Below, one piece after another: positions 1 through 64,000 of a stretch of 64,000 nucleotides of DNA. The position numbers were made by a program, and so were the translations under genes. Origin of the DNA: an uncultured virus (IMG/VR IMGVR_UViG_3300008267_005860) (taxonomy: Duplodnaviria > Heunggongvirae > Uroviricota > Caudoviricetes); IMG/VR virus record IMGVR_UViG_3300008267_005860, one strand, 5' to 3'. How positions within the stretch are numbered: position 1 is the stretch's first letter; every line of letters starts with the position of its first letter. The notes under the pieces are model-generated. The model did no database searches. It had not been told where the DNA came from and saw only the letters and a program-made list of their open reading frames with translations.

Positions 1-1004
1 TCTTATCTATAGTTCAGTGGGAACAGAATGGATTCCAGGACTACTATCAACTATTGCATTTAGTGGCAGCTACGGAGATCTTGGAGGTGCGCCAACTACT
101 TTAAGTTCTTTTACTAACGATACAGGATTTACTACATTCAGCGGCAGTTATGATGATCTAACAAACAAACCTACAATACCTACAAACACAGATCAATTAA
201 CTAACGGTGCTGGTTTTATTACTAGTTACACAGAAACTGATCCAGTTTTTAGTAGCAGTGCAGCGGGTGGAATTACTAGTACACAAGTTACTAATTGGGA
301 TGCTGCCTACGGATGGGGTGACCATGCCCTCGGCGGTTACATGACAAGCTATACAGAAACTGATCCTGTGTTTAGTGTCAGTTCTGCTGCTGGAATTACT
401 AGCACACAAATTACTAATTGGGATACTGCCTATGGTTGGGGTGACCATTCCACTGTTGGTTACTTGACTAGCTACACTGAAACAGACCCTGTATTCACAG
501 GTAGTGCAGCAGGTGGAATTTCTAGTACACAAGTTACTAATTGGGACACTGCCTACGGATGGGGTGACCATAATAGTGCAGGGTATTTAGAAACCGCAGA
601 CTTAACCAACACAACTTTACAAACAAGTTTAACATTAAACGCAGCGGCTACTGAATTTGCTATAACTAGAAATACTGCCGGATCATTAACTGCTGTTGAA
701 AGATTGTTTAAAGGTACATATACTCAACTAGCAGATAATACCACAGAAACAGTAAACATGTTTACATTTGATACTAATATCTACGGTACTGTTAGATACA
801 CAATTACATGGTCGTCATCCCTTGGTGATATAAACATCAGCGAGTGCAAACGGTACAACAGCAGGCACTAAACCATACGGAACTAATAACGTATCACTTA
901 ACGTAGGGACTGGAGTTGTAACTGTAAGAGCCACTACTAATACAACATCTGTACTAGGTACCGTATACAATTACACTATCCATGCAGTACAATATGCAGT
1001 ATAA
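1..1004 (+). CDS. Tail-fibre-like virion protein, 5'-truncated by the window, with an apparent +1 frame break near 834-871
   Basis: Frame open from base 2; Thr/Gly/Ser-rich with three 41-aa repeats. The track ORF stops at 871, but frame 843..1004 continues with similar composition (SANGTTAGTKPYGTNNVSLNVGTGVVTVRA...YAV*). Confidence 0.6.
223..591 (+). repeat. Three tandem ~123-nt coding repeats (SYTETDPVF...TSTQVTNWDxAYGWGDH)
   Basis: Visible in protein and DNA; copies differ mostly at synonymous positions. Confidence 0.9.
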
Positions 1005-1021
1005 TGTAATAGTAAGGTACT

Positions 1022-1029
1022 GATAAATA
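1022..1029 (+). promoter_or_regulatory. T4-late-like promoter motif GATAAATA
   Basis: Intergenic, 18 nt before a structural gene; the TAAATA core recurs before many structural genes here. Confidence 0.7.
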
Positions 1030-1047
1030 TTACTATATGAGCGCAAT

Positions 1048-4000
1048 ATGAGTATAACAACAGTCAATCTTGGAACATACGCAAATGACGGGACCGGTGA
1101 TGATCTACGCACGGCCTTTATTAAAGCCAACAACAATTTTTCAACTCTTGACACTACCAAAGTTGAATTTGCTGAAAATTTAGGTACAGGCAGTCCAGTA
1201 TTTGCAGACAAAGATACTGTTACCCTACAATTTAGAAGTATAAAGCAAGGCGCAAACATGATTATTTCTCACAATGGTGAGGAAATAACTGTAGCTGCTC
1301 CAGATAGTATTAATGCATTAGAAGAAGATCTTAATCCAAAATTAGGAGGAGATCTAGACTTAAATGGTTATAGTATATTTGCTAACTTACCAATTGAAGT
1401 TACTGCTCATAATACTACAATTTTACTTTCTGCTTACAATACAATCACTGAAAACTTTAATGCAATAACTTTAAATTCTTTAGTGATCAGTGGAAACAAT
1501 AAAAATATTCCAGGCGAAACACTGATAACAAATAGAGTCGGAGATTCGCTTACTTTTTACTCTAATCAAAATTTAACGTTAGGTGCAGTTAATGGAGTTC
1601 TTAATTTAGAAGCAGGTGTATCAATAAATGCCACTGCTGAAATTAATGCACCATTCTTTGTTGGAGATTTGACAGGAAATGTCACAGGTGATCTTACAGG
1701 AAATGTCACAGGTAATTTAACAGGTAACAGTACTGGAACACACATTGGACCAGTAAATGGCAACGTTGCTGGTAACGTATTAGGTAATGTCACAGGTAAT
1801 TTAACAGGCAACGTTAGAGCATCTAACGGTCTTACGGTATTAGATGCCGGAACTACTGGCTTTAACGCTCAATTTACTGGCAGTGTTATTGGCAATGTTA
1901 CTGGTCAAGTAAGCGATATAAGTAATCATAATTTAGCAGCACTAGGCGATGTTGCGTCAACTGCACCAGCTAACGGTCAAGCACTGGTATGGAACGGTAC
2001 TACTTGGACGCCCGGAACTATTACTTCTGGCGTAAGTAAAATAATTGCAGGTGCTAATGTTACAATATCACCAACTAATGGTCTCGGTGATGTTACTATT
2101 AATTCTTCAAGTAGTGCTACAACTTTAGATCAACTTACTGATGTTGCCATTAGTTCTCCAACAAGCGGACAGGTTTTACAATACAATGGTGCTGCTTGGG
2201 TCAACGCCACTAATAGTGGAGGTGGGGTTAGTGATAGTTTTGACTTTGGAACATTAGGCGGAAACATTACCAATCCATTGCAGTTACTAGTTCAAGCGTT
2301 GCCAGTTGATTTTGAAACATTCGATTATCAAACTGGTTTAAATTTAGATCTTGGAACTATAGACGGTGGTGGTGGACTTATAGAATGGACTACTGGCGAT
2401 GTAGACGGTGGTGGTCCAGCAACTGCGATATTTGACACATACGCTGACGGTGGAAATCCATTGAGTTCTATATTTGCTGCAATCATGGACGGTGGTAGCC
2501 CACTGGCATTAGCTGAATGGTCTGCAGGTGATGTAGATGGTGGAACACCACCTACTACAATATTTGACTCCTTTATAGACAATGGAACTCCATCGAGTTC
2601 CGTATTTGCTGCTACAGCAGACGGCGGCCCAGTTGTTCCTGAACCAACCTTTAGTGTTGTTGCTGTTGCATCTAGTGTTGACGAAGGTAGCAGTTTAACA
2701 TTTAACGTATCTGGTTCAAACATCACTAACGGTACATATTACTGGACTGTGTCTAGTGGTGGGGACTTTGGCGCATCACTTGGCGCAGCAGCTTCAGGTT
2801 CATTTACCATTACAAGCAATTCAGGTTCATTCAGTGTAACTCCTACAGCTGACACTACTACAGAAGGTGTAGAAACATTTACTGTGTCAGTGCGTACTGG
2901 CAGTACAAGTGGTACAGTAGTGGCAACTAGCAGCGCAGTTACTATTAACGACACAAGTACAACACCAGCACCTGGAGTGACATATAGTGTTACTCCTGCC
3001 GCGTCTAGTGTTAATGAAGGCAGCAGTTTAACATTTAATGTATCCGGTTCAGGTATTACAGACGGTACATATTACTGGACTATAACTAATTCAGGTGATT
3101 TTGGTACAATATCAGGATCGTTTACTATTACAAGTAATGCGGGATCATTCAGCGTAACTCCTACTGCTGACACTACTACAGAAGGCAGTGAGACATTTAC
3201 TGCATCAATTCGCACTGGCAGTACAAGTGGTACTGTAGTAGCAATCGGTGGTGGCGCAAGTGGTTCAATTGATGGCGGTGGCGGTGGCGGTGGTCTTGGC
3301 TGGAAAAATTATATACCTGTTGTTCCAGGTCAAAGTTATACAGTAGTAGTAGGCAATGCTGGAACTACTGATGTATTCGGAACTCCTGCAAACGGTAGCG
3401 ATAGTTACTTTATATCAGCAGCGATTGTTAAAGGTGGCGGTGGCCAGGCCCGTCGAGGAATATACTACCCAGATCCATTAGGACACGGCGGAACATATAC
3501 TGGAGACGGCGGTGGTGACGGAGGTCGTAGTTTTGGCGGCGCCAGTGGCTCATCTGGGGTTTATTTCGGTGGAGGTAGTGCTGGAGGATATCTCGATGAC
3601 GGAGCAAATGGTACTTCAGGTGCTAACAACGGCAACGGTATTGGTTTGTTAGGAGTCGGGTCAGCAGGTGTAGGAATGTTATACGGTGGTGGACGCCTTG
3701 GTGCTAGTGAAACTGCTAGTATTAATGTAGGCTTCAGTGGTGGACACGGAGCAGTACGTATTGTATGGGGCGAGGGCGTAAGTTATCCAAGCAATGCTCA
3801 ATATCTACCAATTGCAGTACCCGGCGAATTCAATCTACCAAGATTTTGTCTTACTAGCAATAACGCATTTATGTTGGAATTAGAGGAAGATACTACAAAT
3901 ACTCCAACATTTGTGTTTGATGTAACTGGCTTTAATGTTATCAGTAACAACGCATTCATGATCGAGCTTGAAGAAGACACTACAAATACCCCAACATTTG

Positions 4001-4143
4001 AGATAGATGTAACTGGATTTAATGTGATCAGTAACAACGCATTTATGTTGGAATTAGAGGAAGATACTACAAATACTCCAACATTTGAGTTTGATGTAAC
4101 TGGTTTTGACGTTAAGAGTAATAATGATTATTTTACTCCTTAA
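1048..4143 (+). CDS. Baseplate/tail-fibre structural protein (T4 gp9/gp10-like N-terminus, GNVT repeats, two Ig/Calx-beta-like repeats, Gly-rich domain)
   Basis: N-terminal NLGTYANDGTGDDLRTAFIKANNNF motif; GNVTGNLT runs; duplicated ASSVxEGSSLTFNVSGS domain. Confidence 0.75.
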   Translation: MSITTVNLGTYANDGTGDDLRTAFIKANNNFSTLDTTKVEFAENLGTGSPVFADKDTVTLQFRSIKQGANMIISHNGEEITVAAPDSINALEEDLNPKLGGDLDLNGYSIFANLPIEVTAHNTTILLSAYNTITENFNAITLNSLVISGNNKNIPGETLITNRVGDSLTFYSNQNLTLGAVNGVLNLEAGVSINATAEINAPFFVGDLTGNVTGDLTGNVTGNLTGNSTGTHIGPVNGNVAGNVLGNVTGNLTGNVRASNGLTVLDAGTTGFNAQFTGSVIGNVTGQVSDISNHNLAALGDVASTAPANGQALVWNGTTWTPGTITSGVSKIIAGANVTISPTNGLGDVTINSSSSATTLDQLTDVAISSPTSGQVLQYNGAAWVNATNSGGGVSDSFDFGTLGGNITNPLQLLVQALPVDFETFDYQTGLNLDLGTIDGGGGLIEWTTGDVDGGGPATAIFDTYADGGNPLSSIFAAIMDGGSPLALAEWSAGDVDGGTPPTTIFDSFIDNGTPSSSVFAATADGGPVVPEPTFSVVAVASSVDEGSSLTFNVSGSNITNGTYYWTVSSGGDFGASLGAAASGSFTITSNSGSFSVTPTADTTTEGVETFTVSVRTGSTSGTVVATSSAVTINDTSTTPAPGVTYSVTPAASSVNEGSSLTFNVSGSGITDGTYYWTITNSGDFGTISGSFTITSNAGSFSVTPTADTTTEGSETFTASIRTGSTSGTVVAIGGGASGSIDGGGGGGGLGWKNYIPVVPGQSYTVVVGNAGTTDVFGTPANGSDSYFISAAIVKGGGGQARRGIYYPDPLGHGGTYTGDGGGDGGRSFGGASGSSGVYFGGGSAGGYLDDGANGTSGANNGNGIGLLGVGSAGVGMLYGGGRLGASETASINVGFSGGHGAVRIVWGEGVSYPSNAQYLPIAVPGEFNLPRFCLTSNNAFMLELEEDTTNTPTFVFDVTGFNVISNNAFMIELEEDTTNTPTFEIDVTGFNVISNNAFMLELEEDTTNTPTFEFDVTGFDVKSNNDYFTP
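3856..4125 (+). repeat. Three tandem 87-nt coding repeats (SNNAFMLELEEDTTNTPTFxFDVTGFNVI)
   Basis: Units start at 3856, 3943 and 4030. Confidence 0.92.
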
Positions 4144-4149
4144 TAAATA
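4142..4149 (+). promoter_or_regulatory. Late-promoter-like AATAAATA
   Basis: TAAATA core ~22 nt before the ATG at 4172. Confidence 0.55.
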
Positions 4150-4171
4150 CATGTAATAGGAAAAAGTTAAA

Positions 4172-4696
4172 ATGGCAACATATTCAGCACAAGTTAGTCG
4201 ATTAGTTACTAGAAGAACATTCGACATGATTTTTACACCCGAACTAAACAACACCCCAACACCATACAATGGAAGTGTTTCTGACAGGACTTACCCAATG
4301 CGGGCAATGACTATATATTCTGGTGCTCAACCTACAGCACAGACAGTAGAAAGCAATTGGACTGCTTATAAAAGCAGCAACACTAATTGCCTTGCTCACT
4401 ACAATAACATGGTTAGTTTTTTATACAATGCATCAACAAAAACTTATTATTTTACCAATACATTAAGTACTATAACCACTAATGCCTTGCGTTCAGGAAC
4501 TGCTAGTTGGGCAATAATTTGGATGGCTACCACTGTAGACGTTAGCCTTAATGCTATTCCTGCATCAAGTAAATTTGTTGTAGTGCCGGTTTCGGATACT
4601 ACAGGTGTTGGCGCTATTAGATACACTGATACAACAGCCACACTAGGACAACCGTTTGTTCCCTACGACGGTGGCGTAACATTAACTGAGGTATAA
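4172..4696 (+). CDS. Putative virion structural protein
   Basis: Thr-rich beta-type composition, structural cluster, AGGA RBS. Confidence 0.6.
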   Translation: MATYSAQVSRLVTRRTFDMIFTPELNNTPTPYNGSVSDRTYPMRAMTIYSGAQPTAQTVESNWTAYKSSNTNCLAHYNNMVSFLYNASTKTYYFTNTLSTITTNALRSGTASWAIIWMATTVDVSLNAIPASSKFVVVPVSDTTGVGAIRYTDTTATLGQPFVPYDGGVTLTEV

Positions 4697-4700
4697 GAAC

Positions 4701-5264
4701 ATGGCAACAATGACCATAAGCACAGCATTTACAGCAGACATAGTAGATAGTTTAACCTATCGTAATGCGGCAGATTCTGCATATGAATATCCAACTTGGC
4801 AGTTTTATAACAGCGGCGACTCATCTCACATTAGCCGTGGCGCTGAAGCAAATAGTACAAGTACTCCCGAAAAAGGTAGTTTGTTTGCGGGATATTCAGT
4901 AGTAAATAACGGCGGCGCAGGCGGCACAATGACGTTAGAGACCAGCCTTACTACATTTGCTTTTAAAAATTCCTCCGGAACAACATTAACTTCTTGGACA
5001 GCACATGAAATAGTATCGAGAACCATTGATGCCAACGGTTACTGTGTGCTAACTAATTTCCCACAAAAAACTCCCGTTGTTGCTGGTACCATTGAGCAGT
5101 TGGTTATTACCAATGGTGTTAAAGTAATTACATTTGTTGTGGGAGACGAAGGCAGTAGTTCAGACGTTGAGTTTAACGATCGAACATTGGTAACAACCCA
5201 ACCCTGGCGTTTAGATACGTCAATTAAATTCAGAATTCCAATGGCTTGGAATTGGAGTACATAA
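4701..5264 (+). CDS. Putative virion structural protein
   Basis: Similar size and C-terminal pattern to the preceding ORF; GAGG RBS. Confidence 0.55.
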   Translation: MATMTISTAFTADIVDSLTYRNAADSAYEYPTWQFYNSGDSSHISRGAEANSTSTPEKGSLFAGYSVVNNGGAGGTMTLETSLTTFAFKNSSGTTLTSWTAHEIVSRTIDANGYCVLTNFPQKTPVVAGTIEQLVITNGVKVITFVVGDEGSSSDVEFNDRTLVTTQPWRLDTSIKFRIPMAWNWST

Positions 5265-5276
5265 GGATATATTAAC

Positions 5277-6506
5277 ATGACTGTAAAAATTCAATTTAGA
5301 CGTGGGGCAGCTAGTGCATGGACTTCTGCTGATACAACTTTAAGCGCAGGTGAGCCTGGGTTTGAAACTGACACAGGTAAGTTCAAAGTTGGTGACGGCT
5401 CCCTTTCATGGACAGCCTTACCGTACGCAGCGGGACTAGAAAGTCTACGCTTACAAGATCTAACAAACGTTTCAGCAACAGCCCCAACTAATGGACAAGT
5501 GCTTACATGGAATACTGATGGTAGTACTTGGCAACCAACTACACCATCTGGCGGGGGAGGTTCAGTTAACATCGACGATCTATTAGACGTTAATGTTGTA
5601 GGAACTCCTTCAACAGGACAGGTACTCAAATGGGACGGAACTTTTTGGACCAACGGAACAGACGATGCGGGCGGTGGTGGCTCAACTTCAGAACTAGTCA
5701 ACGGTGCATTTACGTTTGAACTTGACGTATTAGGGCACATTAAGATGGCAGCTGATGCAGAAAGCAATTCTCGTATGCGAGGCACTGGTGGCAGCTATCC
5801 TTGGTTGCTTGCTGGTCTTGGTGATACCGGAGGTGTGGAATTATCTTGGGTTAACGTAGATCCTAGTGCTGATGCTGGCGGTGTAACTCCAGGCGCCGGA
5901 GATATTTTTCACACTGGCACAACTCTTAATACTCTTTACATTAACCAAAACGGACTTACAGTACGTCTAGATGCTAACAACGTAGGATATCAAAATTGGC
6001 AATTTAACACTGATGGCACAACAGACTTTCCAGGCTTTACTATGCCTGCCACAGACGGTACCATTGGTCAGATATTGACCACTGATGGTGCTGGTAACGT
6101 TGCATGGGATGATCCAGCAGTTGGCGGTTTTACAAGAACTACCGCAGTGGGAACTACCAGTTCGTTAAATGATGGTGCTACAGGACCTATTAATATCACT
6201 GGTTTTAAATCTTACTCTCTGTTAAAAGTTCAAACAAGTGCCGCTTCATGGGTAAGAATTTACGTCAGCGAATCAGCAAGACAAGCAGATGCTAGCAGAG
6301 CAGAAGGCGTTGATCCAAGTCCTGGTGCTGGTGTTATTGCAGAAATTATTACCACAGGTGCTGAAACTATTTTAATTAGTCCTGCAACAATAGGATTTAA
6401 CGACGATGATCCAGTAACAACAGATATTCCTGTAAGAGTAACTAATAAGAGTGGATCAACTGCAACTATTACTGTAACACTTACATTATTACAATTAGAA
6501 GTATGA
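5277..6506 (+). CDS. Tail-fibre protein with Mtd-N/hyaluronidase-like N-terminal domain
   Basis: KIQFRRG...W...LSAGEPGFETDTGKFKVGDG motif; LxDLxDV...GQVLxW fibre repeats. Confidence 0.75.
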   Translation: MTVKIQFRRGAASAWTSADTTLSAGEPGFETDTGKFKVGDGSLSWTALPYAAGLESLRLQDLTNVSATAPTNGQVLTWNTDGSTWQPTTPSGGGGSVNIDDLLDVNVVGTPSTGQVLKWDGTFWTNGTDDAGGGGSTSELVNGAFTFELDVLGHIKMAADAESNSRMRGTGGSYPWLLAGLGDTGGVELSWVNVDPSADAGGVTPGAGDIFHTGTTLNTLYINQNGLTVRLDANNVGYQNWQFNTDGTTDFPGFTMPATDGTIGQILTTDGAGNVAWDDPAVGGFTRTTAVGTTSSLNDGATGPINITGFKSYSLLKVQTSAASWVRIYVSESARQADASRAEGVDPSPGAGVIAEIITTGAETILISPATIGFNDDDPVTTDIPVRVTNKSGSTATITVTLTLLQLEV

Positions 6507-6507
6507 T

Positions 6508-9048
6508 ATGGCAATTTACAGACATTATGTGGTCACTCTTAAAAATAAGAGTGATTTAGAACAATTCTACCAAGACATGGAAACAGAAGGGCAATTTGAA
6601 TTTGCCCCTTCTAGATCTGTTGAATGCGTTCATAAAAGAAATATAAGTCGAAACACTCACTATCGTTTAACTAATGCTGAAGCAGAAATATTAAGACAAG
6701 ACCCTCGAGTACAGGGTGTTGAGCTAGATATACAAGAAACTAATCTAGTCAACGAACTCCATGCTGTGCAAACAGGTACATTTAGTCGAGCAACTGAACC
6801 TACTATTGGACAACGTAACTGGGGTTTATATAGATCTGTTTTAAGAACTAATCCAGAAAACTGGGGTTCTGAAACTTCACTAACAGAAAAAACAGCCAGT
6901 GTTAATTTTACCGAAACTGGACTTGATGTTGATGTTGTTGTATTAGACGACATTGCATATCCAACACATTTTGAAATCAATGGAAAACTTACACAGTATG
7001 ATTGGTATGCCAATCATGATGCTGCGGTTCGTGGTGCAGCAGTTAGCATTACTAACGTTGAAAGAGACAGTAGCAATAGAGCCACAGTAACTACCAACGG
7101 AGCACACAGTCTTGCAGTTGGAATGATTGTCACCGTTACCTGTACCAGTGACGCAACTTATAATGCCACAGATGTTGCAATAACTGCTGTGTCAGCTAGT
7201 ATCAACGGTGGTATTGTTGATAAGTTTAGATATGCCAATACTGGATCACAAGAAAATACTAAATCTGCTACAGGTACATGGGTTGGTAAGTACAAATATT
7301 ATACAACCACACCCGGAGACAGCTACACTGGCGCAAATAATCATGCTACTCACGTGGCCGGTATCATAGCAGGTGAAAATCAAGGATGGGCCAAAGATGC
7401 TAACCTATTTAATTTAAGACATGATACTGCAAACTATGACTTAAATCCTTCATCAGCTAATCAATATACTCCCCTAGGTTATGTTATTGACTACCTTCGT
7501 GCATGGCATAACAACAAAGGCAACAGCAATCCTACAATAGTAAATTGTAGCTGGGGGTTAGGTACTAGAATTATTGGAAAAAATAATCCTTACACAGGTA
7601 ACATAAAATCTAGATTTAGTGAAATTAGATACCAAGGTCAGACAATAACTCCACAAAGCCTCGGAAACCCAGAAGTTGACACAGGGTATTCTGGAGTATG
7701 TAGTGCTACTGCAAGATTAGCTACACTTCAATCAATAGTAAATGGCGGTAATAGAATTGCCACTGTGTCAGGAAGTGCTACAGTGGACACATTAGCAAAG
7801 AATATACTAGGTAGAACAGGCATGACTTTAGTAGGAGCTCCTACTGGATCAAGCCCAACTGGCGTAGACGAATACGACGATGCTGCTTGGCAAATTTCGT
7901 TGCCGTTTGACATTTCCTATTTAGGTACTACATACGGCCCATCTCAAATTGGTGCTGATCCTAACCTAGGTACTATATGGATTAGTTCAAACAGTTTTGT
8001 ACTATTTGGTGGTAGTGCTGCCGGCTGCTATACTGTAACAGTGGGTGCAGAAGGTCCTGCTGCTAGAAAAATACATGTTTCAGCTGGAGATAGAAGCTGC
8101 CAGAGAATATACACACAAACCAGCGGAACAACTCCAAACAGAACATTTAGAGTGCGTTGGGAAGGACACGATGCAGCCAATGGTGGTGTAGACGATGCTC
8201 CTACAGTAGTTTGGGAAATGACGTTCTACGAATCCTCAGGCAGCGGCAGTGGTGTAACTAATGCTACGGTTGACCTACATATAGATCAAAATTCAAACTA
8301 TAGAGGTGAATTCACTACTCAGCAATTATTATCCTACGGTGTTAATATCAATTATAATAATTCTCCACAGCGCAATGCTGCCTTTGAAGCAGACATGGAT
8401 GATGCTATCCTTGACGGAATTATATTTGTCTGTTCTGCAGGCAACGATGCTCACAAAATAGATCTACCTGGTGGACAAGACTACGACAACTATTTTGTAG
8501 ATAACGGAATACCTTATTATTATCACAGAGGTTCAACACCCGGAGCACATCCTGATGTTATATGCGTAGGTGCGCTATCTAGCTCAAGTGCAGAATATAA
8601 GATGCAGGCCAGTAATACTGGTCCCAGAGTAGATATCTATGCTCCAGGTATGAATGTTATTTCCGGAGTATATGACGGAACTGGTGATTCAGGGCCCACA
8701 AGTTCAGCGACGACTGTTGTTGAGAACGGTTCTACGTATCAAAAGTACAATGGTTCAAGTATGGCCACTGCACAGGTCACTGGATATCTTGCACTAGTAT
8801 TAGAAAAATATCCTGCATTTACTCAAAGTCAAATTAACACATATCTGCTGTCACATGCAACTTTTGGAAAAATGTTTGAAACCTATGATGGCTACAATGA
8901 TGTAACATCACTGCAGGACGGAAACAACCTTATACTTTATTATTTTAAGGACAGGGCAGAACAGGGAACAGTATTTCCTTCTTATGCATTAGGCGCAAGA
9001 CCTACTGACGGGCAAACTTACCCTAGAGTTAAAATAAGAAGAACATAA
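6508..9048 (+). CDS. Subtilisin-like (S8) serine protease, probably virion-associated
   Basis: DVVVLDD (Asp), HATHVAG (His), SAGND (oxyanion Asn), NGSSMA (Ser), VDIYAPG; N-terminal prodomain-like region. Confidence 0.88.
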   Translation: MAIYRHYVVTLKNKSDLEQFYQDMETEGQFEFAPSRSVECVHKRNISRNTHYRLTNAEAEILRQDPRVQGVELDIQETNLVNELHAVQTGTFSRATEPTIGQRNWGLYRSVLRTNPENWGSETSLTEKTASVNFTETGLDVDVVVLDDIAYPTHFEINGKLTQYDWYANHDAAVRGAAVSITNVERDSSNRATVTTNGAHSLAVGMIVTVTCTSDATYNATDVAITAVSASINGGIVDKFRYANTGSQENTKSATGTWVGKYKYYTTTPGDSYTGANNHATHVAGIIAGENQGWAKDANLFNLRHDTANYDLNPSSANQYTPLGYVIDYLRAWHNNKGNSNPTIVNCSWGLGTRIIGKNNPYTGNIKSRFSEIRYQGQTITPQSLGNPEVDTGYSGVCSATARLATLQSIVNGGNRIATVSGSATVDTLAKNILGRTGMTLVGAPTGSSPTGVDEYDDAAWQISLPFDISYLGTTYGPSQIGADPNLGTIWISSNSFVLFGGSAAGCYTVTVGAEGPAARKIHVSAGDRSCQRIYTQTSGTTPNRTFRVRWEGHDAANGGVDDAPTVVWEMTFYESSGSGSGVTNATVDLHIDQNSNYRGEFTTQQLLSYGVNINYNNSPQRNAAFEADMDDAILDGIIFVCSAGNDAHKIDLPGGQDYDNYFVDNGIPYYYHRGSTPGAHPDVICVGALSSSSAEYKMQASNTGPRVDIYAPGMNVISGVYDGTGDSGPTSSATTVVENGSTYQKYNGSSMATAQVTGYLALVLEKYPAFTQSQINTYLLSHATFGKMFETYDGYNDVTSLQDGNNLILYYFKDRAEQGTVFPSYALGARPTDGQTYPRVKIRRT

Positions 9049-9059
9049 GGATTAGCAGT

Positions 9060-12044
9060 ATGTCAATGAAAGAATATGCAGCTAAAAAAGAATACATTGT
9101 AACTCTTTTTAAGCACGAAGATTTAGATCAGTTTTACAATGAAATGGAAAACCAAGGGGGCAAGGGATATGTTCCCGAGCGAGCAGTTGCAGTTATAGAA
9201 AGAAGAGACACTAGTAGAAATACACACTATTGGCTTACTGAATGGGAATCGTTAGAATTAAGAAAAGATTCTCGAGTAAGAAATGTTTGTCTTCATCCAA
9301 GATATCTAGGTATTAGTGCAGGTTTAACTGTGTTGCGAGAGCAAACATCTAGCAACTGGAATAAAAGTTCTAGTACAGGTAACACTATGCTTAACTGGGG
9401 ACTCCTTCGTTGCTACGAGGGCGAGGACAGGGGTGGTTGGGGTAGTAATGGTACTAACAATCAAACTGGCACAATTAAATTACCTGCAACAGGAAAAAAT
9501 GTTGATGTTGTTGTTGTAGACGGTGACGGTATAATTTTTGGTCACCCAGAATATACTGTAAACGCAGACGGCACTGGTAGTTATAGATCAAATCAATATA
9601 ACTGGTTTCAGCATGACCCTGTTGTAAAAGGATCGGCAGCTAGTAACTATTCATACAGCATTTCGGATCATGCCACACACGTCTCTGGAACAATTGCCGG
9701 TAACACACAAGGTTGGGCTAGAGAAGCAAATATCTATAACATTTATTATTATGCTGGTGCAGTAGGCAATAATAATTTTCCCTATGTCATGGATTATGTA
9801 AGAGAGTTTCACAAAACTAAATCTATAAATCCTGCCACAGGGCGTAAAAATCCTACAATAACAAATAATAGTTGGGGAATGAGTATCTTCCCCAGTGAGT
9901 GGTCTTTTGGTGACATAACTGCCGTAACATATAGAGGAACTCGATATACGCCAAGTGGTGCTGTGACTTTTTTAGGTGTCAGCGGCGTTTGTACTTCTAA
10001 TGCTAGACTAGCACAGCTCAACGGATTTGAAAATCATGGTAATAGAATTACCACTACTGGTCCATATACTCCACCGGGCGGTAGTATCCTTTCAATTCCA
10101 GAAACCTGGTTACAGCAAGGTCAGCAGGCATATATTACGCTCGTCGGAGCCACTGGCCCTGATCCAGAGTATCAAGTGTTTGTTCAAGGTCCAGCTGATA
10201 TCAATATTCTCAACAATACTGCCATTGACGTAGTTTCAGGAGCAATGAGTCTAACCAGCGGAATTGAAATTTATGAAGGTGCTAATCCTGTTCCTATAGC
10301 AACATTCAGTGACGGTCCTTATAGTACAACTAATGGTGGAACTGTTGAAGCGTTAATTGAAGAATTCAATATTTCGTTGCCAAACTTTGAGCAGTATATT
10401 ATAAAGTTTACGTCAGCTATAGTTCTAGAAGACGCTAGTAATCCAACATATGCTACTTCAATGAGTGTAACAGTTATTACAGAAACAACTCCAGCAACTG
10501 CTAGTGTAACTACTATTACTAACTCGCTGTTGGGCGCGGCATCTCTTACATCAGCTATAACGCCAAGCCTTGGCAATAACGATGACGGTTATTGGAATCT
10601 TACATTACCATTTAATATAACATATCTCGGTGCAACTTATACTACTATCTATGTGGGAACAAATTTTTATCTTACATTTACTGACGGGTCTACTATATAT
10701 TCTGGTATCAGTGTATCTTCTCCAAACTTACCAAAAATAATGTTGTGCTGCGGCGATAGATCTGTTCAGAGAATTTACTACGGTGTAGAAGGAGCTGAAA
10801 CAGCAACGTACACAGTTACTAATTCAGGAGCAAGTTCTTATACTATTAACTCATCAGCTAATCCTACATTGACATTAGAAAGAGGCGGAACCTATACATT
10901 TAATGTCAGCGCCAGCGGTCATCCTTTTTGGATTAAAACTGCCCAAGTCACCGGAACTGGCAGCGCATATAGCACGGGAGTAACTAACAACGGAACTCAA
11001 TCTGGTACTATAACATTTACAGTGCCTAATGATGCTCCTTCTACACTTTACTACATTTGTCAAGTCCATAACGTTATGACTGGTGTTATAAATGTAGTAG
11101 CAGGATCAAGAACTTACAGAGTACGTATGGAAGGATCAACTGGTACTACTGGAACACTCGGTAGCCCTACTATGGTCTGTGAATATGTATTCTACGAAGC
11201 TACACCAGATCAGATTGATCTACAAATTGGCAGCAATGCAGCAAAGAGTTCAGGTACAGGATTTAGTACAGAACAGTTGAACACTTGGGGATTTATTTCT
11301 GGTCAACGAATTCCTAAACGTGTTGCTGCACTAGACAGTGATATAGAAGACGCTATCCAAGAAGGAATTATGTATGTCGGTGCTGCCGGTAACGGTCGTT
11401 GGAAACATTGCCTACCTGGTGATCCCGATTGGGACAATACTTTTGAAATGGCTACTAGATATCCAGGTAGTGTTGCAGAACCTTACTATTACATGAGAGG
11501 AACTAGTCCAACAGCCAATGACGTATTTGATCCGCAAAGGCCAGTTGGCGACCAGGGTTATAACATACCAAATATCTGTGTTGGTTCTATAGATGTAACC
11601 TCAGGTGATTACAAAGCATCTTACAGTGATTGTGGTCCTGGTGTAGACATATGGGCACCGGGCACTAATATTATCAGCTCACTGACCAGCGGAGTAAGTG
11701 ATTCTAGAAGTTCGGGTACTACTTACTATCTAGGAAAATTTAGTGGAACTAGTATGGCCAGCCCGCAGGTCTGCGGTGTGTTAGCCTGTGCTCTGGAAAA
11801 CAATCCTTTTTGGAATCAAACACAAGCCAAAGAGTATATATTAAGTGTAGCTAAAAATGGTCAGATTACTGCTACTAATGGTGGCCCTGCAGATACTACA
11901 GATTTACAAGGTGCACCTAATAAGTTCTTGTATTATAAAAGAGAACGTTTAGACACAGGAACAATGGTACCTAAACAGGCGGTTGGCGCTAGACCTACTA
12001 CAGGAGCTGCATGGCCAAGGAGTCGAATACGTAGGTTCCGATAA
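9060..12044 (+). CDS. Second S8 protease paralog with an inserted cupredoxin-like domain
   Basis: DVVVVDG, HATHVSG, AAGNG, SGTSMASP, VDIWAPG; colinear with the preceding ORF. Confidence 0.9.
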   Translation: MSMKEYAAKKEYIVTLFKHEDLDQFYNEMENQGGKGYVPERAVAVIERRDTSRNTHYWLTEWESLELRKDSRVRNVCLHPRYLGISAGLTVLREQTSSNWNKSSSTGNTMLNWGLLRCYEGEDRGGWGSNGTNNQTGTIKLPATGKNVDVVVVDGDGIIFGHPEYTVNADGTGSYRSNQYNWFQHDPVVKGSAASNYSYSISDHATHVSGTIAGNTQGWAREANIYNIYYYAGAVGNNNFPYVMDYVREFHKTKSINPATGRKNPTITNNSWGMSIFPSEWSFGDITAVTYRGTRYTPSGAVTFLGVSGVCTSNARLAQLNGFENHGNRITTTGPYTPPGGSILSIPETWLQQGQQAYITLVGATGPDPEYQVFVQGPADINILNNTAIDVVSGAMSLTSGIEIYEGANPVPIATFSDGPYSTTNGGTVEALIEEFNISLPNFEQYIIKFTSAIVLEDASNPTYATSMSVTVITETTPATASVTTITNSLLGAASLTSAITPSLGNNDDGYWNLTLPFNITYLGATYTTIYVGTNFYLTFTDGSTIYSGISVSSPNLPKIMLCCGDRSVQRIYYGVEGAETATYTVTNSGASSYTINSSANPTLTLERGGTYTFNVSASGHPFWIKTAQVTGTGSAYSTGVTNNGTQSGTITFTVPNDAPSTLYYICQVHNVMTGVINVVAGSRTYRVRMEGSTGTTGTLGSPTMVCEYVFYEATPDQIDLQIGSNAAKSSGTGFSTEQLNTWGFISGQRIPKRVAALDSDIEDAIQEGIMYVGAAGNGRWKHCLPGDPDWDNTFEMATRYPGSVAEPYYYMRGTSPTANDVFDPQRPVGDQGYNIPNICVGSIDVTSGDYKASYSDCGPGVDIWAPGTNIISSLTSGVSDSRSSGTTYYLGKFSGTSMASPQVCGVLACALENNPFWNQTQAKEYILSVAKNGQITATNGGPADTTDLQGAPNKFLYYKRERLDTGTMVPKQAVGARPTTGAAWPRSRIRRFR

Positions 12045-12062
12045 ATTATAGTTCCATTTTTA

Positions 12063-12070
12063 GGTAAATA
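12063..12070 (+). promoter_or_regulatory. Late-promoter-like GGTAAATA inside an RBS-covering hairpin
   Basis: Lies between arms 12048-12060 and 12074-12086. Confidence 0.6.
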
Positions 12071-12084
12071 CATAAAACGGAGCT

Positions 12085-15000
12085 ATGATGGCATTATCTA
12101 TTTGGATTCAAGATTCTGGCTACAGTTTTGGTATTCGACAAGAACGCGAAACTGTAGACATAAATTTACCCACTAATAATACGCCCGGAGTTACATTTTC
12201 TGTAATTGCGGGCAAACTTCCCCCCGGGTTAAGAATCTCTGGATATAAAATAGTAGGAACACCCTACGAAGTTCCTCGTACTACTGAATTTAAATTTGTA
12301 ATAAGAGCCACTGCTACATCCGGAATAAGCGATAGAACTTTTTACATGACGGTTGCAGGAGCAGATGAGCCTCAATGGATATCACCGTCGGGCCCATTAC
12401 CAGTCGGCTCAAATAACGCATATTTTGTTCTAGAAACAAGTTATATTGATTTTCAATTAGGTGCGTCTGATACCGATACTGCTGTTGGACAAAAATTAAA
12501 TTATTTTATAGCCAGCGGAGAAGGAGAACTTCCTCCAGGTCTATTAATGACCAGCAGTGGCAGAATAACAGGTTTTATACAGCCGTTGCTACAGATTCCT
12601 GCTAAATCAGGTAACGGTCCTTTTGATACAGATCTCTACGACAGCGTAGCCTATGACTTTGGATTTAGACCGTCAAACGGATACGACTCGTTTGTCTACG
12701 ATTCAACTGTTTTTGACTTTTTTGTACCTACAACTAAACCTAGAAAGCTAAACAGAAACTACGAATTTATAGCCACTATCACTGACGGTGATACTGTTAA
12801 CAAACGCAAGTATAGAATATTTGTAGTAGGAGATGATTTCTTTAGAGCAGACAATACTATTACTAGCTCAGGTAGCGGAACTTTTACCGCTGACGTTACT
12901 TATGTAAGAACGCCTATCTTTACCACACCGGCTAACTTGGGAATTAGAAGAGCTAACAACTATCAAACTTTTAAAATAGATATTTTTGAAGGATTTACAG
13001 ATTTAGGCCCAATTAATTTTAGTTATTGTGATGTTAATGCAAGGATCAGCGGTATTGTAAGAAAAGAATCTGCATCTGATAATAGACAAGGTTTAAATTT
13101 TATAAGGTTTGAAAGAGCTTCCGATGTTCCAAAAATAGGACAATTTGTAAGCTTTGCTGGCGACTTTCCAGGCGCGACTGGAAAAACCTATGATATCATA
13201 GGCGTAGATACCGTAGGTGGGGACACTTACAGGATTACTGTTATTCCTAACCTTGACATGTCTATTCCAGATAGTACAGCAATCTACATTGGTGATAAGA
13301 GTAAACTACCTCCCGGTATGAGTTTCGATGGAAACACTGGAGAAGTATTTGGTGTTGTACCTTACCAATCAGCAGTGACTAGAGAGTTTAATTTTACTAT
13401 TAAAGCAACTAGGTTTGGTCAAAGCAGCGAAACTGCATCTAGTCGAAGACTGTTTACTGTCAAAATATTAGGCGAAGTTGAAAGTGTAATGACATGGAAC
13501 AGTCCTAGCAGCCTCGGCAGTATTAATGCTGGATATGTCAGTGATTTATTTGTCCATGCAACTAGCACATTTAGTCCGCAGATTTTATATCGAGTAACTA
13601 GCGGTAAACTACCAGCTGGTTTAAGTTTAAACTTTGATGGTGAAATAGTTGGTAAAGTAAACGAGGTTAACGATCAAGTAATATATAAAAGCTACTGGAA
13701 ACCTAGCAAAAATTATGCTGTAGGAGATGTAGTAAAGCAAGACAATACTGCTGAAATTAGATCTATAATAAGAAGAAAAAACATAGCTACAGTTGTAACT
13801 ACTACAGATCATAATTTTAAAAACGGAGCATTGACTAAAGTTATAACTGACACTGACAGTTTTAATTTTTACGATTCAGTAAAAATAAATTTAGATCCTG
13901 TCAAAGTGTTGTCAGTAATAGATAAAGAACAAACCGGATCAATTTGGAGAGTAAAATTTGATATTGTTGATCAAAATTTAATGCCATTGGCTCCAGTGTT
14001 TACTCTAGCAGAAGGCAATGCTATATCAACTAGCAGTTTTGTTTGGCCAGTTGTTTCTGCATCTTCTACATCCGGAACTGGAACTGGAGCAGTATTTAGA
14101 GTTGAAAAAGTTTCTAATTTAATAAATCCTATATACAGAGGTGTTACTACAATTAAATTAATTGATCCAGGTGTAGGATATAAGCCTGGAGATTCTATTA
14201 CTGTCAGTGGTAGCCAACTTGGCGGAGTTGACGGGCTTCACGATTTAACATTTGTTACTTCATCGGGGTTAGAATTTTACTATGAAATACGTGGACAAAG
14301 TACCAGTACCTATAACGGAAGATGGCTGGCATTGTCAAGTACTATCGATAGCCTTACACTAGGCTACCCCAATGATCCAGGATTCTTTGGTTCTGGTATT
14401 ATTGGTGTAAGCGTTGGTATAGCATCATTTGAAGGACAAACGCAGGTTCTTCCATTAAATTATTTCAGCTACGAAAACAAAGGCAGAACTACAACAATGG
14501 CCAAAGCCATTGGATCAGCAACAGCTAGCCCTAGTTATTATAAATCAAATGAAGCTCACAATAGCGGATTATCTTTTGATCCAATTAAATGGGACCTTTA
14601 TGAATTCCCTGTTACTGATTTAAGTCTTACTGCCATTGACGGAAATACTTTTATTTTAGATGGTGCAAAAAACACTACTACGTTTGACAGAGAATACACA
14701 TTCACTGTTGAAGCTGCTGATCCTTTGAGATTTAGTGCAGTAGAAAAAACATTTACATTAACAGTAGAAACACCAAACGATGTAAACTACAGCAATATTA
14801 CAGTTAAGCCTTTCTTAAAACCAAATCAGCGAGAACTTTTTAAATCATTCATGAATAATGTTAATATATTTGATCAGAAATATATCTACAGACCCTACGA
14901 TAAAAGTTATGGTATACAAAAAGATCTGCGTATGTTAGTCTATGCAGGTATAGAAACAAGACTGGCTGCAGAATATATCAGTGCCATGGGCAAAAATCAC

Positions 15001-15621
15001 AAGGCAAAAAGATTCAGATTTGGTGAGATTAAATCTGCGGTGGCTAAAACGACTGGCACTAACGACATTGTCTACGAAGTAGTTTACATAGAAATGATAG
15101 ACACGTTAGAGAAAAACGGTAAAACATTACCGTTGTTATTAAAGTTACAAGACAACAATAGACTAGTAACAGTAGATCAAAATAATCAATTTTATGATGG
15201 ACCGCAGGAACTAGATACACAATTTTGGAATAGGCCAATACCATTCAATTCTACCATTGATAGAACTGATGTTTATGTTGGAGATCCTGAAACAACATTT
15301 AGATTCCCAAGCAGTATAAGCTTGTGGCGTTATAGAATACGTAATATGCCAAATACTAAATCTGAAAGAAATTACTTACCGTTATGGATGCGTAGTATTC
15401 AGCCCGGATCAGCAACAGAATTAAATTATACTGCTGCGGTACCGTTGTGCTTTTGCTTACCAGGTAAGTCTGCTGAAATACTGTTAAACATTAAGAACAG
15501 TAATTTTGACCCAAAAATACTAGATTACACCGTAGATCGCTACATAATTGATTCTGTAGACGGTGCCTACGACACGGATAAATATCTTGTATTTAGAAAC
15601 GATAGGACCACATTAACATGA
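12085..15621 (+). CDS. Large baseplate/virion protein with putative Ig-like (LPPGL) repeats
   Basis: Repeated GxLPPGL/LPAGL...GxIxG motifs followed by FTIxA strands; structural cluster. Confidence 0.7.
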   Translation: MMALSIWIQDSGYSFGIRQERETVDINLPTNNTPGVTFSVIAGKLPPGLRISGYKIVGTPYEVPRTTEFKFVIRATATSGISDRTFYMTVAGADEPQWISPSGPLPVGSNNAYFVLETSYIDFQLGASDTDTAVGQKLNYFIASGEGELPPGLLMTSSGRITGFIQPLLQIPAKSGNGPFDTDLYDSVAYDFGFRPSNGYDSFVYDSTVFDFFVPTTKPRKLNRNYEFIATITDGDTVNKRKYRIFVVGDDFFRADNTITSSGSGTFTADVTYVRTPIFTTPANLGIRRANNYQTFKIDIFEGFTDLGPINFSYCDVNARISGIVRKESASDNRQGLNFIRFERASDVPKIGQFVSFAGDFPGATGKTYDIIGVDTVGGDTYRITVIPNLDMSIPDSTAIYIGDKSKLPPGMSFDGNTGEVFGVVPYQSAVTREFNFTIKATRFGQSSETASSRRLFTVKILGEVESVMTWNSPSSLGSINAGYVSDLFVHATSTFSPQILYRVTSGKLPAGLSLNFDGEIVGKVNEVNDQVIYKSYWKPSKNYAVGDVVKQDNTAEIRSIIRRKNIATVVTTTDHNFKNGALTKVITDTDSFNFYDSVKINLDPVKVLSVIDKEQTGSIWRVKFDIVDQNLMPLAPVFTLAEGNAISTSSFVWPVVSASSTSGTGTGAVFRVEKVSNLINPIYRGVTTIKLIDPGVGYKPGDSITVSGSQLGGVDGLHDLTFVTSSGLEFYYEIRGQSTSTYNGRWLALSSTIDSLTLGYPNDPGFFGSGIIGVSVGIASFEGQTQVLPLNYFSYENKGRTTTMAKAIGSATASPSYYKSNEAHNSGLSFDPIKWDLYEFPVTDLSLTAIDGNTFILDGAKNTTTFDREYTFTVEAADPLRFSAVEKTFTLTVETPNDVNYSNITVKPFLKPNQRELFKSFMNNVNIFDQKYIYRPYDKSYGIQKDLRMLVYAGIETRLAAEYISAMGKNHKAKRFRFGEIKSAVAKTTGTNDIVYEVVYIEMIDTLEKNGKTLPLLLKLQDNNRLVTVDQNNQFYDGPQELDTQFWNRPIPFNSTIDRTDVYVGDPETTFRFPSSISLWRYRIRNMPNTKSERNYLPLWMRSIQPGSATELNYTAAVPLCFCLPGKSAEILLNIKNSNFDPKILDYTVDRYIIDSVDGAYDTDKYLVFRNDRTTLT
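15577..15584 (+). promoter_or_regulatory. Late-promoter-like GATAAATA within the 3' end of the upstream gene
   Basis: Exact motif 33 nt before the ATG at 15618. Confidence 0.5.
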
Positions 15622-16940
15622 CCAGTGCAATAGTAGCAAACACTATAGATGCTAATTTTCCAGTAGCAGGAGTTGACAACGACAGTCAAGGATTTAGAGA
15701 TAACTTTAATGTTATTAAAACCGGCTTGTCTACTGCGGCTAGCGAAATTACAACATTACAAGATACCACAGCCAAAATAAACGGTACTAATAACTTTAAC
15801 GGAAATATATTAGATAATCTAGTATTAAGTCGTGCGTGGGGAGGTGCGTATCAAACTACTGCTACTTCAAACCTAGCAGTAAGTCTTACCAACGGTGAAT
15901 ATCAGCTTATTGAAGTAGCAGGTGCTGATAGACTTATTACTTTTGAAGGTTGGCCCAGTAACGACAAATACGGACGTATCCGCCTAGAATTAAGAAGTGA
16001 CGGTACGCAAAGAACTATTACATTTGCTACTACCGGTGGCGGCACAGTTAAATATGAAATTGGTCAAAACCTAGCAGTTGCTACTGGTGCAGTACGAGAA
16101 TTAAAATCCGTACTATCAAATACAACTAGACTTACCTATATTAATTCTAACCTTACATCAGGAATATTTGAAGTTGGTAACACTGTATACGGAACAGGCA
16201 TTACTGGAACTGTAACAGTTTCAGCAGTAACACCAATGACCGGTAATGCAACCGGTACTACAGCTACATTAACCATTGGATACTCTAATATTGTAGTTGG
16301 GGCTGATACTTTTGTAACTATGAGTAGTAGCATTGCATCTGTTACAGATGGTGATCCAGTTAAATTAGCAAGCATCACCGGAGTACCAGAATTAAGTATT
16401 ACGCAAACATACTATGCTTATAAAGTTGGCGGAGATATAAAACTATCTAGTAGCCCAGTAAGTTATGTTGCAATAGCAACCACTGGTGCATATACCGGTG
16501 GGTCTCAAAATGCTTCTTTTCCATTATCAGGCGATGCAAATACTGTGACAATTGATTCAACAAACATGTATGTTGGTATGCCAATTAGCTTCACTGGTAC
16601 AGGGTTCGGTGGTCTATTATCGTTAACTGACTATTTTGTTTCTGCAATTATCAGCGGAACAAGAATTAGAATAGCTACGAATCACGGTGGCACAGCAATT
16701 CAAACTTTTTCAACAGCATCTGGTACACTTACTCAAGTTCCTAGAACAATCCTTACTGTTACATGGGATTCTGGACAGGCAGTAGCATTTGGTTCCAATC
16801 TTACTGTTACTAGAAATGCACAGTCTATAGTAGCACCATTTACTGTTAGTGCAGATACATCAAGAAGAAAAGTAATTGAAGCATGGAAAGATCCATACGA
16901 CAATGTTGTTTATATTAAATTTATTGGCGAGTTTGCATGA
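15618..16940 (+). CDS. Virion structural protein
   Basis: N-terminal FPVAGVDNDSQGFRDNF...EITTLQ segment followed by Thr/Gly-rich beta domains. Confidence 0.65.
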   Translation: MTSAIVANTIDANFPVAGVDNDSQGFRDNFNVIKTGLSTAASEITTLQDTTAKINGTNNFNGNILDNLVLSRAWGGAYQTTATSNLAVSLTNGEYQLIEVAGADRLITFEGWPSNDKYGRIRLELRSDGTQRTITFATTGGGTVKYEIGQNLAVATGAVRELKSVLSNTTRLTYINSNLTSGIFEVGNTVYGTGITGTVTVSAVTPMTGNATGTTATLTIGYSNIVVGADTFVTMSSSIASVTDGDPVKLASITGVPELSITQTYYAYKVGGDIKLSSSPVSYVAIATTGAYTGGSQNASFPLSGDANTVTIDSTNMYVGMPISFTGTGFGGLLSLTDYFVSAIISGTRIRIATNHGGTAIQTFSTASGTLTQVPRTILTVTWDSGQAVAFGSNLTVTRNAQSIVAPFTVSADTSRRKVIEAWKDPYDNVVYIKFIGEFA

Positions 16941-17170
16941 TACACCCTTTGTCTGAAGATTTTAGCCAGCTTAAAGAAACAGAGATTGAAAATAGATTGC
17001 AGGATCTGACTAAAAAATATTGGATCGCTCAAAATCCTGCAGTCAAACAACAAATTTCTACCTTTATAGGTTTATACAGAGAAGAGCTTTCGACAAGAAG
17101 ATCAAAACTTCTCGAGCAACAATACCAAAATAGAGATCAAGGACTTGACAAATTAATAAATGTAAGTTAA
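16937..17170 (+). CDS. Small helical hypothetical protein
   Basis: ATGA overlap with the upstream stop. Confidence 0.7.
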   Translation: MIHPLSEDFSQLKETEIENRLQDLTKKYWIAQNPAVKQQISTFIGLYREELSTRRSKLLEQQYQNRDQGLDKLINVS

Positions 17171-17173
17171 ACT
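17145..17173 (+). promoter_or_regulatory. Sigma70-type promoter TTGACA-N17-TAAACT
   Basis: -35 at 17145-17150, -10 at 17168-17173, ATG at 17180. Confidence 0.7.
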
Positions 17174-17179
17174 TACACA

Positions 17180-17680
17180 ATGAAATTTGACAAATACAAA
17201 AATCCGATCTTTGAAGAAAGGGACCTAATCAATCTGATATATCAAAATCAGTTTGATAAACTGCAAGGTCTTATCTGTGATGACACTGATGATATCAAAA
17301 AACTTTCCCAATTTGAAGATATACTGTTAACTAACAACATTGACAGAGAATATCCTGTTGAAGATTTTGATCAAGCACTTCAACAAAATTGGTTAATGCC
17401 CGATGAATATAAAAACATGGACATCGAAGGATTTCTTGTAAATCAGTGTCCAAAAGAAAATTATCAAAGACTTATAGACGAACTTCAAGAATACAGAGCA
17501 AGAAATATGTTAAATCTATTACGCTGGCTCAAGTATTTTGTTGATACCTGCCGAAAAAACAACATAGTATGGGGAGTTGGTAGGGGTAGTAGTGTAGCCA
17601 GTTATACGCTATATCTGCTAGAAGTACATAAAATAGACAGTTTGAAATATAATTTAGACTGGCGTGAATTTTTAAGATAA
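17180..17680 (+). CDS. Stand-alone fragment homologous to DNA polymerase III alpha (DnaE)
   Basis: GVGRGSSVASYTLYLLEVHKIDSLKYNLDWREFL matches the DnaE GxGRGS...DP..YxLxFERFL motif; only 166 aa. Confidence 0.8.
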   Translation: MKFDKYKNPIFEERDLINLIYQNQFDKLQGLICDDTDDIKKLSQFEDILLTNNIDREYPVEDFDQALQQNWLMPDEYKNMDIEGFLVNQCPKENYQRLIDELQEYRARNMLNLLRWLKYFVDTCRKNNIVWGVGRGSSVASYTLYLLEVHKIDSLKYNLDWREFLR

Positions 17681-17706
17681 GTACATATATAACAAGGAGA
17701 CCTATC

Positions 17707-17922
17707 ATGGCACAAAAAGAAGCACCAAAACAAGTTTATCGCACCATGCAGGGCAAAGAAGTTGATTTAGACAAGCTTCGTAGCCGCAACGAATCTACAC
17801 TAGCAGTTGGTAATGCTAGAGTGAATGCCCGTGGTGACGAAATTGGACCTGGCGGCAAAATTATTCGCAAGCGTGAAGAAATTGTCAATGATTATTATGT
17901 AGGCAAATCAAACAGCAATTGA
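17707..17922 (+). CDS. Small hypothetical protein upstream of groES
   Basis: AAGGAG RBS; preceded by late-like GATAAGTA (17676-17683). Confidence 0.75.
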   Translation: MAQKEAPKQVYRTMQGKEVDLDKLRSRNESTLAVGNARVNARGDEIGPGGKIIRKREEIVNDYYVGKSNSN

Positions 17923-17929
17923 GGCTTTT

Positions 17930-18304
17930 ATGAACGTAGTTAAAGGAAATATCGTCCCACTTCGGGATAATATATTAGTCGCTGACATGAATTTCGAAGA
18001 GCAAACTACTGCCAGCGGAATTATAATTCAAAGCGATGATGGTAAAAGCCACGGAGTTAAACCCAGATGGTGTCGAGTGTGGGCTATTGGTCCTGACCAA
18101 CACGATGTAAAAGTTGGAGAATGGATTTACATTGAACACGGCCGTTGGACACGAGGCATCAAAGTTGATGACAATGGCAACGAGATTATAATTCGAAGAG
18201 TTGATACAAACGCAATTTTACTCCAAGCTGATGAACGCCCATCTGATGCGTACCTGGGCATGGACAGCGGAACTGCTCCGCCAGTTGAAGCTTACAGGGT
18301 ATAA
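17930..18304 (+). CDS. groES: GroES-like co-chaperonin
   Basis: PLRDNILV...EQTTASGIII...VWAIGP...VKVGEWI pattern of Cpn10. Confidence 0.82.
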   Translation: MNVVKGNIVPLRDNILVADMNFEEQTTASGIIIQSDDGKSHGVKPRWCRVWAIGPDQHDVKVGEWIYIEHGRWTRGIKVDDNGNEIIIRRVDTNAILLQADERPSDAYLGMDSGTAPPVEAYRV

Positions 18305-18305
18305 C

Positions 18306-18674
18306 ATGACTAATCCATTTAGAGATCAAGAGAAGTTTATGCGAGCCTGCGATCAAACAGTAGGCGAAAAAAACATTAGTCAATATACAATGTATTATGG
18401 GCTAATCAAAGAAGAAGTTGCAGAACTCATGGAGGCCCATAGTCAAGGCGATCAAATAGAACAGCTAGATGCACTTATAGACATTCTAGTAGTTACTGTT
18501 GGTGCTATACACAGCATGGGTGCAGACGGCGAAGGCGCTTGGAAAGAAGTCATGAAAACAAATTTTGCCAAGATCAATAAAGAAACTGGTAAAGTTCGTA
18601 AGCGTGAAGACGGTAAGGTATTGAAACCCGTAGGGTGGGTGCCCCCGGAGTTAAGACAGTATTTGTCTAAATAA
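18306..18674 (+). CDS. MazG-like/all-alpha NTP pyrophosphohydrolase
   Basis: EEVAEL...DALIDILVV acidic motif and REDGKVLKP tail; start moved to ATG 18306, just after the groES stop. Confidence 0.8.
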   Translation: MTNPFRDQEKFMRACDQTVGEKNISQYTMYYGLIKEEVAELMEAHSQGDQIEQLDALIDILVVTVGAIHSMGADGEGAWKEVMKTNFAKINKETGKVRKREDGKVLKPVGWVPPELRQYLSK

Positions 18675-18677
18675 CTC

Positions 18678-18705
18678 AAAGGGTCTTGACAGACCCTTTC
18701 TTTTT
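18678..18705 (+). terminator. Intrinsic terminator
   Basis: AAAGGGTCT-TGAC-AGACCCTTT followed by CTTTTT. Confidence 0.85.
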
Positions 18706-18714
18706 CGTTATAAT
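18686..18714 (+). promoter_or_regulatory. Consensus sigma70 promoter TTGACA-N17-TATAAT
   Basis: -35 at 18686-18691, -10 at 18709-18714. Confidence 0.88.
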
Positions 18715-18720
18715 GTTCAC

Positions 18721-18966
18721 ATGGGATTCAAAAAAAATTGGGACATTGGAGACATTGCTTCTCAAATAAACTCGCTGGTCATTGAAATTAATTCAAGGCA
18801 TAATGACGGATTTACTGCATGGTATTCGAAGCAAGACCTGTGGCAGATCAAATGGCTAGTTGATGATGCAGTAAACCGTTCCACAGACTTTGGCCAAGAC
18901 GAAGAGCAATGGCTTAAAGAACAGGATCAAAAAAGAATGTGGCAAACTCTTAAAGGTGACAAATAA
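18721..18966 (+). CDS. Hypothetical protein
   Basis: Directly after a consensus promoter; coupled to the next ORF. Confidence 0.7.
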   Translation: MGFKKNWDIGDIASQINSLVIEINSRHNDGFTAWYSKQDLWQIKWLVDDAVNRSTDFGQDEEQWLKEQDQKRMWQTLKGDK

Positions 18967-19172
18967 TGCAATCTTTTCGTACATGGCTTCGAGAACTTTG
19001 GCTGGAAAATTGTAACGAGCACGACATTTATAACGAGCCCAGATACACCATGGGCGAATATTTTGCCAGATATAAATGGTGGCTTAAACGAGAATATAAG
19101 CATCAAAAAAATGTAGAGAAAAAAACAAGGAGTGATTATGAAAGAGGAATTAATTGGGAAGGCGGGATTTAG
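18966..19172 (+). CDS. Hypothetical protein
   Basis: TAATG stop/start overlap. Confidence 0.65.
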   Translation: MQSFRTWLRELWLENCNEHDIYNEPRYTMGEYFARYKWWLKREYKHQKNVEKKTRSDYERGINWEGGI

Positions 19173-19410
19173 CAGTACCTATGAAAGAGACCGTTTGAAC
19201 AAACTAATTGATTTAGTAGTAGAAGAATGTTTAGACGCAGTGAGTAATACTCCTGCGCATTGTGCCTTTACCACTTACGATCTAGGCACAGTAGAGTGTA
19301 CAATACAGAAAAGTTTAGATACAATAACTGAAAAATTTAACTTAAAACAGAGGCAAAGGACTTCAAATGAAAGAACTATGGGTGGAAAAGTATCGGCCAA
19401 AGACCGTTGA
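19138..19410 (+). CDS. Hypothetical protein
   Basis: AAGGAG RBS before ATG 19138. Confidence 0.6.
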   Translation: MKEELIGKAGFSSTYERDRLNKLIDLVVEECLDAVSNTPAHCAFTTYDLGTVECTIQKSLDTITEKFNLKQRQRTSNERTMGGKVSAKDR

Positions 19411-20290
19411 TGGTTATGTATGGCGTGATGAATTTCAAAAGAAAACAGTACTGTCTTGGATCAAAGATAAAAGCATACCGCATTTACTGTTAAGTGGTAG
19501 TCCAGGCATTGGTAAAACTACTATGGCTAAAATGGTTCTCCACGAAATGGAGATACCAGAATATGACATTTTAGAAATTAACGCTAGTCGTGAACGTGGT
19601 ATTGGTGAAGTACGACATCGAATTACAAACTTTATTCAGATGATGCCTTTTGGTCCATTTAAAGTAGTGTTGTTAGACGAAGCTGACGAACTTACTCCAG
19701 ATGCCCAGGCAGCAATGCGTGGAGTAATGGAAGAGTACGCTAGCACCAGCAGATTTATTTTAACCTGTAATCATCAAAATAAAATTATACCAGCTATTCA
19801 TAGTCGTTGCCAGCAGTTCCACTTTGAGAAAATTGACGCTACTGAATTTACAGCTCGTGTAGCTACTATCCTAGTTGAAGAAGGTGTAGAGTTTGATTTA
19901 GATACACTAGATACTTTTGTTAAAGTAACCTACCCAGATCTACGCAAATGTATCAATCTTGTACAGCAAAACACCCAAGAAGATAAACTGATAAAACCTA
20001 ATACCAATGATATTGGCACATTAGATTATCGTATTGAAATGGTTGAGTTGTTTAAGAAAGGTAAGATAAACGAAGCTAGAAAACTGCTGTGCGGTAAGGC
20101 TAGACCAGAAGAGATGGACGATATCTATCGTTGGATGTATGATAATATTGAATTGTTTGGCAAAGATGAACAAACACAAGACTCTGCTATCCTTACTATC
20201 AAACAAGGATTAGTTGATCATACACTGGTTATTGATCCTGAAATCAATTTGGCTGCTACACTTATTAGACTTGCGAGACTATCACAATGA
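19367..20290 (+). CDS. Clamp loader subunit (RFC small subunit/T4 gp44-like)
   Basis: [28 protein letters not shown] motifs. Confidence 0.93.
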
Positions 20291-20610
20291 CACATTTAGT
20301 AACTGAAAATTGCATTAAGTGTAAACACACTGACTGTGTTGAAGTGTGCCCCGTTGACTGTTTTAAAGAAGGGCCAAACTTTCTTGTTATTGATCCCGAC
20401 GAATGTATTGACTGTGGTGTTTGTATTCCAGAATGCCCTATTGATGCTATTGTTCAAGACAATGATGTTACTGTTGACGTTGTATTTTGGAATGAACTTA
20501 ACACTAGGTTAAGCAAACAGTGGCCTTCAATTACTAAAAGAAAAGATGCGCTGCCTGATGCTGCCGAGTGGAAAGACAAGCCTAATAAGATCGATCTCCT
20601 AGAAGAATGA
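20287..20610 (+). CDS. fdxA: 7Fe (3Fe-4S/4Fe-4S) ferredoxin, FdxA type
   Basis: [18 protein letters not shown] and [12 protein letters not shown] motifs of the Azotobacter FdI family. Confidence 0.92.
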
Positions 20611-21113
20611 AACAAAAGTATATAGACCTATACATGGACTGGGCAAAACGTGCATCAGAGTTAAGTCATGCACGTCGTCTACATGTTGGTGCCGTGATTG
20701 TTAAAGACGATACAGTTATCAGCTACGGCTATAACGGTATGCCTGCAGGCTGGGACAATAACTGTGAAGATATTAAATGGGATTCAGGTGCAGGTGGTTG
20801 GCTGAGTCCTGAAGAGATTGTGGAACAGTATCCTTACGAAGGCTGGCACGAAGGTGCTCAACGAAATGTTCGTTACGGCTTAAAAACTAAACCAGAGGTA
20901 CTACATGCGGAAACTAATGCAATCGCTAAACTTGCACGATCGAGTAACAGTGGCTTGGATGCTGATATTTTTATTACTCACGCTCCTTGCCTAGACTGTG
21001 CCAAACTGATTTATCAGTCAGGTATTCGCCGTGTTTATTTTAATCAAAACTATAGAGATGACGCAGGCATCAAATTCCTCGAAGCATCAGGAATTGAAAT
21101 AACGCAAACATAA
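20607..21113 (+). CDS. dCMP deaminase
   Basis: GYNG, HAETNA and PCLDC zinc-deaminase motifs. Confidence 0.92.
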
Positions 21114-21137
21114 AAGGGCTCCGAAGAGCCCTTTTTT
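21112..21137. terminator. Bidirectional intrinsic terminator between convergent genes
   Basis: AAAAGGGCTC-CGAA-GAGCCCTTTTTT; the loop reads cUUCGg on the minus strand. Confidence 0.9.
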
Positions 21138-21861
21138 ATTCGTCACCGTATAAGTTTAGAACTTCTGCGACTGCTCGGTGTCTTTCGATATCTCGTTGAT
21201 CAAAGCGCACAACATCAATGTGTTGGGTTTTGCGTCCTTCAATCTTTCCGATAAAATCGATAAGTCCATTATCTTTTAATCTATCTGCTTGGGCTAAATC
21301 TCCTGTAACGACCATGGTGCTGTTTTCACCTAGTCTAGTTAGTAACATTTTCATTTGATTTTGCGTGGCATTTTGCATTTCGTCTGCTATGATATAAGCA
21401 TTCTTAAATGTGCGTCCACGCATATAAGCAAGTGGGCTGATTTCAATTGTGCCATCTTCAAGCATGGCGGCTATCTCTTTAGTCTGATAGTATTCTCCTA
21501 AAACATCAAAAATAGGTCTTGTCCACGGAGCCATCTTTTCATTAAGCGTACCTGGTAAGAACCCAATATCTTCATCTACGGAAACGGCGGGTCTTGTTAC
21601 TATGATTTTATCAATTACACCTTCTTGCAATAACTTAATCCCGTTTAAGACTGCCAACAGAGTTTTACCCGTGCCTGCTGGGCCGATAGCAAACACGATG
21701 TTCTTATGATCATCTTGTAGCTTCTGTAGGTATGTTTCTTGGTTCTTATTGCGAGGTAGTAGTGCAACTCTACGCTTCTTTTGAGGCACAGTTTGGTGCG
21801 ATTGGAAGTCAATCACATTAACATTTGAAGTAAAACGTTTTTTTACGCGGTTTTTACTCAT
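21136..21861 (-). CDS. phoH: PhoH-like ATPase
   Basis: GPAGTGKT, TRPAV, GFLPG, YMRGRTF, DEMQN, GDLAQ. Confidence 0.95.
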   Translation of the reverse strand: MSKNRVKKRFTSNVNVIDFQSHQTVPQKKRRVALLPRNKNQETYLQKLQDDHKNIVFAIGPAGTGKTLLAVLNGIKLLQEGVIDKIIVTRPAVSVDEDIGFLPGTLNEKMAPWTRPIFDVLGEYYQTKEIAAMLEDGTIEISPLAYMRGRTFKNAYIIADEMQNATQNQMKMLLTRLGENSTMVVTGDLAQADRLKDNGLIDFIGKIEGRKTQHIDVVRFDQRDIERHRAVAEVLNLYGDE

Positions 21862-21939
21862 TCAGTTCTCCCACTTTTTAAAAGTTAAAAGCAGGACTTG
21901 TAGCGACCGCCCTTGATAACTACAGAGGTCCTACATTTT

Positions 21940-21998
21940 TATTTAACAAATAAACCCAAAAGTAATATGATAAGATATGATTTAAAGCCAGCTAAATA
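21940..21998. promoter_or_regulatory. Divergent late-like promoter pair
   Basis: GTTAAATA on the minus strand (21940-21947) towards phoH; GCTAAATA on the plus strand (21991-21998) towards ORF 22024. Confidence 0.5.
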
Positions 21999-22023
21999 AG
22001 TATAGAAATTTCTAGGACTGAAA

Positions 22024-22605
22024 ATGAGAGATATTTTAGATGTTATTAAAAATGTAGAATCAATCTACAGTGCCAATTCTAGTTTAAGCACACTTAAAGA
22101 CTTTGAACGTGTGCTAGACGAAATGGATATGTACGTATATAAAAATTGGCTAGACGGTGAGCTTGCCGAAGGTCCTATTGTAGAACGTCATTGGATCAAA
22201 GCCAGCTTTATGTGGCCTATGGAAAAAATGCCCGATCCTATGGCTGCAAAGCGCCTGCTAGACTACGGGTGTAAAGTACGTTACGAGCGCACACACCTGT
22301 TAGAGCCACGTGAAGTAAAGACACACGAAGATCTACGTCCAGGTACTCAAAAGGGCAAACTAGATCGCAATCCTGTGTGGGTAGTAGAAATTACGATGCC
22401 GCGCAAACTTGTTTCAGATATCTTTGAAGGTCACATGACAAAAATGAGAGAAAGCATTGGTATCGGTAGCACTGAAGGGAAACAGGCTGCACCAGCTGAA
22501 CAAGCTGACGAAATGACAGCACAGTCCGGAATGGGTGCTGCTGTAGCAGGCGGGGCCCCGGCAGGTGGAATGCCTGCGGCTCCAGTACCGGGTGCAGGAG
22601 TTTAA
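22024..22605 (+). CDS. Hypothetical phage protein
   Basis: AGGA RBS; globular N-terminus with Ala/Gly/Pro tail. Confidence 0.75.
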   Translation: MRDILDVIKNVESIYSANSSLSTLKDFERVLDEMDMYVYKNWLDGELAEGPIVERHWIKASFMWPMEKMPDPMAAKRLLDYGCKVRYERTHLLEPREVKTHEDLRPGTQKGKLDRNPVWVVEITMPRKLVSDIFEGHMTKMRESIGIGSTEGKQAAPAEQADEMTAQSGMGAAVAGGAPAGGMPAAPVPGAGV

Positions 22606-22606
22606 T

Positions 22607-23320
22607 ATGAGTTTAAAAGAAAACGATTTGCGCGATCTAATTGAAAACATATTTGAGATCGATAGCTATGCTTCAAAAATGGGCAATGACAAAGACATTG
22701 TAGTGTTAAGTTTTACCGTTGAAGATAAAGAGCCAGCAGAAGACCTTGTGAATTTTGTTGAACGCGGCTATGATTTTGTATTAGATGCTGACGCAAGTCC
22801 AGGCGAACTCAATGATGGCAAGTATAAAGTGTTTGTTGAATTAGAAAGAAATAAAAGAGTTGCCGAACAAATTCAAGAAATTATGTACGGTGTTACTAAC
22901 TTAACTGGCAATAAAGATTTTAAATTTAGATATTATAAAAGTTTTAACTCGTTATCATTAGACAATCTCAACGAAATGATTCCAACTAGTCCCAACGACT
23001 ACGAAATAAAAATCAAAGAAAATACTTTGAATAATTTCAGTAACTTCTTTAACAAAAGCTATCTTGAAAGCATAAGTGTAGACAATGACGATCTAGTATT
23101 TCAAAAGAAATATGCAGAACCCTTACGTATGCGTATTAAAGGCGCTGGGCCTAGAGCTGAAGTCTATGAAAGTCTTCCAGGTAGAATAATGATTGAAAGC
23201 AAAGACATAGCTGAGACTCTTTATCTAACCAAGTATATTGGAAGCTATAACATAACTAAAATTAACCAAACATTTGTATTTGAAAATGGGAACTTTGCAG
23301 TAGCACTGGAGAAATTATAA
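22607..23320 (+). CDS. Hypothetical phage protein
   Basis: AGGAG RBS before ATG 22607; the track start upstream overlaps the previous gene. Confidence 0.75.
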   Translation: MSLKENDLRDLIENIFEIDSYASKMGNDKDIVVLSFTVEDKEPAEDLVNFVERGYDFVLDADASPGELNDGKYKVFVELERNKRVAEQIQEIMYGVTNLTGNKDFKFRYYKSFNSLSLDNLNEMIPTSPNDYEIKIKENTLNNFSNFFNKSYLESISVDNDDLVFQKKYAEPLRMRIKGAGPRAEVYESLPGRIMIESKDIAETLYLTKYIGSYNITKINQTFVFENGNFAVALEKL

Positions 23321-23865
23321 TGTGGCAACTAACTTGGATGTTGAGCCTTCTACCTGATTGGTTTTGGTCTCTTGTTTTAATTGCAGGCGTCATTGGTTTA
23401 ATTGCATCTTGGATTCTTAAAAAGATTCCGTTTATTTCAAACAATGCATTACCTATTAAAGTAATTTCTATAATACTTTTACTAGTAGGTGTATACTTCC
23501 AAGGCGTAATTGCCAATGAAGAAAAATGGCAGGCTAGGGTAAAAGAATTAGAAGAAAAAGTTCGAGTAGCTGAAGATAAATCTAAAGAGACTAATGTAAA
23601 GATTGAAGAAAAAATTGTTTACAAAGATCGAATAGTTAAAGAAAAAGCACAGGCACAGATACAATACATCGACAGGCTAGTAAAAGGCGATACTATAGAG
23701 ATCACTAAAGATATGAGTCAAGCTGAACGTGATAAATTTGCAGCTAGACAAAAAGAACTTGAGCACGCTCTTAAAAGCTGTCCTGTTCCTCAAATTATAG
23801 TTGATGAACACAATAAGGCTGCAATTAAAGAGTTAAATCAAATTGTAAAGGATAACAAGAAATGA
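23320..23865 (+). CDS. Putative inner-membrane spanin (Rz-like)
   Basis: N-terminal TM helices then coiled coil; adjacent to a lipoprotein and endolysin. Confidence 0.65.
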   Translation: MWQLTWMLSLLPDWFWSLVLIAGVIGLIASWILKKIPFISNNALPIKVISIILLLVGVYFQGVIANEEKWQARVKELEEKVRVAEDKSKETNVKIEEKIVYKDRIVKEKAQAQIQYIDRLVKGDTIEITKDMSQAERDKFAARQKELEHALKSCPVPQIIVDEHNKAAIKELNQIVKDNKK

Positions 23866-24128
23866 AACATCTTGCAGTAATCTTTGCAATATTTTTAGCA
23901 GGATGCTCTACAGTAACTCCTGTTAAAAGAAACTTTCCGGAAGTTCCTAAAACTTTTATGGAACAATGCCCGGAACTGCAACAAATAGTCGGTGATAAGG
24001 TAGCGATTACCGACTTGTTAAAAGTAGTAGTTAACAACTATACACTTTATTATCAATGTTCAAATAAAGTTGATGGTTGGAAAGAATGGTACGACGAACA
24101 GAAAAAGGTGTTCGATTCAGTTAAATAA
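23862..24128 (+). CDS. Putative outer-membrane spanin lipoprotein (Rz1-like)
   Basis: Signal peptide with LAGC lipobox, Pro-containing segment, two further Cys. Confidence 0.75.
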   Translation: MKHLAVIFAIFLAGCSTVTPVKRNFPEVPKTFMEQCPELQQIVGDKVAITDLLKVVVNNYTLYYQCSNKVDGWKEWYDEQKKVFDSVK

Positions 24129-24153
24129 CTATACATTATAATTAGGAGCGACA

Positions 24154-24786
24154 ATGAGTTTTATATTAAGTCAGGAACAGCTAGCACAGCTTATTCCGGG
24201 TAATCCCTACGTGGATCATTGGTACGAAGCATTGGCAATTTGTTTGCCAGACTATGACATTAATACACCACGAAGAGTAGCAGCGTTTGTAGCACAATGC
24301 GCCCACGAAAGCGGGGGCTTTAGAATGCTAAAGGAAAATTTAAATTACAAGGCAGCAACTCTACGTAAAATTTTTCCTAAATACTTCCCAACAGATGCAA
24401 TGGCTGCACAATTTGCAGCATTGCCAAACAAGCAAGAAGCCATTGCCAACAGAGTCTACGGAGGACGTATGGGCAATGGGCCAGAAGAAACGGGAGACGG
24501 TTTCCGTTATCTAGGTCGCGGGCTTATTCAACTTACTGGTAAAAATAACTATCAAGCGTTTGCTGACAGTATTGAGACCCCCGTTGAAGAAATACCAGAA
24601 TATCTAGCAACGTTTGAAGGTGCTGTACAATCAGCTTGCTGGTTCTGGGAAACAAATAAACTTAATCAATGGGCAGATAAAGACGACATTCTTACATTGA
24701 CTAAACGCATTAACGGTGGTACTATTGGTTTGGACGATCGTATCAAACACTATAATCACGCCCTGCATGTTTTAGGAGCACACTAA
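24154..24786 (+). CDS. Glycoside hydrolase family 19 endolysin
   Basis: AQCAHESGGF...ENLNY, GRGLIQLTGKNNY, TKRINGG; preceded by GTTAAATA (24120-24127). Confidence 0.92.
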   Translation: MSFILSQEQLAQLIPGNPYVDHWYEALAICLPDYDINTPRRVAAFVAQCAHESGGFRMLKENLNYKAATLRKIFPKYFPTDAMAAQFAALPNKQEAIANRVYGGRMGNGPEETGDGFRYLGRGLIQLTGKNNYQAFADSIETPVEEIPEYLATFEGAVQSACWFWETNKLNQWADKDDILTLTKRINGGTIGLDDRIKHYNHALHVLGAH

Positions 24787-25304
24787 TGAGCGAAGTTAAA
24801 CCATTATCACGATCAGAGCGTGAAGCAAAGATCAAAGACAAAGCAGGATTTGTCATTGTATTTTTAGCTGCTATTTTAGCGATCAGCACAATGATTGGCG
24901 GACAGAATAGCAGTAAAATTATGAATAACACTATTGCCGCTAACAATCAATGGGCATGGTATCAGGCAAAGAATGTACGTCAGGTGTTGTATGAAACTGC
25001 TGCGGTTGAATCAAAAATTCCTGCTAACAGAGAAAAGTTTCTAGCAGAAGCTGCTCGTATGGAGGCAGACAAAAAAGAAATTATGCAGAAGGCTAAAGCA
25101 TTAGAAACTGAAAGAGAGCAGGCTAGACAAAAATCTCCTTGGTTTACGTGGGGTGGTAGTGTTCTACAGATTGCCATTGTTCTACTTACAGCCAGTATTC
25201 TTGCTGTGAGTATGCCAATGTTTTGGATAAGTCTAGTTGTAGGAACAGCTGGTAGTTTGTTTGTAAGTCAAGCACTATGGCTTTGGCTTCCATTTAGTTT
25301 ATAA
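24786..25304 (+). CDS. DUF4337-like membrane protein
   Basis: TM helix, NQWAWYQAKN motif, coiled coil, two C-terminal TM helices with LQIAIVL. Confidence 0.65.
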   Translation: MSEVKPLSRSEREAKIKDKAGFVIVFLAAILAISTMIGGQNSSKIMNNTIAANNQWAWYQAKNVRQVLYETAAVESKIPANREKFLAEAARMEADKKEIMQKAKALETEREQARQKSPWFTWGGSVLQIAIVLLTASILAVSMPMFWISLVVGTAGSLFVSQALWLWLPFSL

Positions 25305-25314
25305 GAGGTGAGCG

Positions 25315-25911
25315 ATGAGCGATAAAGAATATGAAAAAATGAGTGCTTCTGAAAAGAAGAAAGAAGATTGGATGAACAGTAAATGGCGTCCTATGATGGG
25401 ATGGTCATACATGTTGACCTGCATTGCAGACTTTGTTATTTTTCCAGTACTATGGTCAATTTTACAAAGTGTAAGTAAGGGACAGGTAAACGTACAATGG
25501 CAACCTATTACCCTACAAGGTGCTGGATTATATCACATTGCCATGGGTGCTGTTCTAGGTATTGCGGCCTACGGTCGTACACAGGAAAAACTAGGAGGAG
25601 CAAATAATGGCGGAGTCCAATTACCATCGAATGTCGGAACAACATATCAACCACCTGCGCCAGTCGGACAGTCCGCAGCCGGTGGATTTGGTTCACCAGC
25701 ACCAGTTACAAATTCCTGGGGATCCCAACCCCTGGGTGGTACAGGCGGCTTTGGAGGCGCACCTACATCAGCGTCATCAGGCGGCTTTGGTGGCGGTTCA
25801 GGATTTGGAGCGCCAGCGGCTAGCGGGTTCGGAGCAGCACCAGCAGCCGGAGTAACTACAGGATGGGGAGGAAAGAAAGCACCTCCACCACAATATGATC
25901 CAGAAATTTAA
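25315..25911 (+). CDS. Putative holin (3TM/GTA-holin-like) with Gly-rich tail
   Basis: WRPMMGW...GAVLGIAAYGRTQEK pattern; lysis cassette context. Confidence 0.65.
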   Translation: MSDKEYEKMSASEKKKEDWMNSKWRPMMGWSYMLTCIADFVIFPVLWSILQSVSKGQVNVQWQPITLQGAGLYHIAMGAVLGIAAYGRTQEKLGGANNGGVQLPSNVGTTYQPPAPVGQSAAGGFGSPAPVTNSWGSQPLGGTGGFGGAPTSASSGGFGGGSGFGAPAASGFGAAPAAGVTTGWGGKKAPPPQYDPEI

Positions 25912-25921
25912 GGAGTAGATT

Positions 25922-26152
25922 ATGAAATTTATTTTAGCATTAGTAACAAGTCTAGCATTAATTGGCGGTGCTTATGCCGCCGATGACAAAGAAGGTCCAG
26001 GAAAAGGCGAAATGAAGACTGTTTGTCATCCAAAGAAAGACAAAGACGGAAAAGAAGTCAAAGGCAAGGACGGCAAGGTTGTTGAAGAATGTAAACAGGT
26101 CAAAGTGCGTAAAAAGCTCGAAGGAACTGAAATTCCACCAGCAAAAAAGTAA
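25922..26152 (+). CDS. Small secreted Lys-rich protein
   Basis: Signal peptide ending AYA; two Cys; AAGGAG RBS. Confidence 0.7.
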   Translation: MKFILALVTSLALIGGAYAADDKEGPGKGEMKTVCHPKKDKDGKEVKGKDGKVVEECKQVKVRKKLEGTEIPPAKK

Positions 26153-26169
26153 AATATTTTTGACTTCAA

Positions 26170-26197
26170 ACAAAAGGCATAGAGATATGCCTTTTGT
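26170..26197 (+). terminator. Intrinsic terminator after the lysis cassette
   Basis: ACAAAAGGCATA-GAGA-TATGCCTTTTGT, GNRA loop. Confidence 0.8.
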
Positions 26198-26207
26198 CAT
26201 TTGTATG

Positions 26208-26236
26208 TTGACATTGTCAGTTTTTTAATATATAAT
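26208..26236 (+). promoter_or_regulatory. Consensus sigma70 promoter TTGACA-N17-TATAAT
   Basis: -35 at 26208-26213, -10 at 26231-26236. Confidence 0.88.
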
Positions 26237-26242
26237 AGTGCT

Positions 26243-27094
26243 ATGGATTACTATAAAATTTTAGAAGTTAACGAAAACGCATCTTTGGATGAAATAAAGC
26301 GATCTTACAGGAAGCTTGCAGCCAAACATCATCCCGATAAAGGTGGTGATACGAAAAAGTTCCAAGAAATATCACAGGCCTACGATACGTTAAGCGACCC
26401 TGATAAAAAATCTATCTACGATGCAGAAAAGAACGGACAGGGGTTTGGACATGCTGGCGCAGGGCCGGGATGGTTTGATGTTGGTGCTATGTTTGGGCAG
26501 GGATTTGGAAGAGGACATCCTTTTGAAGAAATCTTTAGGCAAGGTCAGCGTCGAGCTAAAAATCGTGATTTAAATATCAACATACGAATTGCCTTTGATA
26601 AAAGTTATACCGGCACAGAGTTAGAAGCCAATTACAAATTGCCATCCGGTAAAAATCAAAATGTACTGATTAAAGTACCGCCGGGTATACAAAGTGGTCA
26701 GACTATTCGATACACTGGCATGGGTGACGATAGCATACTCCAGTTGCCCCGTGGTGATTTACTAGTCACTGTGGTTGTTGAACCAAGTCAAATATACGAA
26801 CGATTAGGCGATCACCTTATTGCCTATGTTGCAGTTGATCCATTTGAAGCCATGCTAGGATGTACTAAACTAGTAGAAGTTCCGGGTGGTAAAAATATAA
26901 GATTTAACCTGCCCCCGGGTGTTGATCCGCACAGCGATTTTGCATCTGCAGGGTTAGGTTTCAAAAACATAAACAGTAACTTTCACGGAGACCTTATTAT
27001 TAAAATTAAAATGCAAATCCCGGCAGTAAAAGATCCGGACCTTAAAGATAAGCTAGAAAAATTATATGCTGAAATTAGTCTCACATCCAAATGA
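26243..27094 (+). CDS. dnaJ: DnaJ/CbpA-like co-chaperone lacking the zinc finger
   Basis: MDYYKILEV J-domain with HPD, G/F linker and DnaJ C-terminal domain; start moved to ATG 26243. Confidence 0.9.
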   Translation: MDYYKILEVNENASLDEIKRSYRKLAAKHHPDKGGDTKKFQEISQAYDTLSDPDKKSIYDAEKNGQGFGHAGAGPGWFDVGAMFGQGFGRGHPFEEIFRQGQRRAKNRDLNINIRIAFDKSYTGTELEANYKLPSGKNQNVLIKVPPGIQSGQTIRYTGMGDDSILQLPRGDLLVTVVVEPSQIYERLGDHLIAYVAVDPFEAMLGCTKLVEVPGGKNIRFNLPPGVDPHSDFASAGLGFKNINSNFHGDLIIKIKMQIPAVKDPDLKDKLEKLYAEISLTSK

Positions 27095-27599
27095 TATATT
27101 AAACAGAACTATGCCGGAATTTGATTTTGATAATCCGGTAATGGATCCTAAAGACCTAGAAGAAGAAATGGTCAAACTTATGTATGCTGAAAACGGTATT
27201 GGGCTTGCCGCACCACAATGCGGAATAGAAGCTCGAGTGTTTACAATGTACACAAGAAATCTGCAGGGCGTAACAGAACCCTTTGCAGTATTCAATCCTA
27301 AAGTTATTGCTACCAGCGATGACGAAACTCAAGACTACGAAGGCTGTCTGAGTTTTCCAAATCTGCTGTTAGCAGTAAGACGTCCAGAAAACATTGTAGT
27401 CGAATTTTTTGACAGAGATAAAAATCCTGTTATAATAAGACTTGACGGCATCGATGCAAGATGCTTTTTACACGAATTAGATCATTTGAATGGCGTATGC
27501 TTTATTTCTAAAGTAAGCAAATTTAAATTAGATTTAGCTATTAAAAAACAAAGGAAACGTAATGGTAGAACCCAGCAGCGAGCTTCAGCTAGTATTTGA
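27066..27599 (+). CDS. def: Peptide deformylase
   Basis: GIGLAAPQ, EGCLS, HELDH. Confidence 0.95.
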   Translation: MLKLVSHPNDILNRTMPEFDFDNPVMDPKDLEEEMVKLMYAENGIGLAAPQCGIEARVFTMYTRNLQGVTEPFAVFNPKVIATSDDETQDYEGCLSFPNLLLAVRRPENIVVEFFDRDKNPVIIRLDGIDARCFLHELDHLNGVCFISKVSKFKLDLAIKKQRKRNGRTQQRASASI

Positions 27600-29805
27600 A
27601 AAAGCAATTAATGTTGCCAAACAGTTAAAGCACGATTATCTTACTATAGAGCATTTATTATTCTCAATGCTCTGTGAAGATAGCTTTTTTAATTGTGTGC
27701 AGGGTTATGGTGCCGATCCAGAATACATTAAAAAGAATCTCGAACACTATCTTAAAAATAAATGTGACGAGATCATTAACAATACAACCACAGACATTAA
27801 GCCTCGTAAAACTCAAACAGTTGAGCGTGTTCTTAACCGTGCTTTTACACAGGTGTTGTTTAACGGTCGTCAACGTATCGAAAGCACAGACGTTTTCCTT
27901 GCCATGATGAGTGAAAAACGTAGCTGGGCTAGTTACTATATTCAACAAGCTGATATCGATAAAGAAAAGTTTGCAGATTATCTAAACAACGAAGTTGAGC
28001 CTGTTGAAGAAGAAGATCCTCGTGACAACGCTGGAGAACGAGCTATTAAATCTTTTACCAGCAACCTTAATGAGCTGGTAAGAAAAGGCAAAATTGATCC
28101 TGTCATTGGTCGTGTTGAAGAACTAGAAAACATTGCCTTGGCATTAGGCCGTCGCAGTAAGAATAATTGTATTCTAGTAGGTGACCCAGGCGTTGGTAAA
28201 ACTGCCATTGCAGAAGGCTTGGCCTATAATATTGTCAGTGGTGCTGTACCTGAGTTTCTCAAAGGCTATACAGTTTTTAGTTTAGACGTAAGTGCCATGC
28301 TTGCAGGCAGTAAATATCGCGGTGACTTTGAGGAAAGATTTAAAGCAGTACTAAAAGGTTTGAGCAAAAAAGGCAAGACTGTGTTGTTCATCGACGAAGC
28401 ACACATGATCAGTGGCGCAGGATCTGCTAATAACAATGCCAACGACCTTGCTAACATGATGAAGCCAGCATTGGCCAAAGGTAATGTTAAAGTTGTTGCG
28501 TCAACTACTTGGGAAGAATACCGCAAGCACTTTGAAAAGGATCGTGCGCTGATGCGTCGATTCCAACGTATTACTGTTGACGAGCCTACGCAGGAAATGA
28601 CACTACAGATTCTCAAGGGTGTTAAAAAGTACTACGAACAGTTTCACAATGTTAAGATCAAAGATGATGCTATCCGTGCATCTATTAAATTAAGCGTGAA
28701 ATATCAAAGCGACAAAAAGCTACCAGACAAAGCAATTGATCTAATTGACTGTGCTTGCAGTAGATTTAATCTTAAACTTGCAGATGAAAGAATTGTCAAC
28801 GAAGATTCTATTCAATTTGAAATTGCAAGAATGATTCAAATGCCAGTTGAGCAGATTGCAGAACAAGAAACTGGAAACCTAGCATCGCTTGAAGGTAATC
28901 TCAAACAAGAAGTCTACGGACAAGACAACGCAATTATAGAAATTGTAGATAAGATTCTTGTTAGCCGTGCAGGACTTAAACCTGAAAACAAGCCAGTTGG
29001 TAGTTTTGTGTTCATGGGCCCAACAGGTACAGGTAAAACTGAAACAGCCAAAGTACTGGCAAAAAATCTTGGCGTTAAACTTGTGCGTTTTGACATGAGT
29101 GAATATCAAGAGAAACACTCTGTAAGTAAATTGATCGGCTCACCGCCAGGCTACGTTGGCTTTGAAGAGAACGCAGGTCTACTTATTACCAAGATTCAAG
29201 AATCACCTAACTGCGTACTGCTATTAGACGAAATTGAAAAATCACATCCTGATGTTTCAACTATTTTATTGCAGATGATGGACAATGGTTTTATCACAGG
29301 GTCAAATGGCAAACAAGCAGACTGCCGCAATTTAATTCTTATCATTACTACAAATGCTGGTGCAGCCGAATCTGAAAAGAATCAAATTGGCTTTGGCAGT
29401 CAAGAGCGCACATATGAAGACAAAGCTTTGAAGAAATTCTTTGCCCCTGAATTCCGCAATCGTTTAGACGCTGTGGTTACATTTGGTAAGCTGACTAAAG
29501 AAACAATGATTAAAATTGTTGGTAAGTTTATTATTGAACTTCGCGATCAGATCAAAGAAAAGAATGTCAAAGTTAAAGTCACTGATGAAGCAATTGATTG
29601 GTTAATCGAAAAAGGCTTTGATAGTAAGATGGGTGCAAGACCATTACAACGTGTCATTGACAAAGAAATTAAACGTCCGTTAGCTCGTATGATGCTGTTC
29701 GGAGAGTTAAAAGACGGCGGTACATTGGTAATTGCAGAGAAGAACGGTGAACTTTTACTAACTTCTAAACCTAAACTCCCAAGGATGTTAGCAATTGAGG
29801 CTTGA
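27562..29805 (+). CDS. clpA: ClpA-like ATP-dependent Clp protease ATPase subunit
   Basis: Clp N-domain, two AAA modules (GDPGVGKT, GPTGTGKT), KYRGDFE and PPGYVG pore loops, IGF loop, no ClpB middle domain. Confidence 0.93.
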   Translation: MVEPSSELQLVFEKAINVAKQLKHDYLTIEHLLFSMLCEDSFFNCVQGYGADPEYIKKNLEHYLKNKCDEIINNTTTDIKPRKTQTVERVLNRAFTQVLFNGRQRIESTDVFLAMMSEKRSWASYYIQQADIDKEKFADYLNNEVEPVEEEDPRDNAGERAIKSFTSNLNELVRKGKIDPVIGRVEELENIALALGRRSKNNCILVGDPGVGKTAIAEGLAYNIVSGAVPEFLKGYTVFSLDVSAMLAGSKYRGDFEERFKAVLKGLSKKGKTVLFIDEAHMISGAGSANNNANDLANMMKPALAKGNVKVVASTTWEEYRKHFEKDRALMRRFQRITVDEPTQEMTLQILKGVKKYYEQFHNVKIKDDAIRASIKLSVKYQSDKKLPDKAIDLIDCACSRFNLKLADERIVNEDSIQFEIARMIQMPVEQIAEQETGNLASLEGNLKQEVYGQDNAIIEIVDKILVSRAGLKPENKPVGSFVFMGPTGTGKTETAKVLAKNLGVKLVRFDMSEYQEKHSVSKLIGSPPGYVGFEENAGLLITKIQESPNCVLLLDEIEKSHPDVSTILLQMMDNGFITGSNGKQADCRNLILIITTNAGAAESEKNQIGFGSQERTYEDKALKKFFAPEFRNRLDAVVTFGKLTKETMIKIVGKFIIELRDQIKEKNVKVKVTDEAIDWLIEKGFDSKMGARPLQRVIDKEIKRPLARMMLFGELKDGGTLVIAEKNGELLLTSKPKLPRMLAIEA

Positions 29806-30433
29806 TAAATCAATTCTAATCAAGGACACAGTAAGTCTATTTTCAAACAAGTACCAATACAAAATAGTACTTGTGTGTCCTGCCGCGAATTGGTTTAGAG
29901 GAAACGATTTAGATTTTGTTGAGGCAAGACTCAAGCTACTAAAAACAGGGCAGCGACCGTTATGGCTCAAAATTAAATCTAACGAAGACATTGAGTATTG
30001 CTTTAATCTACAAAAAGCTTTGGTGAATTCTAGTGATTACAATGTAAGAGTTGAGCATCCTTATCTTAACTTTTACAGCAACAACAGCAAATCTATCGAA
30101 GCGTTAGCTGGGTTGGATCCAGCTCGAGTAAGCTATGTTTGTATGCCTAACAAGACTAATCCTTCATTAAAAGAAGGAGCAGTAATTGTTAAAAAATTAG
30201 ACTATGATTATAAAGTTTTCCTAGGTAAAACTACACAGGATAACAGTACATTTGTAACATGGGCTAGACAAAATAAGAATATACGTCTTACAAAAAGAGC
30301 TGAAAAAGACCTGTGTAAAACACGTAGTTATGGCGGTAGCTACTTCTATGTACGTACTGATAAGGCTATGACCATGGTTAGGATGTTTGTAGGCACGTAT
30401 GTAAGCAAAATAGAATCAGTAATTAAAGCGTAA
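29795..30433 (+). CDS. Hypothetical protein
   Basis: 212-aa ORF overlapping the clpA end; TTG start uncertain. Confidence 0.65.
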   Translation: MRLDKSILIKDTVSLFSNKYQYKIVLVCPAANWFRGNDLDFVEARLKLLKTGQRPLWLKIKSNEDIEYCFNLQKALVNSSDYNVRVEHPYLNFYSNNSKSIEALAGLDPARVSYVCMPNKTNPSLKEGAVIVKKLDYDYKVFLGKTTQDNSTFVTWARQNKNIRLTKRAEKDLCKTRSYGGSYFYVRTDKAMTMVRMFVGTYVSKIESVIKA

Positions 30434-30437
30434 CACT

Positions 30438-30475
30438 AGTCCCTTATTTCGATAAATATAAAGAAATAAGGGACT
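30438..30475 (+). promoter_or_regulatory. 13-bp hairpin with late promoter GATAAATA in the loop and RBS in the 3' arm
   Basis: AGTCCCTTATTTC / GAAATAAGGGACT perfect inverted repeat; loop 30451-30462. Confidence 0.8.
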
Positions 30476-30479
30476 TCTT

Positions 30480-31529
30480 ATGTCGGTGCATTCACATATA
30501 CTACGTAGCTATTTAGACATTCTAAATGAAGGGCCGCCACCAGGCATTGGGCCTAATGCACCGATACCGCCTGGACCTGCACCTGATCGCCCTGGATATA
30601 CTAAAACTATTATACCAGATGGCCCACAAAAGGGCTGGACACGGTATCAAAAGATTGGCAGCAAATCTAGAGCTGAATACGAAAAGGCCATGGCAGACTT
30701 TAAGGCCAACAATACAGTTAGTCCAGCTGATCTGAACAAACCTAAAGTAGAGGTTCAAGGCCGAGTACCAGGACAAGATTTTACTGTTAGTAATTTGGAA
30801 ATATTGAAAACTCTTGTAGACCCGCAAGCTATAGCACGTTTTAAAAAACAAGAACAAGAGTTTGGACAAGCACCTATGAGCCAAGACGAAGTGACAAAGA
30901 ACCTACTGCCGATGATTACACATTTTGATGATCCGCAGGGCACGGCAAAAATTGCATTAAACACAGGCATGTCTCCAGAAGAAGTTTTAAAATTTATACC
31001 TAAAGATTTTAGTTTAAGTCCTGCACAGCCAGCTGCTCAAACTCCGTCTACACCAATACCGTCTCCTACACAAGAATCAACAAACATAAAAAGTAAAAAA
31101 TTAGTTGAATATATTGAACAAATAGAATTAGAAGGCGATGTTCATCCCGGAGATGGATTTGAAATAGAGATCAGTGAAGATACAGTTATCGAAACCACTG
31201 TATTAGAAAGCTGGGAAGACAGTATTCTTATTGCATTAGATAGCGAAGCCATAAAAATGCTTGGAGAATCAAGTGTTGAGCTAATTACTGAAGCTGACTA
31301 TCAAGGGCGTACTGTGCCTTTAGGCAAGCCTATGAAGGGTGATGTTAAAAAGTCTAAAGTTTATGTGCGTAAACCCAATGGTAAAGTAGTTAAAGTAAAT
31401 TTTGGTGACAAGAAATTAAGCATTAAAAAGCATATTCCTGGTCGCCGCAAAAACTTCCGTGCCCGTCACAACTGCGACAATCCTGGTCCACGTTGGAAGG
31501 CACGTTATTGGTCATGTAGGGCTTGGTAA
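30480..31529 (+). CDS. Putative head-packaged modular protein
   Basis: Modules bounded by ILNE/LVE/ITE; basic C-terminal module FRARHNC...ARYWSCRAW. Confidence 0.6.
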   Translation: MSVHSHILRSYLDILNEGPPPGIGPNAPIPPGPAPDRPGYTKTIIPDGPQKGWTRYQKIGSKSRAEYEKAMADFKANNTVSPADLNKPKVEVQGRVPGQDFTVSNLEILKTLVDPQAIARFKKQEQEFGQAPMSQDEVTKNLLPMITHFDDPQGTAKIALNTGMSPEEVLKFIPKDFSLSPAQPAAQTPSTPIPSPTQESTNIKSKKLVEYIEQIELEGDVHPGDGFEIEISEDTVIETTVLESWEDSILIALDSEAIKMLGESSVELITEADYQGRTVPLGKPMKGDVKKSKVYVRKPNGKVVKVNFGDKKLSIKKHIPGRRKNFRARHNCDNPGPRWKARYWSCRAW

Positions 31530-31532
31530 TAT

Positions 31533-31892
31533 ATGCGTATTAATGAAATGTTTTTTCCCGCTACTAGCGAATCTAATCCTGAAAAGGAATTGGAATTTGA
31601 TCTCACCGACGATCTTATTTTTTACATGAATAACGAACCTTCGTTTTATAGAAAAGAATATTTTCCAGCAATGCTTAAATTTAAAAAATATTGCGAAGAA
31701 GGCAAACAAATTCACCCCAGAGCTTTTAAGAAATTAGTTAGTAAAGCATTTGAACAATATCAAAATAAATTTCAAGTAGAGGGATTAAAAGATTCACTTT
31801 CTGAAGAGATGTGCGAAGAAGTCTGTGCTGCAATACATAAATTAGAAAGTACAAATGTTAAAGAAGGCCATTACGGAAAATTTCGGAAATAA
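31533..31892 (+). CDS. Hypothetical protein (MRINE N-terminus)
   Basis: Tightly packed ORF in the late cluster. Confidence 0.7.
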   Translation: MRINEMFFPATSESNPEKELEFDLTDDLIFYMNNEPSFYRKEYFPAMLKFKKYCEEGKQIHPRAFKKLVSKAFEQYQNKFQVEGLKDSLSEEMCEEVCAAIHKLESTNVKEGHYGKFRK

Positions 31893-31895
31893 AAT

Positions 31896-32786
31896 ATGCT
31901 TTTAAGAGAACTATTTGAAGTTGGCACAGACAGATCTGTAGCTATTATGTTTGGAAGATTTAATCCTCCACACTTCGGCCACGTGGCTGCATGGGTAGAA
32001 GCATCAAAGTTTCCAGCTTGGTATATTGGTACAAATCAAAGTACACAAGGTCCTAAAGATCCATTACCATTTAGCATCAAAGTAGAAGCAATGAAAAAAC
32101 TCTATCCAGAAATTGTTGAGCATCTTGTTGCTACTCAAACTTGGTTTACTCTTGCTGTAATGGCCTACAAGCAACACGGTGAAGGAACAACTCTACGTGT
32201 AGTCACTGATGACAAAGATATGAAAATATATCTACCAATGATTCAGAAACAAAACGGTGTTGAAGGACCGCATGGTTATTATAAATTTAAAAATATTGTC
32301 TGGGCTGAAGCAAAACGTAAGAGCGAAGCATCTTTAGTTCGTAAAGCTGTAAGAGAAAATAATAAAGACGACTTTGAAAAATATGCTCTAGATGGTCAAC
32401 CAGATATTATAGTTGCGGGACGATCTTATTTTGAACTAGTAAGACAATACCTGTTACCGTACATGGACGCAGAAGAAGAAGAATCTAGGAAAAAAGACGA
32501 AAGAGAAAAAGCCAAAGCTGAAAAAGAAAAAGCCAAAGCTGAAAAATCTAAATCTGAAAAAGCCAAAGCTGAAAAATCCAAAGCTGAAAAATCCAAAGCT
32601 GAAAAAGAAAAACCTATTACTCCTGTAAAAAAACCAGTGAAGCCAGAAGCACCTAGCGATATCTCAGCAAACAAATCATCGCCTAGTGGATTTGAAAAGA
32701 ACGCAGAAAAAGAAATACCGTTTAATAGTAAGAAATCAGAAAAAGAAATGCCGGTTAAGGTAGCAGAAAGAAGAGTCAAGGAATAA
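31896..32786 (+). CDS. HIGH-motif nucleotidyltransferase-like protein with Lys/Glu repeat tail
   Basis: FGRFNPPHFGH; KAEKxK repeats at about 32505-32610. Confidence 0.75.
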   Translation: MLLRELFEVGTDRSVAIMFGRFNPPHFGHVAAWVEASKFPAWYIGTNQSTQGPKDPLPFSIKVEAMKKLYPEIVEHLVATQTWFTLAVMAYKQHGEGTTLRVVTDDKDMKIYLPMIQKQNGVEGPHGYYKFKNIVWAEAKRKSEASLVRKAVRENNKDDFEKYALDGQPDIIVAGRSYFELVRQYLLPYMDAEEEESRKKDEREKAKAEKEKAKAEKSKSEKAKAEKSKAEKSKAEKEKPITPVKKPVKPEAPSDISANKSSPSGFEKNAEKEIPFNSKKSEKEMPVKVAERRVKE

Positions 32787-32788
32787 AA

Positions 32789-33223
32789 ATGGAAGAGTTA
32801 CATAAAGCTGCTAAAATTGCTTTTGCCAGCACATATAGTTTTGTTATTAAAGCACAGAACTTTCATTGGAATGTAGAAGGTATGTTCTTTGAACCTCTAC
32901 ATAATTTATTTGGTAAAATCTACGAAGAAGCCTATGGCAGTATCGATACCTTTGCCGAAGAGATTCGCGCCATGGGTACTTACACTCCTGCTAGTTTTCA
33001 AAGATTTACTATGCTGTCACAGATAGACGATGAAACTGAAATGCTTGACAGCAAGCAGATGGTTGTTGAACTATTGCAAGATAACGAAAAAATGATTGCA
33101 ATGTTACAGGTTTTATTTGAAATCAGTGAAAAATATAAGCAATTTGGATTCAGTGACTTTGTTGCTGGTCGAATAGATGCACATAAGAAACACGGATGGA
33201 TGTTGAAAGCTACATTAAAATAA
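32789..33223 (+). CDS. dps: Dps-family ferritin-like protein
   Basis: FHWNVEG..F..LH..F...YE....IDTFAEEIR and HKKHGWML. Confidence 0.9.
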   Translation: MEELHKAAKIAFASTYSFVIKAQNFHWNVEGMFFEPLHNLFGKIYEEAYGSIDTFAEEIRAMGTYTPASFQRFTMLSQIDDETEMLDSKQMVVELLQDNEKMIAMLQVLFEISEKYKQFGFSDFVAGRIDAHKKHGWMLKATLK

Positions 33224-33441
33224 TGGATGAACTAAAACAGTTAAAACGTCTTGCTGGAATAAATGAATTTAAGGGTTATTTAAAATATGATCCTATAGAT
33301 CCTTACGGTGGCAGTAATATAAGCCTAACAGGTAACGAAAAAGGCGAATTACAAAAGAAACACGATATTAAACCCGGAACCCCCGAATGGTTTAAACTTT
33401 GGTTTAGTCTGCCAAAACTAACAGGTGAAAAACCAATTTAA
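33223..33441 (+). CDS. Small hypothetical protein (MDELKQLKRLAGI)
   Basis: TAATG coupling with the dps stop. Confidence 0.7.
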   Translation: MDELKQLKRLAGINEFKGYLKYDPIDPYGGSNISLTGNEKGELQKKHDIKPGTPEWFKLWFSLPKLTGEKPI

Positions 33442-33451
33442 GGACTAAACT

Positions 33452-33715
33452 ATGAAAATACGAGAACTTATTAATGAATTTGCATCAGCTGGTGCTACTA
33501 GCACAGCAAATATAGGCACTGTTGTTAACCCACATATTAGCCCGGGCAAAGCTCGTGGCAAAAAGAGTTATACAGGTAGCCCAAGTACAGGCAGCGGAAA
33601 GAAAAGTCCGCCACAGCCTAAAATTATACAACCTAAAAATTCCGACGGTACAGCTAAAGGAGCACACAATGTAAAAGGTGTTAGCTTATTTGGCGGGCCG
33701 CCCATTAAACGATAA
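33452..33715 (+). CDS. Small basic hypothetical protein (MKIRELINE)
   Basis: AAGGA RBS. Confidence 0.7.
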   Translation: MKIRELINEFASAGATSTANIGTVVNPHISPGKARGKKSYTGSPSTGSGKKSPPQPKIIQPKNSDGTAKGAHNVKGVSLFGGPPIKR

Positions 33716-33718
33716 ATA
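33711..33718 (+). promoter_or_regulatory. Late-promoter-like GATAAATA
   Basis: Exact motif 21 nt before ATG 33740. Confidence 0.7.
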
Positions 33719-33739
33719 TTAAAAATTGGAGAATTCAAC

Positions 33740-34876
33740 ATGGATTTAAATATGCGTCCAGATGATCACGAAGCTGCTATGGCTAGAGCTGATCTTTATA
33801 AGATGGCTAATTATAGCTTTAAACTTTTTAAAATGATCAGAGACGGTGATCAACTAGAAGGATGGGTACAGGCTAAAATTACCAAAGCCGCTGACTATGT
33901 AGCCAGCGTATATCATTACATGGAGTACGAAATGAAGTTTAGCGAATACGGTAACAAAATTGAAAACAGCGACATGTACTCAGAATCTGTTAAAGCTGAG
34001 TTCCGTCAGAAGCTAGTTGAAGCAAAACAAAAATTAAATAAACTTAAAAAAGCTGCACAAAACATGGACGAGTCAGGCTTGCAACTGCCTTATGATCCAG
34101 ATGGTGAAAGTGCTCCTCCTCCAAAAGGCAAAGACGGAAAGTATCCTGTAATTGTTGCTGGTCCAAACAAAGGTATCCGCTGGGGAGATATTAATCCCAA
34201 GACTGGTCAGAAAGCCATGGGTCCTACAAACCCTGCATTGGCCAAACCTGTTAGAGAAGCTGCTAAATCTAAAAAGGGTGACGGCAACCTAGCTAACAAC
34301 GCTAAACCCTACGACAAAGTAACACGTGGTGATGTTGTTGCTGGACGTTTAGGCAAAGACGAAAAAGGTGGCAAGGCTGTCAAAGAAGAGTCAAGTGAGC
34401 TTAAGAAGACAGGCGATTCTAAAAAAACACGCACTGGAGTATTGACTAAAACTGCTACAGGTGTTAAGCACGTTAATACCAGTCACTCAGATGAAGAACA
34501 CGGCGAACCAACCAGCAAAGTAAAACAAAAATCTGCTGCTGAAAAGAAAGCTGACAAAGCCCGTGAAATTAAGTTACCTAAACACAAGGGCAACACCTGG
34601 GGTATGAAAGGCGGTGAGAAGTTTGGTAAGAAGATGGAAAATACTATGCCTGATCCACAGGCTGCAAGAACTGCCAGAGCCGGTGCTGCAAATGATCTTG
34701 CAAATCAAGCTCAACCAACAAGACCAGTAAAAGAAAACAAATGCAATCACACACCAAAAGGTAAAAGCTGTCCAGTACACGGCCTAAAAGAATGTGGTAG
34801 CATGATGGAAGCTGGTAAGTCTAAAAATCTTAAACAGCAGGCAGCGATTGCCATTGCTAAAAAGAAAGCAGCATAA
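33740..34876 (+). CDS. Putative internal head protein, modular and Lys-rich
   Basis: Helical N-domain, then short modules separated by hydrophobic-x-E sites; CNH...CPVHG..EC motif. Confidence 0.6.
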   Translation: MDLNMRPDDHEAAMARADLYKMANYSFKLFKMIRDGDQLEGWVQAKITKAADYVASVYHYMEYEMKFSEYGNKIENSDMYSESVKAEFRQKLVEAKQKLNKLKKAAQNMDESGLQLPYDPDGESAPPPKGKDGKYPVIVAGPNKGIRWGDINPKTGQKAMGPTNPALAKPVREAAKSKKGDGNLANNAKPYDKVTRGDVVAGRLGKDEKGGKAVKEESSELKKTGDSKKTRTGVLTKTATGVKHVNTSHSDEEHGEPTSKVKQKSAAEKKADKAREIKLPKHKGNTWGMKGGEKFGKKMENTMPDPQAARTARAGAANDLANQAQPTRPVKENKCNHTPKGKSCPVHGLKECGSMMEAGKSKNLKQQAAIAIAKKKAA

Positions 34877-34878
34877 CT

Positions 34879-35619
34879 ATGAACATGAAGAAAATTCTAC
34901 AGGCTTTTGATGGTGCTTCTACCAAGAAGCCTGTGGAAGGTTCTAATGACATGAAACGTTTCTTGCAGGTCATGGAGGGCAAAGGTCCTCTTAATCGTTT
35001 GACCACTGCCGAAGCAATGGCAGTACAGACTTACATTGATCCAGAACCTCGTAAAAGTATTACTAGTCCTGTGCTCAATGTTGCTAAAGATGCCAAACCT
35101 AGCATGGTAGGCAAATACTTTAAAAAAGTTGAACAAGAATTTGAAGAATCAGCTGTAAGATCAAAAGAACGCAGTCGTCAACTGGCCGAGATTGTAGCTA
35201 ATAAGATCAACGAAGGTGTTCCTCGTTTAAGTAAACATATAAGTCAAAGTCAACTGCCTCCAGAAGCATTAAATCGCAGAGCTAAAAATCAAGCTGCTAA
35301 AAGATTAAGTGTAAGAGAAGCACCATTAGCAGCCACAGACGATCCCAACGATCCTATGATACACAGTCATGAAAAAGCCAACCCAATGACTCTTAAGAGT
35401 AGAATTGTACAGGCTAGACGTCAGCTACAAGAGCTGGCTAAAATGTCAGACTCTGATGAGTTAGCTGTGTGGGAACAAATATGTAAACTGTCAAAGGGTG
35501 GCATGTTTATGGGATTAGAACAAAATTTAGAACAGATTCGTCACGGAATAGACGAATTAGCCAATAAGCGTAAGCGTGGAGGCGTAGCTAGCAGAGGAAT
35601 TGATAAGAATATTGGATAA
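34879..35619 (+). CDS. Hypothetical protein, late cluster
   Basis: MNMKKIL start; internal VME/INE/VRE sites. Confidence 0.7.
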   Translation: MNMKKILQAFDGASTKKPVEGSNDMKRFLQVMEGKGPLNRLTTAEAMAVQTYIDPEPRKSITSPVLNVAKDAKPSMVGKYFKKVEQEFEESAVRSKERSRQLAEIVANKINEGVPRLSKHISQSQLPPEALNRRAKNQAAKRLSVREAPLAATDDPNDPMIHSHEKANPMTLKSRIVQARRQLQELAKMSDSDELAVWEQICKLSKGGMFMGLEQNLEQIRHGIDELANKRKRGGVASRGIDKNIG

Positions 35620-35710
35620 ACACCTACCTTGGGACCGTTACTCTACGGAGGTGTCAGGCGGCTGCTGCCTACAAGAAGCGATTCGCTACCGTGTAATGTA
35701 AAGTGAGCAC
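35620..35710 (+). ncRNA. Candidate structured non-coding RNA, family not recognised
   Basis: GC-richer intergenic island with nested stems and potential pseudoknot pairings; strand assumed from neighbours. Confidence 0.5.
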
Positions 35711-35711
35711 T

Positions 35712-35719
35712 GATAAATA
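35712..35719 (+). promoter_or_regulatory. Late-promoter-like GATAAATA
   Basis: Exact motif 23 nt before ATG 35743. Confidence 0.7.
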
Positions 35720-35742
35720 TTTGATAAAATTGGAAACAGACT

Positions 35743-38128
35743 ATGAACTTTAATGATCTACTTGCTAAATTAGAAAAAATAGATAAGAAGAAGACTCTTA
35801 TGGAGCAAACTCTCATGGAACAGCTTACACTTCAACAGGTACAGGCTGTTGAGAAGGATGCTATGGCCAAGGCAGAAGCTGACAAAAAAACTGGCAGGTT
35901 TGGTGGAATATTTAAACTAGATCCGAGAACCGCAGGTAATGTTGCCCTAGCTAAACTGGCTGCACAGCATAAACTTCCAGGCCTGTTTAACAGCAAAGGT
36001 GAATTTGTAGTTGCTGATGACAAACGCGGAGACATAAATTCTTACACACAGAAACCAACAACTGCCGTACAAATAGCACCTCCTAATTCAGAAGCTACTA
36101 AAGCATTAGCAGCATTAGGGTTAATTCCCGGCAATGCCAGCGGGCCAAGTGGTTTAGTTAATGTTTTGTCTGGCGGGAAAGCTCAACAAGGTTTTGATGC
36201 AGAAAAAGCAACTAGTGCTAAAGTTGGGGCAGATCAAACTAGTGCCAAATTTAAAGCAGACAAACTCAAGCAGTTAAATGATCTAGTGGCAAAATTAAAT
36301 GCAGAAGTTCAAGGCGGCAACACAGATCCAGGTGTTGGTAAAGTTGACTATAAAATTGCACGTACCTGCAAACGCTGGGCCGGCTGGTGGGACTCCTTTT
36401 ACTCCTGCTTTGCCAGGCGGTGGAGGAGATTTAGTTTCTCAAATCAATGCCATTATGAAAGAACTTGGCGACATGGGTGACGATCCCGAAGTAGTCGCGG
36501 CCCTTAACGCAGCTCAGAAAGTATTAGATGCTAAAAAGGCTGCTGACGCTAAAAAAGCAACAACAGCACAAGCAGGTACAGCACAAGCAGGTACAGCACA
36601 AGCAGGTGATGACGATGCTGCTAAAAGAGCAAAAATAGAGCATCAAGCTGGTGTAAAATACGGACCCGGAGTACCGTTAAATGTTCCGTTCAGTAAAACG
36701 CTTCCTGCATTCAGAAACGCTACAGAATTAAAAATGGAAGGCGGCAAAGTTGTTGCTGTTGACAAAGACGGCAAAGTAGTTGGGACCTACGACGGAGAAA
36801 ATCGATGGCAGGCTACGCCCGCAGGCGGATCAACTGTTGATTTATCACAGCAGCCAGGTGGTAATACTACAACAGCGGGTGGTAATACTACAACAGCGGG
36901 TGGTAATACTACAACAGCGGGTGGTAATACTACAACAGCGGGTGGTGAAAAAGGCAGTAAGCCAACAACACCACAATCTACTGCACAAGAAAAGATGGAT
37001 CGATTTGTTTTCCTTATGAATAAAAAGAAAGCAAGTGCTGGTGGGCCAACAACAGTGACTAACCCAGCACAGGCTAGTCAAACGGTTGTTGGAACGCAAG
37101 AATCTCTAGTTAATTTAATGTCTCGACTCAAAATGCTAGAAGAATCAGTATTGTCTGAAGCACTTGATCCAGCCGAAGAAAAAGAATTACAAGCAATAAG
37201 TCAAGAAGTTATCAATACTGTTAACAGTGGTGCAGAAGGCATCCCTCCAGAAGTTTTAGCAGCAGTGAAAGAATTCCAAGCATCTGCATCTCCTACGCAG
37301 ATAAACAACCCAGCAGATGCTACAAAAACAGCTTCAGGATACAAAGGCAGCGCAGGCAGTCAAGAAATTCAAAAGTTAAATCCTGAAATCAAAGACGTTA
37401 ATAAGATTCGCGTCGGCCAAACAATCAAACTACCCGGTGACAAAGAGTATGTTGTAGCCAAAGGAGATACTTTAGATGGTATTGCCGCAGGCAAGTACAA
37501 AGGTACTCCTCCCGGTGGTATGGACAGGATTGGTAAACCAAATGCTGCGGCAGCTAATCCAGCTAATCCAGCGGCAGCTAATCCAGCTAATCCAGCGGCA
37601 ACAAATACTCAACAAGCAAAAGCACAGCCCTATGTAAGCCCTACCAAAGCAGCTAATGACTGGGCTTTTAGTGTGTTTACTGGTGCTAAAGATAAAGCCG
37701 GAAAAGTGCAAACAATTGACAATGTTCCAAAAGAGCTCAGAGCAGAAGTTGATAAAGTTTTAGCTAACCCCCCTAGTAATTGGAAGAAACCAGATGCCCC
37801 GGCTGCACCAGCAGCAGGTGGACAACAGCAGGCAGCAGGTGGACAACAGCAGGCAGCGCCAGCTAATCCAGCGGCAGCATCAAGTGGTCAAGTAAGAATT
37901 GAAAGATTAGATATTATCAAGGCAAGAAGTACTCAAGAGTATCTAGCCATAGTAAAAGCCAAAGGATACAAACAAGACAAGGATGGCAAGTTATCTCCAA
38001 GCGATGAAAGAAAAGCAGATATGTTTTATAAAGCAGAGATACAGAATGGAAAAATTAAAAACTATCCGCAACTTCAGCCTGTAGCAGAGGAACTTGATAG
38101 AATACTATCCATTGCCGGCCTACGCTGA
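35743..38128 (+). CDS. Large Ala/Gly-rich protein with a LysM-like segment, split by an apparent +1 frame break near 36360
   Basis: ORF 35743..36480 degrades after DYKIA; ORF 36299..38128 reads naturally from VPANAG on and has no credible start. Confidence 0.6.
36857..36940 (+). repeat. Four exact tandem 21-nt repeats GGTGGTAATACTACAACAGCG (GGNTTTA)
   Basis: Direct reading. Confidence 0.95.
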
Positions 38129-38143
38129 TAATAAGAAGTCCAT

Positions 38144-38177
38144 AAAAAGGCAAGCTTTGGCTTGCCTTTTTCTTTTT
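38144..38177 (+). terminator. Intrinsic terminator
   Basis: AAAAAGGCAAGC-TTTG-GCTTGCCTTTTT followed by CTTTTT. Confidence 0.9.
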
Positions 38178-38181
38178 CCTG

Positions 38182-38210
38182 TTGACATACACAGATAACT
38201 AGTATATAAT
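38182..38210 (+). promoter_or_regulatory. Consensus sigma70 promoter TTGACA-N17-TATAAT
   Basis: -35 at 38182-38187, -10 at 38205-38210; heads the replication operon. Confidence 0.88.
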
Positions 38211-38233
38211 TATAGGACACAAAAGGAGAACCT

Positions 38234-38500
38234 ATGTCATCACGTATGTATGGGCCAGAAGAGAAAGCCAAATTAGAAAGATTAATCAACGAAGGTTCAA
38301 CCGTCTTACGAGAAATTGAAGATCTCAAAGAAGGTCTTAAAGAAACGGTTAAAGCTGTAGCCGAAGAATTAGAAATTAAACCTTCAATTATTAACAAAGC
38401 CATTACCATTGCCCACAAAGACAATTGGAAGGATCACGAAAACGATTGGAACGAAATCGAAATGATTCTAGGTGTCACTAACAGATTGCCCAAGGACTAA
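38234..38500 (+). CDS. Small dsDNA-binding protein (T4 DsbA/GapR-like)
   Basis: Helical 88-aa pattern EKAKLERLINE...IEDLKE.LKE...AEEL; strong RBS. Confidence 0.55.
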   Translation: MSSRMYGPEEKAKLERLINEGSTVLREIEDLKEGLKETVKAVAEELEIKPSIINKAITIAHKDNWKDHENDWNEIEMILGVTNRLPKD

Positions 38501-38787
38501 TGGAATTTATAAAAGGCATTTACAATTGGGCAAGGACAGACTATCGAGAATGGCCTACCCGATTTACACTAGAGATTACAGCATGGTTTATGAGCCTTGG
38601 CTGTTCACTTACACTAGCAGCCGGGGCAACTGATCCCTTGTTCTTTTATCTCTATCCAATATTCATTCTACAATGTGCAATTTTTGCTTGGGCATCATGG
38701 ACTCGCAGAAGCACAGGCATGGTAGCTAACTACTTATTGTTAGTCACTATTGATGTCATTGGATATGTTAGATTATTAAATATATAA
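38500..38787 (+). CDS. Small membrane protein
   Basis: Three hydrophobic segments; TAATG coupling. Confidence 0.7.
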   Translation: MEFIKGIYNWARTDYREWPTRFTLEITAWFMSLGCSLTLAAGATDPLFFYLYPIFILQCAIFAWASWTRRSTGMVANYLLLVTIDVIGYVRLLNI

Positions 38788-38856
38788 TAGAAGGGCAGGC
38801 GGGCCATAATCCGCATAGTTGGTATTTGCAAGCCGTAAATTGCATAGGAGAAAAAT

Positions 38857-41520
38857 TTGTACGTAGACGCACTCTTTCAGCGTGATGCTGATATTATTAA
38901 AGTAGTGGAACGTGATAAAGATGGAAATCGAGTCTTTAAAGAATTTCCAGTTCGTTATACGTTTTATTATCCAGATGCTAGAGGTAAATTCCAAAGTATT
39001 CATGGAGACCCTTTAAGTCGCATCGTTTGTAAAAACACCAAAGACTTTCGCAAAGAACTTGCGATTCACAACAACAAAACACTCTACGAAGCAGATATTA
39101 ATCCAATATTTGTATGCTTGAGTGAAAACTATCTTAATCAAGACGCACCAAAACTCAATGTAGCTTTTTGGGATATTGAGGTGGACTTCGATCCAGAACG
39201 TGGCTATGCATCGCCAGATGATGCATTCATGCCAATTACTGCCATTGCTGTCCACCTACAATGGTTAGATACATTAGTTTGTCTTGCTGTGCCTCCAAAA
39301 GGCATGACTATTGCCCAAGCAGAAGAACTAGTCAGAGATTTTCCCAACACACATATCTTTGACAATGAAGCAGACATGCTGGACACGTTCTTGAATCTTA
39401 TTCAAGATGCGGATATTTTAAGTGGTTGGAACAGCGAGGGCTTTGATATGCCCTATACTGTTAACCGCATTACCAAAGTATTGAGCAAAGACGACACACG
39501 CAGACTTTGCTTGTGGGATCAATATCCTAAAAAACGTGAATATGAAAAGTATGGTAAAACTGCCACTACATATGATCTACATGGTCGTGTGCATCTTGAC
39601 AGTCTAGAACTTTACAGAAAATACACCTATGAAGAACGACACACCTATCGATTGGATGCCATCGGAGAGATGGAGATTGGAGAATCAAAAACAGTCTACG
39701 AAGGTACACTGGATCAACTCTACAACAATGACTTCCGCAAGTTTGTCGAATACAACAGGCAAGACTGTGCCTTGCTCAACAAACTGGATCAAAAGCTCAA
39801 GTTCATCGATTTAAGCAACAAACTGGCACACGAATGTACTGTGCTACTACAGACCACAATGGGTGCTGTGGCTGTTACTGAACAGGCTATTATCAACGAA
39901 TGCCATCGTAGAGGTTTTCAAGTTCCTAATCGACCCAAGCGTGATGAAAGCGAAGATACTGCTGCCGCTGGTGCTTATGTTGCCTATCCCAAAGAAGGTC
40001 TGCAAGACTGGGTTGGCTCATTAGACATTAACTCCTTGTATCCAAGTGCTATTCGTGCATTGAACATGGGACCAGAAACTATTGTAGGTCAACTACGTCC
40101 TACAATGACCAAAGAGTACATTGACGGATTAACTGCCAAAGGTAAAAGCTTTGCGGCTGCTTGGGAAGGTATCTTTGGTTCATTAGAGTATACCGCAGTG
40201 ATGAACAAAGAGATTGGCTCTGAGATTACTATCGACTGGCAAGACGGTGCAGTTGATGTATTAAGTGCTGCCGAAGTTAATAGATTAATCTTTGACAGCG
40301 GTCAATCATTTATGTTGAGTGCTAACGGAACAATCTTTACCTATGAAAAAGAAGGTATTATTCCCGGGTTGTTAAAACGCTGGTATGCTGAACGTAAAGA
40401 GATGCAGGCCAAACTCAAAGAATGTATTCAAGCAGGTAATAAAGTTGAAGAAGAATATTGGGACAAACGTCAGTTGGTTAAGAAGATTAACCTCAATTCC
40501 TTATATGGTGCTATTCTTAACCCCGGTTGTCGTTTTTTTGATAAGCGTATTGGTCAGAGCACTACTTTAACAGGAAGACAGATTGCCAAGCATATGGCAT
40601 CAAAGGTCAATGAGATTATCACTGGGGAATACAATCACGTAGGCAAAGCAATTATCTACGGCGACACTGACTCATGTTATTTTAGTGCATACAAAACACT
40701 AAAGAAAGAAATTGAAGCAGGACACATTCCTTGGACTAAAGAAACTGTGATCCAACTCTATGATCAAATTGGAGATGAAGTCAACAATACATTCCCACAG
40801 TTTATGTTAGATGCTTTCCACTGTCCTAAATCTCGTGGTGAAGTTATCAAAGCTGGTCGTGAGATTGTTGGTTCAAAGAGTTTGTTCATTACCAAGAAAC
40901 GTTATGCTGTCTTGTACTATGACAAAGAAGGCAAGCGTCAAGACATTGAAGGTAAGCCGGGTAAGATCAAGGCCATGGGCTTGGATCTGAAACGTAGTGA
41001 TACGCCAGAATTTATTCAAAACTTCTTAAGTGATATTTTGGAGAAAGTCTTAACTGGTGCCACAGAAGAACAGGTATTAGATCATATTACTGAATTCCGT
41101 ACTAACTTCAAAGCTCGTCCAGGTTGGGAAAAGGGTAGCCCTAAACGTGCTAACAATATCACTGCCTATCAGGGCAAAGAAGAAAAGAACGGCAAGACTA
41201 ATATGCCTGGACACGTTCGAGCCAGCATTAACTGGAATACGCTCAAACGTATGTATGGCGACAAGTACTCAATGCAGATCACAGACGGTGCCAAAGTAAT
41301 TGTCTGTAAGATCAAAGATAATCCGTTGGGATTTACTTCGGTAGCTTATCCGGTAGATGAACTACGGCTACCACAGTGGTTCAAAGACTTACCGTTTGAT
41401 CACGAAGAAATGGAAGCTACAATTATTGATAATAAATTGGGTAACCTAATTGGTGTACTTAATTGGGACATTAGGTCAACCGAACAGACCAATACCTTCA
41501 ATAAATTGTTTGACTTTTAA
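38857..41520 (+). CDS. polB: Family B DNA polymerase with 3'-5' exonuclease
   Basis: DIEVD, WNSEGFD, DINSLYPS, KINLNSLYG, YGDTDS, KKRY; C-terminal KLFDF clamp-binding-like tail; TTG start after AGGAG. Confidence 0.96.
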   Translation: MYVDALFQRDADIIKVVERDKDGNRVFKEFPVRYTFYYPDARGKFQSIHGDPLSRIVCKNTKDFRKELAIHNNKTLYEADINPIFVCLSENYLNQDAPKLNVAFWDIEVDFDPERGYASPDDAFMPITAIAVHLQWLDTLVCLAVPPKGMTIAQAEELVRDFPNTHIFDNEADMLDTFLNLIQDADILSGWNSEGFDMPYTVNRITKVLSKDDTRRLCLWDQYPKKREYEKYGKTATTYDLHGRVHLDSLELYRKYTYEERHTYRLDAIGEMEIGESKTVYEGTLDQLYNNDFRKFVEYNRQDCALLNKLDQKLKFIDLSNKLAHECTVLLQTTMGAVAVTEQAIINECHRRGFQVPNRPKRDESEDTAAAGAYVAYPKEGLQDWVGSLDINSLYPSAIRALNMGPETIVGQLRPTMTKEYIDGLTAKGKSFAAAWEGIFGSLEYTAVMNKEIGSEITIDWQDGAVDVLSAAEVNRLIFDSGQSFMLSANGTIFTYEKEGIIPGLLKRWYAERKEMQAKLKECIQAGNKVEEEYWDKRQLVKKINLNSLYGAILNPGCRFFDKRIGQSTTLTGRQIAKHMASKVNEIITGEYNHVGKAIIYGDTDSCYFSAYKTLKKEIEAGHIPWTKETVIQLYDQIGDEVNNTFPQFMLDAFHCPKSRGEVIKAGREIVGSKSLFITKKRYAVLYYDKEGKRQDIEGKPGKIKAMGLDLKRSDTPEFIQNFLSDILEKVLTGATEEQVLDHITEFRTNFKARPGWEKGSPKRANNITAYQGKEEKNGKTNMPGHVRASINWNTLKRMYGDKYSMQITDGAKVIVCKIKDNPLGFTSVAYPVDELRLPQWFKDLPFDHEEMEATIIDNKLGNLIGVLNWDIRSTEQTNTFNKLFDF

Positions 41521-41538
41521 CAAAAAAACCTATATACT
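41510..41538 (+). promoter_or_regulatory. Sigma70-type promoter TTGACT-N17-TATACT
   Basis: -35 at 41510-41515, -10 at 41533-41538. Confidence 0.7.
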
Positions 41539-41556
41539 ATTACAAAGGAAACTATC

Positions 41557-42288
41557 ATGAAAGACATTTTAACAGACATCGTAGCACATACACACAGCCT
41601 AGGAATTCTTCCTCTGATTAAAATTACAGGCGAAGATGATACTACAATAATTGAATCTATGGCAGAAGACCGTTCAGTTATTCTTAACGGAAAGACACAT
41701 GCCGTAATTGGTGAGTTCGACGGAGTGTTTGGTATGCCAAACTTGGACAAACTTAATCTACACCTTAAGAATCCCGAGTACAAAGATAACGCCACTATTG
41801 AAGTTATGCAGGCAGAACGCAATGGCAAAACTGTGCCAGTAAGTCTACACTTTGAAAATCAGTCAGGCGACTTTGTCAACGACTATCGCTTTATGAACGC
41901 TGAAATTATCAATGAAAAGCTTAAGACAGTTAAGTTCAAAGGTGCTACTTGGGATATTGAGTTTGAACCTACAGTTACTAGTATTCAACGTCTTAAGCTA
42001 CAGGCGCAGGCACATACAGAAGAAACTGTTTTCCAAGTTAAAACAGAAGGCGGCAACTTGGTATTCTTCTTCGGTGATGCTTCAACACACGCAGGTTCAT
42101 TTACTTTCCATGCAGATGTTAAATCTAAACTTAAACAATCGTGGGCATGGCCGGTTACACAGGTAATGAGCATTCTTAATCTTGACGGTGACAAGACTAT
42201 GCGTATTGCCGACGCAGGTGCAATGCAGATTACTGTTAACAGCGGTCTAGCAGAGTACAACTACATTCTGCCAGCACAGAGCAAGTAA
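41557..42288 (+). CDS. Probable sliding clamp (gp45/PCNA-like)
   Basis: 243 aa, follows polB, C-terminal YNYILPA strand; clamp loader present in the window. Confidence 0.6.
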   Translation: MKDILTDIVAHTHSLGILPLIKITGEDDTTIIESMAEDRSVILNGKTHAVIGEFDGVFGMPNLDKLNLHLKNPEYKDNATIEVMQAERNGKTVPVSLHFENQSGDFVNDYRFMNAEIINEKLKTVKFKGATWDIEFEPTVTSIQRLKLQAQAHTEETVFQVKTEGGNLVFFFGDASTHAGSFTFHADVKSKLKQSWAWPVTQVMSILNLDGDKTMRIADAGAMQITVNSGLAEYNYILPAQSK

Positions 42289-42467
42289 TGAGTGAAACAC
42301 ATTCAAGAACACTGGCAAGGACGGTAGGTTGGCGCATCATTGCGACTATAATGACTATACCGTTTACTGGATTATCTACAGCTATTTTGATACATGTTAT
42401 ACTCACTGTAGCTCATTATATCCACGAAAGAGTTTGGTTAAAAATAAAGTGGGGCAAAGTTGAATAA
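42288..42467 (+). CDS. DUF2061-like small membrane protein (59 aa, absent from the ORF track)
   Basis: MSETHSRTLARTVGWRIIAT...HYIHERVWLKIKWG; TAATG coupling. Confidence 0.75.
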   Translation: MSETHSRTLARTVGWRIIATIMTIPFTGLSTAILIHVILTVAHYIHERVWLKIKWGKVE

Positions 42468-44010
42468 AAATTTAACAGCAACTCAAAATGACTATGCATA
42501 CTTCCTGCCAGCAACGTCAGGATTTTATAGTACATTTATAGGCAAGCAGAGATACAGCAATTATGTAGACCCTGCTCGTATTCCTAAATCGTTTAAAAAT
42601 GGTGTTGAGAGTTTAAACTATTTAGACCCAGATAAAGGTCAATTTTACTACGACCATTGTTTGTATTCAGCAGGTCATGCTAATTTAGATCTTAACAAGC
42701 AAGACGAAAGCGAAGATATGTTCCGCAATCGTAATCGCGCTACAAGTTGGGTGCTAGGTGACTCAGGTGGATTCCAGATTGGTAAAGGTGTTTGGCCTGC
42801 TGATTGGAAAGATCCTAACTGTCCTAAAGCACAAAAGAAACGTGAACAAGTTTTAACTTGGATGGACACGCTAATGGACTATGGCATGGTGCTGGATATT
42901 CCAGCATGGGTTGCTCGTAGTCCTGTAGGAAAGGCTGCAACAGGAATTACTAGTTACCCAGAAGCAGTACAGGGAACTTATATTAATAATGATTGGTTTA
43001 TTAACAATCGTAATGGTAACTGCAAGTTCCTTAATGTTCTACAAGGCGAAAATCACCCAGATGCTGATGATTGGTACGATCGTATGAAGAAGTACTGCGA
43101 TACTAAAATCTATGGCGATCGTGCGTTCAACGGATGGTCAATGGGTGGACAAAATATGTGCGATGTACACTTGGTTCTACGTAGACTAGTGGAATTACGA
43201 TTCGACGGACTCCTTGAAAAGGGTCAGCAGGATTGGATGCACTTCCTGGGCACTTCTAAATTAGAATGGGCAACTTTATTAACCGATATTCAACGATCAG
43301 TGAGGAAATACCATAATGAAAACTTTACCATATCTTTTGACTGCGCCTCACCGTTTCTGGCAACAGCAAACGGACAAATCTACATTACAACAGAAACAGA
43401 AGACAGAAAGAAATGGGTTTACCGTATGCAGGCTTCGGCAGACGACAAAAAATATGCCCAAGACACAAGACTCTTCAAAGATGCAGTAATACAAGATAAC
43501 ATTTTTAGTGCATTTGAGTCAAGCCCTATTATTGACCAAGTTGAAATAAAAGATATTTGTATCTATGCTCCGGGCGACCTAAATAAGATTGGCAAAGAAG
43601 GCAAGACATCATGGGATTCATTTAGCTATGCTATTATGATGGGTCATAATGTTTGGATGCACGTTAACGCAGTACAAGAAGCCAATCGTCAATACGATTC
43701 TGGTAAAATACCTAGTATGTTAGTTCAAGAAAAATTTGATCGAATCTTCTTTAAGGATGTAGTCGAAGCCATTTTTGCCACAAGTAATAAAGGTGAAGCG
43801 TTGGCTATTATCGAAGAGTTCCGAAGATATTTTGATACCATTATTGGTACTCGGGGCAATACTGGTAAGAAAATGACTAATTCGTCGGCTAATTATACCA
43901 AATTCTTTGACGAAGTAGATACAGAGACTGTACAATCTGAACACAGTGATGAATTCACTGACGAGGAAGAATCAAAATTAAACCAGCTAGAATCACAGGT
44001 AAAAGAATGA
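42460..44010 (+). CDS. TGT-fold base-exchange enzyme (DpdA/tRNA-guanine transglycosylase-like)
   Basis: DSGGFQ, MVLD, NVLQG, HFLG, SFDCAS motifs in TGT order; neighbours include folE and queE. Confidence 0.75.
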   Translation: MNKNLTATQNDYAYFLPATSGFYSTFIGKQRYSNYVDPARIPKSFKNGVESLNYLDPDKGQFYYDHCLYSAGHANLDLNKQDESEDMFRNRNRATSWVLGDSGGFQIGKGVWPADWKDPNCPKAQKKREQVLTWMDTLMDYGMVLDIPAWVARSPVGKAATGITSYPEAVQGTYINNDWFINNRNGNCKFLNVLQGENHPDADDWYDRMKKYCDTKIYGDRAFNGWSMGGQNMCDVHLVLRRLVELRFDGLLEKGQQDWMHFLGTSKLEWATLLTDIQRSVRKYHNENFTISFDCASPFLATANGQIYITTETEDRKKWVYRMQASADDKKYAQDTRLFKDAVIQDNIFSAFESSPIIDQVEIKDICIYAPGDLNKIGKEGKTSWDSFSYAIMMGHNVWMHVNAVQEANRQYDSGKIPSMLVQEKFDRIFFKDVVEAIFATSNKGEALAIIEEFRRYFDTIIGTRGNTGKKMTNSSANYTKFFDEVDTETVQSEHSDEFTDEEESKLNQLESQVKE

Positions 44011-44267
44011 CATTGCCCGATGAACGGTATCGTTCCGTAGTACAAACTAGAAGATTTTTGTTGGATCTTTGTAATCCACAGCACACTCCACGAGTTCCAA
44101 AAATTATAAGAGAACATGCACGAGCTATGTTGCGTCATTACCCAAGTGACTGGGATATGACTCGTGCCGCAGAAGGTGCTCCAGATGTGTTCCAAGAACG
44201 TATGGAAGCAGTAACAAGACTTATGAAACAGTACGAAAACTCAAAGGCTGAAAAGAATGAAGCGTGA
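44007..44267 (+). CDS. BPSL0761-like small protein
   Basis: MTLPDER...AR.MLRHYP pattern. Confidence 0.6.
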   Translation: MTLPDERYRSVVQTRRFLLDLCNPQHTPRVPKIIREHARAMLRHYPSDWDMTRAAEGAPDVFQERMEAVTRLMKQYENSKAEKNEA

Positions 44268-44775
44268 TTATACAGACGGAGAGTTAGACAATGCTGTATT
44301 CTTCTTTGGACAAGAAGTAGAACATACCCCAGCATATAATATGAACACATTGTTTGTAGTAGGTGTTCAACCAATTGATGCTATTGAAGGTGCATTGTCT
44401 AATCAAAATATTAAACATATTTTCTTTGGTGCTAATCACAGTTTTAACCCTAGTAATTTTATTGAGCACAAAGAATGGGAAGAGATGATTTTCCATTTTC
44501 TAGATGCAGAATATCTTTGCTCATTAGATATTCCTATAAGTCAAGTTGAAGAATTCCACGAAAGCGGATACTGTGAGTATGATAATTTTATTCCGCAAAT
44601 TCGTGTGCCAATTCCCTATATTAAATTATGGAATTATAATACAATGCTTAAAATCGATGATAAAGATTTTAAGGCAACTAATCCCGGTGTATGGTCCCAC
44701 AGTCTACATACACTAATGGATCGCAGTAAGTTCACAGACTGGTTACAATACAAAAATGACAAGGTATTAAAATGA
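44257..44775 (+). CDS. Hypothetical protein in the modification cluster
   Basis: Coupled ORF; EVEHTP, FFGANHSF, KIDDKDF..TNPGVW segments. Confidence 0.7.
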   Translation: MKRDYTDGELDNAVFFFGQEVEHTPAYNMNTLFVVGVQPIDAIEGALSNQNIKHIFFGANHSFNPSNFIEHKEWEEMIFHFLDAEYLCSLDIPISQVEEFHESGYCEYDNFIPQIRVPIPYIKLWNYNTMLKIDDKDFKATNPGVWSHSLHTLMDRSKFTDWLQYKNDKVLK

Positions 44776-44975
44776 AAGAAATCATTGTCAAAGATAGTCC
44801 CGGATTTCAACTTCGGATTAAAAAATGGGAGTGTGCTAACCCTAAAGGTTTGTTTGCTGTTCATTTTATTCAAGCAACTAAAGACAAAGATGGTAACGTC
44901 GATAGTGAATCAACATACGAATTCTTCATGGAAGAATCCGATCTTAAATTAGTATCCGAGGCATTAATTAAATGA
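44772..44975 (+). CDS. Hypothetical protein
   Basis: ATGA overlaps at both ends. Confidence 0.65.
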   Translation: MKEIIVKDSPGFQLRIKKWECANPKGLFAVHFIQATKDKDGNVDSESTYEFFMEESDLKLVSEALIK

Positions 44976-45361
44976 TTATTCGGCAAGACGTTCGTCCTAA
45001 CAAAATGATTTGGGTCACCTTCCGCAAAGAAGGTATGCACAAGTATCCAGCCGCACTTACAGATCCAGCACTTGCTACAGGTGATGAATATGATGTAAGT
45101 TTTCTAGGATATCCGCATCGTCACATCTTCCACTTTAAAGTGTGGATTGGTGTTACACACGATGATCGTGATATTGAGTTTATTCAGTTTAAACGCTGGT
45201 TGGAAAATCTGTACAGTTCAGGTACACTCCAACTAGACTACAAGAGTTGCGAAATGATGTCAGGCGATTTATACGACAGCATTTCCAATAAGTATCCAGG
45301 TCGTGAGATTTGGATTGAGGTCTCCGAAGACGGAGAAAATGGTTCATTTATTAAGTACTAA
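44972..45361 (+). CDS. QueD-like T-fold enzyme (DpdL-like)
   Basis: LGYPHRHIF (LxxxHRHxF) in place of QueD CxxxHGHxY; SCE and VSEDGEN acidic motifs. Confidence 0.65.
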   Translation: MIIRQDVRPNKMIWVTFRKEGMHKYPAALTDPALATGDEYDVSFLGYPHRHIFHFKVWIGVTHDDRDIEFIQFKRWLENLYSSGTLQLDYKSCEMMSGDLYDSISNKYPGREIWIEVSEDGENGSFIKY

Positions 45362-45377
45362 CTAGAAAGAGGCTATC

Positions 45378-45653
45378 ATGGCTATTAATTATAAAAACGT
45401 TTCTTACTTTGAAACCCGCCCTGACATTGTAAAGATCTTTGATGATCTAGAAGCGTTCCACAATTTCTGTAAATTTGAAATGTGCGACTTTAACGAGGCT
45501 AATCTCTACAATAGGAATAGTCAGATCTGGAACAACTACTACTACAGTACTCGTCCAAAGAAACCCTGGAACGGTGAGCGCAAACCACGTGGCGAATACA
45601 ATCGCAGTGGTGGTAACAATTACAACAACAATAGAAACTTTAACCGTCAATGA
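45378..45653 (+). CDS. Hypothetical protein with Asn/Arg-rich tail
   Basis: GAGG RBS. Confidence 0.7.
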   Translation: MAINYKNVSYFETRPDIVKIFDDLEAFHNFCKFEMCDFNEANLYNRNSQIWNNYYYSTRPKKPWNGERKPRGEYNRSGGNNYNNNRNFNRQ

Positions 45654-46720
45654 TCTATATTGTTGATTTAGAAGCTGTTGAAACTCGCTACACAGCGCAA
45701 TGGAAAGAACATGTACCTAAACTTCTTAAAAAATCTGGACATCAGATTCAAGTTATCTCTGGTCCTGAAGATGTTCCTCGTGCCACTACTCCTGGTGCCT
45801 TTCTCAATTTTGGCGGCACTAATATCTATAAGTCTTGCCAAGTTGAAGAATTTAGTCGCTTATTTACATCCGGATCAGTTAAGCCAGGGGATCATTTTTT
45901 GTTTACTGATGCTTGGCACCCTGGCATCATAAACTTAAAATACATGAGTGAACTGTTGGGTATTCCGGTAGTTACTCATGGATTATGGCATGCTGGCAGT
46001 TATGATCCTCAAGACTTCCTAGGACGTCTTGTTGGAGATAAGCCTTGGGTTAGAAATGCAGAGAAGAGTTTCTTTCATGCATTTGATCACAACTACTTTG
46101 CCACTGACTTCCATATTGATATGTTTGCACACAATCTATTAAGCATAGATTTTGACACAGCAAAACTTTCATATATCGATAAAAATAAAATTGTACGCAC
46201 AGGATGGCCTATGGAATATATGGAAGATACACTTACTCCATATAAGAATATGCCCAAGAGAGATCTTATCTTGTTCCCGCATCGTATTGCACCTGAGAAG
46301 CAAGTAGAAATCTTTAGAGATTTAAAACATCATTTGCCGCAATATGAATTCGTAGTTTGTCAGGATCAACAGCTGACAAAAAATGAATATCACAATTTAC
46401 TAGGTGAAGCAAAGTTAGTGTTCAGTGCCAACTTACAAGAAACACTAGGTATTAGCTGTTACGAGGGTGCTATCGTTGATGCTATTCCTATGGTGCCCGA
46501 TAGACTATCATACAAAGAAATGTATTACGATACATTTAAGTATCCTAGCAAGTGGACAGAAAACTACGATGCATACACCGTGTACCGTCCGGATCTCTGT
46601 CGTGCTATTATGATCCATATGGATAATTATAAAACTAGATTACCTATGCTTCGTAAACAAACGGGGGATTTACATGAGCAATTCTTCTCAGCCAAAGAAT
46701 TATACAGACGATTTACTTAA
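45650..46720 (+). CDS. GT-B (GT4-like) glycosyltransferase
   Basis: HRIAPEKQ and ETLGISCYEG (E-x7-E) donor-binding motifs. Confidence 0.8.
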   Translation: MIYIVDLEAVETRYTAQWKEHVPKLLKKSGHQIQVISGPEDVPRATTPGAFLNFGGTNIYKSCQVEEFSRLFTSGSVKPGDHFLFTDAWHPGIINLKYMSELLGIPVVTHGLWHAGSYDPQDFLGRLVGDKPWVRNAEKSFFHAFDHNYFATDFHIDMFAHNLLSIDFDTAKLSYIDKNKIVRTGWPMEYMEDTLTPYKNMPKRDLILFPHRIAPEKQVEIFRDLKHHLPQYEFVVCQDQQLTKNEYHNLLGEAKLVFSANLQETLGISCYEGAIVDAIPMVPDRLSYKEMYYDTFKYPSKWTENYDAYTVYRPDLCRAIMIHMDNYKTRLPMLRKQTGDLHEQFFSAKELYRRFT

Positions 46721-47066
46721 CGAAGTAATGATCAGTGCCGGTGGCACTGGTGTAGATACAGACAGTGTCACTATTACATTGCCCAGTGATACAATGTCAT
46801 CTTACAGTGGGGGCATTGTTACATTAACAGGTAGTGGTGCAGGTTCTGTTTATACTATTAACACCACTGATACAATAACTTTAACAGACGGTTTTACTAA
46901 CATCTGGACAAATGAACAGAATGAATGGGTAGATAAATTCCCAGAATGGGATAGAATTAAAGATATGTGTAAACAATATCCTAGTTTAGAAATTGCATTA
47001 CGAAATTTTGAAACTATCTATAAACTAGTAAAGGACGACTATGATAATCCGACTCCTAAAAAATAA
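46674..47066 (+). CDS. Hypothetical protein
   Basis: Low-complexity N-half, helical C-terminus; start uncertain. Confidence 0.55.
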   Translation: MSNSSQPKNYTDDLLNEVMISAGGTGVDTDSVTITLPSDTMSSYSGGIVTLTGSGAGSVYTINTTDTITLTDGFTNIWTNEQNEWVDKFPEWDRIKDMCKQYPSLEIALRNFETIYKLVKDDYDNPTPKK

Positions 47067-47520
47067 ATTCTTTAGATTTTTAGAACGTAATGATCGCAAA
47101 AGAATCATTATGGATCGTGTCAGTGAAGAACCGTATCTTGAACGGTACTATGTTTTTCTTAAAGACAGAACATGGTTTCCATTTAACGTGTTTCTACACA
47201 AATTTCTTAAGTCAGATCCCGATGATGTGCATGACCATCCATGGCCTTACGCTACTCTAATTCTTAAAGGAGGGTACTATGAATGGCTTCCACAGTTTGA
47301 CAGTGGAGGTAACAAGATCGCCGAAATGTGTGTATGGAGAGGGCCTGGAAGTTTTCGTATATGTGGTGCTACTAGTTATCATCGTATCGAGCTTGACCCT
47401 AGTGTAGATTGTTGGACTTTGTTTATGCCTGGTCCGCAAAAAAGAGAATGGGGATTTCTCGTAAACAATAAATGGATTCCAAATGGCGACTATTTACAAG
47501 AACGTAAACTCCGCGGTTAG
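47041..47520 (+). CDS. Cupin-fold protein
   Basis: HDHPW...ILKGGYYE...YHRIEL...WTLF metal-binding cupin pattern. Confidence 0.7.
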   Translation: MIIRLLKNKFFRFLERNDRKRIIMDRVSEEPYLERYYVFLKDRTWFPFNVFLHKFLKSDPDDVHDHPWPYATLILKGGYYEWLPQFDSGGNKIAEMCVWRGPGSFRICGATSYHRIELDPSVDCWTLFMPGPQKREWGFLVNNKWIPNGDYLQERKLRG

Positions 47521-47878
47521 TCCAGGCTACGGCGCTGTACCGCCACTAACAGTCGGATATACTACCAATACTACCGCAGGACCGTTTTTAACTACCAACG
47601 GTTCAGGAGCAACTAATTGGGCTACTGTGTCACCTAACTATAACATAAGCGACGGAGTAATGAAGGTAAGCGGAGACCCTGCTACGCTAGAAGTCAAAGG
47701 TAAAATGGTGCTTAACGGACGGGACTTGGAAGAACGGTTAGACACAATCGAAAAAGTCTTGCAGATTCCTGAACGTGATGTTATACTTGAAAAAAATTAT
47801 CCGTTACTTAAACAAAAGTACGATGATTACATTAATACACTTTCTAAATATAGAATGTGGGAAGAACTTAAAAAATGA
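47483..47878 (+). CDS. Hypothetical protein
   Basis: Coupled ORF. Confidence 0.6.
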   Translation: MATIYKNVNSAVSPGYGAVPPLTVGYTTNTTAGPFLTTNGSGATNWATVSPNYNISDGVMKVSGDPATLEVKGKMVLNGRDLEERLDTIEKVLQIPERDVILEKNYPLLKQKYDDYINTLSKYRMWEELKK

Positions 47879-48462
47879 AAAAAATACATTACAGTTGGGC
47901 ACAGATAGAAGGAGCATGTTTAGACATTGCTCGACAACTATCTAAAGACAACTGGCGTCCAGATTATATAGTAGGTATTAGTCGAGGCGGATTAATACCT
48001 GCTACATTATTGAGTCACTATATTAATGTGCCAATGAAACCTTTGCAGGTTAGTCTGCGAGACGGTGGCGAGTGTGTTAGCGATTGCAGTATGGCTGAAG
48101 ATGCATTTGGATATCCCAGACAAGAAATTCATATTGCAGATGAAACCGACATTGGGGCTGTTTTAGATGCCGCATCAAGTTTGTTAGAAATGCCCGAAGC
48201 AACGGGATATAAAAATATTCTTGTTGTAGATGATATTAATGATCAAGGCACTACTATTGCATGGATTAAAAAGGACTGGCAATCTAGTTGTTTGCCTGAA
48301 GATCCAGATTGGCAACATGTTTGGAGTAATAACGTAAGATTTGCTACACTAACTAATAATCTAGCCAGCAATGAAACAGTAGATTATTCTGTTTGGGAAG
48401 TTAACAAAGCAGAGGATGATTGCTGGCTGGTCTATCCCTGGGAAGAGTATTGGCTAAAATGA
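47875..48462 (+). CDS. Purine phosphoribosyltransferase (Gpt-like)
   Basis: GISRGGLIPA, ILVVDDINDQGTT PRPP loop, WLVYPWE. Confidence 0.88.
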   Translation: MKKIHYSWAQIEGACLDIARQLSKDNWRPDYIVGISRGGLIPATLLSHYINVPMKPLQVSLRDGGECVSDCSMAEDAFGYPRQEIHIADETDIGAVLDAASSLLEMPEATGYKNILVVDDINDQGTTIAWIKKDWQSSCLPEDPDWQHVWSNNVRFATLTNNLASNETVDYSVWEVNKAEDDCWLVYPWEEYWLK

Positions 48463-48650
48463 AATTTTTTCTTGGCTTTTTAATAGCTACTGTAATATGG
48501 ATAGTAGTTCTAGCGGCTATTCCTATGCCGGAAGAACGGGTTCGTATCTACGATTGCGGAATGGCCGAATGGCATCCTGATATTCCAGAAGATGTAAAAA
48601 ATGCCTGTAGGAAACGATTTAAAAATGTACAACCAGGTCCAATAACATGA
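48459..48650 (+). CDS. Small membrane-anchored protein
   Basis: MKFFLGFL TM helix then YDCGMAEWHPD...C. Confidence 0.6.
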   Translation: MKFFLGFLIATVIWIVVLAAIPMPEERVRIYDCGMAEWHPDIPEDVKNACRKRFKNVQPGPIT

Positions 48651-48913
48651 TCAATATTAATCTGAATATTAGGAATCCTTTCAATAGAAACTTTAAACGT
48701 TTGTGGGGGTGTGCTCGTAGCACACCATTCGCACATAAATTTGTTGAGTTTCAACTGTATAAGGATAATAGTATAATATCTATTAATATTAATTGGACAT
48801 TTAGACAAGATCATTCGGGACTAAACATTGACATTGGTTTTTTAAGTTACTGTTTTGATTTTAATTTTTACGACAGTCGTCACTGGGATTTTAATAAGGG
48901 ACACTACCAATGA
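48647..48913 (+). CDS. Hypothetical protein
   Basis: ATGA overlaps at both ends. Confidence 0.55.
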   Translation: MININLNIRNPFNRNFKRLWGCARSTPFAHKFVEFQLYKDNSIISININWTFRQDHSGLNIDIGFLSYCFDFNFYDSRHWDFNKGHYQ

Positions 48914-49725
48914 CTACAATGACTTTATTTCCTGGTCCCAAAATTGGTATTGTAGGCGCAGGATATGTAGGCGGTGCTATTGCTCGAGCTTATAGCGATA
49001 CTATGGCGCAAATAATCTGCGTAGATGCAGACCCTAGCAAATCTACTGGCACATATCAAGATCTTATGGACTGTGAAGCTGTGTTTGTCTGTGTTCCTAG
49101 TCCTAGTAAGCCCAGCGGAGAATGTGATACTAGCATACTCAATTCAGTATTATATCTGCTCAAAGATTATAAAAATCTTATTATCAGTAAAACTACTGCT
49201 ACTCCAGACTTTTACCAAAGATCACAAGAAATATATCCTAATCTAGTACATGTTCCAGAATTCCTAACTGCGGCTAATGCATTACACGACTTTCTCACAC
49301 AAGAATATGTTATAATTGGTGGATCTGTATTGGCCTATCAAAGAGAAGCAGAAAGAATACTGAAATTTGTACAGCCAATTAAAGCGGCTGCATATACTTC
49401 AATTGGCGAGGCTGCACTAACAAAATACATAATAAACTCATTTCTTGCTACCAAAGTAGTGTTTATGAATGAAATGTATGAATTAGCAGATAGTTTAGGA
49501 TTCGATTGGCGGAAACTGTCTATACTCCTTATGAGTGATTCTAGACTAGGAGGTAGCCATATGATTGTACCAGGTCCAGATGGCCAATTTGGATTTGGTG
49601 GAGCATGTTTTCCCAAAGACACAGAAGCTCTTATTAAATTTGCCGCTAAAAAGAATGTAAACCTAAATACTTTGAAGGCAGCAGTAAAGAAAAACGATCT
49701 TTTGAGGTTGCAAAAACCTAAATAA
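48910..49725 (+). CDS. UDP-glucose/GDP-mannose dehydrogenase-like protein lacking the C-terminal domain
   Basis: GAGYVG, VCVPSP, PEFL, KYIINSFLATK, GFGGACFPKD; only 271 aa. Confidence 0.85.
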   Translation: MTTMTLFPGPKIGIVGAGYVGGAIARAYSDTMAQIICVDADPSKSTGTYQDLMDCEAVFVCVPSPSKPSGECDTSILNSVLYLLKDYKNLIISKTTATPDFYQRSQEIYPNLVHVPEFLTAANALHDFLTQEYVIIGGSVLAYQREAERILKFVQPIKAAAYTSIGEAALTKYIINSFLATKVVFMNEMYELADSLGFDWRKLSILLMSDSRLGGSHMIVPGPDGQFGFGGACFPKDTEALIKFAAKKNVNLNTLKAAVKKNDLLRLQKPK

Positions 49726-49736
49726 TCGTGTACAAT
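49708..49736 (+). promoter_or_regulatory. Sigma70-type promoter TTGCAA-N17-TACAAT with a nested TAAATA
   Basis: -35 at 49708-49713, -10 at 49731-49736; CCTAAATA at 49717-49724. Confidence 0.55.
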
Positions 49737-49777
49737 GTACAATAGTCATCCACGACAATAACTCGGAGAACAATAAA

Positions 49778-50602
49778 TTGACAAATGATTTTACCCCAGA
49801 TCCTGTAATGAATACACCCATTGATCGAAAATTTAAAGCTGACGAATATTTGCCACTGGACAAAAAAGTCTATATTAAAGCCGGCGAGGACATGAGCGAC
49901 AAGGGCTACGAAGAAGCATATCTAGCAGACACACTTCGCTTTAAGATGAAACGTGATAAAAAGAGATTCTGGGCAGGTGACAATATCAGTGACTATGTTG
50001 ACGAAGAAAAGAAAAATCAACTCATTGACGAAGCAACCGAAGCATTTGAACTAGTGCTTGATCGATTGCTGATCGATCGTGAAAACGATCCTAATTCAAA
50101 AGGCACAGCACGTAGACTTGCCAAGATGTACTTCAACGAAATAATGGCAGGACGATATGAACCAGGACCAGATGCAACCGCATTTCCAAACGATTCGGCA
50201 GACCGCTATGAGGGTATGCTGGTTGTACGTAGCGAGCTTCGTAGTATGTGTAGTCATCATCATCAGCCTGTTAGTGGTGTTGCCTATATTGGTATTATTG
50301 CCGCTAATAAACTTATTGGCTTATCGAAATATACACGTATCGCACAGTGGTGTGCTAGACGAGGTACTCTCCAGGAGGAACTTTGTAACGACATCGCCCG
50401 CGAGATTAGTAAAGCTACTGACTCAGAGAACGTAGCAGTCTATGTACAAGCTGTGCATGGTTGTTGCGAGAACCGCGGCATTATGGCACACTCGTCATTG
50501 ACTCAAACTACTGTATTAAAAGGAACATTTAAAGATGATCCTCATACAAAGAAAGAGTTCTTTGATAATATTAAACTGCAACAAGAGTTTGCACCACGTT
50601 AA
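49778..50602 (+). CDS. folE: GTP cyclohydrolase I
   Basis: SMCSHHHQP, IGLSKY.R, LQE, HGCCENRG. Confidence 0.95.
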   Translation: MTNDFTPDPVMNTPIDRKFKADEYLPLDKKVYIKAGEDMSDKGYEEAYLADTLRFKMKRDKKRFWAGDNISDYVDEEKKNQLIDEATEAFELVLDRLLIDRENDPNSKGTARRLAKMYFNEIMAGRYEPGPDATAFPNDSADRYEGMLVVRSELRSMCSHHHQPVSGVAYIGIIAANKLIGLSKYTRIAQWCARRGTLQEELCNDIAREISKATDSENVAVYVQAVHGCCENRGIMAHSSLTQTTVLKGTFKDDPHTKKEFFDNIKLQQEFAPR

Positions 50603-50611
50603 GGAGATAAT

Positions 50612-50788
50612 ATGATGGATAAATTTTTTATATGGGTTGGACGTAACAGAAAAGAAATTAGCCTTACAATTGGTGGGCTAAACATACTGTCTGGAATCAG
50701 TGCATTAGTAAGCGGTAACTATGGACTTGCTATAGTAGGATTTACAATTGGCGGTGCTCTTATTTTTGATGCTTACCGGGGAATTTAA
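50612..50788 (+). CDS. Small membrane protein (58 aa, absent from the ORF track)
   Basis: AAGGAG RBS; MMDKFFIWVGRNRKEISLTIGGL...DAYRGI*; fills the gap exactly. Confidence 0.7.
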   Translation: MMDKFFIWVGRNRKEISLTIGGLNILSGISALVSGNYGLAIVGFTIGGALIFDAYRGI

Positions 50789-51298
50789 ATGAGTCAAGTT
50801 TATTTAATTAAACCACTTGAAAAGAAAAGCATTGTCTATCATGTAGAAATGTTTCGTGAGAACCCAGATGGTACAGTAAGTTGGTTTAACATTGACGAAA
50901 CTTATCGTTGGGGTCAGGGCTTTATTGAAGCGGATCTTGACTGTAATCTTCCCTGGGATGGTGACAATGTTGCCTATGCCAAACCAGATGTAGGTTGGGG
51001 CTGTGAGTTTGACGACAGCATCAGTGTTGAATGGGAATTCAGCGACGATATTAAAGAATTAGAACAACAAGAACTCAAAGAACTTTACTATGAAGGTGGT
51101 GCCGGTTGGCTCTACGATGGTGAACACGATTGGCAAGAAGAAGACTGTGCTGTTCATATTATTGCACCGTACCAAGTTAGTTTATGTGATGAGCTAACAG
51201 GCGAAGTTATTGAAGAAAATGTTAAATTAAAACCTAGACCAAATCCAAGTACATCATGGCCATTTAGTCCAGCATTTCCAAAACCTGAGGAAGAATAA
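50789..51298 (+). CDS. Acidic hypothetical protein
   Basis: Coupled ORF. Confidence 0.7.
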   Translation: MSQVYLIKPLEKKSIVYHVEMFRENPDGTVSWFNIDETYRWGQGFIEADLDCNLPWDGDNVAYAKPDVGWGCEFDDSISVEWEFSDDIKELEQQELKELYYEGGAGWLYDGEHDWQEEDCAVHIIAPYQVSLCDELTGEVIEENVKLKPRPNPSTSWPFSPAFPKPEEE

Positions 51299-51516
51299 TG
51301 AATACTGCTAAAGATATAATGGATCAGTTTATCAGTCGTGCAAAGAACTTGCAAGAGTTTACTATTTGCACCAATGTACCGGATAATTTTAGATTTAACG
51401 GAGTCGTACCATTTGATATGCGAATTGAAGACGATACTATCTATGCTAAAGTATGGGCTGTAGAATTTGATGAAGCCGCTAAAAAGTTAGATGATTTTTT
51501 AGAAACATGTAAGTGA
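51298..51516 (+). CDS. Hypothetical protein
   Basis: GAGG RBS, TAATG coupling. Confidence 0.65.
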   Translation: MNTAKDIMDQFISRAKNLQEFTICTNVPDNFRFNGVVPFDMRIEDDTIYAKVWAVEFDEAAKKLDDFLETCK

Positions 51517-51911
51517 ATAAAAAAATGACAGATAAATTTTTTGACGGTCCTGACGATAAAGACGACAGCGAAGCACCTTGGGATGATATTGTCCGAGAAG
51601 ACTTCCATATTGCTGTGTACAGAGACAAATATCCTGTAACAGAAGGACATCTATTGTTTGTCCCCAAATACAATACAGTGACTATTGTAATGCAGGCTAT
51701 GGATGATGCACTACGCGAAGGTCGTAGAGGTGTTGAACTAGGCGAGTGGGACGGTTTTAATGTAGGTATTAACTACGGTGAAGCAAGTGGTCAAACAGTT
51801 ATGTGGCCTCATGTACATATGATTCCTAGACGCAATGGCGATATGGAAGATCCTAGAGGAGGCGTAAGACATGTTATTCCAGAACGTGGTAACTACAAAA
51901 AAGAAACATAA
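51513..51911 (+). CDS. HIT-family nucleotide hydrolase
   Basis: YPVTEGHLLFVPK, GQTVMWPHVHMIPR. Confidence 0.88.
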   Translation: MNKKMTDKFFDGPDDKDDSEAPWDDIVREDFHIAVYRDKYPVTEGHLLFVPKYNTVTIVMQAMDDALREGRRGVELGEWDGFNVGINYGEASGQTVMWPHVHMIPRRNGDMEDPRGGVRHVIPERGNYKKET

Positions 51912-51921
51912 AAAAATAGAT

Positions 51922-52161
51922 ATGCCTACTAAACCAGAGTGGTATCAAAATGATATACCTAGTGATCAAGTAATTACTGTCAAGTGGCACAATCAAAACA
52001 GTCATTGGTGGAATGAAACGTGTGCCAGTGTACTAGAAGTATTTGGATTGCCCGGTGGAAGGTTTTATTACAAACCTTATCCAGACTATATGACATTTAC
52101 TTTTAAAACAAAAAAAGATGCCAATTTATGTCGTATATTATTAAGTGAAAGGTTAGCATGA
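51922..52161 (+). CDS. Hypothetical protein
   Basis: Start taken at MPTKPEW, after the HIT stop. Confidence 0.55.
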   Translation: MPTKPEWYQNDIPSDQVITVKWHNQNSHWWNETCASVLEVFGLPGGRFYYKPYPDYMTFTFKTKKDANLCRILLSERLA

Positions 52162-52448
52162 AATGGTTTAAAAGATTGATAGCCAAGTGGGCACATCAAG
52201 GTCAAGATTATGTAGAAGTTCAATCTAAAGTTCCTCGATTAATCGGTAGAGACGAATGTGACGTAGTCTGTGACGACCCTATCTTACACTTTAAGGTGTT
52301 TAGTGCTGTAGGCGGGAAAGTTGTAGAGTTTAGACGTTATGATCGCAGGAGTGATCGCAATGATTCTACTACTTACATTATTACTAACGATCAAGACTTT
52401 GGTGATAGAATTAGTAAAATTGCAACAATGGAACAATTAAAATTATGA
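52158..52448 (+). CDS. Hypothetical protein
   Basis: Coupled ORF. Confidence 0.65.
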   Translation: MKWFKRLIAKWAHQGQDYVEVQSKVPRLIGRDECDVVCDDPILHFKVFSAVGGKVVEFRRYDRRSDRNDSTTYIITNDQDFGDRISKIATMEQLKL

Positions 52449-52795
52449 ATCCACAGACCCCAGCACAGGGTGTGCTACTGGTCACCGACTGGGGCACATC
52501 AAAGATGTATAAAGCAGTATGTGAGTGTGCCAACGACGACTGTACACATACAATTGACATTGAAGCAGAAGACACAGGTGTTAATGTAACCATTTACACA
52601 AAAACTAGAACAAACTTTTGGTCCAAATCTCGATGGCGGCACATTTGGAATCTATTAACCAAAGGATATACTGAGCTCGAAACTTGTATTATTATGCGTA
52701 AACAGGTTGCTCTTAACTATGCAAATGTGTTACAATTAGCAGTAAAGGACGTAGAAGAATTGAGGAACAAACATGGAAAAGATCAAAGTAAGTGA
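52445..52795 (+). CDS. Hypothetical protein with CEC...C.H motif
   Basis: Coupled ORF. Confidence 0.65.
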   Translation: MNPQTPAQGVLLVTDWGTSKMYKAVCECANDDCTHTIDIEAEDTGVNVTIYTKTRTNFWSKSRWRHIWNLLTKGYTELETCIIMRKQVALNYANVLQLAVKDVEELRNKHGKDQSK

Positions 52796-53645
52796 AATGT
52801 TTTATTCGGCGCAAGGAGAAGGACGCTTTGTAGGTGTCCCTTCTGTTTTCTTGCGTACATTTGGATGTAACTTTAAGTGTGCTGGATTTGGCATGCCTAA
52901 AGGCCAGTTAACTACTGAAGCAGATGCTGTAGCAGAGCAACAGATTTCTTTTAACAAATGGAAAACTTTTGAAGAGCTGCCGTTGGTAACTACAGGCTGT
53001 GACAGCTATGCCAGCTGGCATCCAGCATTTAAGGATTTAAGTCCTTACTATTCATTAGATGAATGTATAGGCAAAATGTTAGATCTTACACCTAACAAAC
53101 GCTGGACACAGGACAACGGTAATGATGTTCATTTAGTTATCACTGGCGGAGAGCCGTTGCTAGGATGGCAACAGTTATATACTCCATTATTAAAGAATCC
53201 TCTTATGCAGGATCTATGGAATGTAACTTTTGAAACTAATGGCACTCAAAAGCTCTATGAGCAGTTAAAGGTATTCATTGCATGGAATTGGAATGAGCAT
53301 ACAGGTAGAGAAGTTACCTTTAGTGTAAGTCCAAAATTAAGTGCCAGTGGTGAAGACTGGAATGATACTATTAAGCCTGAAGTAATTATTGACTATCAGG
53401 AAGTGGGTTTTGTGTATCTTAAATTTGTAGTGTCTACACTAGAAGATTTAGAAGAAGTAGATCGTGCAGTTGGGGTTTATAGACGTGCAGGATTTAGAGG
53501 GCCTGTGTATCTTATGCCAGTAGGCGGAGTTGTCAGTGTCTATGACAACAATAGAATACACATTGCAGATGAAGCATTAAAAAGAGGTTACTACTATAGT
53601 CCACGTTTACACGTTGACTTATGGGGTAACGGATGGGGGAAATAA
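52773..53645 (+). CDS. queE: 7-carboxy-7-deazaguanine synthase-like radical SAM enzyme
   Basis: EMFYSAQGEG..VG.PSVFLRT.GC, ITGGEP, ETNG, SVSPK, PRLH. Confidence 0.88.
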   Translation: MEKIKVSEMFYSAQGEGRFVGVPSVFLRTFGCNFKCAGFGMPKGQLTTEADAVAEQQISFNKWKTFEELPLVTTGCDSYASWHPAFKDLSPYYSLDECIGKMLDLTPNKRWTQDNGNDVHLVITGGEPLLGWQQLYTPLLKNPLMQDLWNVTFETNGTQKLYEQLKVFIAWNWNEHTGREVTFSVSPKLSASGEDWNDTIKPEVIIDYQEVGFVYLKFVVSTLEDLEEVDRAVGVYRRAGFRGPVYLMPVGGVVSVYDNNRIHIADEALKRGYYYSPRLHVDLWGNGWGK

Positions 53646-54094
53646 TGAAAAACTTATTAAGAAAAATATTTGGTCTTGACCAATTAGAAGAAGCTGTTGT
53701 CGTTGCTCGTCAAAAACTTGAAGAGGCAGAAAAATCTAAACAAGAAGTAGAAGCATCGCTTCAGAAAGCTCTTAAAGAAGAAGAACTGGCTAAACTTACA
53801 CCTAAAGAACGTGCTACTGCCAAAGGCGAACCTTGGGTGGCGGTGTTAGACACCCATGTAAACAAAGACAATATTCGCAACGGCTTTTTTGAGCTTGACT
53901 GGAATGCAGAGTTTGTGTTACAATTGAAACAGGCTGGATACGGCTTTGACGGTGATCCAGATGAAGAAATTGTAGATCGTTGGTTTAGAGATTTGGCTAG
54001 AAACATTTTAGGTGAGGAAGGTCAAGACACTACTCGTGGCGCAGGATTTATAAATGTTATTCCAATTTCAAAAGGCAAATCAGAGGTTTCATGA
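53645..54094 (+). CDS. Hypothetical phage protein
   Basis: TAATG coupling; coiled coil then FFELDWN. Confidence 0.7.
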   Translation: MKNLLRKIFGLDQLEEAVVVARQKLEEAEKSKQEVEASLQKALKEEELAKLTPKERATAKGEPWVAVLDTHVNKDNIRNGFFELDWNAEFVLQLKQAGYGFDGDPDEEIVDRWFRDLARNILGEEGQDTTRGAGFINVIPISKGKSEVS

Positions 54095-55056
54095 CATATA
54101 TTTTAGTAGACACAGCTAATACATTCTTTCGTGCTCGTCACGTTATTCGTGGTGATGCTGACATTAAGTTAGGCATGGCCTTACATATTACATTCAACAG
54201 TATTAAGAAAGCTTGGCAAGACTTTAATGGTAGTCATGTTGTGTTCTGTCTTGAAGGTCGGTCGTGGCGCAAAGACTACTACAAGCCTTACAAAGCTAAT
54301 CGAGCAGAAACTCGTGCGGCAATGACGGTTAAGGAACAAGAAGAAGATAAATTATTCTGGGAAACGTTTGATGCGTTCAAAGATTTTGTTATCAATAAGA
54401 CTAACTCTACTGTACTTCAAAATTCAGTGTTAGAAGCAGATGATCTTATTGCTGGTTGGATTGCCGATCATCCCAATGATGATCATGTGATTATCTCAAC
54501 AGACAGCGACTTTCATCAGCTGATCGCACCTAATGTTAAGCAGTACAACGGTGTAGCAGAGACACTTACTACTATTGAAGGCATATTTGATAAGAAAGGC
54601 AAACTAGTAGTTGATACAAAAACTAAAGAGCCTAAAGACATTCCTAATCCAGAATGGATCTTATTTGAAAAATGTATGCGAGGCGATAGCAGTGATAACG
54701 TCTTTTCAGCATACCCTAAAGTACGTAAAAATAAATTACAAGAAGCATTTAACGATAGAACCAATAAAGGCTTCGCGTGGAACAACATGATGTTGCAACG
54801 TTGGGTCGACCACGAAGGTGAAGAACACCGTGTGCTCGACGACTATGAACGCAATCGTCGACTAATTGATTTAAAGCATCAACCGGATCATATTAAATCT
54901 ATTATTAAAGAGACTATTACTGAAAATAGTAAAACTAAAACCGTTGATCAAGTAGGCATACGTCTTCTTAAGTTCTGTCAGCTATATGATATGAAAAGAA
55001 TGATGGATAGTATTCAGCAATATGCAGAACCCCTACAGGCAAAATACAAGGAATAA
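54091..55056 (+). CDS. rnh: 5'-3' exonuclease/T4 RNase H-like flap nuclease
   Basis: LVDTAN, YKANR, EADDLI, STDSDF.QL, GDSSDN. Confidence 0.9.
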   Translation: MTYILVDTANTFFRARHVIRGDADIKLGMALHITFNSIKKAWQDFNGSHVVFCLEGRSWRKDYYKPYKANRAETRAAMTVKEQEEDKLFWETFDAFKDFVINKTNSTVLQNSVLEADDLIAGWIADHPNDDHVIISTDSDFHQLIAPNVKQYNGVAETLTTIEGIFDKKGKLVVDTKTKEPKDIPNPEWILFEKCMRGDSSDNVFSAYPKVRKNKLQEAFNDRTNKGFAWNNMMLQRWVDHEGEEHRVLDDYERNRRLIDLKHQPDHIKSIIKETITENSKTKTVDQVGIRLLKFCQLYDMKRMMDSIQQYAEPLQAKYKE

Positions 55057-55060
55057 CACA

Positions 55061-55540
55061 ATGACAGAATTTCAAGCTAAACCTATTGTAGATGGAAAAT
55101 TTTGGATCGTTGAACAAAACGGTGAAAAGATCGGTACGCTATCTAAAAAAGAAAATAATAGATTTGTTTTGAGTAGCAAAGATGGTTCAAGTTTCTTTGG
55201 TAAAAAGGAAGAAATTATCAAAGCATTTGGTAAGGATTTTTTTCAAGCAAAGATTAAAACTACCATGAGTAACGAGGTAGTAAGAGATGTTTACAGTTAT
55301 CCGACTAGCTGCCATCCTTACAATCCAATGTTTAATGTTCAAAAGAAGTTACCGTTGTTTACAAAGAGTCCGGATAGTAAAAGTCTTTACTGTGCAGGAT
55401 ACTATGTAATTAGATTTGATAAAGGCTGGGTTAAGAGCTTCTGTCCAAAGCTAATTACTATTGAACGTTACGAAAACAAAGGTCCGTTTAAAACAGAATT
55501 AGAAATGAAACAGGTGCTATCAAATGCCAGATCCGATTAA
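55061..55540 (+). CDS. Hypothetical phage protein
   Basis: AAGGA RBS before ATG 55061. Confidence 0.7.
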   Translation: MTEFQAKPIVDGKFWIVEQNGEKIGTLSKKENNRFVLSSKDGSSFFGKKEEIIKAFGKDFFQAKIKTTMSNEVVRDVYSYPTSCHPYNPMFNVQKKLPLFTKSPDSKSLYCAGYYVIRFDKGWVKSFCPKLITIERYENKGPFKTELEMKQVLSNARSD

Positions 55541-55757
55541 TACTATTCCTATTCAGCAGTTTATACAGCAGGTAAAGGCCGCTGAACTAGGACAGCAACG
55601 TGAAATAAAGCTAGATATTAAAAATGCTAAACTATTGGCACTTTGTCTGGCAGAAGTAAGTGCTAAACTACTAGAAAATTACGACGGATTACTGAATAAA
55701 ATGCAGGCTGCTCAATCCGAGGAAATTGTAATTAAGCTAGACGGTGGCGGTCTATAA
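55524..55757 (+). CDS. Hypothetical protein
   Basis: AGGTG RBS. Confidence 0.65.
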   Translation: MPDPINTIPIQQFIQQVKAAELGQQREIKLDIKNAKLLALCLAEVSAKLLENYDGLLNKMQAAQSEEIVIKLDGGGL

Positions 55758-55766
55758 CTAAAAACG

Positions 55767-55800
55767 GATAAATATATGCGTAGTTAAAAGGACGCATATA
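55767..55800 (+). promoter_or_regulatory. Late-like GATAAATA overlapping a 9-bp hairpin over the RBS region
   Basis: TATATGCGT (55773-55781) / ACGCATATA (55792-55800). Confidence 0.65.
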
Positions 55801-55802
55801 AC

Positions 55803-56087
55803 ATGAGTAGGCCAAAACCAAAAGTTTTGCTCGAATATACAAATAAAAAAACGTATAAGACAGAACAAGTATTAGATTCAGAAGCTATATGGGCTGTGTT
55901 TTACAAAAATCAGCCATTTAATCTCAAAAGCTTTAATAGCCTCACCAGCTATCCTGGACCAAAATACAAAAAAGTAAGTTTCTCCAATCCTGGACATGCT
56001 ATTAATCTAGCCAAGAAGCTGAATAGAATGTTTAACAGTGACGATTTCCAAGTGGTCAAACTGACTGCTGGTGAAATACTTAAATGA
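55803..56087 (+). CDS. Basic hypothetical phage protein
   Basis: MSRPKP...YPGPKYKKVSFSNPGHA. Confidence 0.75.
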   Translation: MSRPKPKVLLEYTNKKTYKTEQVLDSEAIWAVFYKNQPFNLKSFNSLTSYPGPKYKKVSFSNPGHAINLAKKLNRMFNSDDFQVVKLTAGEILK

Positions 56088-56482
56088 TATCTAGAGAAAC
56101 ATTTACTAAAATTTTCCTTAAGGAGATGAGTCGTAGTACGGACGAAGCAAATGTACGGCTGCATCTTCACAAATGGTGGCAAAGTAAACGAACCAAAGAG
56201 GGTGGCGGGTTACGTTTAAGTTTAGAAGGCTACGAATTCATAGTGAGCGAACTAAATCTAAAAGAATACGAAATTCCATTTAACGAAAAAATTGAACTGA
56301 GTCCTCAAACTATAATATTTTTTGATCAGTTTTTGGACAGTCCTTATTTTTTAACCAATCAAAGTCTTACCGTTTTCAACGAGAAAAAGGCATTTGAGCT
56401 ATATATGTTTTCGGACGACATTCGAAAATACGGGCTAATCAAAGCTATAAACAATCAAAAAGATATCGCCCAAACTGACTAA
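56084..56482 (+). CDS. Hypothetical protein
   Basis: ATGA coupling. Confidence 0.7.
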   Translation: MISRETFTKIFLKEMSRSTDEANVRLHLHKWWQSKRTKEGGGLRLSLEGYEFIVSELNLKEYEIPFNEKIELSPQTIIFFDQFLDSPYFLTNQSLTVFNEKKAFELYMFSDDIRKYGLIKAINNQKDIAQTD

Positions 56483-56498
56483 AAACTCCAAAAAGGCG

Positions 56499-56527
56499 TT
56501 GACAACTAGATGCAACGGCAGTATAAT
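56499..56527 (+). promoter_or_regulatory. Consensus sigma70 promoter TTGACA-N17-TATAAT
   Basis: -35 at 56499-56504, -10 at 56522-56527; A-rich upstream. Confidence 0.88.
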
Positions 56528-56580
56528 AGATACATAGAACAGTTAGTTCTATAAAGTTTTTAACCTAACTAGGAGTTTTT

Positions 56581-57672
56581 ATGAGCGAGATTAGTTCACG
56601 TACCGTTGGCCCAAAGGCCGCAAAAAAGAGTCTGCGTCGTGCCTTTAAAGCCAATCGTCCGTTGTTCCTTTGGGGCCCCCCGGGTATTGGCAAGTCTGAT
56701 ATTGTCAAACAAATGGGCGAGGAACTCGACGCTCATGTAATTGATATCCGTTTGAGTCTTTGGGAACCCACTGACATTAAAGGTATCCCCTATTTTAATT
56801 CTGAGTCCAATCGTATGGAATGGGCTCCTCCTATCGAATTGCCAGATGCAGAGTTGGCAGCAAAACATGACAAGATCATTTTGTTCATGGACGAAATGAA
56901 CTCTGCGGCTCCTGCTGTGCAGGCGGCGGCCTATCAGTTAGTGTTGAATCGTCGTGTTGGTACTTACCGCTTGCCTGACAACGTGCTCATCGTTGCCGCA
57001 GGTAACCGTGAAACTGACAAAGGTGTTACTTATCGTATGCCTGCTCCGTTGGCTAACCGCTTTGTTCACTTGGAAATGAAAGTAGACTGGGAAGATTACT
57101 TCCAGTGGGCTACTGACAATCGTATCCACAAGGATGTTGTTGGCTTCCTTACTTTCAGCAAGAAAGACCTCTACGACTTTGACCCAAAGGCTGCTTCACG
57201 TGCCTTTGCTACTCCCCGTTCATGGACCTTTGTATCCGAGCTGTTGTTTGATGACGATGAAGACGAAGGCACTTTGACTGACTTGGTAGCAGGTGCAGTT
57301 GGTGAAGGTCTTGCTGTTAAGTTCATGGCTCACCGCAAGATTGCAAGTAAGCTGCCTGATCCTACTCACATCTTAAAAGGCAAGGTAAAGAAGATGGACA
57401 CTAAAGAAATTAGTGCCATGTACTCTTTGACTGTTAGCCTATGCTACGAATTGAAAGATTCTGCAGATAAGAATGCCAAAGATTGGAATGACCAAGTTAA
57501 CTACTTCTTCGAATTTATGATGAATAACTTTGAAACTGAATTGGTTGTTATGGGTACTAAACTTGCACTTACTCAATATCAATTGCCTTTGGATCCAGAT
57601 GAGATCAAATGCTTTGATGACTTCCATGCCAAATACGGTCGCTTCATTGCTGCCGCTACTGAAAAGCGTTAA
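56581..57672 (+). CDS. MoxR-like AAA+ ATPase
   Basis: GPPGIGKS, FMDEMN, AAGN, PLANRF, TPRSW. Confidence 0.88.
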   Translation: MSEISSRTVGPKAAKKSLRRAFKANRPLFLWGPPGIGKSDIVKQMGEELDAHVIDIRLSLWEPTDIKGIPYFNSESNRMEWAPPIELPDAELAAKHDKIILFMDEMNSAAPAVQAAAYQLVLNRRVGTYRLPDNVLIVAAGNRETDKGVTYRMPAPLANRFVHLEMKVDWEDYFQWATDNRIHKDVVGFLTFSKKDLYDFDPKAASRAFATPRSWTFVSELLFDDDEDEGTLTDLVAGAVGEGLAVKFMAHRKIASKLPDPTHILKGKVKKMDTKEISAMYSLTVSLCYELKDSADKNAKDWNDQVNYFFEFMMNNFETELVVMGTKLALTQYQLPLDPDEIKCFDDFHAKYGRFIAAATEKR

Positions 57673-57689
57673 TTTGGTTGTGGTACCAT

Positions 57690-57718
57690 TTGACAGGACC
57701 TTCGGGTCCTGTTATAAT
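57690..57718 (+). promoter_or_regulatory. Consensus sigma70 promoter whose spacer is a UUCG hairpin
   Basis: TTGACA 57690-57695, TATAAT 57713-57718; ACAGGACC-TTCG-GGTCCTGT. Confidence 0.85.
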
Positions 57719-57744
57719 ATATACTGTATAAACAGGAGCAAATT

Positions 57745-58914
57745 ATGACTCAACTAGATCCAGTTATTGACAAAATTGTAGTAGCCCGTGTAGGACTGCT
57801 ACTTCGTCATCCGTTCTTTGGCAACATGGCTACTCGTCTTAAAATTGAGGAAGCCAGTGATTGGTGTATGACTGCCGCTACAGACGGACGCCACTTGTAT
57901 TTTAATCGCGAGTTTTTTGAAAAGATGAGCGTTAAAGAAGTTGAGTTCGTAGTAGCTCATGAAATTCTTCACAATGTATTTGAGCATATGATGCGAGTTG
58001 AAGGACGCGATCCTCGCATTTGGAATGCGGCCGCAGATTATAGTGTTAACGGTACCCTTGTTCGTGATCGCATTGGCGACAGTCCTAAAGGTATTAAAAT
58101 TTTCCATGATCCTAAACACTATGGTAAAAGTACAGAACAGATCTATGACGAGATCTATAACGACTTGGACGAGCAAGAACTTGCCGCACTGGGTCAACTG
58201 TTAGACGAACACATTGATTGGGAAAAAGACGGCAAGGATGGTCGCCCACAATACAGCAAAGATGAACTTAAAAAGATCCGTGACGAAATTAAAGAGCAGA
58301 TGATGCAGGCTGCTCAGGCAGCGGGTGCAGGAAATACTCCTGCAGAGATCCAACGCATGATCCGCGAATTGACTGAGCCTAAAATGAATTGGCGTGAAAT
58401 TCTTCGCCAGCAAATTCAAAGTACTATCAAGAATGACTATACCTTTATGCGTCCTAATCGTAAAGCATGGCACATGAATGCTATTTTGCCAGGCACTAAC
58501 TACGATGAAACTATTGACATTTGTATTGCTATTGATATGAGTGGATCAATCGGCGATGACCAAGCTAAAGATTTTATTTCAGAAATCAAAGGCATTATGG
58601 ACGAGTACAAAGACTATAAGATTAAACTGTGGTGCTTTGATACCAAAGTCTACAATGAACAAGACTTTGACGGCTACGGCGACGACATTATGGAATATGA
58701 AGTAATGGGCGGTGGTGGTACTGAATTTGATGCAAACTGGGACTATATGAAAGAGCACGATATCAGTCCTAAAAAGTTTATCATGTTTACAGACGGTTAT
58801 CCTTGGGGTAGCTGGGGTGATGAAAATTACTGTGATACTGTATTCATTATCCATGGCAATGATAAAATTGTACCGCCATTTGGCGCTTATGCCTACTACG
58901 AGTCAAAAAATTAA
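57745..58914 (+). CDS. DUF2201-like metallopeptidase-vWA protein, MoxR partner
   Basis: TAATDG, HEILH (HExxH), DMSGS MIDAS, GGGT, FTDG. Confidence 0.85.
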   Translation: MTQLDPVIDKIVVARVGLLLRHPFFGNMATRLKIEEASDWCMTAATDGRHLYFNREFFEKMSVKEVEFVVAHEILHNVFEHMMRVEGRDPRIWNAAADYSVNGTLVRDRIGDSPKGIKIFHDPKHYGKSTEQIYDEIYNDLDEQELAALGQLLDEHIDWEKDGKDGRPQYSKDELKKIRDEIKEQMMQAAQAAGAGNTPAEIQRMIRELTEPKMNWREILRQQIQSTIKNDYTFMRPNRKAWHMNAILPGTNYDETIDICIAIDMSGSIGDDQAKDFISEIKGIMDEYKDYKIKLWCFDTKVYNEQDFDGYGDDIMEYEVMGGGGTEFDANWDYMKEHDISPKKFIMFTDGYPWGSWGDENYCDTVFIIHGNDKIVPPFGAYAYYESKN

Positions 58915-59192
58915 TGGCACTAAAAAACGGTAAAGTAAATCCACTTAATGCTCTGGGCTTGCGGAAGGTTAACTTCCCAGCCCATCATTTTCACTATACT
59001 GCACACAATAGATATACACCAACTGTTGTGAAGATGCTAGACACGTGGATATATCATAATCTTAACGGAAGATACTATGTAGGGCAATCAATTGACTTGA
59101 TTGACAATACAATAGTATTCACTACTAAAGTTGGATTTGAGCAAGAAAAAGAACTCAGTTTTTTCAGACTTGCCTGTCCACATTTAACTTAA
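58914..59192 (+). CDS. Hypothetical protein
   Basis: TAATG coupling. Confidence 0.65.
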   Translation: MALKNGKVNPLNALGLRKVNFPAHHFHYTAHNRYTPTVVKMLDTWIYHNLNGRYYVGQSIDLIDNTIVFTTKVGFEQEKELSFFRLACPHLT

Positions 59193-59234
59193 TAGATAAA
59201 TTATAAGCATATATAATTGATGTAAGGAGATATC

Positions 59235-59447
59235 ATGACTGAAGAAGTTACTAATGTAGAAAACAATACACCAGCTGAGTCTGCACAACTGACACTCAAT
59301 GATTTGGCAGCACTTAAAAGTATTATTGATGTTGCTTCGTCTAGAGGCGCATTTAAGCCAAATGAAATGGTTGCAGTTGGACAAGCATACAATAAGCTAA
59401 CCAGCTTTTTAGATACAATTTCTAAACAACCACAAGGAGTCAAATAA
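59235..59447 (+). CDS. Small helical protein, paralog 1
   Basis: LTLNDL...IIDVASSRGAFK; AAGGAG RBS. Confidence 0.8.
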   Translation: MTEEVTNVENNTPAESAQLTLNDLAALKSIIDVASSRGAFKPNEMVAVGQAYNKLTSFLDTISKQPQGVK

Positions 59448-59683
59448 TGACTGACGAAGCTCAAGCAGTAGATCAAACTGAAGTACCACAAGCACCGGCT
59501 GCTAATCCAGAATTAACAATCTCTGATTTAGCCGCTATTAAAAATTTAATCGATGTAGTCACTACACGAGGTGCATTTAAAGGTGAAGAACTTTCCAGCG
59601 TAGGCGTTTTATACGACAAGCTCAACAAGTTTTTAACTGCCGTTCAAGCACAGGCACAGCAACAAACTGCTGAGTCAAATTAA
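59447..59683 (+). CDS. Small helical protein, paralog 2
   Basis: LTISDL...LIDVVTTRGAFK; AAGGAG RBS. Confidence 0.8.
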   Translation: MTDEAQAVDQTEVPQAPAANPELTISDLAAIKNLIDVVTTRGAFKGEELSSVGVLYDKLNKFLTAVQAQAQQQTAESN

Positions 59684-59692
59684 GGAGATATT

Positions 59693-60343
59693 ATGGTAGA
59701 TCTTAAACACGTAGGTAGAATAAAAGCCACAGGAAGAAAATGTCTTGTAGCTTTTAGAACTTTACCCGGTGATGCATATCACTGCCTAGTAGTACCAACA
59801 GAAAACTTACCTGATGATTATCACGATGCACTTATTCAATTAGTTGAATCTGCATCCGGGCAAAGTTCTAACGAATTTGCTGAAGTACTTTCTCGAGCCA
59901 AATTCTCAGACGGTAGTACTATGCTGCCTGCGTTACACACGCAAGGTCGTCTAGTTCGACTACCAACTGATGCAATCGAAATGACACCTAACTTCCAAGC
60001 AAAGATTGGATTAGACGAGTTGAACGCAGTTATTGCTCAACAACGAGGCGTGGCTATTGATGATTTAGCAGTTAAAGAGCTTAACAGTAATAAGGTCGAA
60101 GTGTCTGAGATTGCCACAGTCAAGGATATATCCAACAACACTAGTAATGACAATGTCGCAAGAACAACATCTGCTAGCGTTACCCAAGATGAACAACCAG
60201 CAGTAAATGCTCTAAACGAAAATGCACCAGCCGAAGAAAAGGCAAAATTCTATCGAGGCAAGGCGGATAAATTGGCCAAAGAAGCAGCTCAATTTAGACG
60301 AATGGCCGAAGAACTTGTCCCCACTAAAAAGAAAAGTGCGTAA
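59693..60343 (+). CDS. Hypothetical phage protein
   Basis: AAGGAG RBS; LKHVGR N-terminus. Confidence 0.75.
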   Translation: MVDLKHVGRIKATGRKCLVAFRTLPGDAYHCLVVPTENLPDDYHDALIQLVESASGQSSNEFAEVLSRAKFSDGSTMLPALHTQGRLVRLPTDAIEMTPNFQAKIGLDELNAVIAQQRGVAIDDLAVKELNSNKVEVSEIATVKDISNNTSNDNVARTTSASVTQDEQPAVNALNENAPAEEKAKFYRGKADKLAKEAAQFRRMAEELVPTKKKSA

Positions 60344-60653
60344 TGGGAAACCACTGCCCAAAGATGTAATAGATATATGGCCAGAAGTGTTTGGTGAGAT
60401 TACATGTAATGTACTTCCACTGACATACTTGCATACTATAACTATTACATTTAAAAATGCAAAAGTTTGGGAAATAAGAGCTAATAAAATTATGACTGAC
60501 GATTGGGATTCCTTTGAATCCCACATCAAAGAAATAATTAAAGAATACGAATCAAATATTGAAAATATAGATTTTCGGCTCGACACAGACAGAATTAAAA
60601 AAGACATTACTAGACATACTAAACGTTTTTTAAATAAAAGAAAGTTAAAATGA
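60336..60653 (+). CDS. Hypothetical protein
   Basis: Probable GTG start at 60336 overlapping the previous stop. Confidence 0.6.
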   Translation: MRNGKPLPKDVIDIWPEVFGEITCNVLPLTYLHTITITFKNAKVWEIRANKIMTDDWDSFESHIKEIIKEYESNIENIDFRLDTDRIKKDITRHTKRFLNKRKLK

Positions 60654-61330
60654 AAGTCAGACTCGTTTCATATAGTCAACCTACAGAAGAATTTCGCAAT
60701 CAAAACATCAACGATGCACTAGATCTAGTAGCATTTTGTGCGAGAGTAAGTAATCCTAGTAATCAATTTAACACAGAGACTAGCGAAAAACTCATCAAAT
60801 ATTTGATCAAACACCAACATTGGTCGCCACTCGAAATGGTTTCAGTTTGTATTGAAATTGAAACCACTAGAGATATTGCCCGACAAGTTCTGCGTCATAG
60901 AAGTTTTAGCTTCCAAGAGTTTAGTCAACGATATGCGGATCCAACTAAAGAAATTGGCGAAGCATTTACTCTGCGTGAAGCACGTTTTCAAGATAGTAAA
61001 AATCGTCAAAACTCTGTTGAGTTTGACATGCAAGACGAACAACAAAAATTATTGGCCTACGAATGGGAACGTGCTCAGAAGCGTGTTTTATATGCTGTAG
61101 AAAAAGAATACAAATGGGCTATTGCTAACGGCATTGCTAAAGAACAAGCCCGTGCATTATTGCCCGAAGGTCTTACAATGAGTCGTATGTATATGAATGG
61201 TACTCTGCGTAGCTGGATGCACTACATTGAATTACGTAGTGCTAATGGTACGCAAAAAGAACATATGGAAATTGCTCAAATTTGCGGTCAAGTAATTGCA
61301 GAAATATTTCCGTTGTCTAAATCACTGTAA
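60650..61330 (+). CDS. thyX: Flavin-dependent thymidylate synthase
   Basis: HWSPLE, RQVLRHRSFSFQEFSQRY, EQAR.LLP, QKEH. Confidence 0.95.
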   Translation: MKVRLVSYSQPTEEFRNQNINDALDLVAFCARVSNPSNQFNTETSEKLIKYLIKHQHWSPLEMVSVCIEIETTRDIARQVLRHRSFSFQEFSQRYADPTKEIGEAFTLREARFQDSKNRQNSVEFDMQDEQQKLLAYEWERAQKRVLYAVEKEYKWAIANGIAKEQARALLPEGLTMSRMYMNGTLRSWMHYIELRSANGTQKEHMEIAQICGQVIAEIFPLSKSL

Positions 61331-62217
61331 TGTTGCACATTATCTGATTTTCTAGTTATATTAAAATTAAATGTTTTAAACCATTTACTTTGAATAGCTG
61401 TTAACGGATCATCTATGGGAAGCTCGTGTTTAATGAGGTTCCCAATTTTTTTGGCTAGTTCTAAAGGATCTTCACCTTTAACTCTATCATAGAAGAATGC
61501 ATTGAGATAATCAAAGTTTCGAACATTGATAAAATTCCAATCAGTAAAGTGTGTCATGTAGCAGCCTTGGCGAGCTCCTAGTATACTCCAAATACCGTGT
61601 TCTACATCTGCACCTACCATTGACCAAATACCTAACCTTTGATAATTACCCGGCCATACATCTTTTAAATGTTTGACTCGTTGGCCTTGCTCTAGACTCA
61701 TTTTTACACCTTCACGGAATCCTGCTCTCCATGCTTGTAGGGCACTGCCGTTATTGTGTATCTCACTGAAACTTTTATCCAGTGGCAAATATTCTAAATC
61801 CCAACAAAAGTCTATTTGACTTTTAACATTGTCAGCGTCAGCAAGTTCGTGTGTACGCATACCTTCTACTACATGTCTTGGCCAACATTTAATGCCACCA
61901 TTGCCGTACATGAGTCCGTTGATAACATTATAACTAGGCCAACTGATTACACAATTTTCAAAATTAATATCGTTAGGAACTTCTATTACTTGATTAAGAA
62001 ACTTTCCTGTAAGTACATTGTCTCCGTCTATAGTAATAAATCTATCAGTTGTGGATAACTTTGCCGCGGCTTTGTGTGCGGCATCTGAACCCTTAACTCC
62101 ATGTACTCTTTTGGCCCAAGGTATTTTATTACACAAGGCAGCATAGTTACGATCAGCGTTAGGCTCATCGTAACTAATATAGATTACATCGTATTCACTT
62201 ACTGTTATTTTTCTCAT
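61288..62217 (-). CDS. Glycosyltransferase-like (GT-A, DxD) protein
   Basis: ISYDEPNAD, RVHGVKG...AH, FITIDGDN; homologous to the C-terminal domain of the neighbour. Confidence 0.6.
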   Translation of the reverse strand: MRKITVSEYDVIYISYDEPNADRNYAALCNKIPWAKRVHGVKGSDAAHKAAAKLSTTDRFITIDGDNVLTGKFLNQVIEVPNDINFENCVISWPSYNVINGLMYGNGGIKCWPRHVVEGMRTHELADADNVKSQIDFCWDLEYLPLDKSFSEIHNNGSALQAWRAGFREGVKMSLEQGQRVKHLKDVWPGNYQRLGIWSMVGADVEHGIWSILGARQGCYMTHFTDWNFINVRNFDYLNAFFYDRVKGEDPLELAKKIGNLIKHELPIDDPLTAIQSKWFKTFNFNITRKSDNVQHYSDLDNGNISAIT

Positions 62218-64000
62218 TTAAAAATTGCTCGTATAACCAATCAAAGTCATTAATCTTAAATAAGTTCTCTGGATGTTCTGTAGCAAACTTACGTCCGGCG
62301 AGTGCGCCTTTTATGGCAAATTCACCATAGGGCTTGTCTGCACCTTCTGTACACCATACATTCAAACGTTCTTCAGTTTCTGCATCTACCTGACGATCAA
62401 TTGTTTTACCTGCTAGTTTAGCACATTCACGGAATGCTGACTTCCAAGTTGAAAACTCATCTGTGTTAAAAGAAGTTATGTTACTGACCACTTGAACAGG
62501 TTTAAACTTGTCACTGATACTGGTTGTCATATCGGGACGAGTTACATCCATATCTAATGTAAGTTGTCTAGGCAATAGTTTAACACCACCGTAACCGTAG
62601 ACTAGATTATTAACTGGGTTTTGACTGCGCCATACATGTACAGTATCATGTTCCCATACAGGTATTTCATAGTCAAACTTGAAGTCATCAACTACAACTG
62701 CGTCACCGTCAACTACCCAGAAGTTATCTGTACCTGCCTGTTCGGCTGCTTTGATGTGTGCCTGGTGAATGCCTTTAACTCCATGTACACGTTTGACTCT
62801 TGGATATAGTGTTTTAACTCTATCAAAGTTTTCGTCAGCATTACTTTCGTTATAACTGATAAACACAATGTCATAGGGTTTAACTTTACTGGCTGTGATA
62901 TCCCATTCTTTCTTTTCTACAATATAACGGAATGTGATTTCTTTTTCAGTAATTGGAACATGCTTGCTCATTAAGTTAATACCATTATAGTTTTCTTCAC
63001 CTCTAAATAGGTGTTTAAAACTGTGATTCATATTTCTGTCATAGGTATTGTGATGACTAAAATATGTATCAAAGGCAAATGTATCAAGAGGCTCTACTTC
63101 ACTAGGTACCATCCAGAACAAGTCAGTAGTTGATTTTTCTAATGCTGTTAGATAATCTCTATATGTAGTTACTGTAAATGTATCATATTTCTTTGGATAG
63201 CTAGCTACTAATTCTATTTCTTTCTTTTCACTAAAGAATCTATACTTAAATTCTTTTTCAGATACTAGTACATCCTTGCTGAACAAACAGATACCATCCC
63301 AATGTTCTCCGTTTTTAAATATGTGAGTAATGTGTTGATTATATCGTGGAACATAGTAGTCGAAGTCAAAGTCTTCAACTACGTCAACGTCAGTCCATAT
63401 ACCCCAGAACATATTAGATTCAGATAAATCACATGCTTGAACATAATCTTTGTATGTAGAAATATTGAACTTATCGAACATTTTAGGTCTACTAGCCAAC
63501 TCCATCCATTCTTTGCGATCAGTTAGATATCTAAAATTAAATTCTTTTTCTGAAATAAGTTTTTTCTTACTAGCAAGTATAACTCCGTCATAGGTATCAC
63601 CGTTTTTAAATACGTGATTTTCTTCTCTATCGTAACTGTTATGATAGCTAAAATAAAGATCAAAGTTAAACCCATTGACAATTTCAACATCGTTAGGTAC
63701 TATCCAGAACAAATCAGTATTTGAAGTTTCAACAGCATTGAGATATTCTGAATACTTGTTAATATAGAATATGTCATACGGTTTAGGAGTACTAGCTACT
63801 AATTCTATTTCTTTCTTTTCACTAAAGAATCTATAATTAAATTCTCGTTCAGTAACTAACTCATGTTTTGACATCAAGCATATACCGTCCCAGTGCTCGT
63901 CATTTTTAAATACGTGAGTGATGTGTTGATTGTAACGTGGAACATAGTAGTCAAAGTCAAAGTCTTCAACTAAATCTATATCATACCAAACACACCAAAA
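62195..64000 (-). CDS. Glycosyltransferase-like protein with tandem ~100-aa repeats; 5' end outside the window
   Basis: Frame appears open to the window edge; repeats FW...DV...F.FD...H.FKNG..YDG; terminal domain FWVVDGD. Confidence 0.65.
   Translation of the reverse strand, partial: FWCVWYDIDLVEDFDFDYYVPRYNQHITHVFKNDEHWDGICLMSKHELVTEREFNYRFFSEKKEIELVASTPKPYDIFYINKYSEYLNAVETSNTDLFWIVPNDVEIVNGFNFDLYFSYHNSYDREENHVFKNGDTYDGVILASKKKLISEKEFNFRYLTDRKEWMELASRPKMFDKFNISTYKDYVQACDLSESNMFWGIWTDVDVVEDFDFDYYVPRYNQHITHIFKNGEHWDGICLFSKDVLVSEKEFKYRFFSEKKEIELVASYPKKYDTFTVTTYRDYLTALEKSTTDLFWMVPSEVEPLDTFAFDTYFSHHNTYDRNMNHSFKHLFRGEENYNGINLMSKHVPITEKEITFRYIVEKKEWDITASKVKPYDIVFISYNESNADENFDRVKTLYPRVKRVHGVKGIHQAHIKAAEQAGTDNFWVVDGDAVVVDDFKFDYEIPVWEHDTVHVWRSQNPVNNLVYGYGGVKLLPRQLTLDMDVTRPDMTTSISDKFKPVQVVSNITSFNTDEFSTWKSAFRECAKLAGKTIDRQVDAETEERLNVWCTEGADKPYGEFAIKGALAGRKFATEHPENLFKINDFDWLYEQFLNEKNNSK

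Follow-up and report, generated by a model that had tools for sequence, protein, structure and literature searches.

A probable QueC-free 7-deazaguanine DNA-modification module with a companion glycosyltransferase in a freshwater jumbo phage

On balance, the gene cluster at positions 42460-53645 of the 64,000-nucleotide stretch of DNA analysed here (the window) appears to equip a freshwater jumbo phage with a DNA-modification module of the QueC-free 7-deazaguanine type, accompanied by a glycosyltransferase (GT). All nine genes that an earlier note had named in this region are present, co-oriented and tightly packed in the ORF map. They lie on the + strand, mostly with overlaps of 1-47 bases or gaps of at most 52 bases, and the sole larger gap in the cluster, 186 bases, precedes position 50789. 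The polB gene placed upstream by the note is there (38857-41520, +; PF00136, 1.1e-37); its 'clamp' (41557-42288, +) has no family match in profile scans, and annotation as a sliding clamp exists only for a homologue in phage Phosso with 33% identity. Pfam scans of the window ORFs revealed no QueC, QueF or ArcS family, as the note had stated, and no hydroxymethylase. Conservation was assessed in 80 IMG/VR loci of close relatives, 67 with enough upstream and 42 with enough downstream flank. Overall, the earlier interpretation is partly supported: the proposed 7-deazaguanine set without QueC is borne out by FolE, QueE, DpdL and a DpdA-family protein, as detailed below.

The protein encoded at 42460..44010 (+; 516 aa) has a TGT fold and, by fold and homology, is a DpdA-family protein predicted to act as DNA guanine/7-deazaguanine transglycosylase. 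No HMM matched it in profile scans. Its AF2 model (pLDDT 91.2) matches TGT 1q2r in Foldseek (E 2.3e-7) and the tRNA-guanine transglycosylase 2ash in VIA (Z 18.1, 309 aligned residues, rmsd 4.6), and D101 (DSGGFQ) and D294 (FDCASP) are invariant in an alignment of 53 sequences. Across 99% of its length it is 33% identical to QCG76197.1 of phage PA5oct, which Supplementary Data S1 of PMC10516641 gives as DpdA3. With hhalign, the window family reached 96.5% probability to DpdA2 of phage ACP17 versus 74.7% to DpdA3 of phage phiST, and this conflict over the subfamily counts against our preferred explanation. The gene is found in all 67 IMG/VR loci with enough upstream flank, and so is the downstream gene for a conserved 172-aa protein (44257..44775, +), for which profile and Atlas searches gave no family or Atlas lead; its homologue in ACP17 (29% identity) is located immediately upstream of DpdA2.

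The T-fold protein at 44972..45361 (+) is, by homology, not QueD but its paralogue DpdL. It contains the sequence LGYPHRHIF (L45-x3-H49-R50-H51-x-F53), which corresponds to the DpdL motif LxxxHRHxF (PMC10516641). DpdL occurs in 67/67 relatives with upstream flank (median identity 82%), and tblastn detected it in 28 phage records, including ACP17 (55% identity) and phiST (gp040, 31%). Its role as 7-carboxy-7-deazaguanine decarboxylase is a proposal of PMC10516641, and the note's suggestion of a decarboxylated base agrees with the DpdL/dDG pathway given there. FolE (GTP cyclohydrolase I; 49778..50602, +; PF01227, 1.1e-38) is present in 40 of 42 relatives, with a median identity of 83%. The QueE-like radical-SAM enzyme (7-carboxy-7-deazaguanine synthase; 52773..53645, +; phrog_2076, 2.3e-51) gave partial matches to TIGR QueE models and is found in all 42 relatives with enough downstream flank; its cysteines C32 and C36 are retained in 65/65 sequences and C76 in 62/65. 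QueD is absent from the window and from the nearest record (109 kb, 31% complete). These absences, and its absence from two of five large relatives, count against our preferred explanation; the other three encode it elsewhere, and QueC above the cut-off was found in none of the five, which speaks in favour.

This core of FolE, QueE, DpdL and a DpdA-family protein without QueC is already known, so the novelty claimed in the note does not extend to it. A QueC-free "dDG-type" set was described by Cui, Hutinet et al., NAR 2023 (PMC10516641), and Supplementary Data S1 of that paper lists it for PA5oct with DpdA3, DpdL and QueE. The S1 table columns examined do not cover the 356-aa GT, and the word 'glycosyltransferase' does not occur in the main text. 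The phages for which the same paper gives dDG measurements are only phiST, phi13:1 and phi19:2. The system of the Cellulophaga phage phiST (FolE, QueD, QueE, DpdL, DpdA3) has FolE, QueE, the DpdL motif, a DpdA-family protein and the lack of QueC in common with the window. It makes dDG without a GT, whereas the window cluster has one; its DpdA3 comprises 259 aa compared to 516 aa here, and its set includes QueD, which lies outside the cluster here. Closer in layout is the Pseudomonas jumbo phage PA5oct (Wroclawvirus; EST35_0316-0322), which shares the order polB, clamp-like gene, DpdA-like gene, GT, DpdL, phosphoribosyltransferase (PRTase), QueE and RNase H, at protein identities of 33-56%. There, an epimerase/dehydratase-like gene replaces the dehydrogenase-like gene of the window, and FolE and QueD are located away from the module. 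PA5oct DNA is reported to resist restriction at G-containing sites, which points to a modified G as judged by restriction tests.

DpdL is followed by a small basic protein (45378..45653, +; 91 aa, pI 9.2) that has no family match and is present in 63/67 relatives, and then by the GT (45650..46720, +; 356 aa), which is of GT-B type and GT4-like. The model (pLDDT 92.9) indicates a genuine GT-B fold: Foldseek matched it to glycogen synthase (3.8e-11) and BshA (2.4e-10), and VIA gave Z scores of 25.0 to 6kih (sucrose-phosphate synthase), 24.8 to 3mbo (BshA) and 23.8 to MshA. PF00534 matches 28 of the 54 family members, and E264 and E272 are invariant; the window GT itself matched no Pfam model, which counts against our explanation. 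The retaining GT4 enzymes BshA and MshA are among the best structural matches but share only 10-12% identity with it, and their acceptors, malate or inositol phosphate, have no link to nucleic acids. In phage BCSR5, a PIG-L-like deacetylase gene, scoring below the cut-off, lies beside the GT, an arrangement resembling the BshA/BshB pair. The alpha- and beta-glucosyltransferases of T4 transfer sugar from a nucleotide-sugar onto 5-hydroxymethylcytosine in DNA, with a pyrimidine hydroxymethyl group as acceptor. These are phage enzymes of GT-B type, and the window GT would likewise decorate an already modified DNA base; they gave no sequence match or listed fold match to it.

Support for a role of the GT in this pathway comes from the company it keeps. 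The earlier note would have taken a lack of co-occurrence with the deazaguanine genes in relatives as refutation, and the GT does occur with them: GT, TGT-like gene and DpdL are found together in 67/67 close metagenomic relatives. The GT is universal in this IMG/VR clade and is conserved to a similar extent as polB (median identity 77% vs 78%). Homologues adjoin DpdA or DpdL in PA5oct, ACP17, Phosso, BUDD and BCSR5, with two different DpdA types as neighbours. DpdL lies at most 2.8 kb from the GT in 17 of 22 GT-bearing phage records, and the records with both genes span five cultured lineages; the absence of the GT from 11 of the 28 DpdL records counts against our explanation. On bacterial genome contigs, GT and a DpdA-like gene are located within ~2 kb of each other in 25 of 37 loci, 14 of these also with DpdL. 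These 25 loci are chromosomal, lack phage replication genes in their surroundings, and adjoin nuclease-like and HEPN genes and recombinases. Bacterial Dpd restriction-modification systems (DpdA/B/C) are also chromosomal islands with a DpdA-family gene, and mark DNA with a 7-deazaguanine; the GT islands differ in having the GT, often with DpdL, beside the DpdA-like gene, and no DpdB or DpdC was seen in them. Comparative genomics shows the GT4-like protein to be a fixed companion of the deazaguanine genes and part of one functional unit with them. In ACP17, the GT gene sits between DpdL and DpdA2, and expression of ACP17 DpdL and DpdA2 in E. coli gave no dDG, further enzymes being suggested (PMC10516641).

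The remaining interleaved genes are less constant. The cupin (47041..47520, +; 'cysteine dioxygenase'-type phage family, phrog_4786, 1.8e-37) is present in 37/42 relatives and has homologues in 103 phage records, mostly of mycobacteriophages, with no DpdL phage among the 40 of these listed; it is a generic phage gene, probably carried as cargo. The HIT-family nucleotide hydrolase/transferase (51513..51911, +; PF01230, 1.7e-8) is found in only 22/42 relatives. Cupin, HIT and the dehydrogenase-like protein are lineage-variable cargo or tailoring genes, and the inclusion of the first two in the system, as the note had it, is not upheld. Sugar-tailoring genes vary with lineage (dehydrogenase-like here, epimerase-like in PA5oct, PIG-L-like in BCSR5), which was counted in favour of the preferred explanation. 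In relatives, the GT-to-QueE interval holds, among others, HhH-GPD, Trp halogenase, sulfate permease, Bax1-I and peptidase S11 genes; unrelated cargo accumulates there, and hence interleaving alone is no evidence of shared function. This cargo was counted against the preferred explanation.

The GT and the other interleaved enzymes could be unrelated cargo, serving for instance host-envelope glycosylation or auxiliary metabolism, in a replication-module hot spot around a plain dDG module. The GT-free dDG synthesis of phiST, the heterogeneous cargo, the generic cupin and the naming of GT homologues as 'glycosyltransferase involved in cell wall biosynthesis' in the sources are in agreement with this. 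We regard it as unlikely, since five cultured phage lineages, with two DpdA types between them, have the GT beside DpdA or DpdL, and since the GT recurs in this pairing in the 25 chromosomal loci, and is universal and polB-like in its conservation within the clade. Quite improbable is the note's proposal that the pathway goes no further than CDG or the product of its decarboxylation, with GT and dehydrogenase adding an oxidised (uronic) sugar. The dehydrogenase-like protein (48910..49725, +; PF03721, 1.7e-16; PF00984, 1e-21) does retain GxGxxG, the NAD-binding motif, and the cysteine motif GGACFPKD. It is a conserved short form: of 33 tblastn rows, 31 have a stop-to-stop frame of 240-301 codons, one is a fragment at a contig edge (52) and one a full-length frame (414). 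According to Pfam it consists of the N-terminal and central domains only and lacks the UDP-binding C-terminal domain, its TIGR03026 score is below the cut-off, and a search of seven named phage loci at E 1e-5 gave no homologue. With this domain missing and the gene confined to 15 of 42 close relatives, nothing points to a uronic sugar.

A PRTase turns a deazapurine base into a nucleotide in tubercidin/toyocamycin biosynthesis. By analogy, the type I purine PRTase-like protein (47875..48462, +; PF00156, 5.9e-11), whose N-terminus matches xanthine PRTase NF006613 (6.7e-12), could make a deazapurine nucleotide whose triphosphate is incorporated by the polymerase, with TGT-like protein and GT serving other ends. 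The gene occurs in 33/42 relatives and in the PA5oct module (EST35_0321; PF00156, 2e-11), and relatives carry MazG, HIT and IMPDH/GMP-reductase genes inside the module or close to it. Yet this route is very unlikely: the PRTase family has no match in the scanned subset of module ORFs of ACP17, BUDD, BCSR5 and Phosso and was not found in the bacterial GT islands, whereas all of these have a DpdA-family protein, and DpdA is treated as a signature of post-replicative insertion (PMC10516641). Least credible is an action of TGT-like protein and GT on RNA or a small molecule, with products such as a pterin glycoside or a queuosine-like tRNA base bearing a sugar. The nearest solved folds of the TGT-like protein are tRNA TGTs, and tetrahydrobiopterin glucosyltransferase is among the Foldseek matches of the GT (rank 40, E 1e-7). 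Against it stand the reported restriction resistance of PA5oct DNA, the position in the replication module adjoining polB, and the QTMAN_N Pfam model, which matched 0/4 records at E<=10 and none of the 54 GT family members at E<=0.01.

In the preferred reading, a DNA-modification module with the GT as companion, FolE, QueE and a QueD encoded outside the window would convert GTP to 7-carboxy-7-deazaguanine as in the known pathway, DpdL would decarboxylate it to 7-deazaguanine, and the DpdA-family protein would exchange guanine in phage DNA for this base after replication. The PRTase may return the freed guanine to GMP and GTP. More tentatively, the GT might glycosylate the deazapurine with a nucleotide-sugar as donor, acting on the free base ahead of its insertion or on the base in DNA. 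That 7-deazaguanine has no hydroxyl group, and that the usual GT4 acceptors are cell-envelope or small molecules, counts against this step. We found no paper describing a sugar-bearing deazapurine DNA base. Since the GT travels with the deazaguanine set in phages and bacteria, the DNA of this phage may hold such a purine, which would lie in the major groove and block restriction. If this reading of the GT is true, the predicted glycosylated deazapurine would be a type of DNA base so far undescribed.

From polB (38857-41520, + strand; PF00136, 1.1e-37) onwards every gene of the window lies on the + strand, and the genes mostly overlap or are separated by a few bases, as in the co-oriented, tight cluster that the earlier note had described. 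The HMM libraries confirmed several of the gene assignments made there, namely FolE (49778-50602), a HIT protein (51513-51911), a QueE-like radical-SAM protein (52773-53645), a PRTase of type I (47875-48462) and, at 47041-47520, a cupin from the 'cysteine dioxygenase' family of phages. The window is part of the genome of an uncultured jumbo phage; the nearest record to it is a 109-kb IMG/VR contig, G001, with an estimated completeness of 31% (CheckV), while large close relatives reach up to 280 kb and 79% completeness. A megablast search of the phage collection with the whole cluster gave no match. The stretch 42460-52400 is present in 20 public sequencing runs from 13 studies, mostly of lake or freshwater origin (labelled lake water in 4 runs, freshwater in 11 and 'fungus metagenome' in 5), all of them contigs or Illumina reads, in which base modification is not visible. 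The gene set is very common, with at least 8000 candidates for the glycosyltransferase (GT), sharing about 80% identity among the matches listed, and 563 matching stretches in IMG/VR.

The 516-residue TGT-like protein at 42460-44010 matched no model in the HMM libraries, and a Pfam scan of 53 members of its family returned PF01702 for two only, with a best E value of 0.043. Its AF2 model (pLDDT 91.2) adopts the TGT-type (beta/alpha)8 barrel, bearing out the fold claimed before; the closest structures are TGTs, namely tRNA-guanine transglycosylase 1q2r by Foldseek (E 2.3e-7) and, by VIA, the T. maritima TGT 2ash (Z 18.1, rmsd 4.6, 309 residues aligned) and an archaeosine TGT (Z 17.6). Residues D101 (in GDSGGFQ) and D294 (in FDCASP) are invariant across 53 aligned representatives, and presumably correspond to the two TGT catalytic aspartates, the DSGG-motif Asp and the nucleophile. 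Neither single-sequence nor profile searches against the PDB gave a meaningful result for the TGT-like protein, the GT or the T-fold protein.

An exhaustive search with the TGT-like protein retrieved 933 cluster representatives at E<=0.001. Among cultured phages, homologues were found in 11 records of PA5oct-like Pseudomonas jumbo phages, in Sinorhizobium phage Phosso and in Vibrio phage 2.275.O, the identity to the PA5oct group (QCG76197.1 in PA5oct) being 33% at 99% coverage. Cui et al. 2023 (PMC10516641) enter QCG76197.1 as a DpdA3 in their Supplementary Data S1. Since BLASTP against ACP17 DpdA2 and phiST DpdA3 was not significant, kinship with these proteins had to be assessed by profile comparison; hhalign aligned the family profile to ACP17 DpdA2 with 96.5% probability and to phiST DpdA3 with 74.7%. 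Hence the protein likely belongs to the DpdA family, and because its PA5oct homologue is a DpdA3 by S1 but hhalign favours DpdA2, it was filed there without a subfamily. The comparison of DpdA proteins and tRNA TGTs proposed in the earlier note makes a DpdA kinship likely, with TGTs as the closest folds, but does not fix the subfamily. PA5oct DNA resists restriction enzymes at G-containing sites, which was interpreted by the authors of that study as a modified G in GA/GG (PMC12191111). Within the clade (IMG/VR loci) the TGT-like protein has a median identity of only 44%, compared with 82% for the T-fold protein, 83% for FolE, 78% for polB and 77% for the GT; this faster evolution could stem from changes in the target motif or from an arms race.

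The claim of a T-fold protein at 44972-45361 was correct; motif and homology assign it to DpdL and not to QueD. It carries L45-G-Y-P-H49-R50-H51-I-F53, that is LxxxHRHxF, the signature that sets DpdL, a proposed 7-carboxy-7-deazaguanine (CDG) decarboxylase, apart from QueD with its CxxxHGH (PMC10516641). By tblastn, DpdL was detected in 28 phage records, with identities of 72% to Phosso, 56% to the PA5oct group, 55% to ACP17 DpdL (E 7e-36) and 31% to the Cellulophaga phages phiST (CGPG_00067; E 9e-8), phi13:1 and phi19:2. In the latter three phages 2'-deoxy-7-deazaguanosine (dDG) in place of dG was found by mass spectrometry, with 267.109 given as the [M+H]+ value of dDG (PMC10516641).

In agreement with the earlier note, Pfam scans of the ORFs showed no QueC, QueF or ArcS in the window. 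Beyond the window, QueC was not found in G001 and was above the cut-off in none of five large relatives. True QueD (PF01242) was not found in the window or in the 31% complete G001, and is encoded at a distance from the cluster in three of the five large relatives. Of the DpdL-type genome set, the window, itself from an incomplete genome, thus holds FolE, QueE and a DpdA-like gene, with QueD seen only in relatives. The QueE-like protein aligned over its full length with phrog_2076 (2.3e-51), while every NCBIfam QueE score was below the cut-off. Instead of the canonical CxxxCxxC it has a CxxxC and a distal cysteine, the pattern also present in phiST QueE; C32 and C36 are cysteines in 65 of 65 sequences and C76 in 62. 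The absence of QueC, the QueE variant, the DpdL motif and the QueD genes of relatives together match the core to the published QueC-free, DpdL-type set. The same set, with DpdA3, FolE, QueD, QueE and DpdL, is given for PA5oct by Cui et al. (PMC10516641). The core system is therefore already known, of the published dDG type, and not the new system for which it had been put forward as a candidate; the conserved GT is the added element.

The 356-residue, GT4-like GT (45650-46720) itself matched no Pfam model, although Glycos_transf_1 (PF00534) was found in 28 of 54 aligned relatives (best E 5.5e-9), and 'GT4 in conflict systems' in eight. The homologues in BUDD and BCSR5 scored 45.7 and 42 bits against PF00534, for which the cut-off is 26.4. 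The AF2 model (pLDDT 92.9) shows a complete GT-B fold with two Rossmann domains. VIA aligned it with sucrose-phosphate synthase 6kih (Z 25.0, 316 residues aligned, rmsd 3.5), BshA (Z 24.8, 302 residues, rmsd 2.7) and MshA (Z 23.8), and Foldseek with glycogen synthase (3.8e-11). The model thus upholds the assignment as a GT-B glycosyltransferase. In the C-terminal domain E264-TLGISCY-E272 conforms to the EX7E motif, and both of its glutamates are invariant in 54 sequences.

To follow the GT across genomes, homologues were collected from phages, metagenomes and bacterial records. A homologue is present in 22 phage records, of which 17 carry DpdL within 2.8 kb (11 PA5oct-like records, two of ACP17, and Phosso, BUDD, X1 and BCSR5). 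In ACP17 (GT protein ASD50404) the gene is directly flanked by DpdA2 and DpdL, in PA5oct (GT gene EST35_0317) by DpdA3 and DpdL, and in Phosso it is directly 3' of DpdL; it adjoins an annotated TGT in BUDD and, at the same position in BCSR5, an unannotated ORF of 446 aa. The remaining five records, in which 62% of the protein aligned at 27% identity, have no DpdL match. Conversely, the GT is absent from 11 of the 28 DpdL records, phiST included. For the metagenomic relatives, the best 80 of 563 confirmed IMG/VR stretches were picked by GT similarity. Among these, the TGT-like gene, a gene for a 172-residue protein of unknown function and DpdL were each present in all 67 loci with sufficient upstream flank, and QueE and FolE in 42 and 40, respectively, of the 42 loci with sufficient downstream flank.

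A scan of bacterial genome records yielded 37 further GT loci, of which nine resemble phage contigs binned into MAGs; the contigs of two were too short for an assessment of partner genes. In 25 loci the GT is found together with a DpdA-like gene within ~2 kb, in records that include Pelagibacterium, Devosia, Ochrobactrum, Azospirillum, Aurantimonas, Methylobacterium, Magnetospirillum, Sulfitobacter and Roseobacter, and many of these loci are on contigs of 0.1-3.9 Mb. DpdL adjoins the pair in 14 of the 25, is located farther away in three and is absent from eight. A single Paenibacillus locus (30% identity) lacks partner genes. Three of the islands (L100, L112 and L113) are flanked by resolvases or recombinases; neighbours in others are HEPN, CoiA-nuclease-like, QueD, VapE-like primase and phage endonuclease I genes and a weak match to a YhhQ-type transporter. 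The alphaproteobacterial islands with GT and DpdA-like genes, with or without DpdL (L100-L125), may serve in modification-dependent defence. Judged from gene content, the cultured phages, the metagenomic relatives and the bacterial records agree in tying the GT to deazaguanine genes, the co-occurrence on which the earlier note had made its reading depend.

The genes interleaved with this set are less constant. In 62 relatives the interval that starts at the TGT-like gene (or at the GT) and ends at QueE contains 146 further ORFs, which fall into 50 clusters; 30 representatives were scanned for identification. They include HhH-GPD proteins (16 loci), NAD-type oxidoreductases (15 loci each, one match being weak) and MazG (10 loci), as well as 2OG-Fe oxygenases, IMPDH/GMP reductase, a cytidylyltransferase, tryptophan halogenase, sulfate permease, Bax1-I, D-Ala-D-Ala carboxypeptidase and Clp protease. 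Between GT and QueE, the relatives L058, L073, L047 and L070 hold HhH-GPD-like, tryptophan halogenase, IMPDH/GMP reductase, cytidylyltransferase and 2OG-Fe oxygenase genes. With such a mixture of unrelated genes the interval is a hot spot for cargo; a role for the HIT protein, the cupin or the product of the dehydrogenase-like gene therefore does not follow from its position alone. The cupin family occurs in 103 phage records, mostly of mycobacteriophages, with no DpdL phage among the 40 listed; of 42 relatives, 22 have HIT and 33 have the PRTase. The PA5oct module contains a PRTase and an epimerase/dehydratase-like gene, and a PIG-L-like gene, scoring below the cut-off, adjoins the BCSR5 GT. 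Upstream of the GT, an 86-residue BPSL0761-family protein (44007-44267; NF041728, 7e-18) is encoded between the TGT-like gene and the gene for the 172-residue protein, and occurs in 24 of 67 relatives; for the 172-residue protein the ESM Atlas offered no usable lead.

The supposed nucleotide-sugar dehydrogenase (48910-49725, + strand) has 271 residues and the N-terminal and central domains (PF03721, PF00984) of that family, but lacks the UDP-binding C-terminal domain and is thus not a three-domain 6-dehydrogenase; its score against TIGR03026 is 149.8, the cut-off being 189.8. Of 33 tblastn rows, 31 have a frame of 240-301 codons; the other two are a fragment at a contig edge and one full-length frame of 414 codons. 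Two paralogue groups were distinguished (L008-L097), one encoded 3' of the GT and the other several kb upstream, both without the UDP-binding domain. The short form is itself conserved. As the gene occurs in only 15 of 42 relatives and lacks this domain, the oxidised, uronic-type sugar proposed earlier is not supported.

Elsewhere in the window, a MazG/PRA-PH-type nucleoside triphosphate pyrophosphohydrolase is encoded at 18201-18674 (PF01503, 5.8e-10). MazG adjoins DpdL in phiST and lies within the module in 10 relatives; the protein of the window might serve to deplete dGTP or to keep the nucleotide pool clean. A 166-residue ORF at 17180-17680 matches part of the DNA polymerase III alpha NTPase domain (PF07733, 2.2e-10) and is possibly a gene that has been split or survives as a remnant. 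Cpn10, DnaJ, a peptide deformylase and a ClpB-like AAA+ protein (17930-18304 and 26201-29805) form a proteostasis set, and a ferredoxin (20287-20610) and a ferritin (32789-33223) are also encoded. The region 5277-12044 encodes an Mtd_N tropism-determinant protein followed by two subtilase-domain proteins of 846 and 994 aa. A MoxR-type AAA ATPase followed by a DUF2201 metallopeptidase/VWA protein is located at 56581-58914; an ATPase occupies a comparable position downstream of the PA5oct module.

CDG is the product of FolE, QueD and QueE, and enzymes of the DpdA family swap G in DNA for a 7-deazaguanine, a base without a hydroxyl. Following the published proposal, DpdL would decarboxylate CDG (PMC10516641). 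The PRTase could return the guanine released in base exchange to the GTP pool feeding FolE. The GT would transfer a sugar to the deazapurine, with the C7 freed by decarboxylation, a chemically attractive site, or the 2-amino group as candidate acceptors. The 2-amino acceptor resembles glycosylated 7-deazapurine natural products. Two other roles for the GT were considered. That of a queuosine-tRNA mannosyltransferase of the QTMAN/GTDC1 type was not reproduced at the HMM level, where a remote kinship may go unseen: QTMAN_N (PF12038) was found in none of four records at E<=10, was not among the families matched by 54 GT members at E<=0.01 and was absent from the nearest Atlas clusters. A second, pyrimidine-based modification was rejected on gene content, the window encoding ThyX and a dCMP deaminase and no hydroxymethylase. 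Modelling of the TGT-like protein and the GT as a complex returned no verdict (score 0.00, mark 0.32), and isoelectric points, consulted for signs of DNA binding, were uninformative, the TGT-like protein and polB both being acidic.

We consider it quite possible, if somewhat short of probable, that the GT glycosylates the 7-deazaguanine replacing G, that tailoring genes of the individual lineages (dehydrogenase-, epimerase- and deacetylase-like) vary the sugar, and that the alphaproteobacterial GT and DpdA genes provide a restriction-type self-mark. Expression of ACP17 DpdL and DpdA2 in E. coli gave no dDG, for which missing enzymes were proposed (PMC10516641); the GT encoded between the two genes is an evident candidate for an enzyme missing from this reconstruction. 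Cui et al. (PMC10516641) do not use the word 'glycosyltransferase' in their main text, the MIJ3 genome paper makes no mention of DNA modification, and among the matches listed from open-access papers and bioRxiv preprints no title or abstract opening describes a glycosylated deazaguanine in DNA. The PA5oct-like phages are therapy candidates, and are attacked by hypermodification-sensing defence nucleases (PMC12191111). The predicted sugar is open to a direct test in the cultured phages PA5oct, ACP17, Phosso and BUDD. To our knowledge, glycosylated bases in phage DNA are known on pyrimidines only. If the prediction is true, a sugar-bearing deazapurine would represent a new class of DNA hypermodification and the first such purine known from natural DNA.
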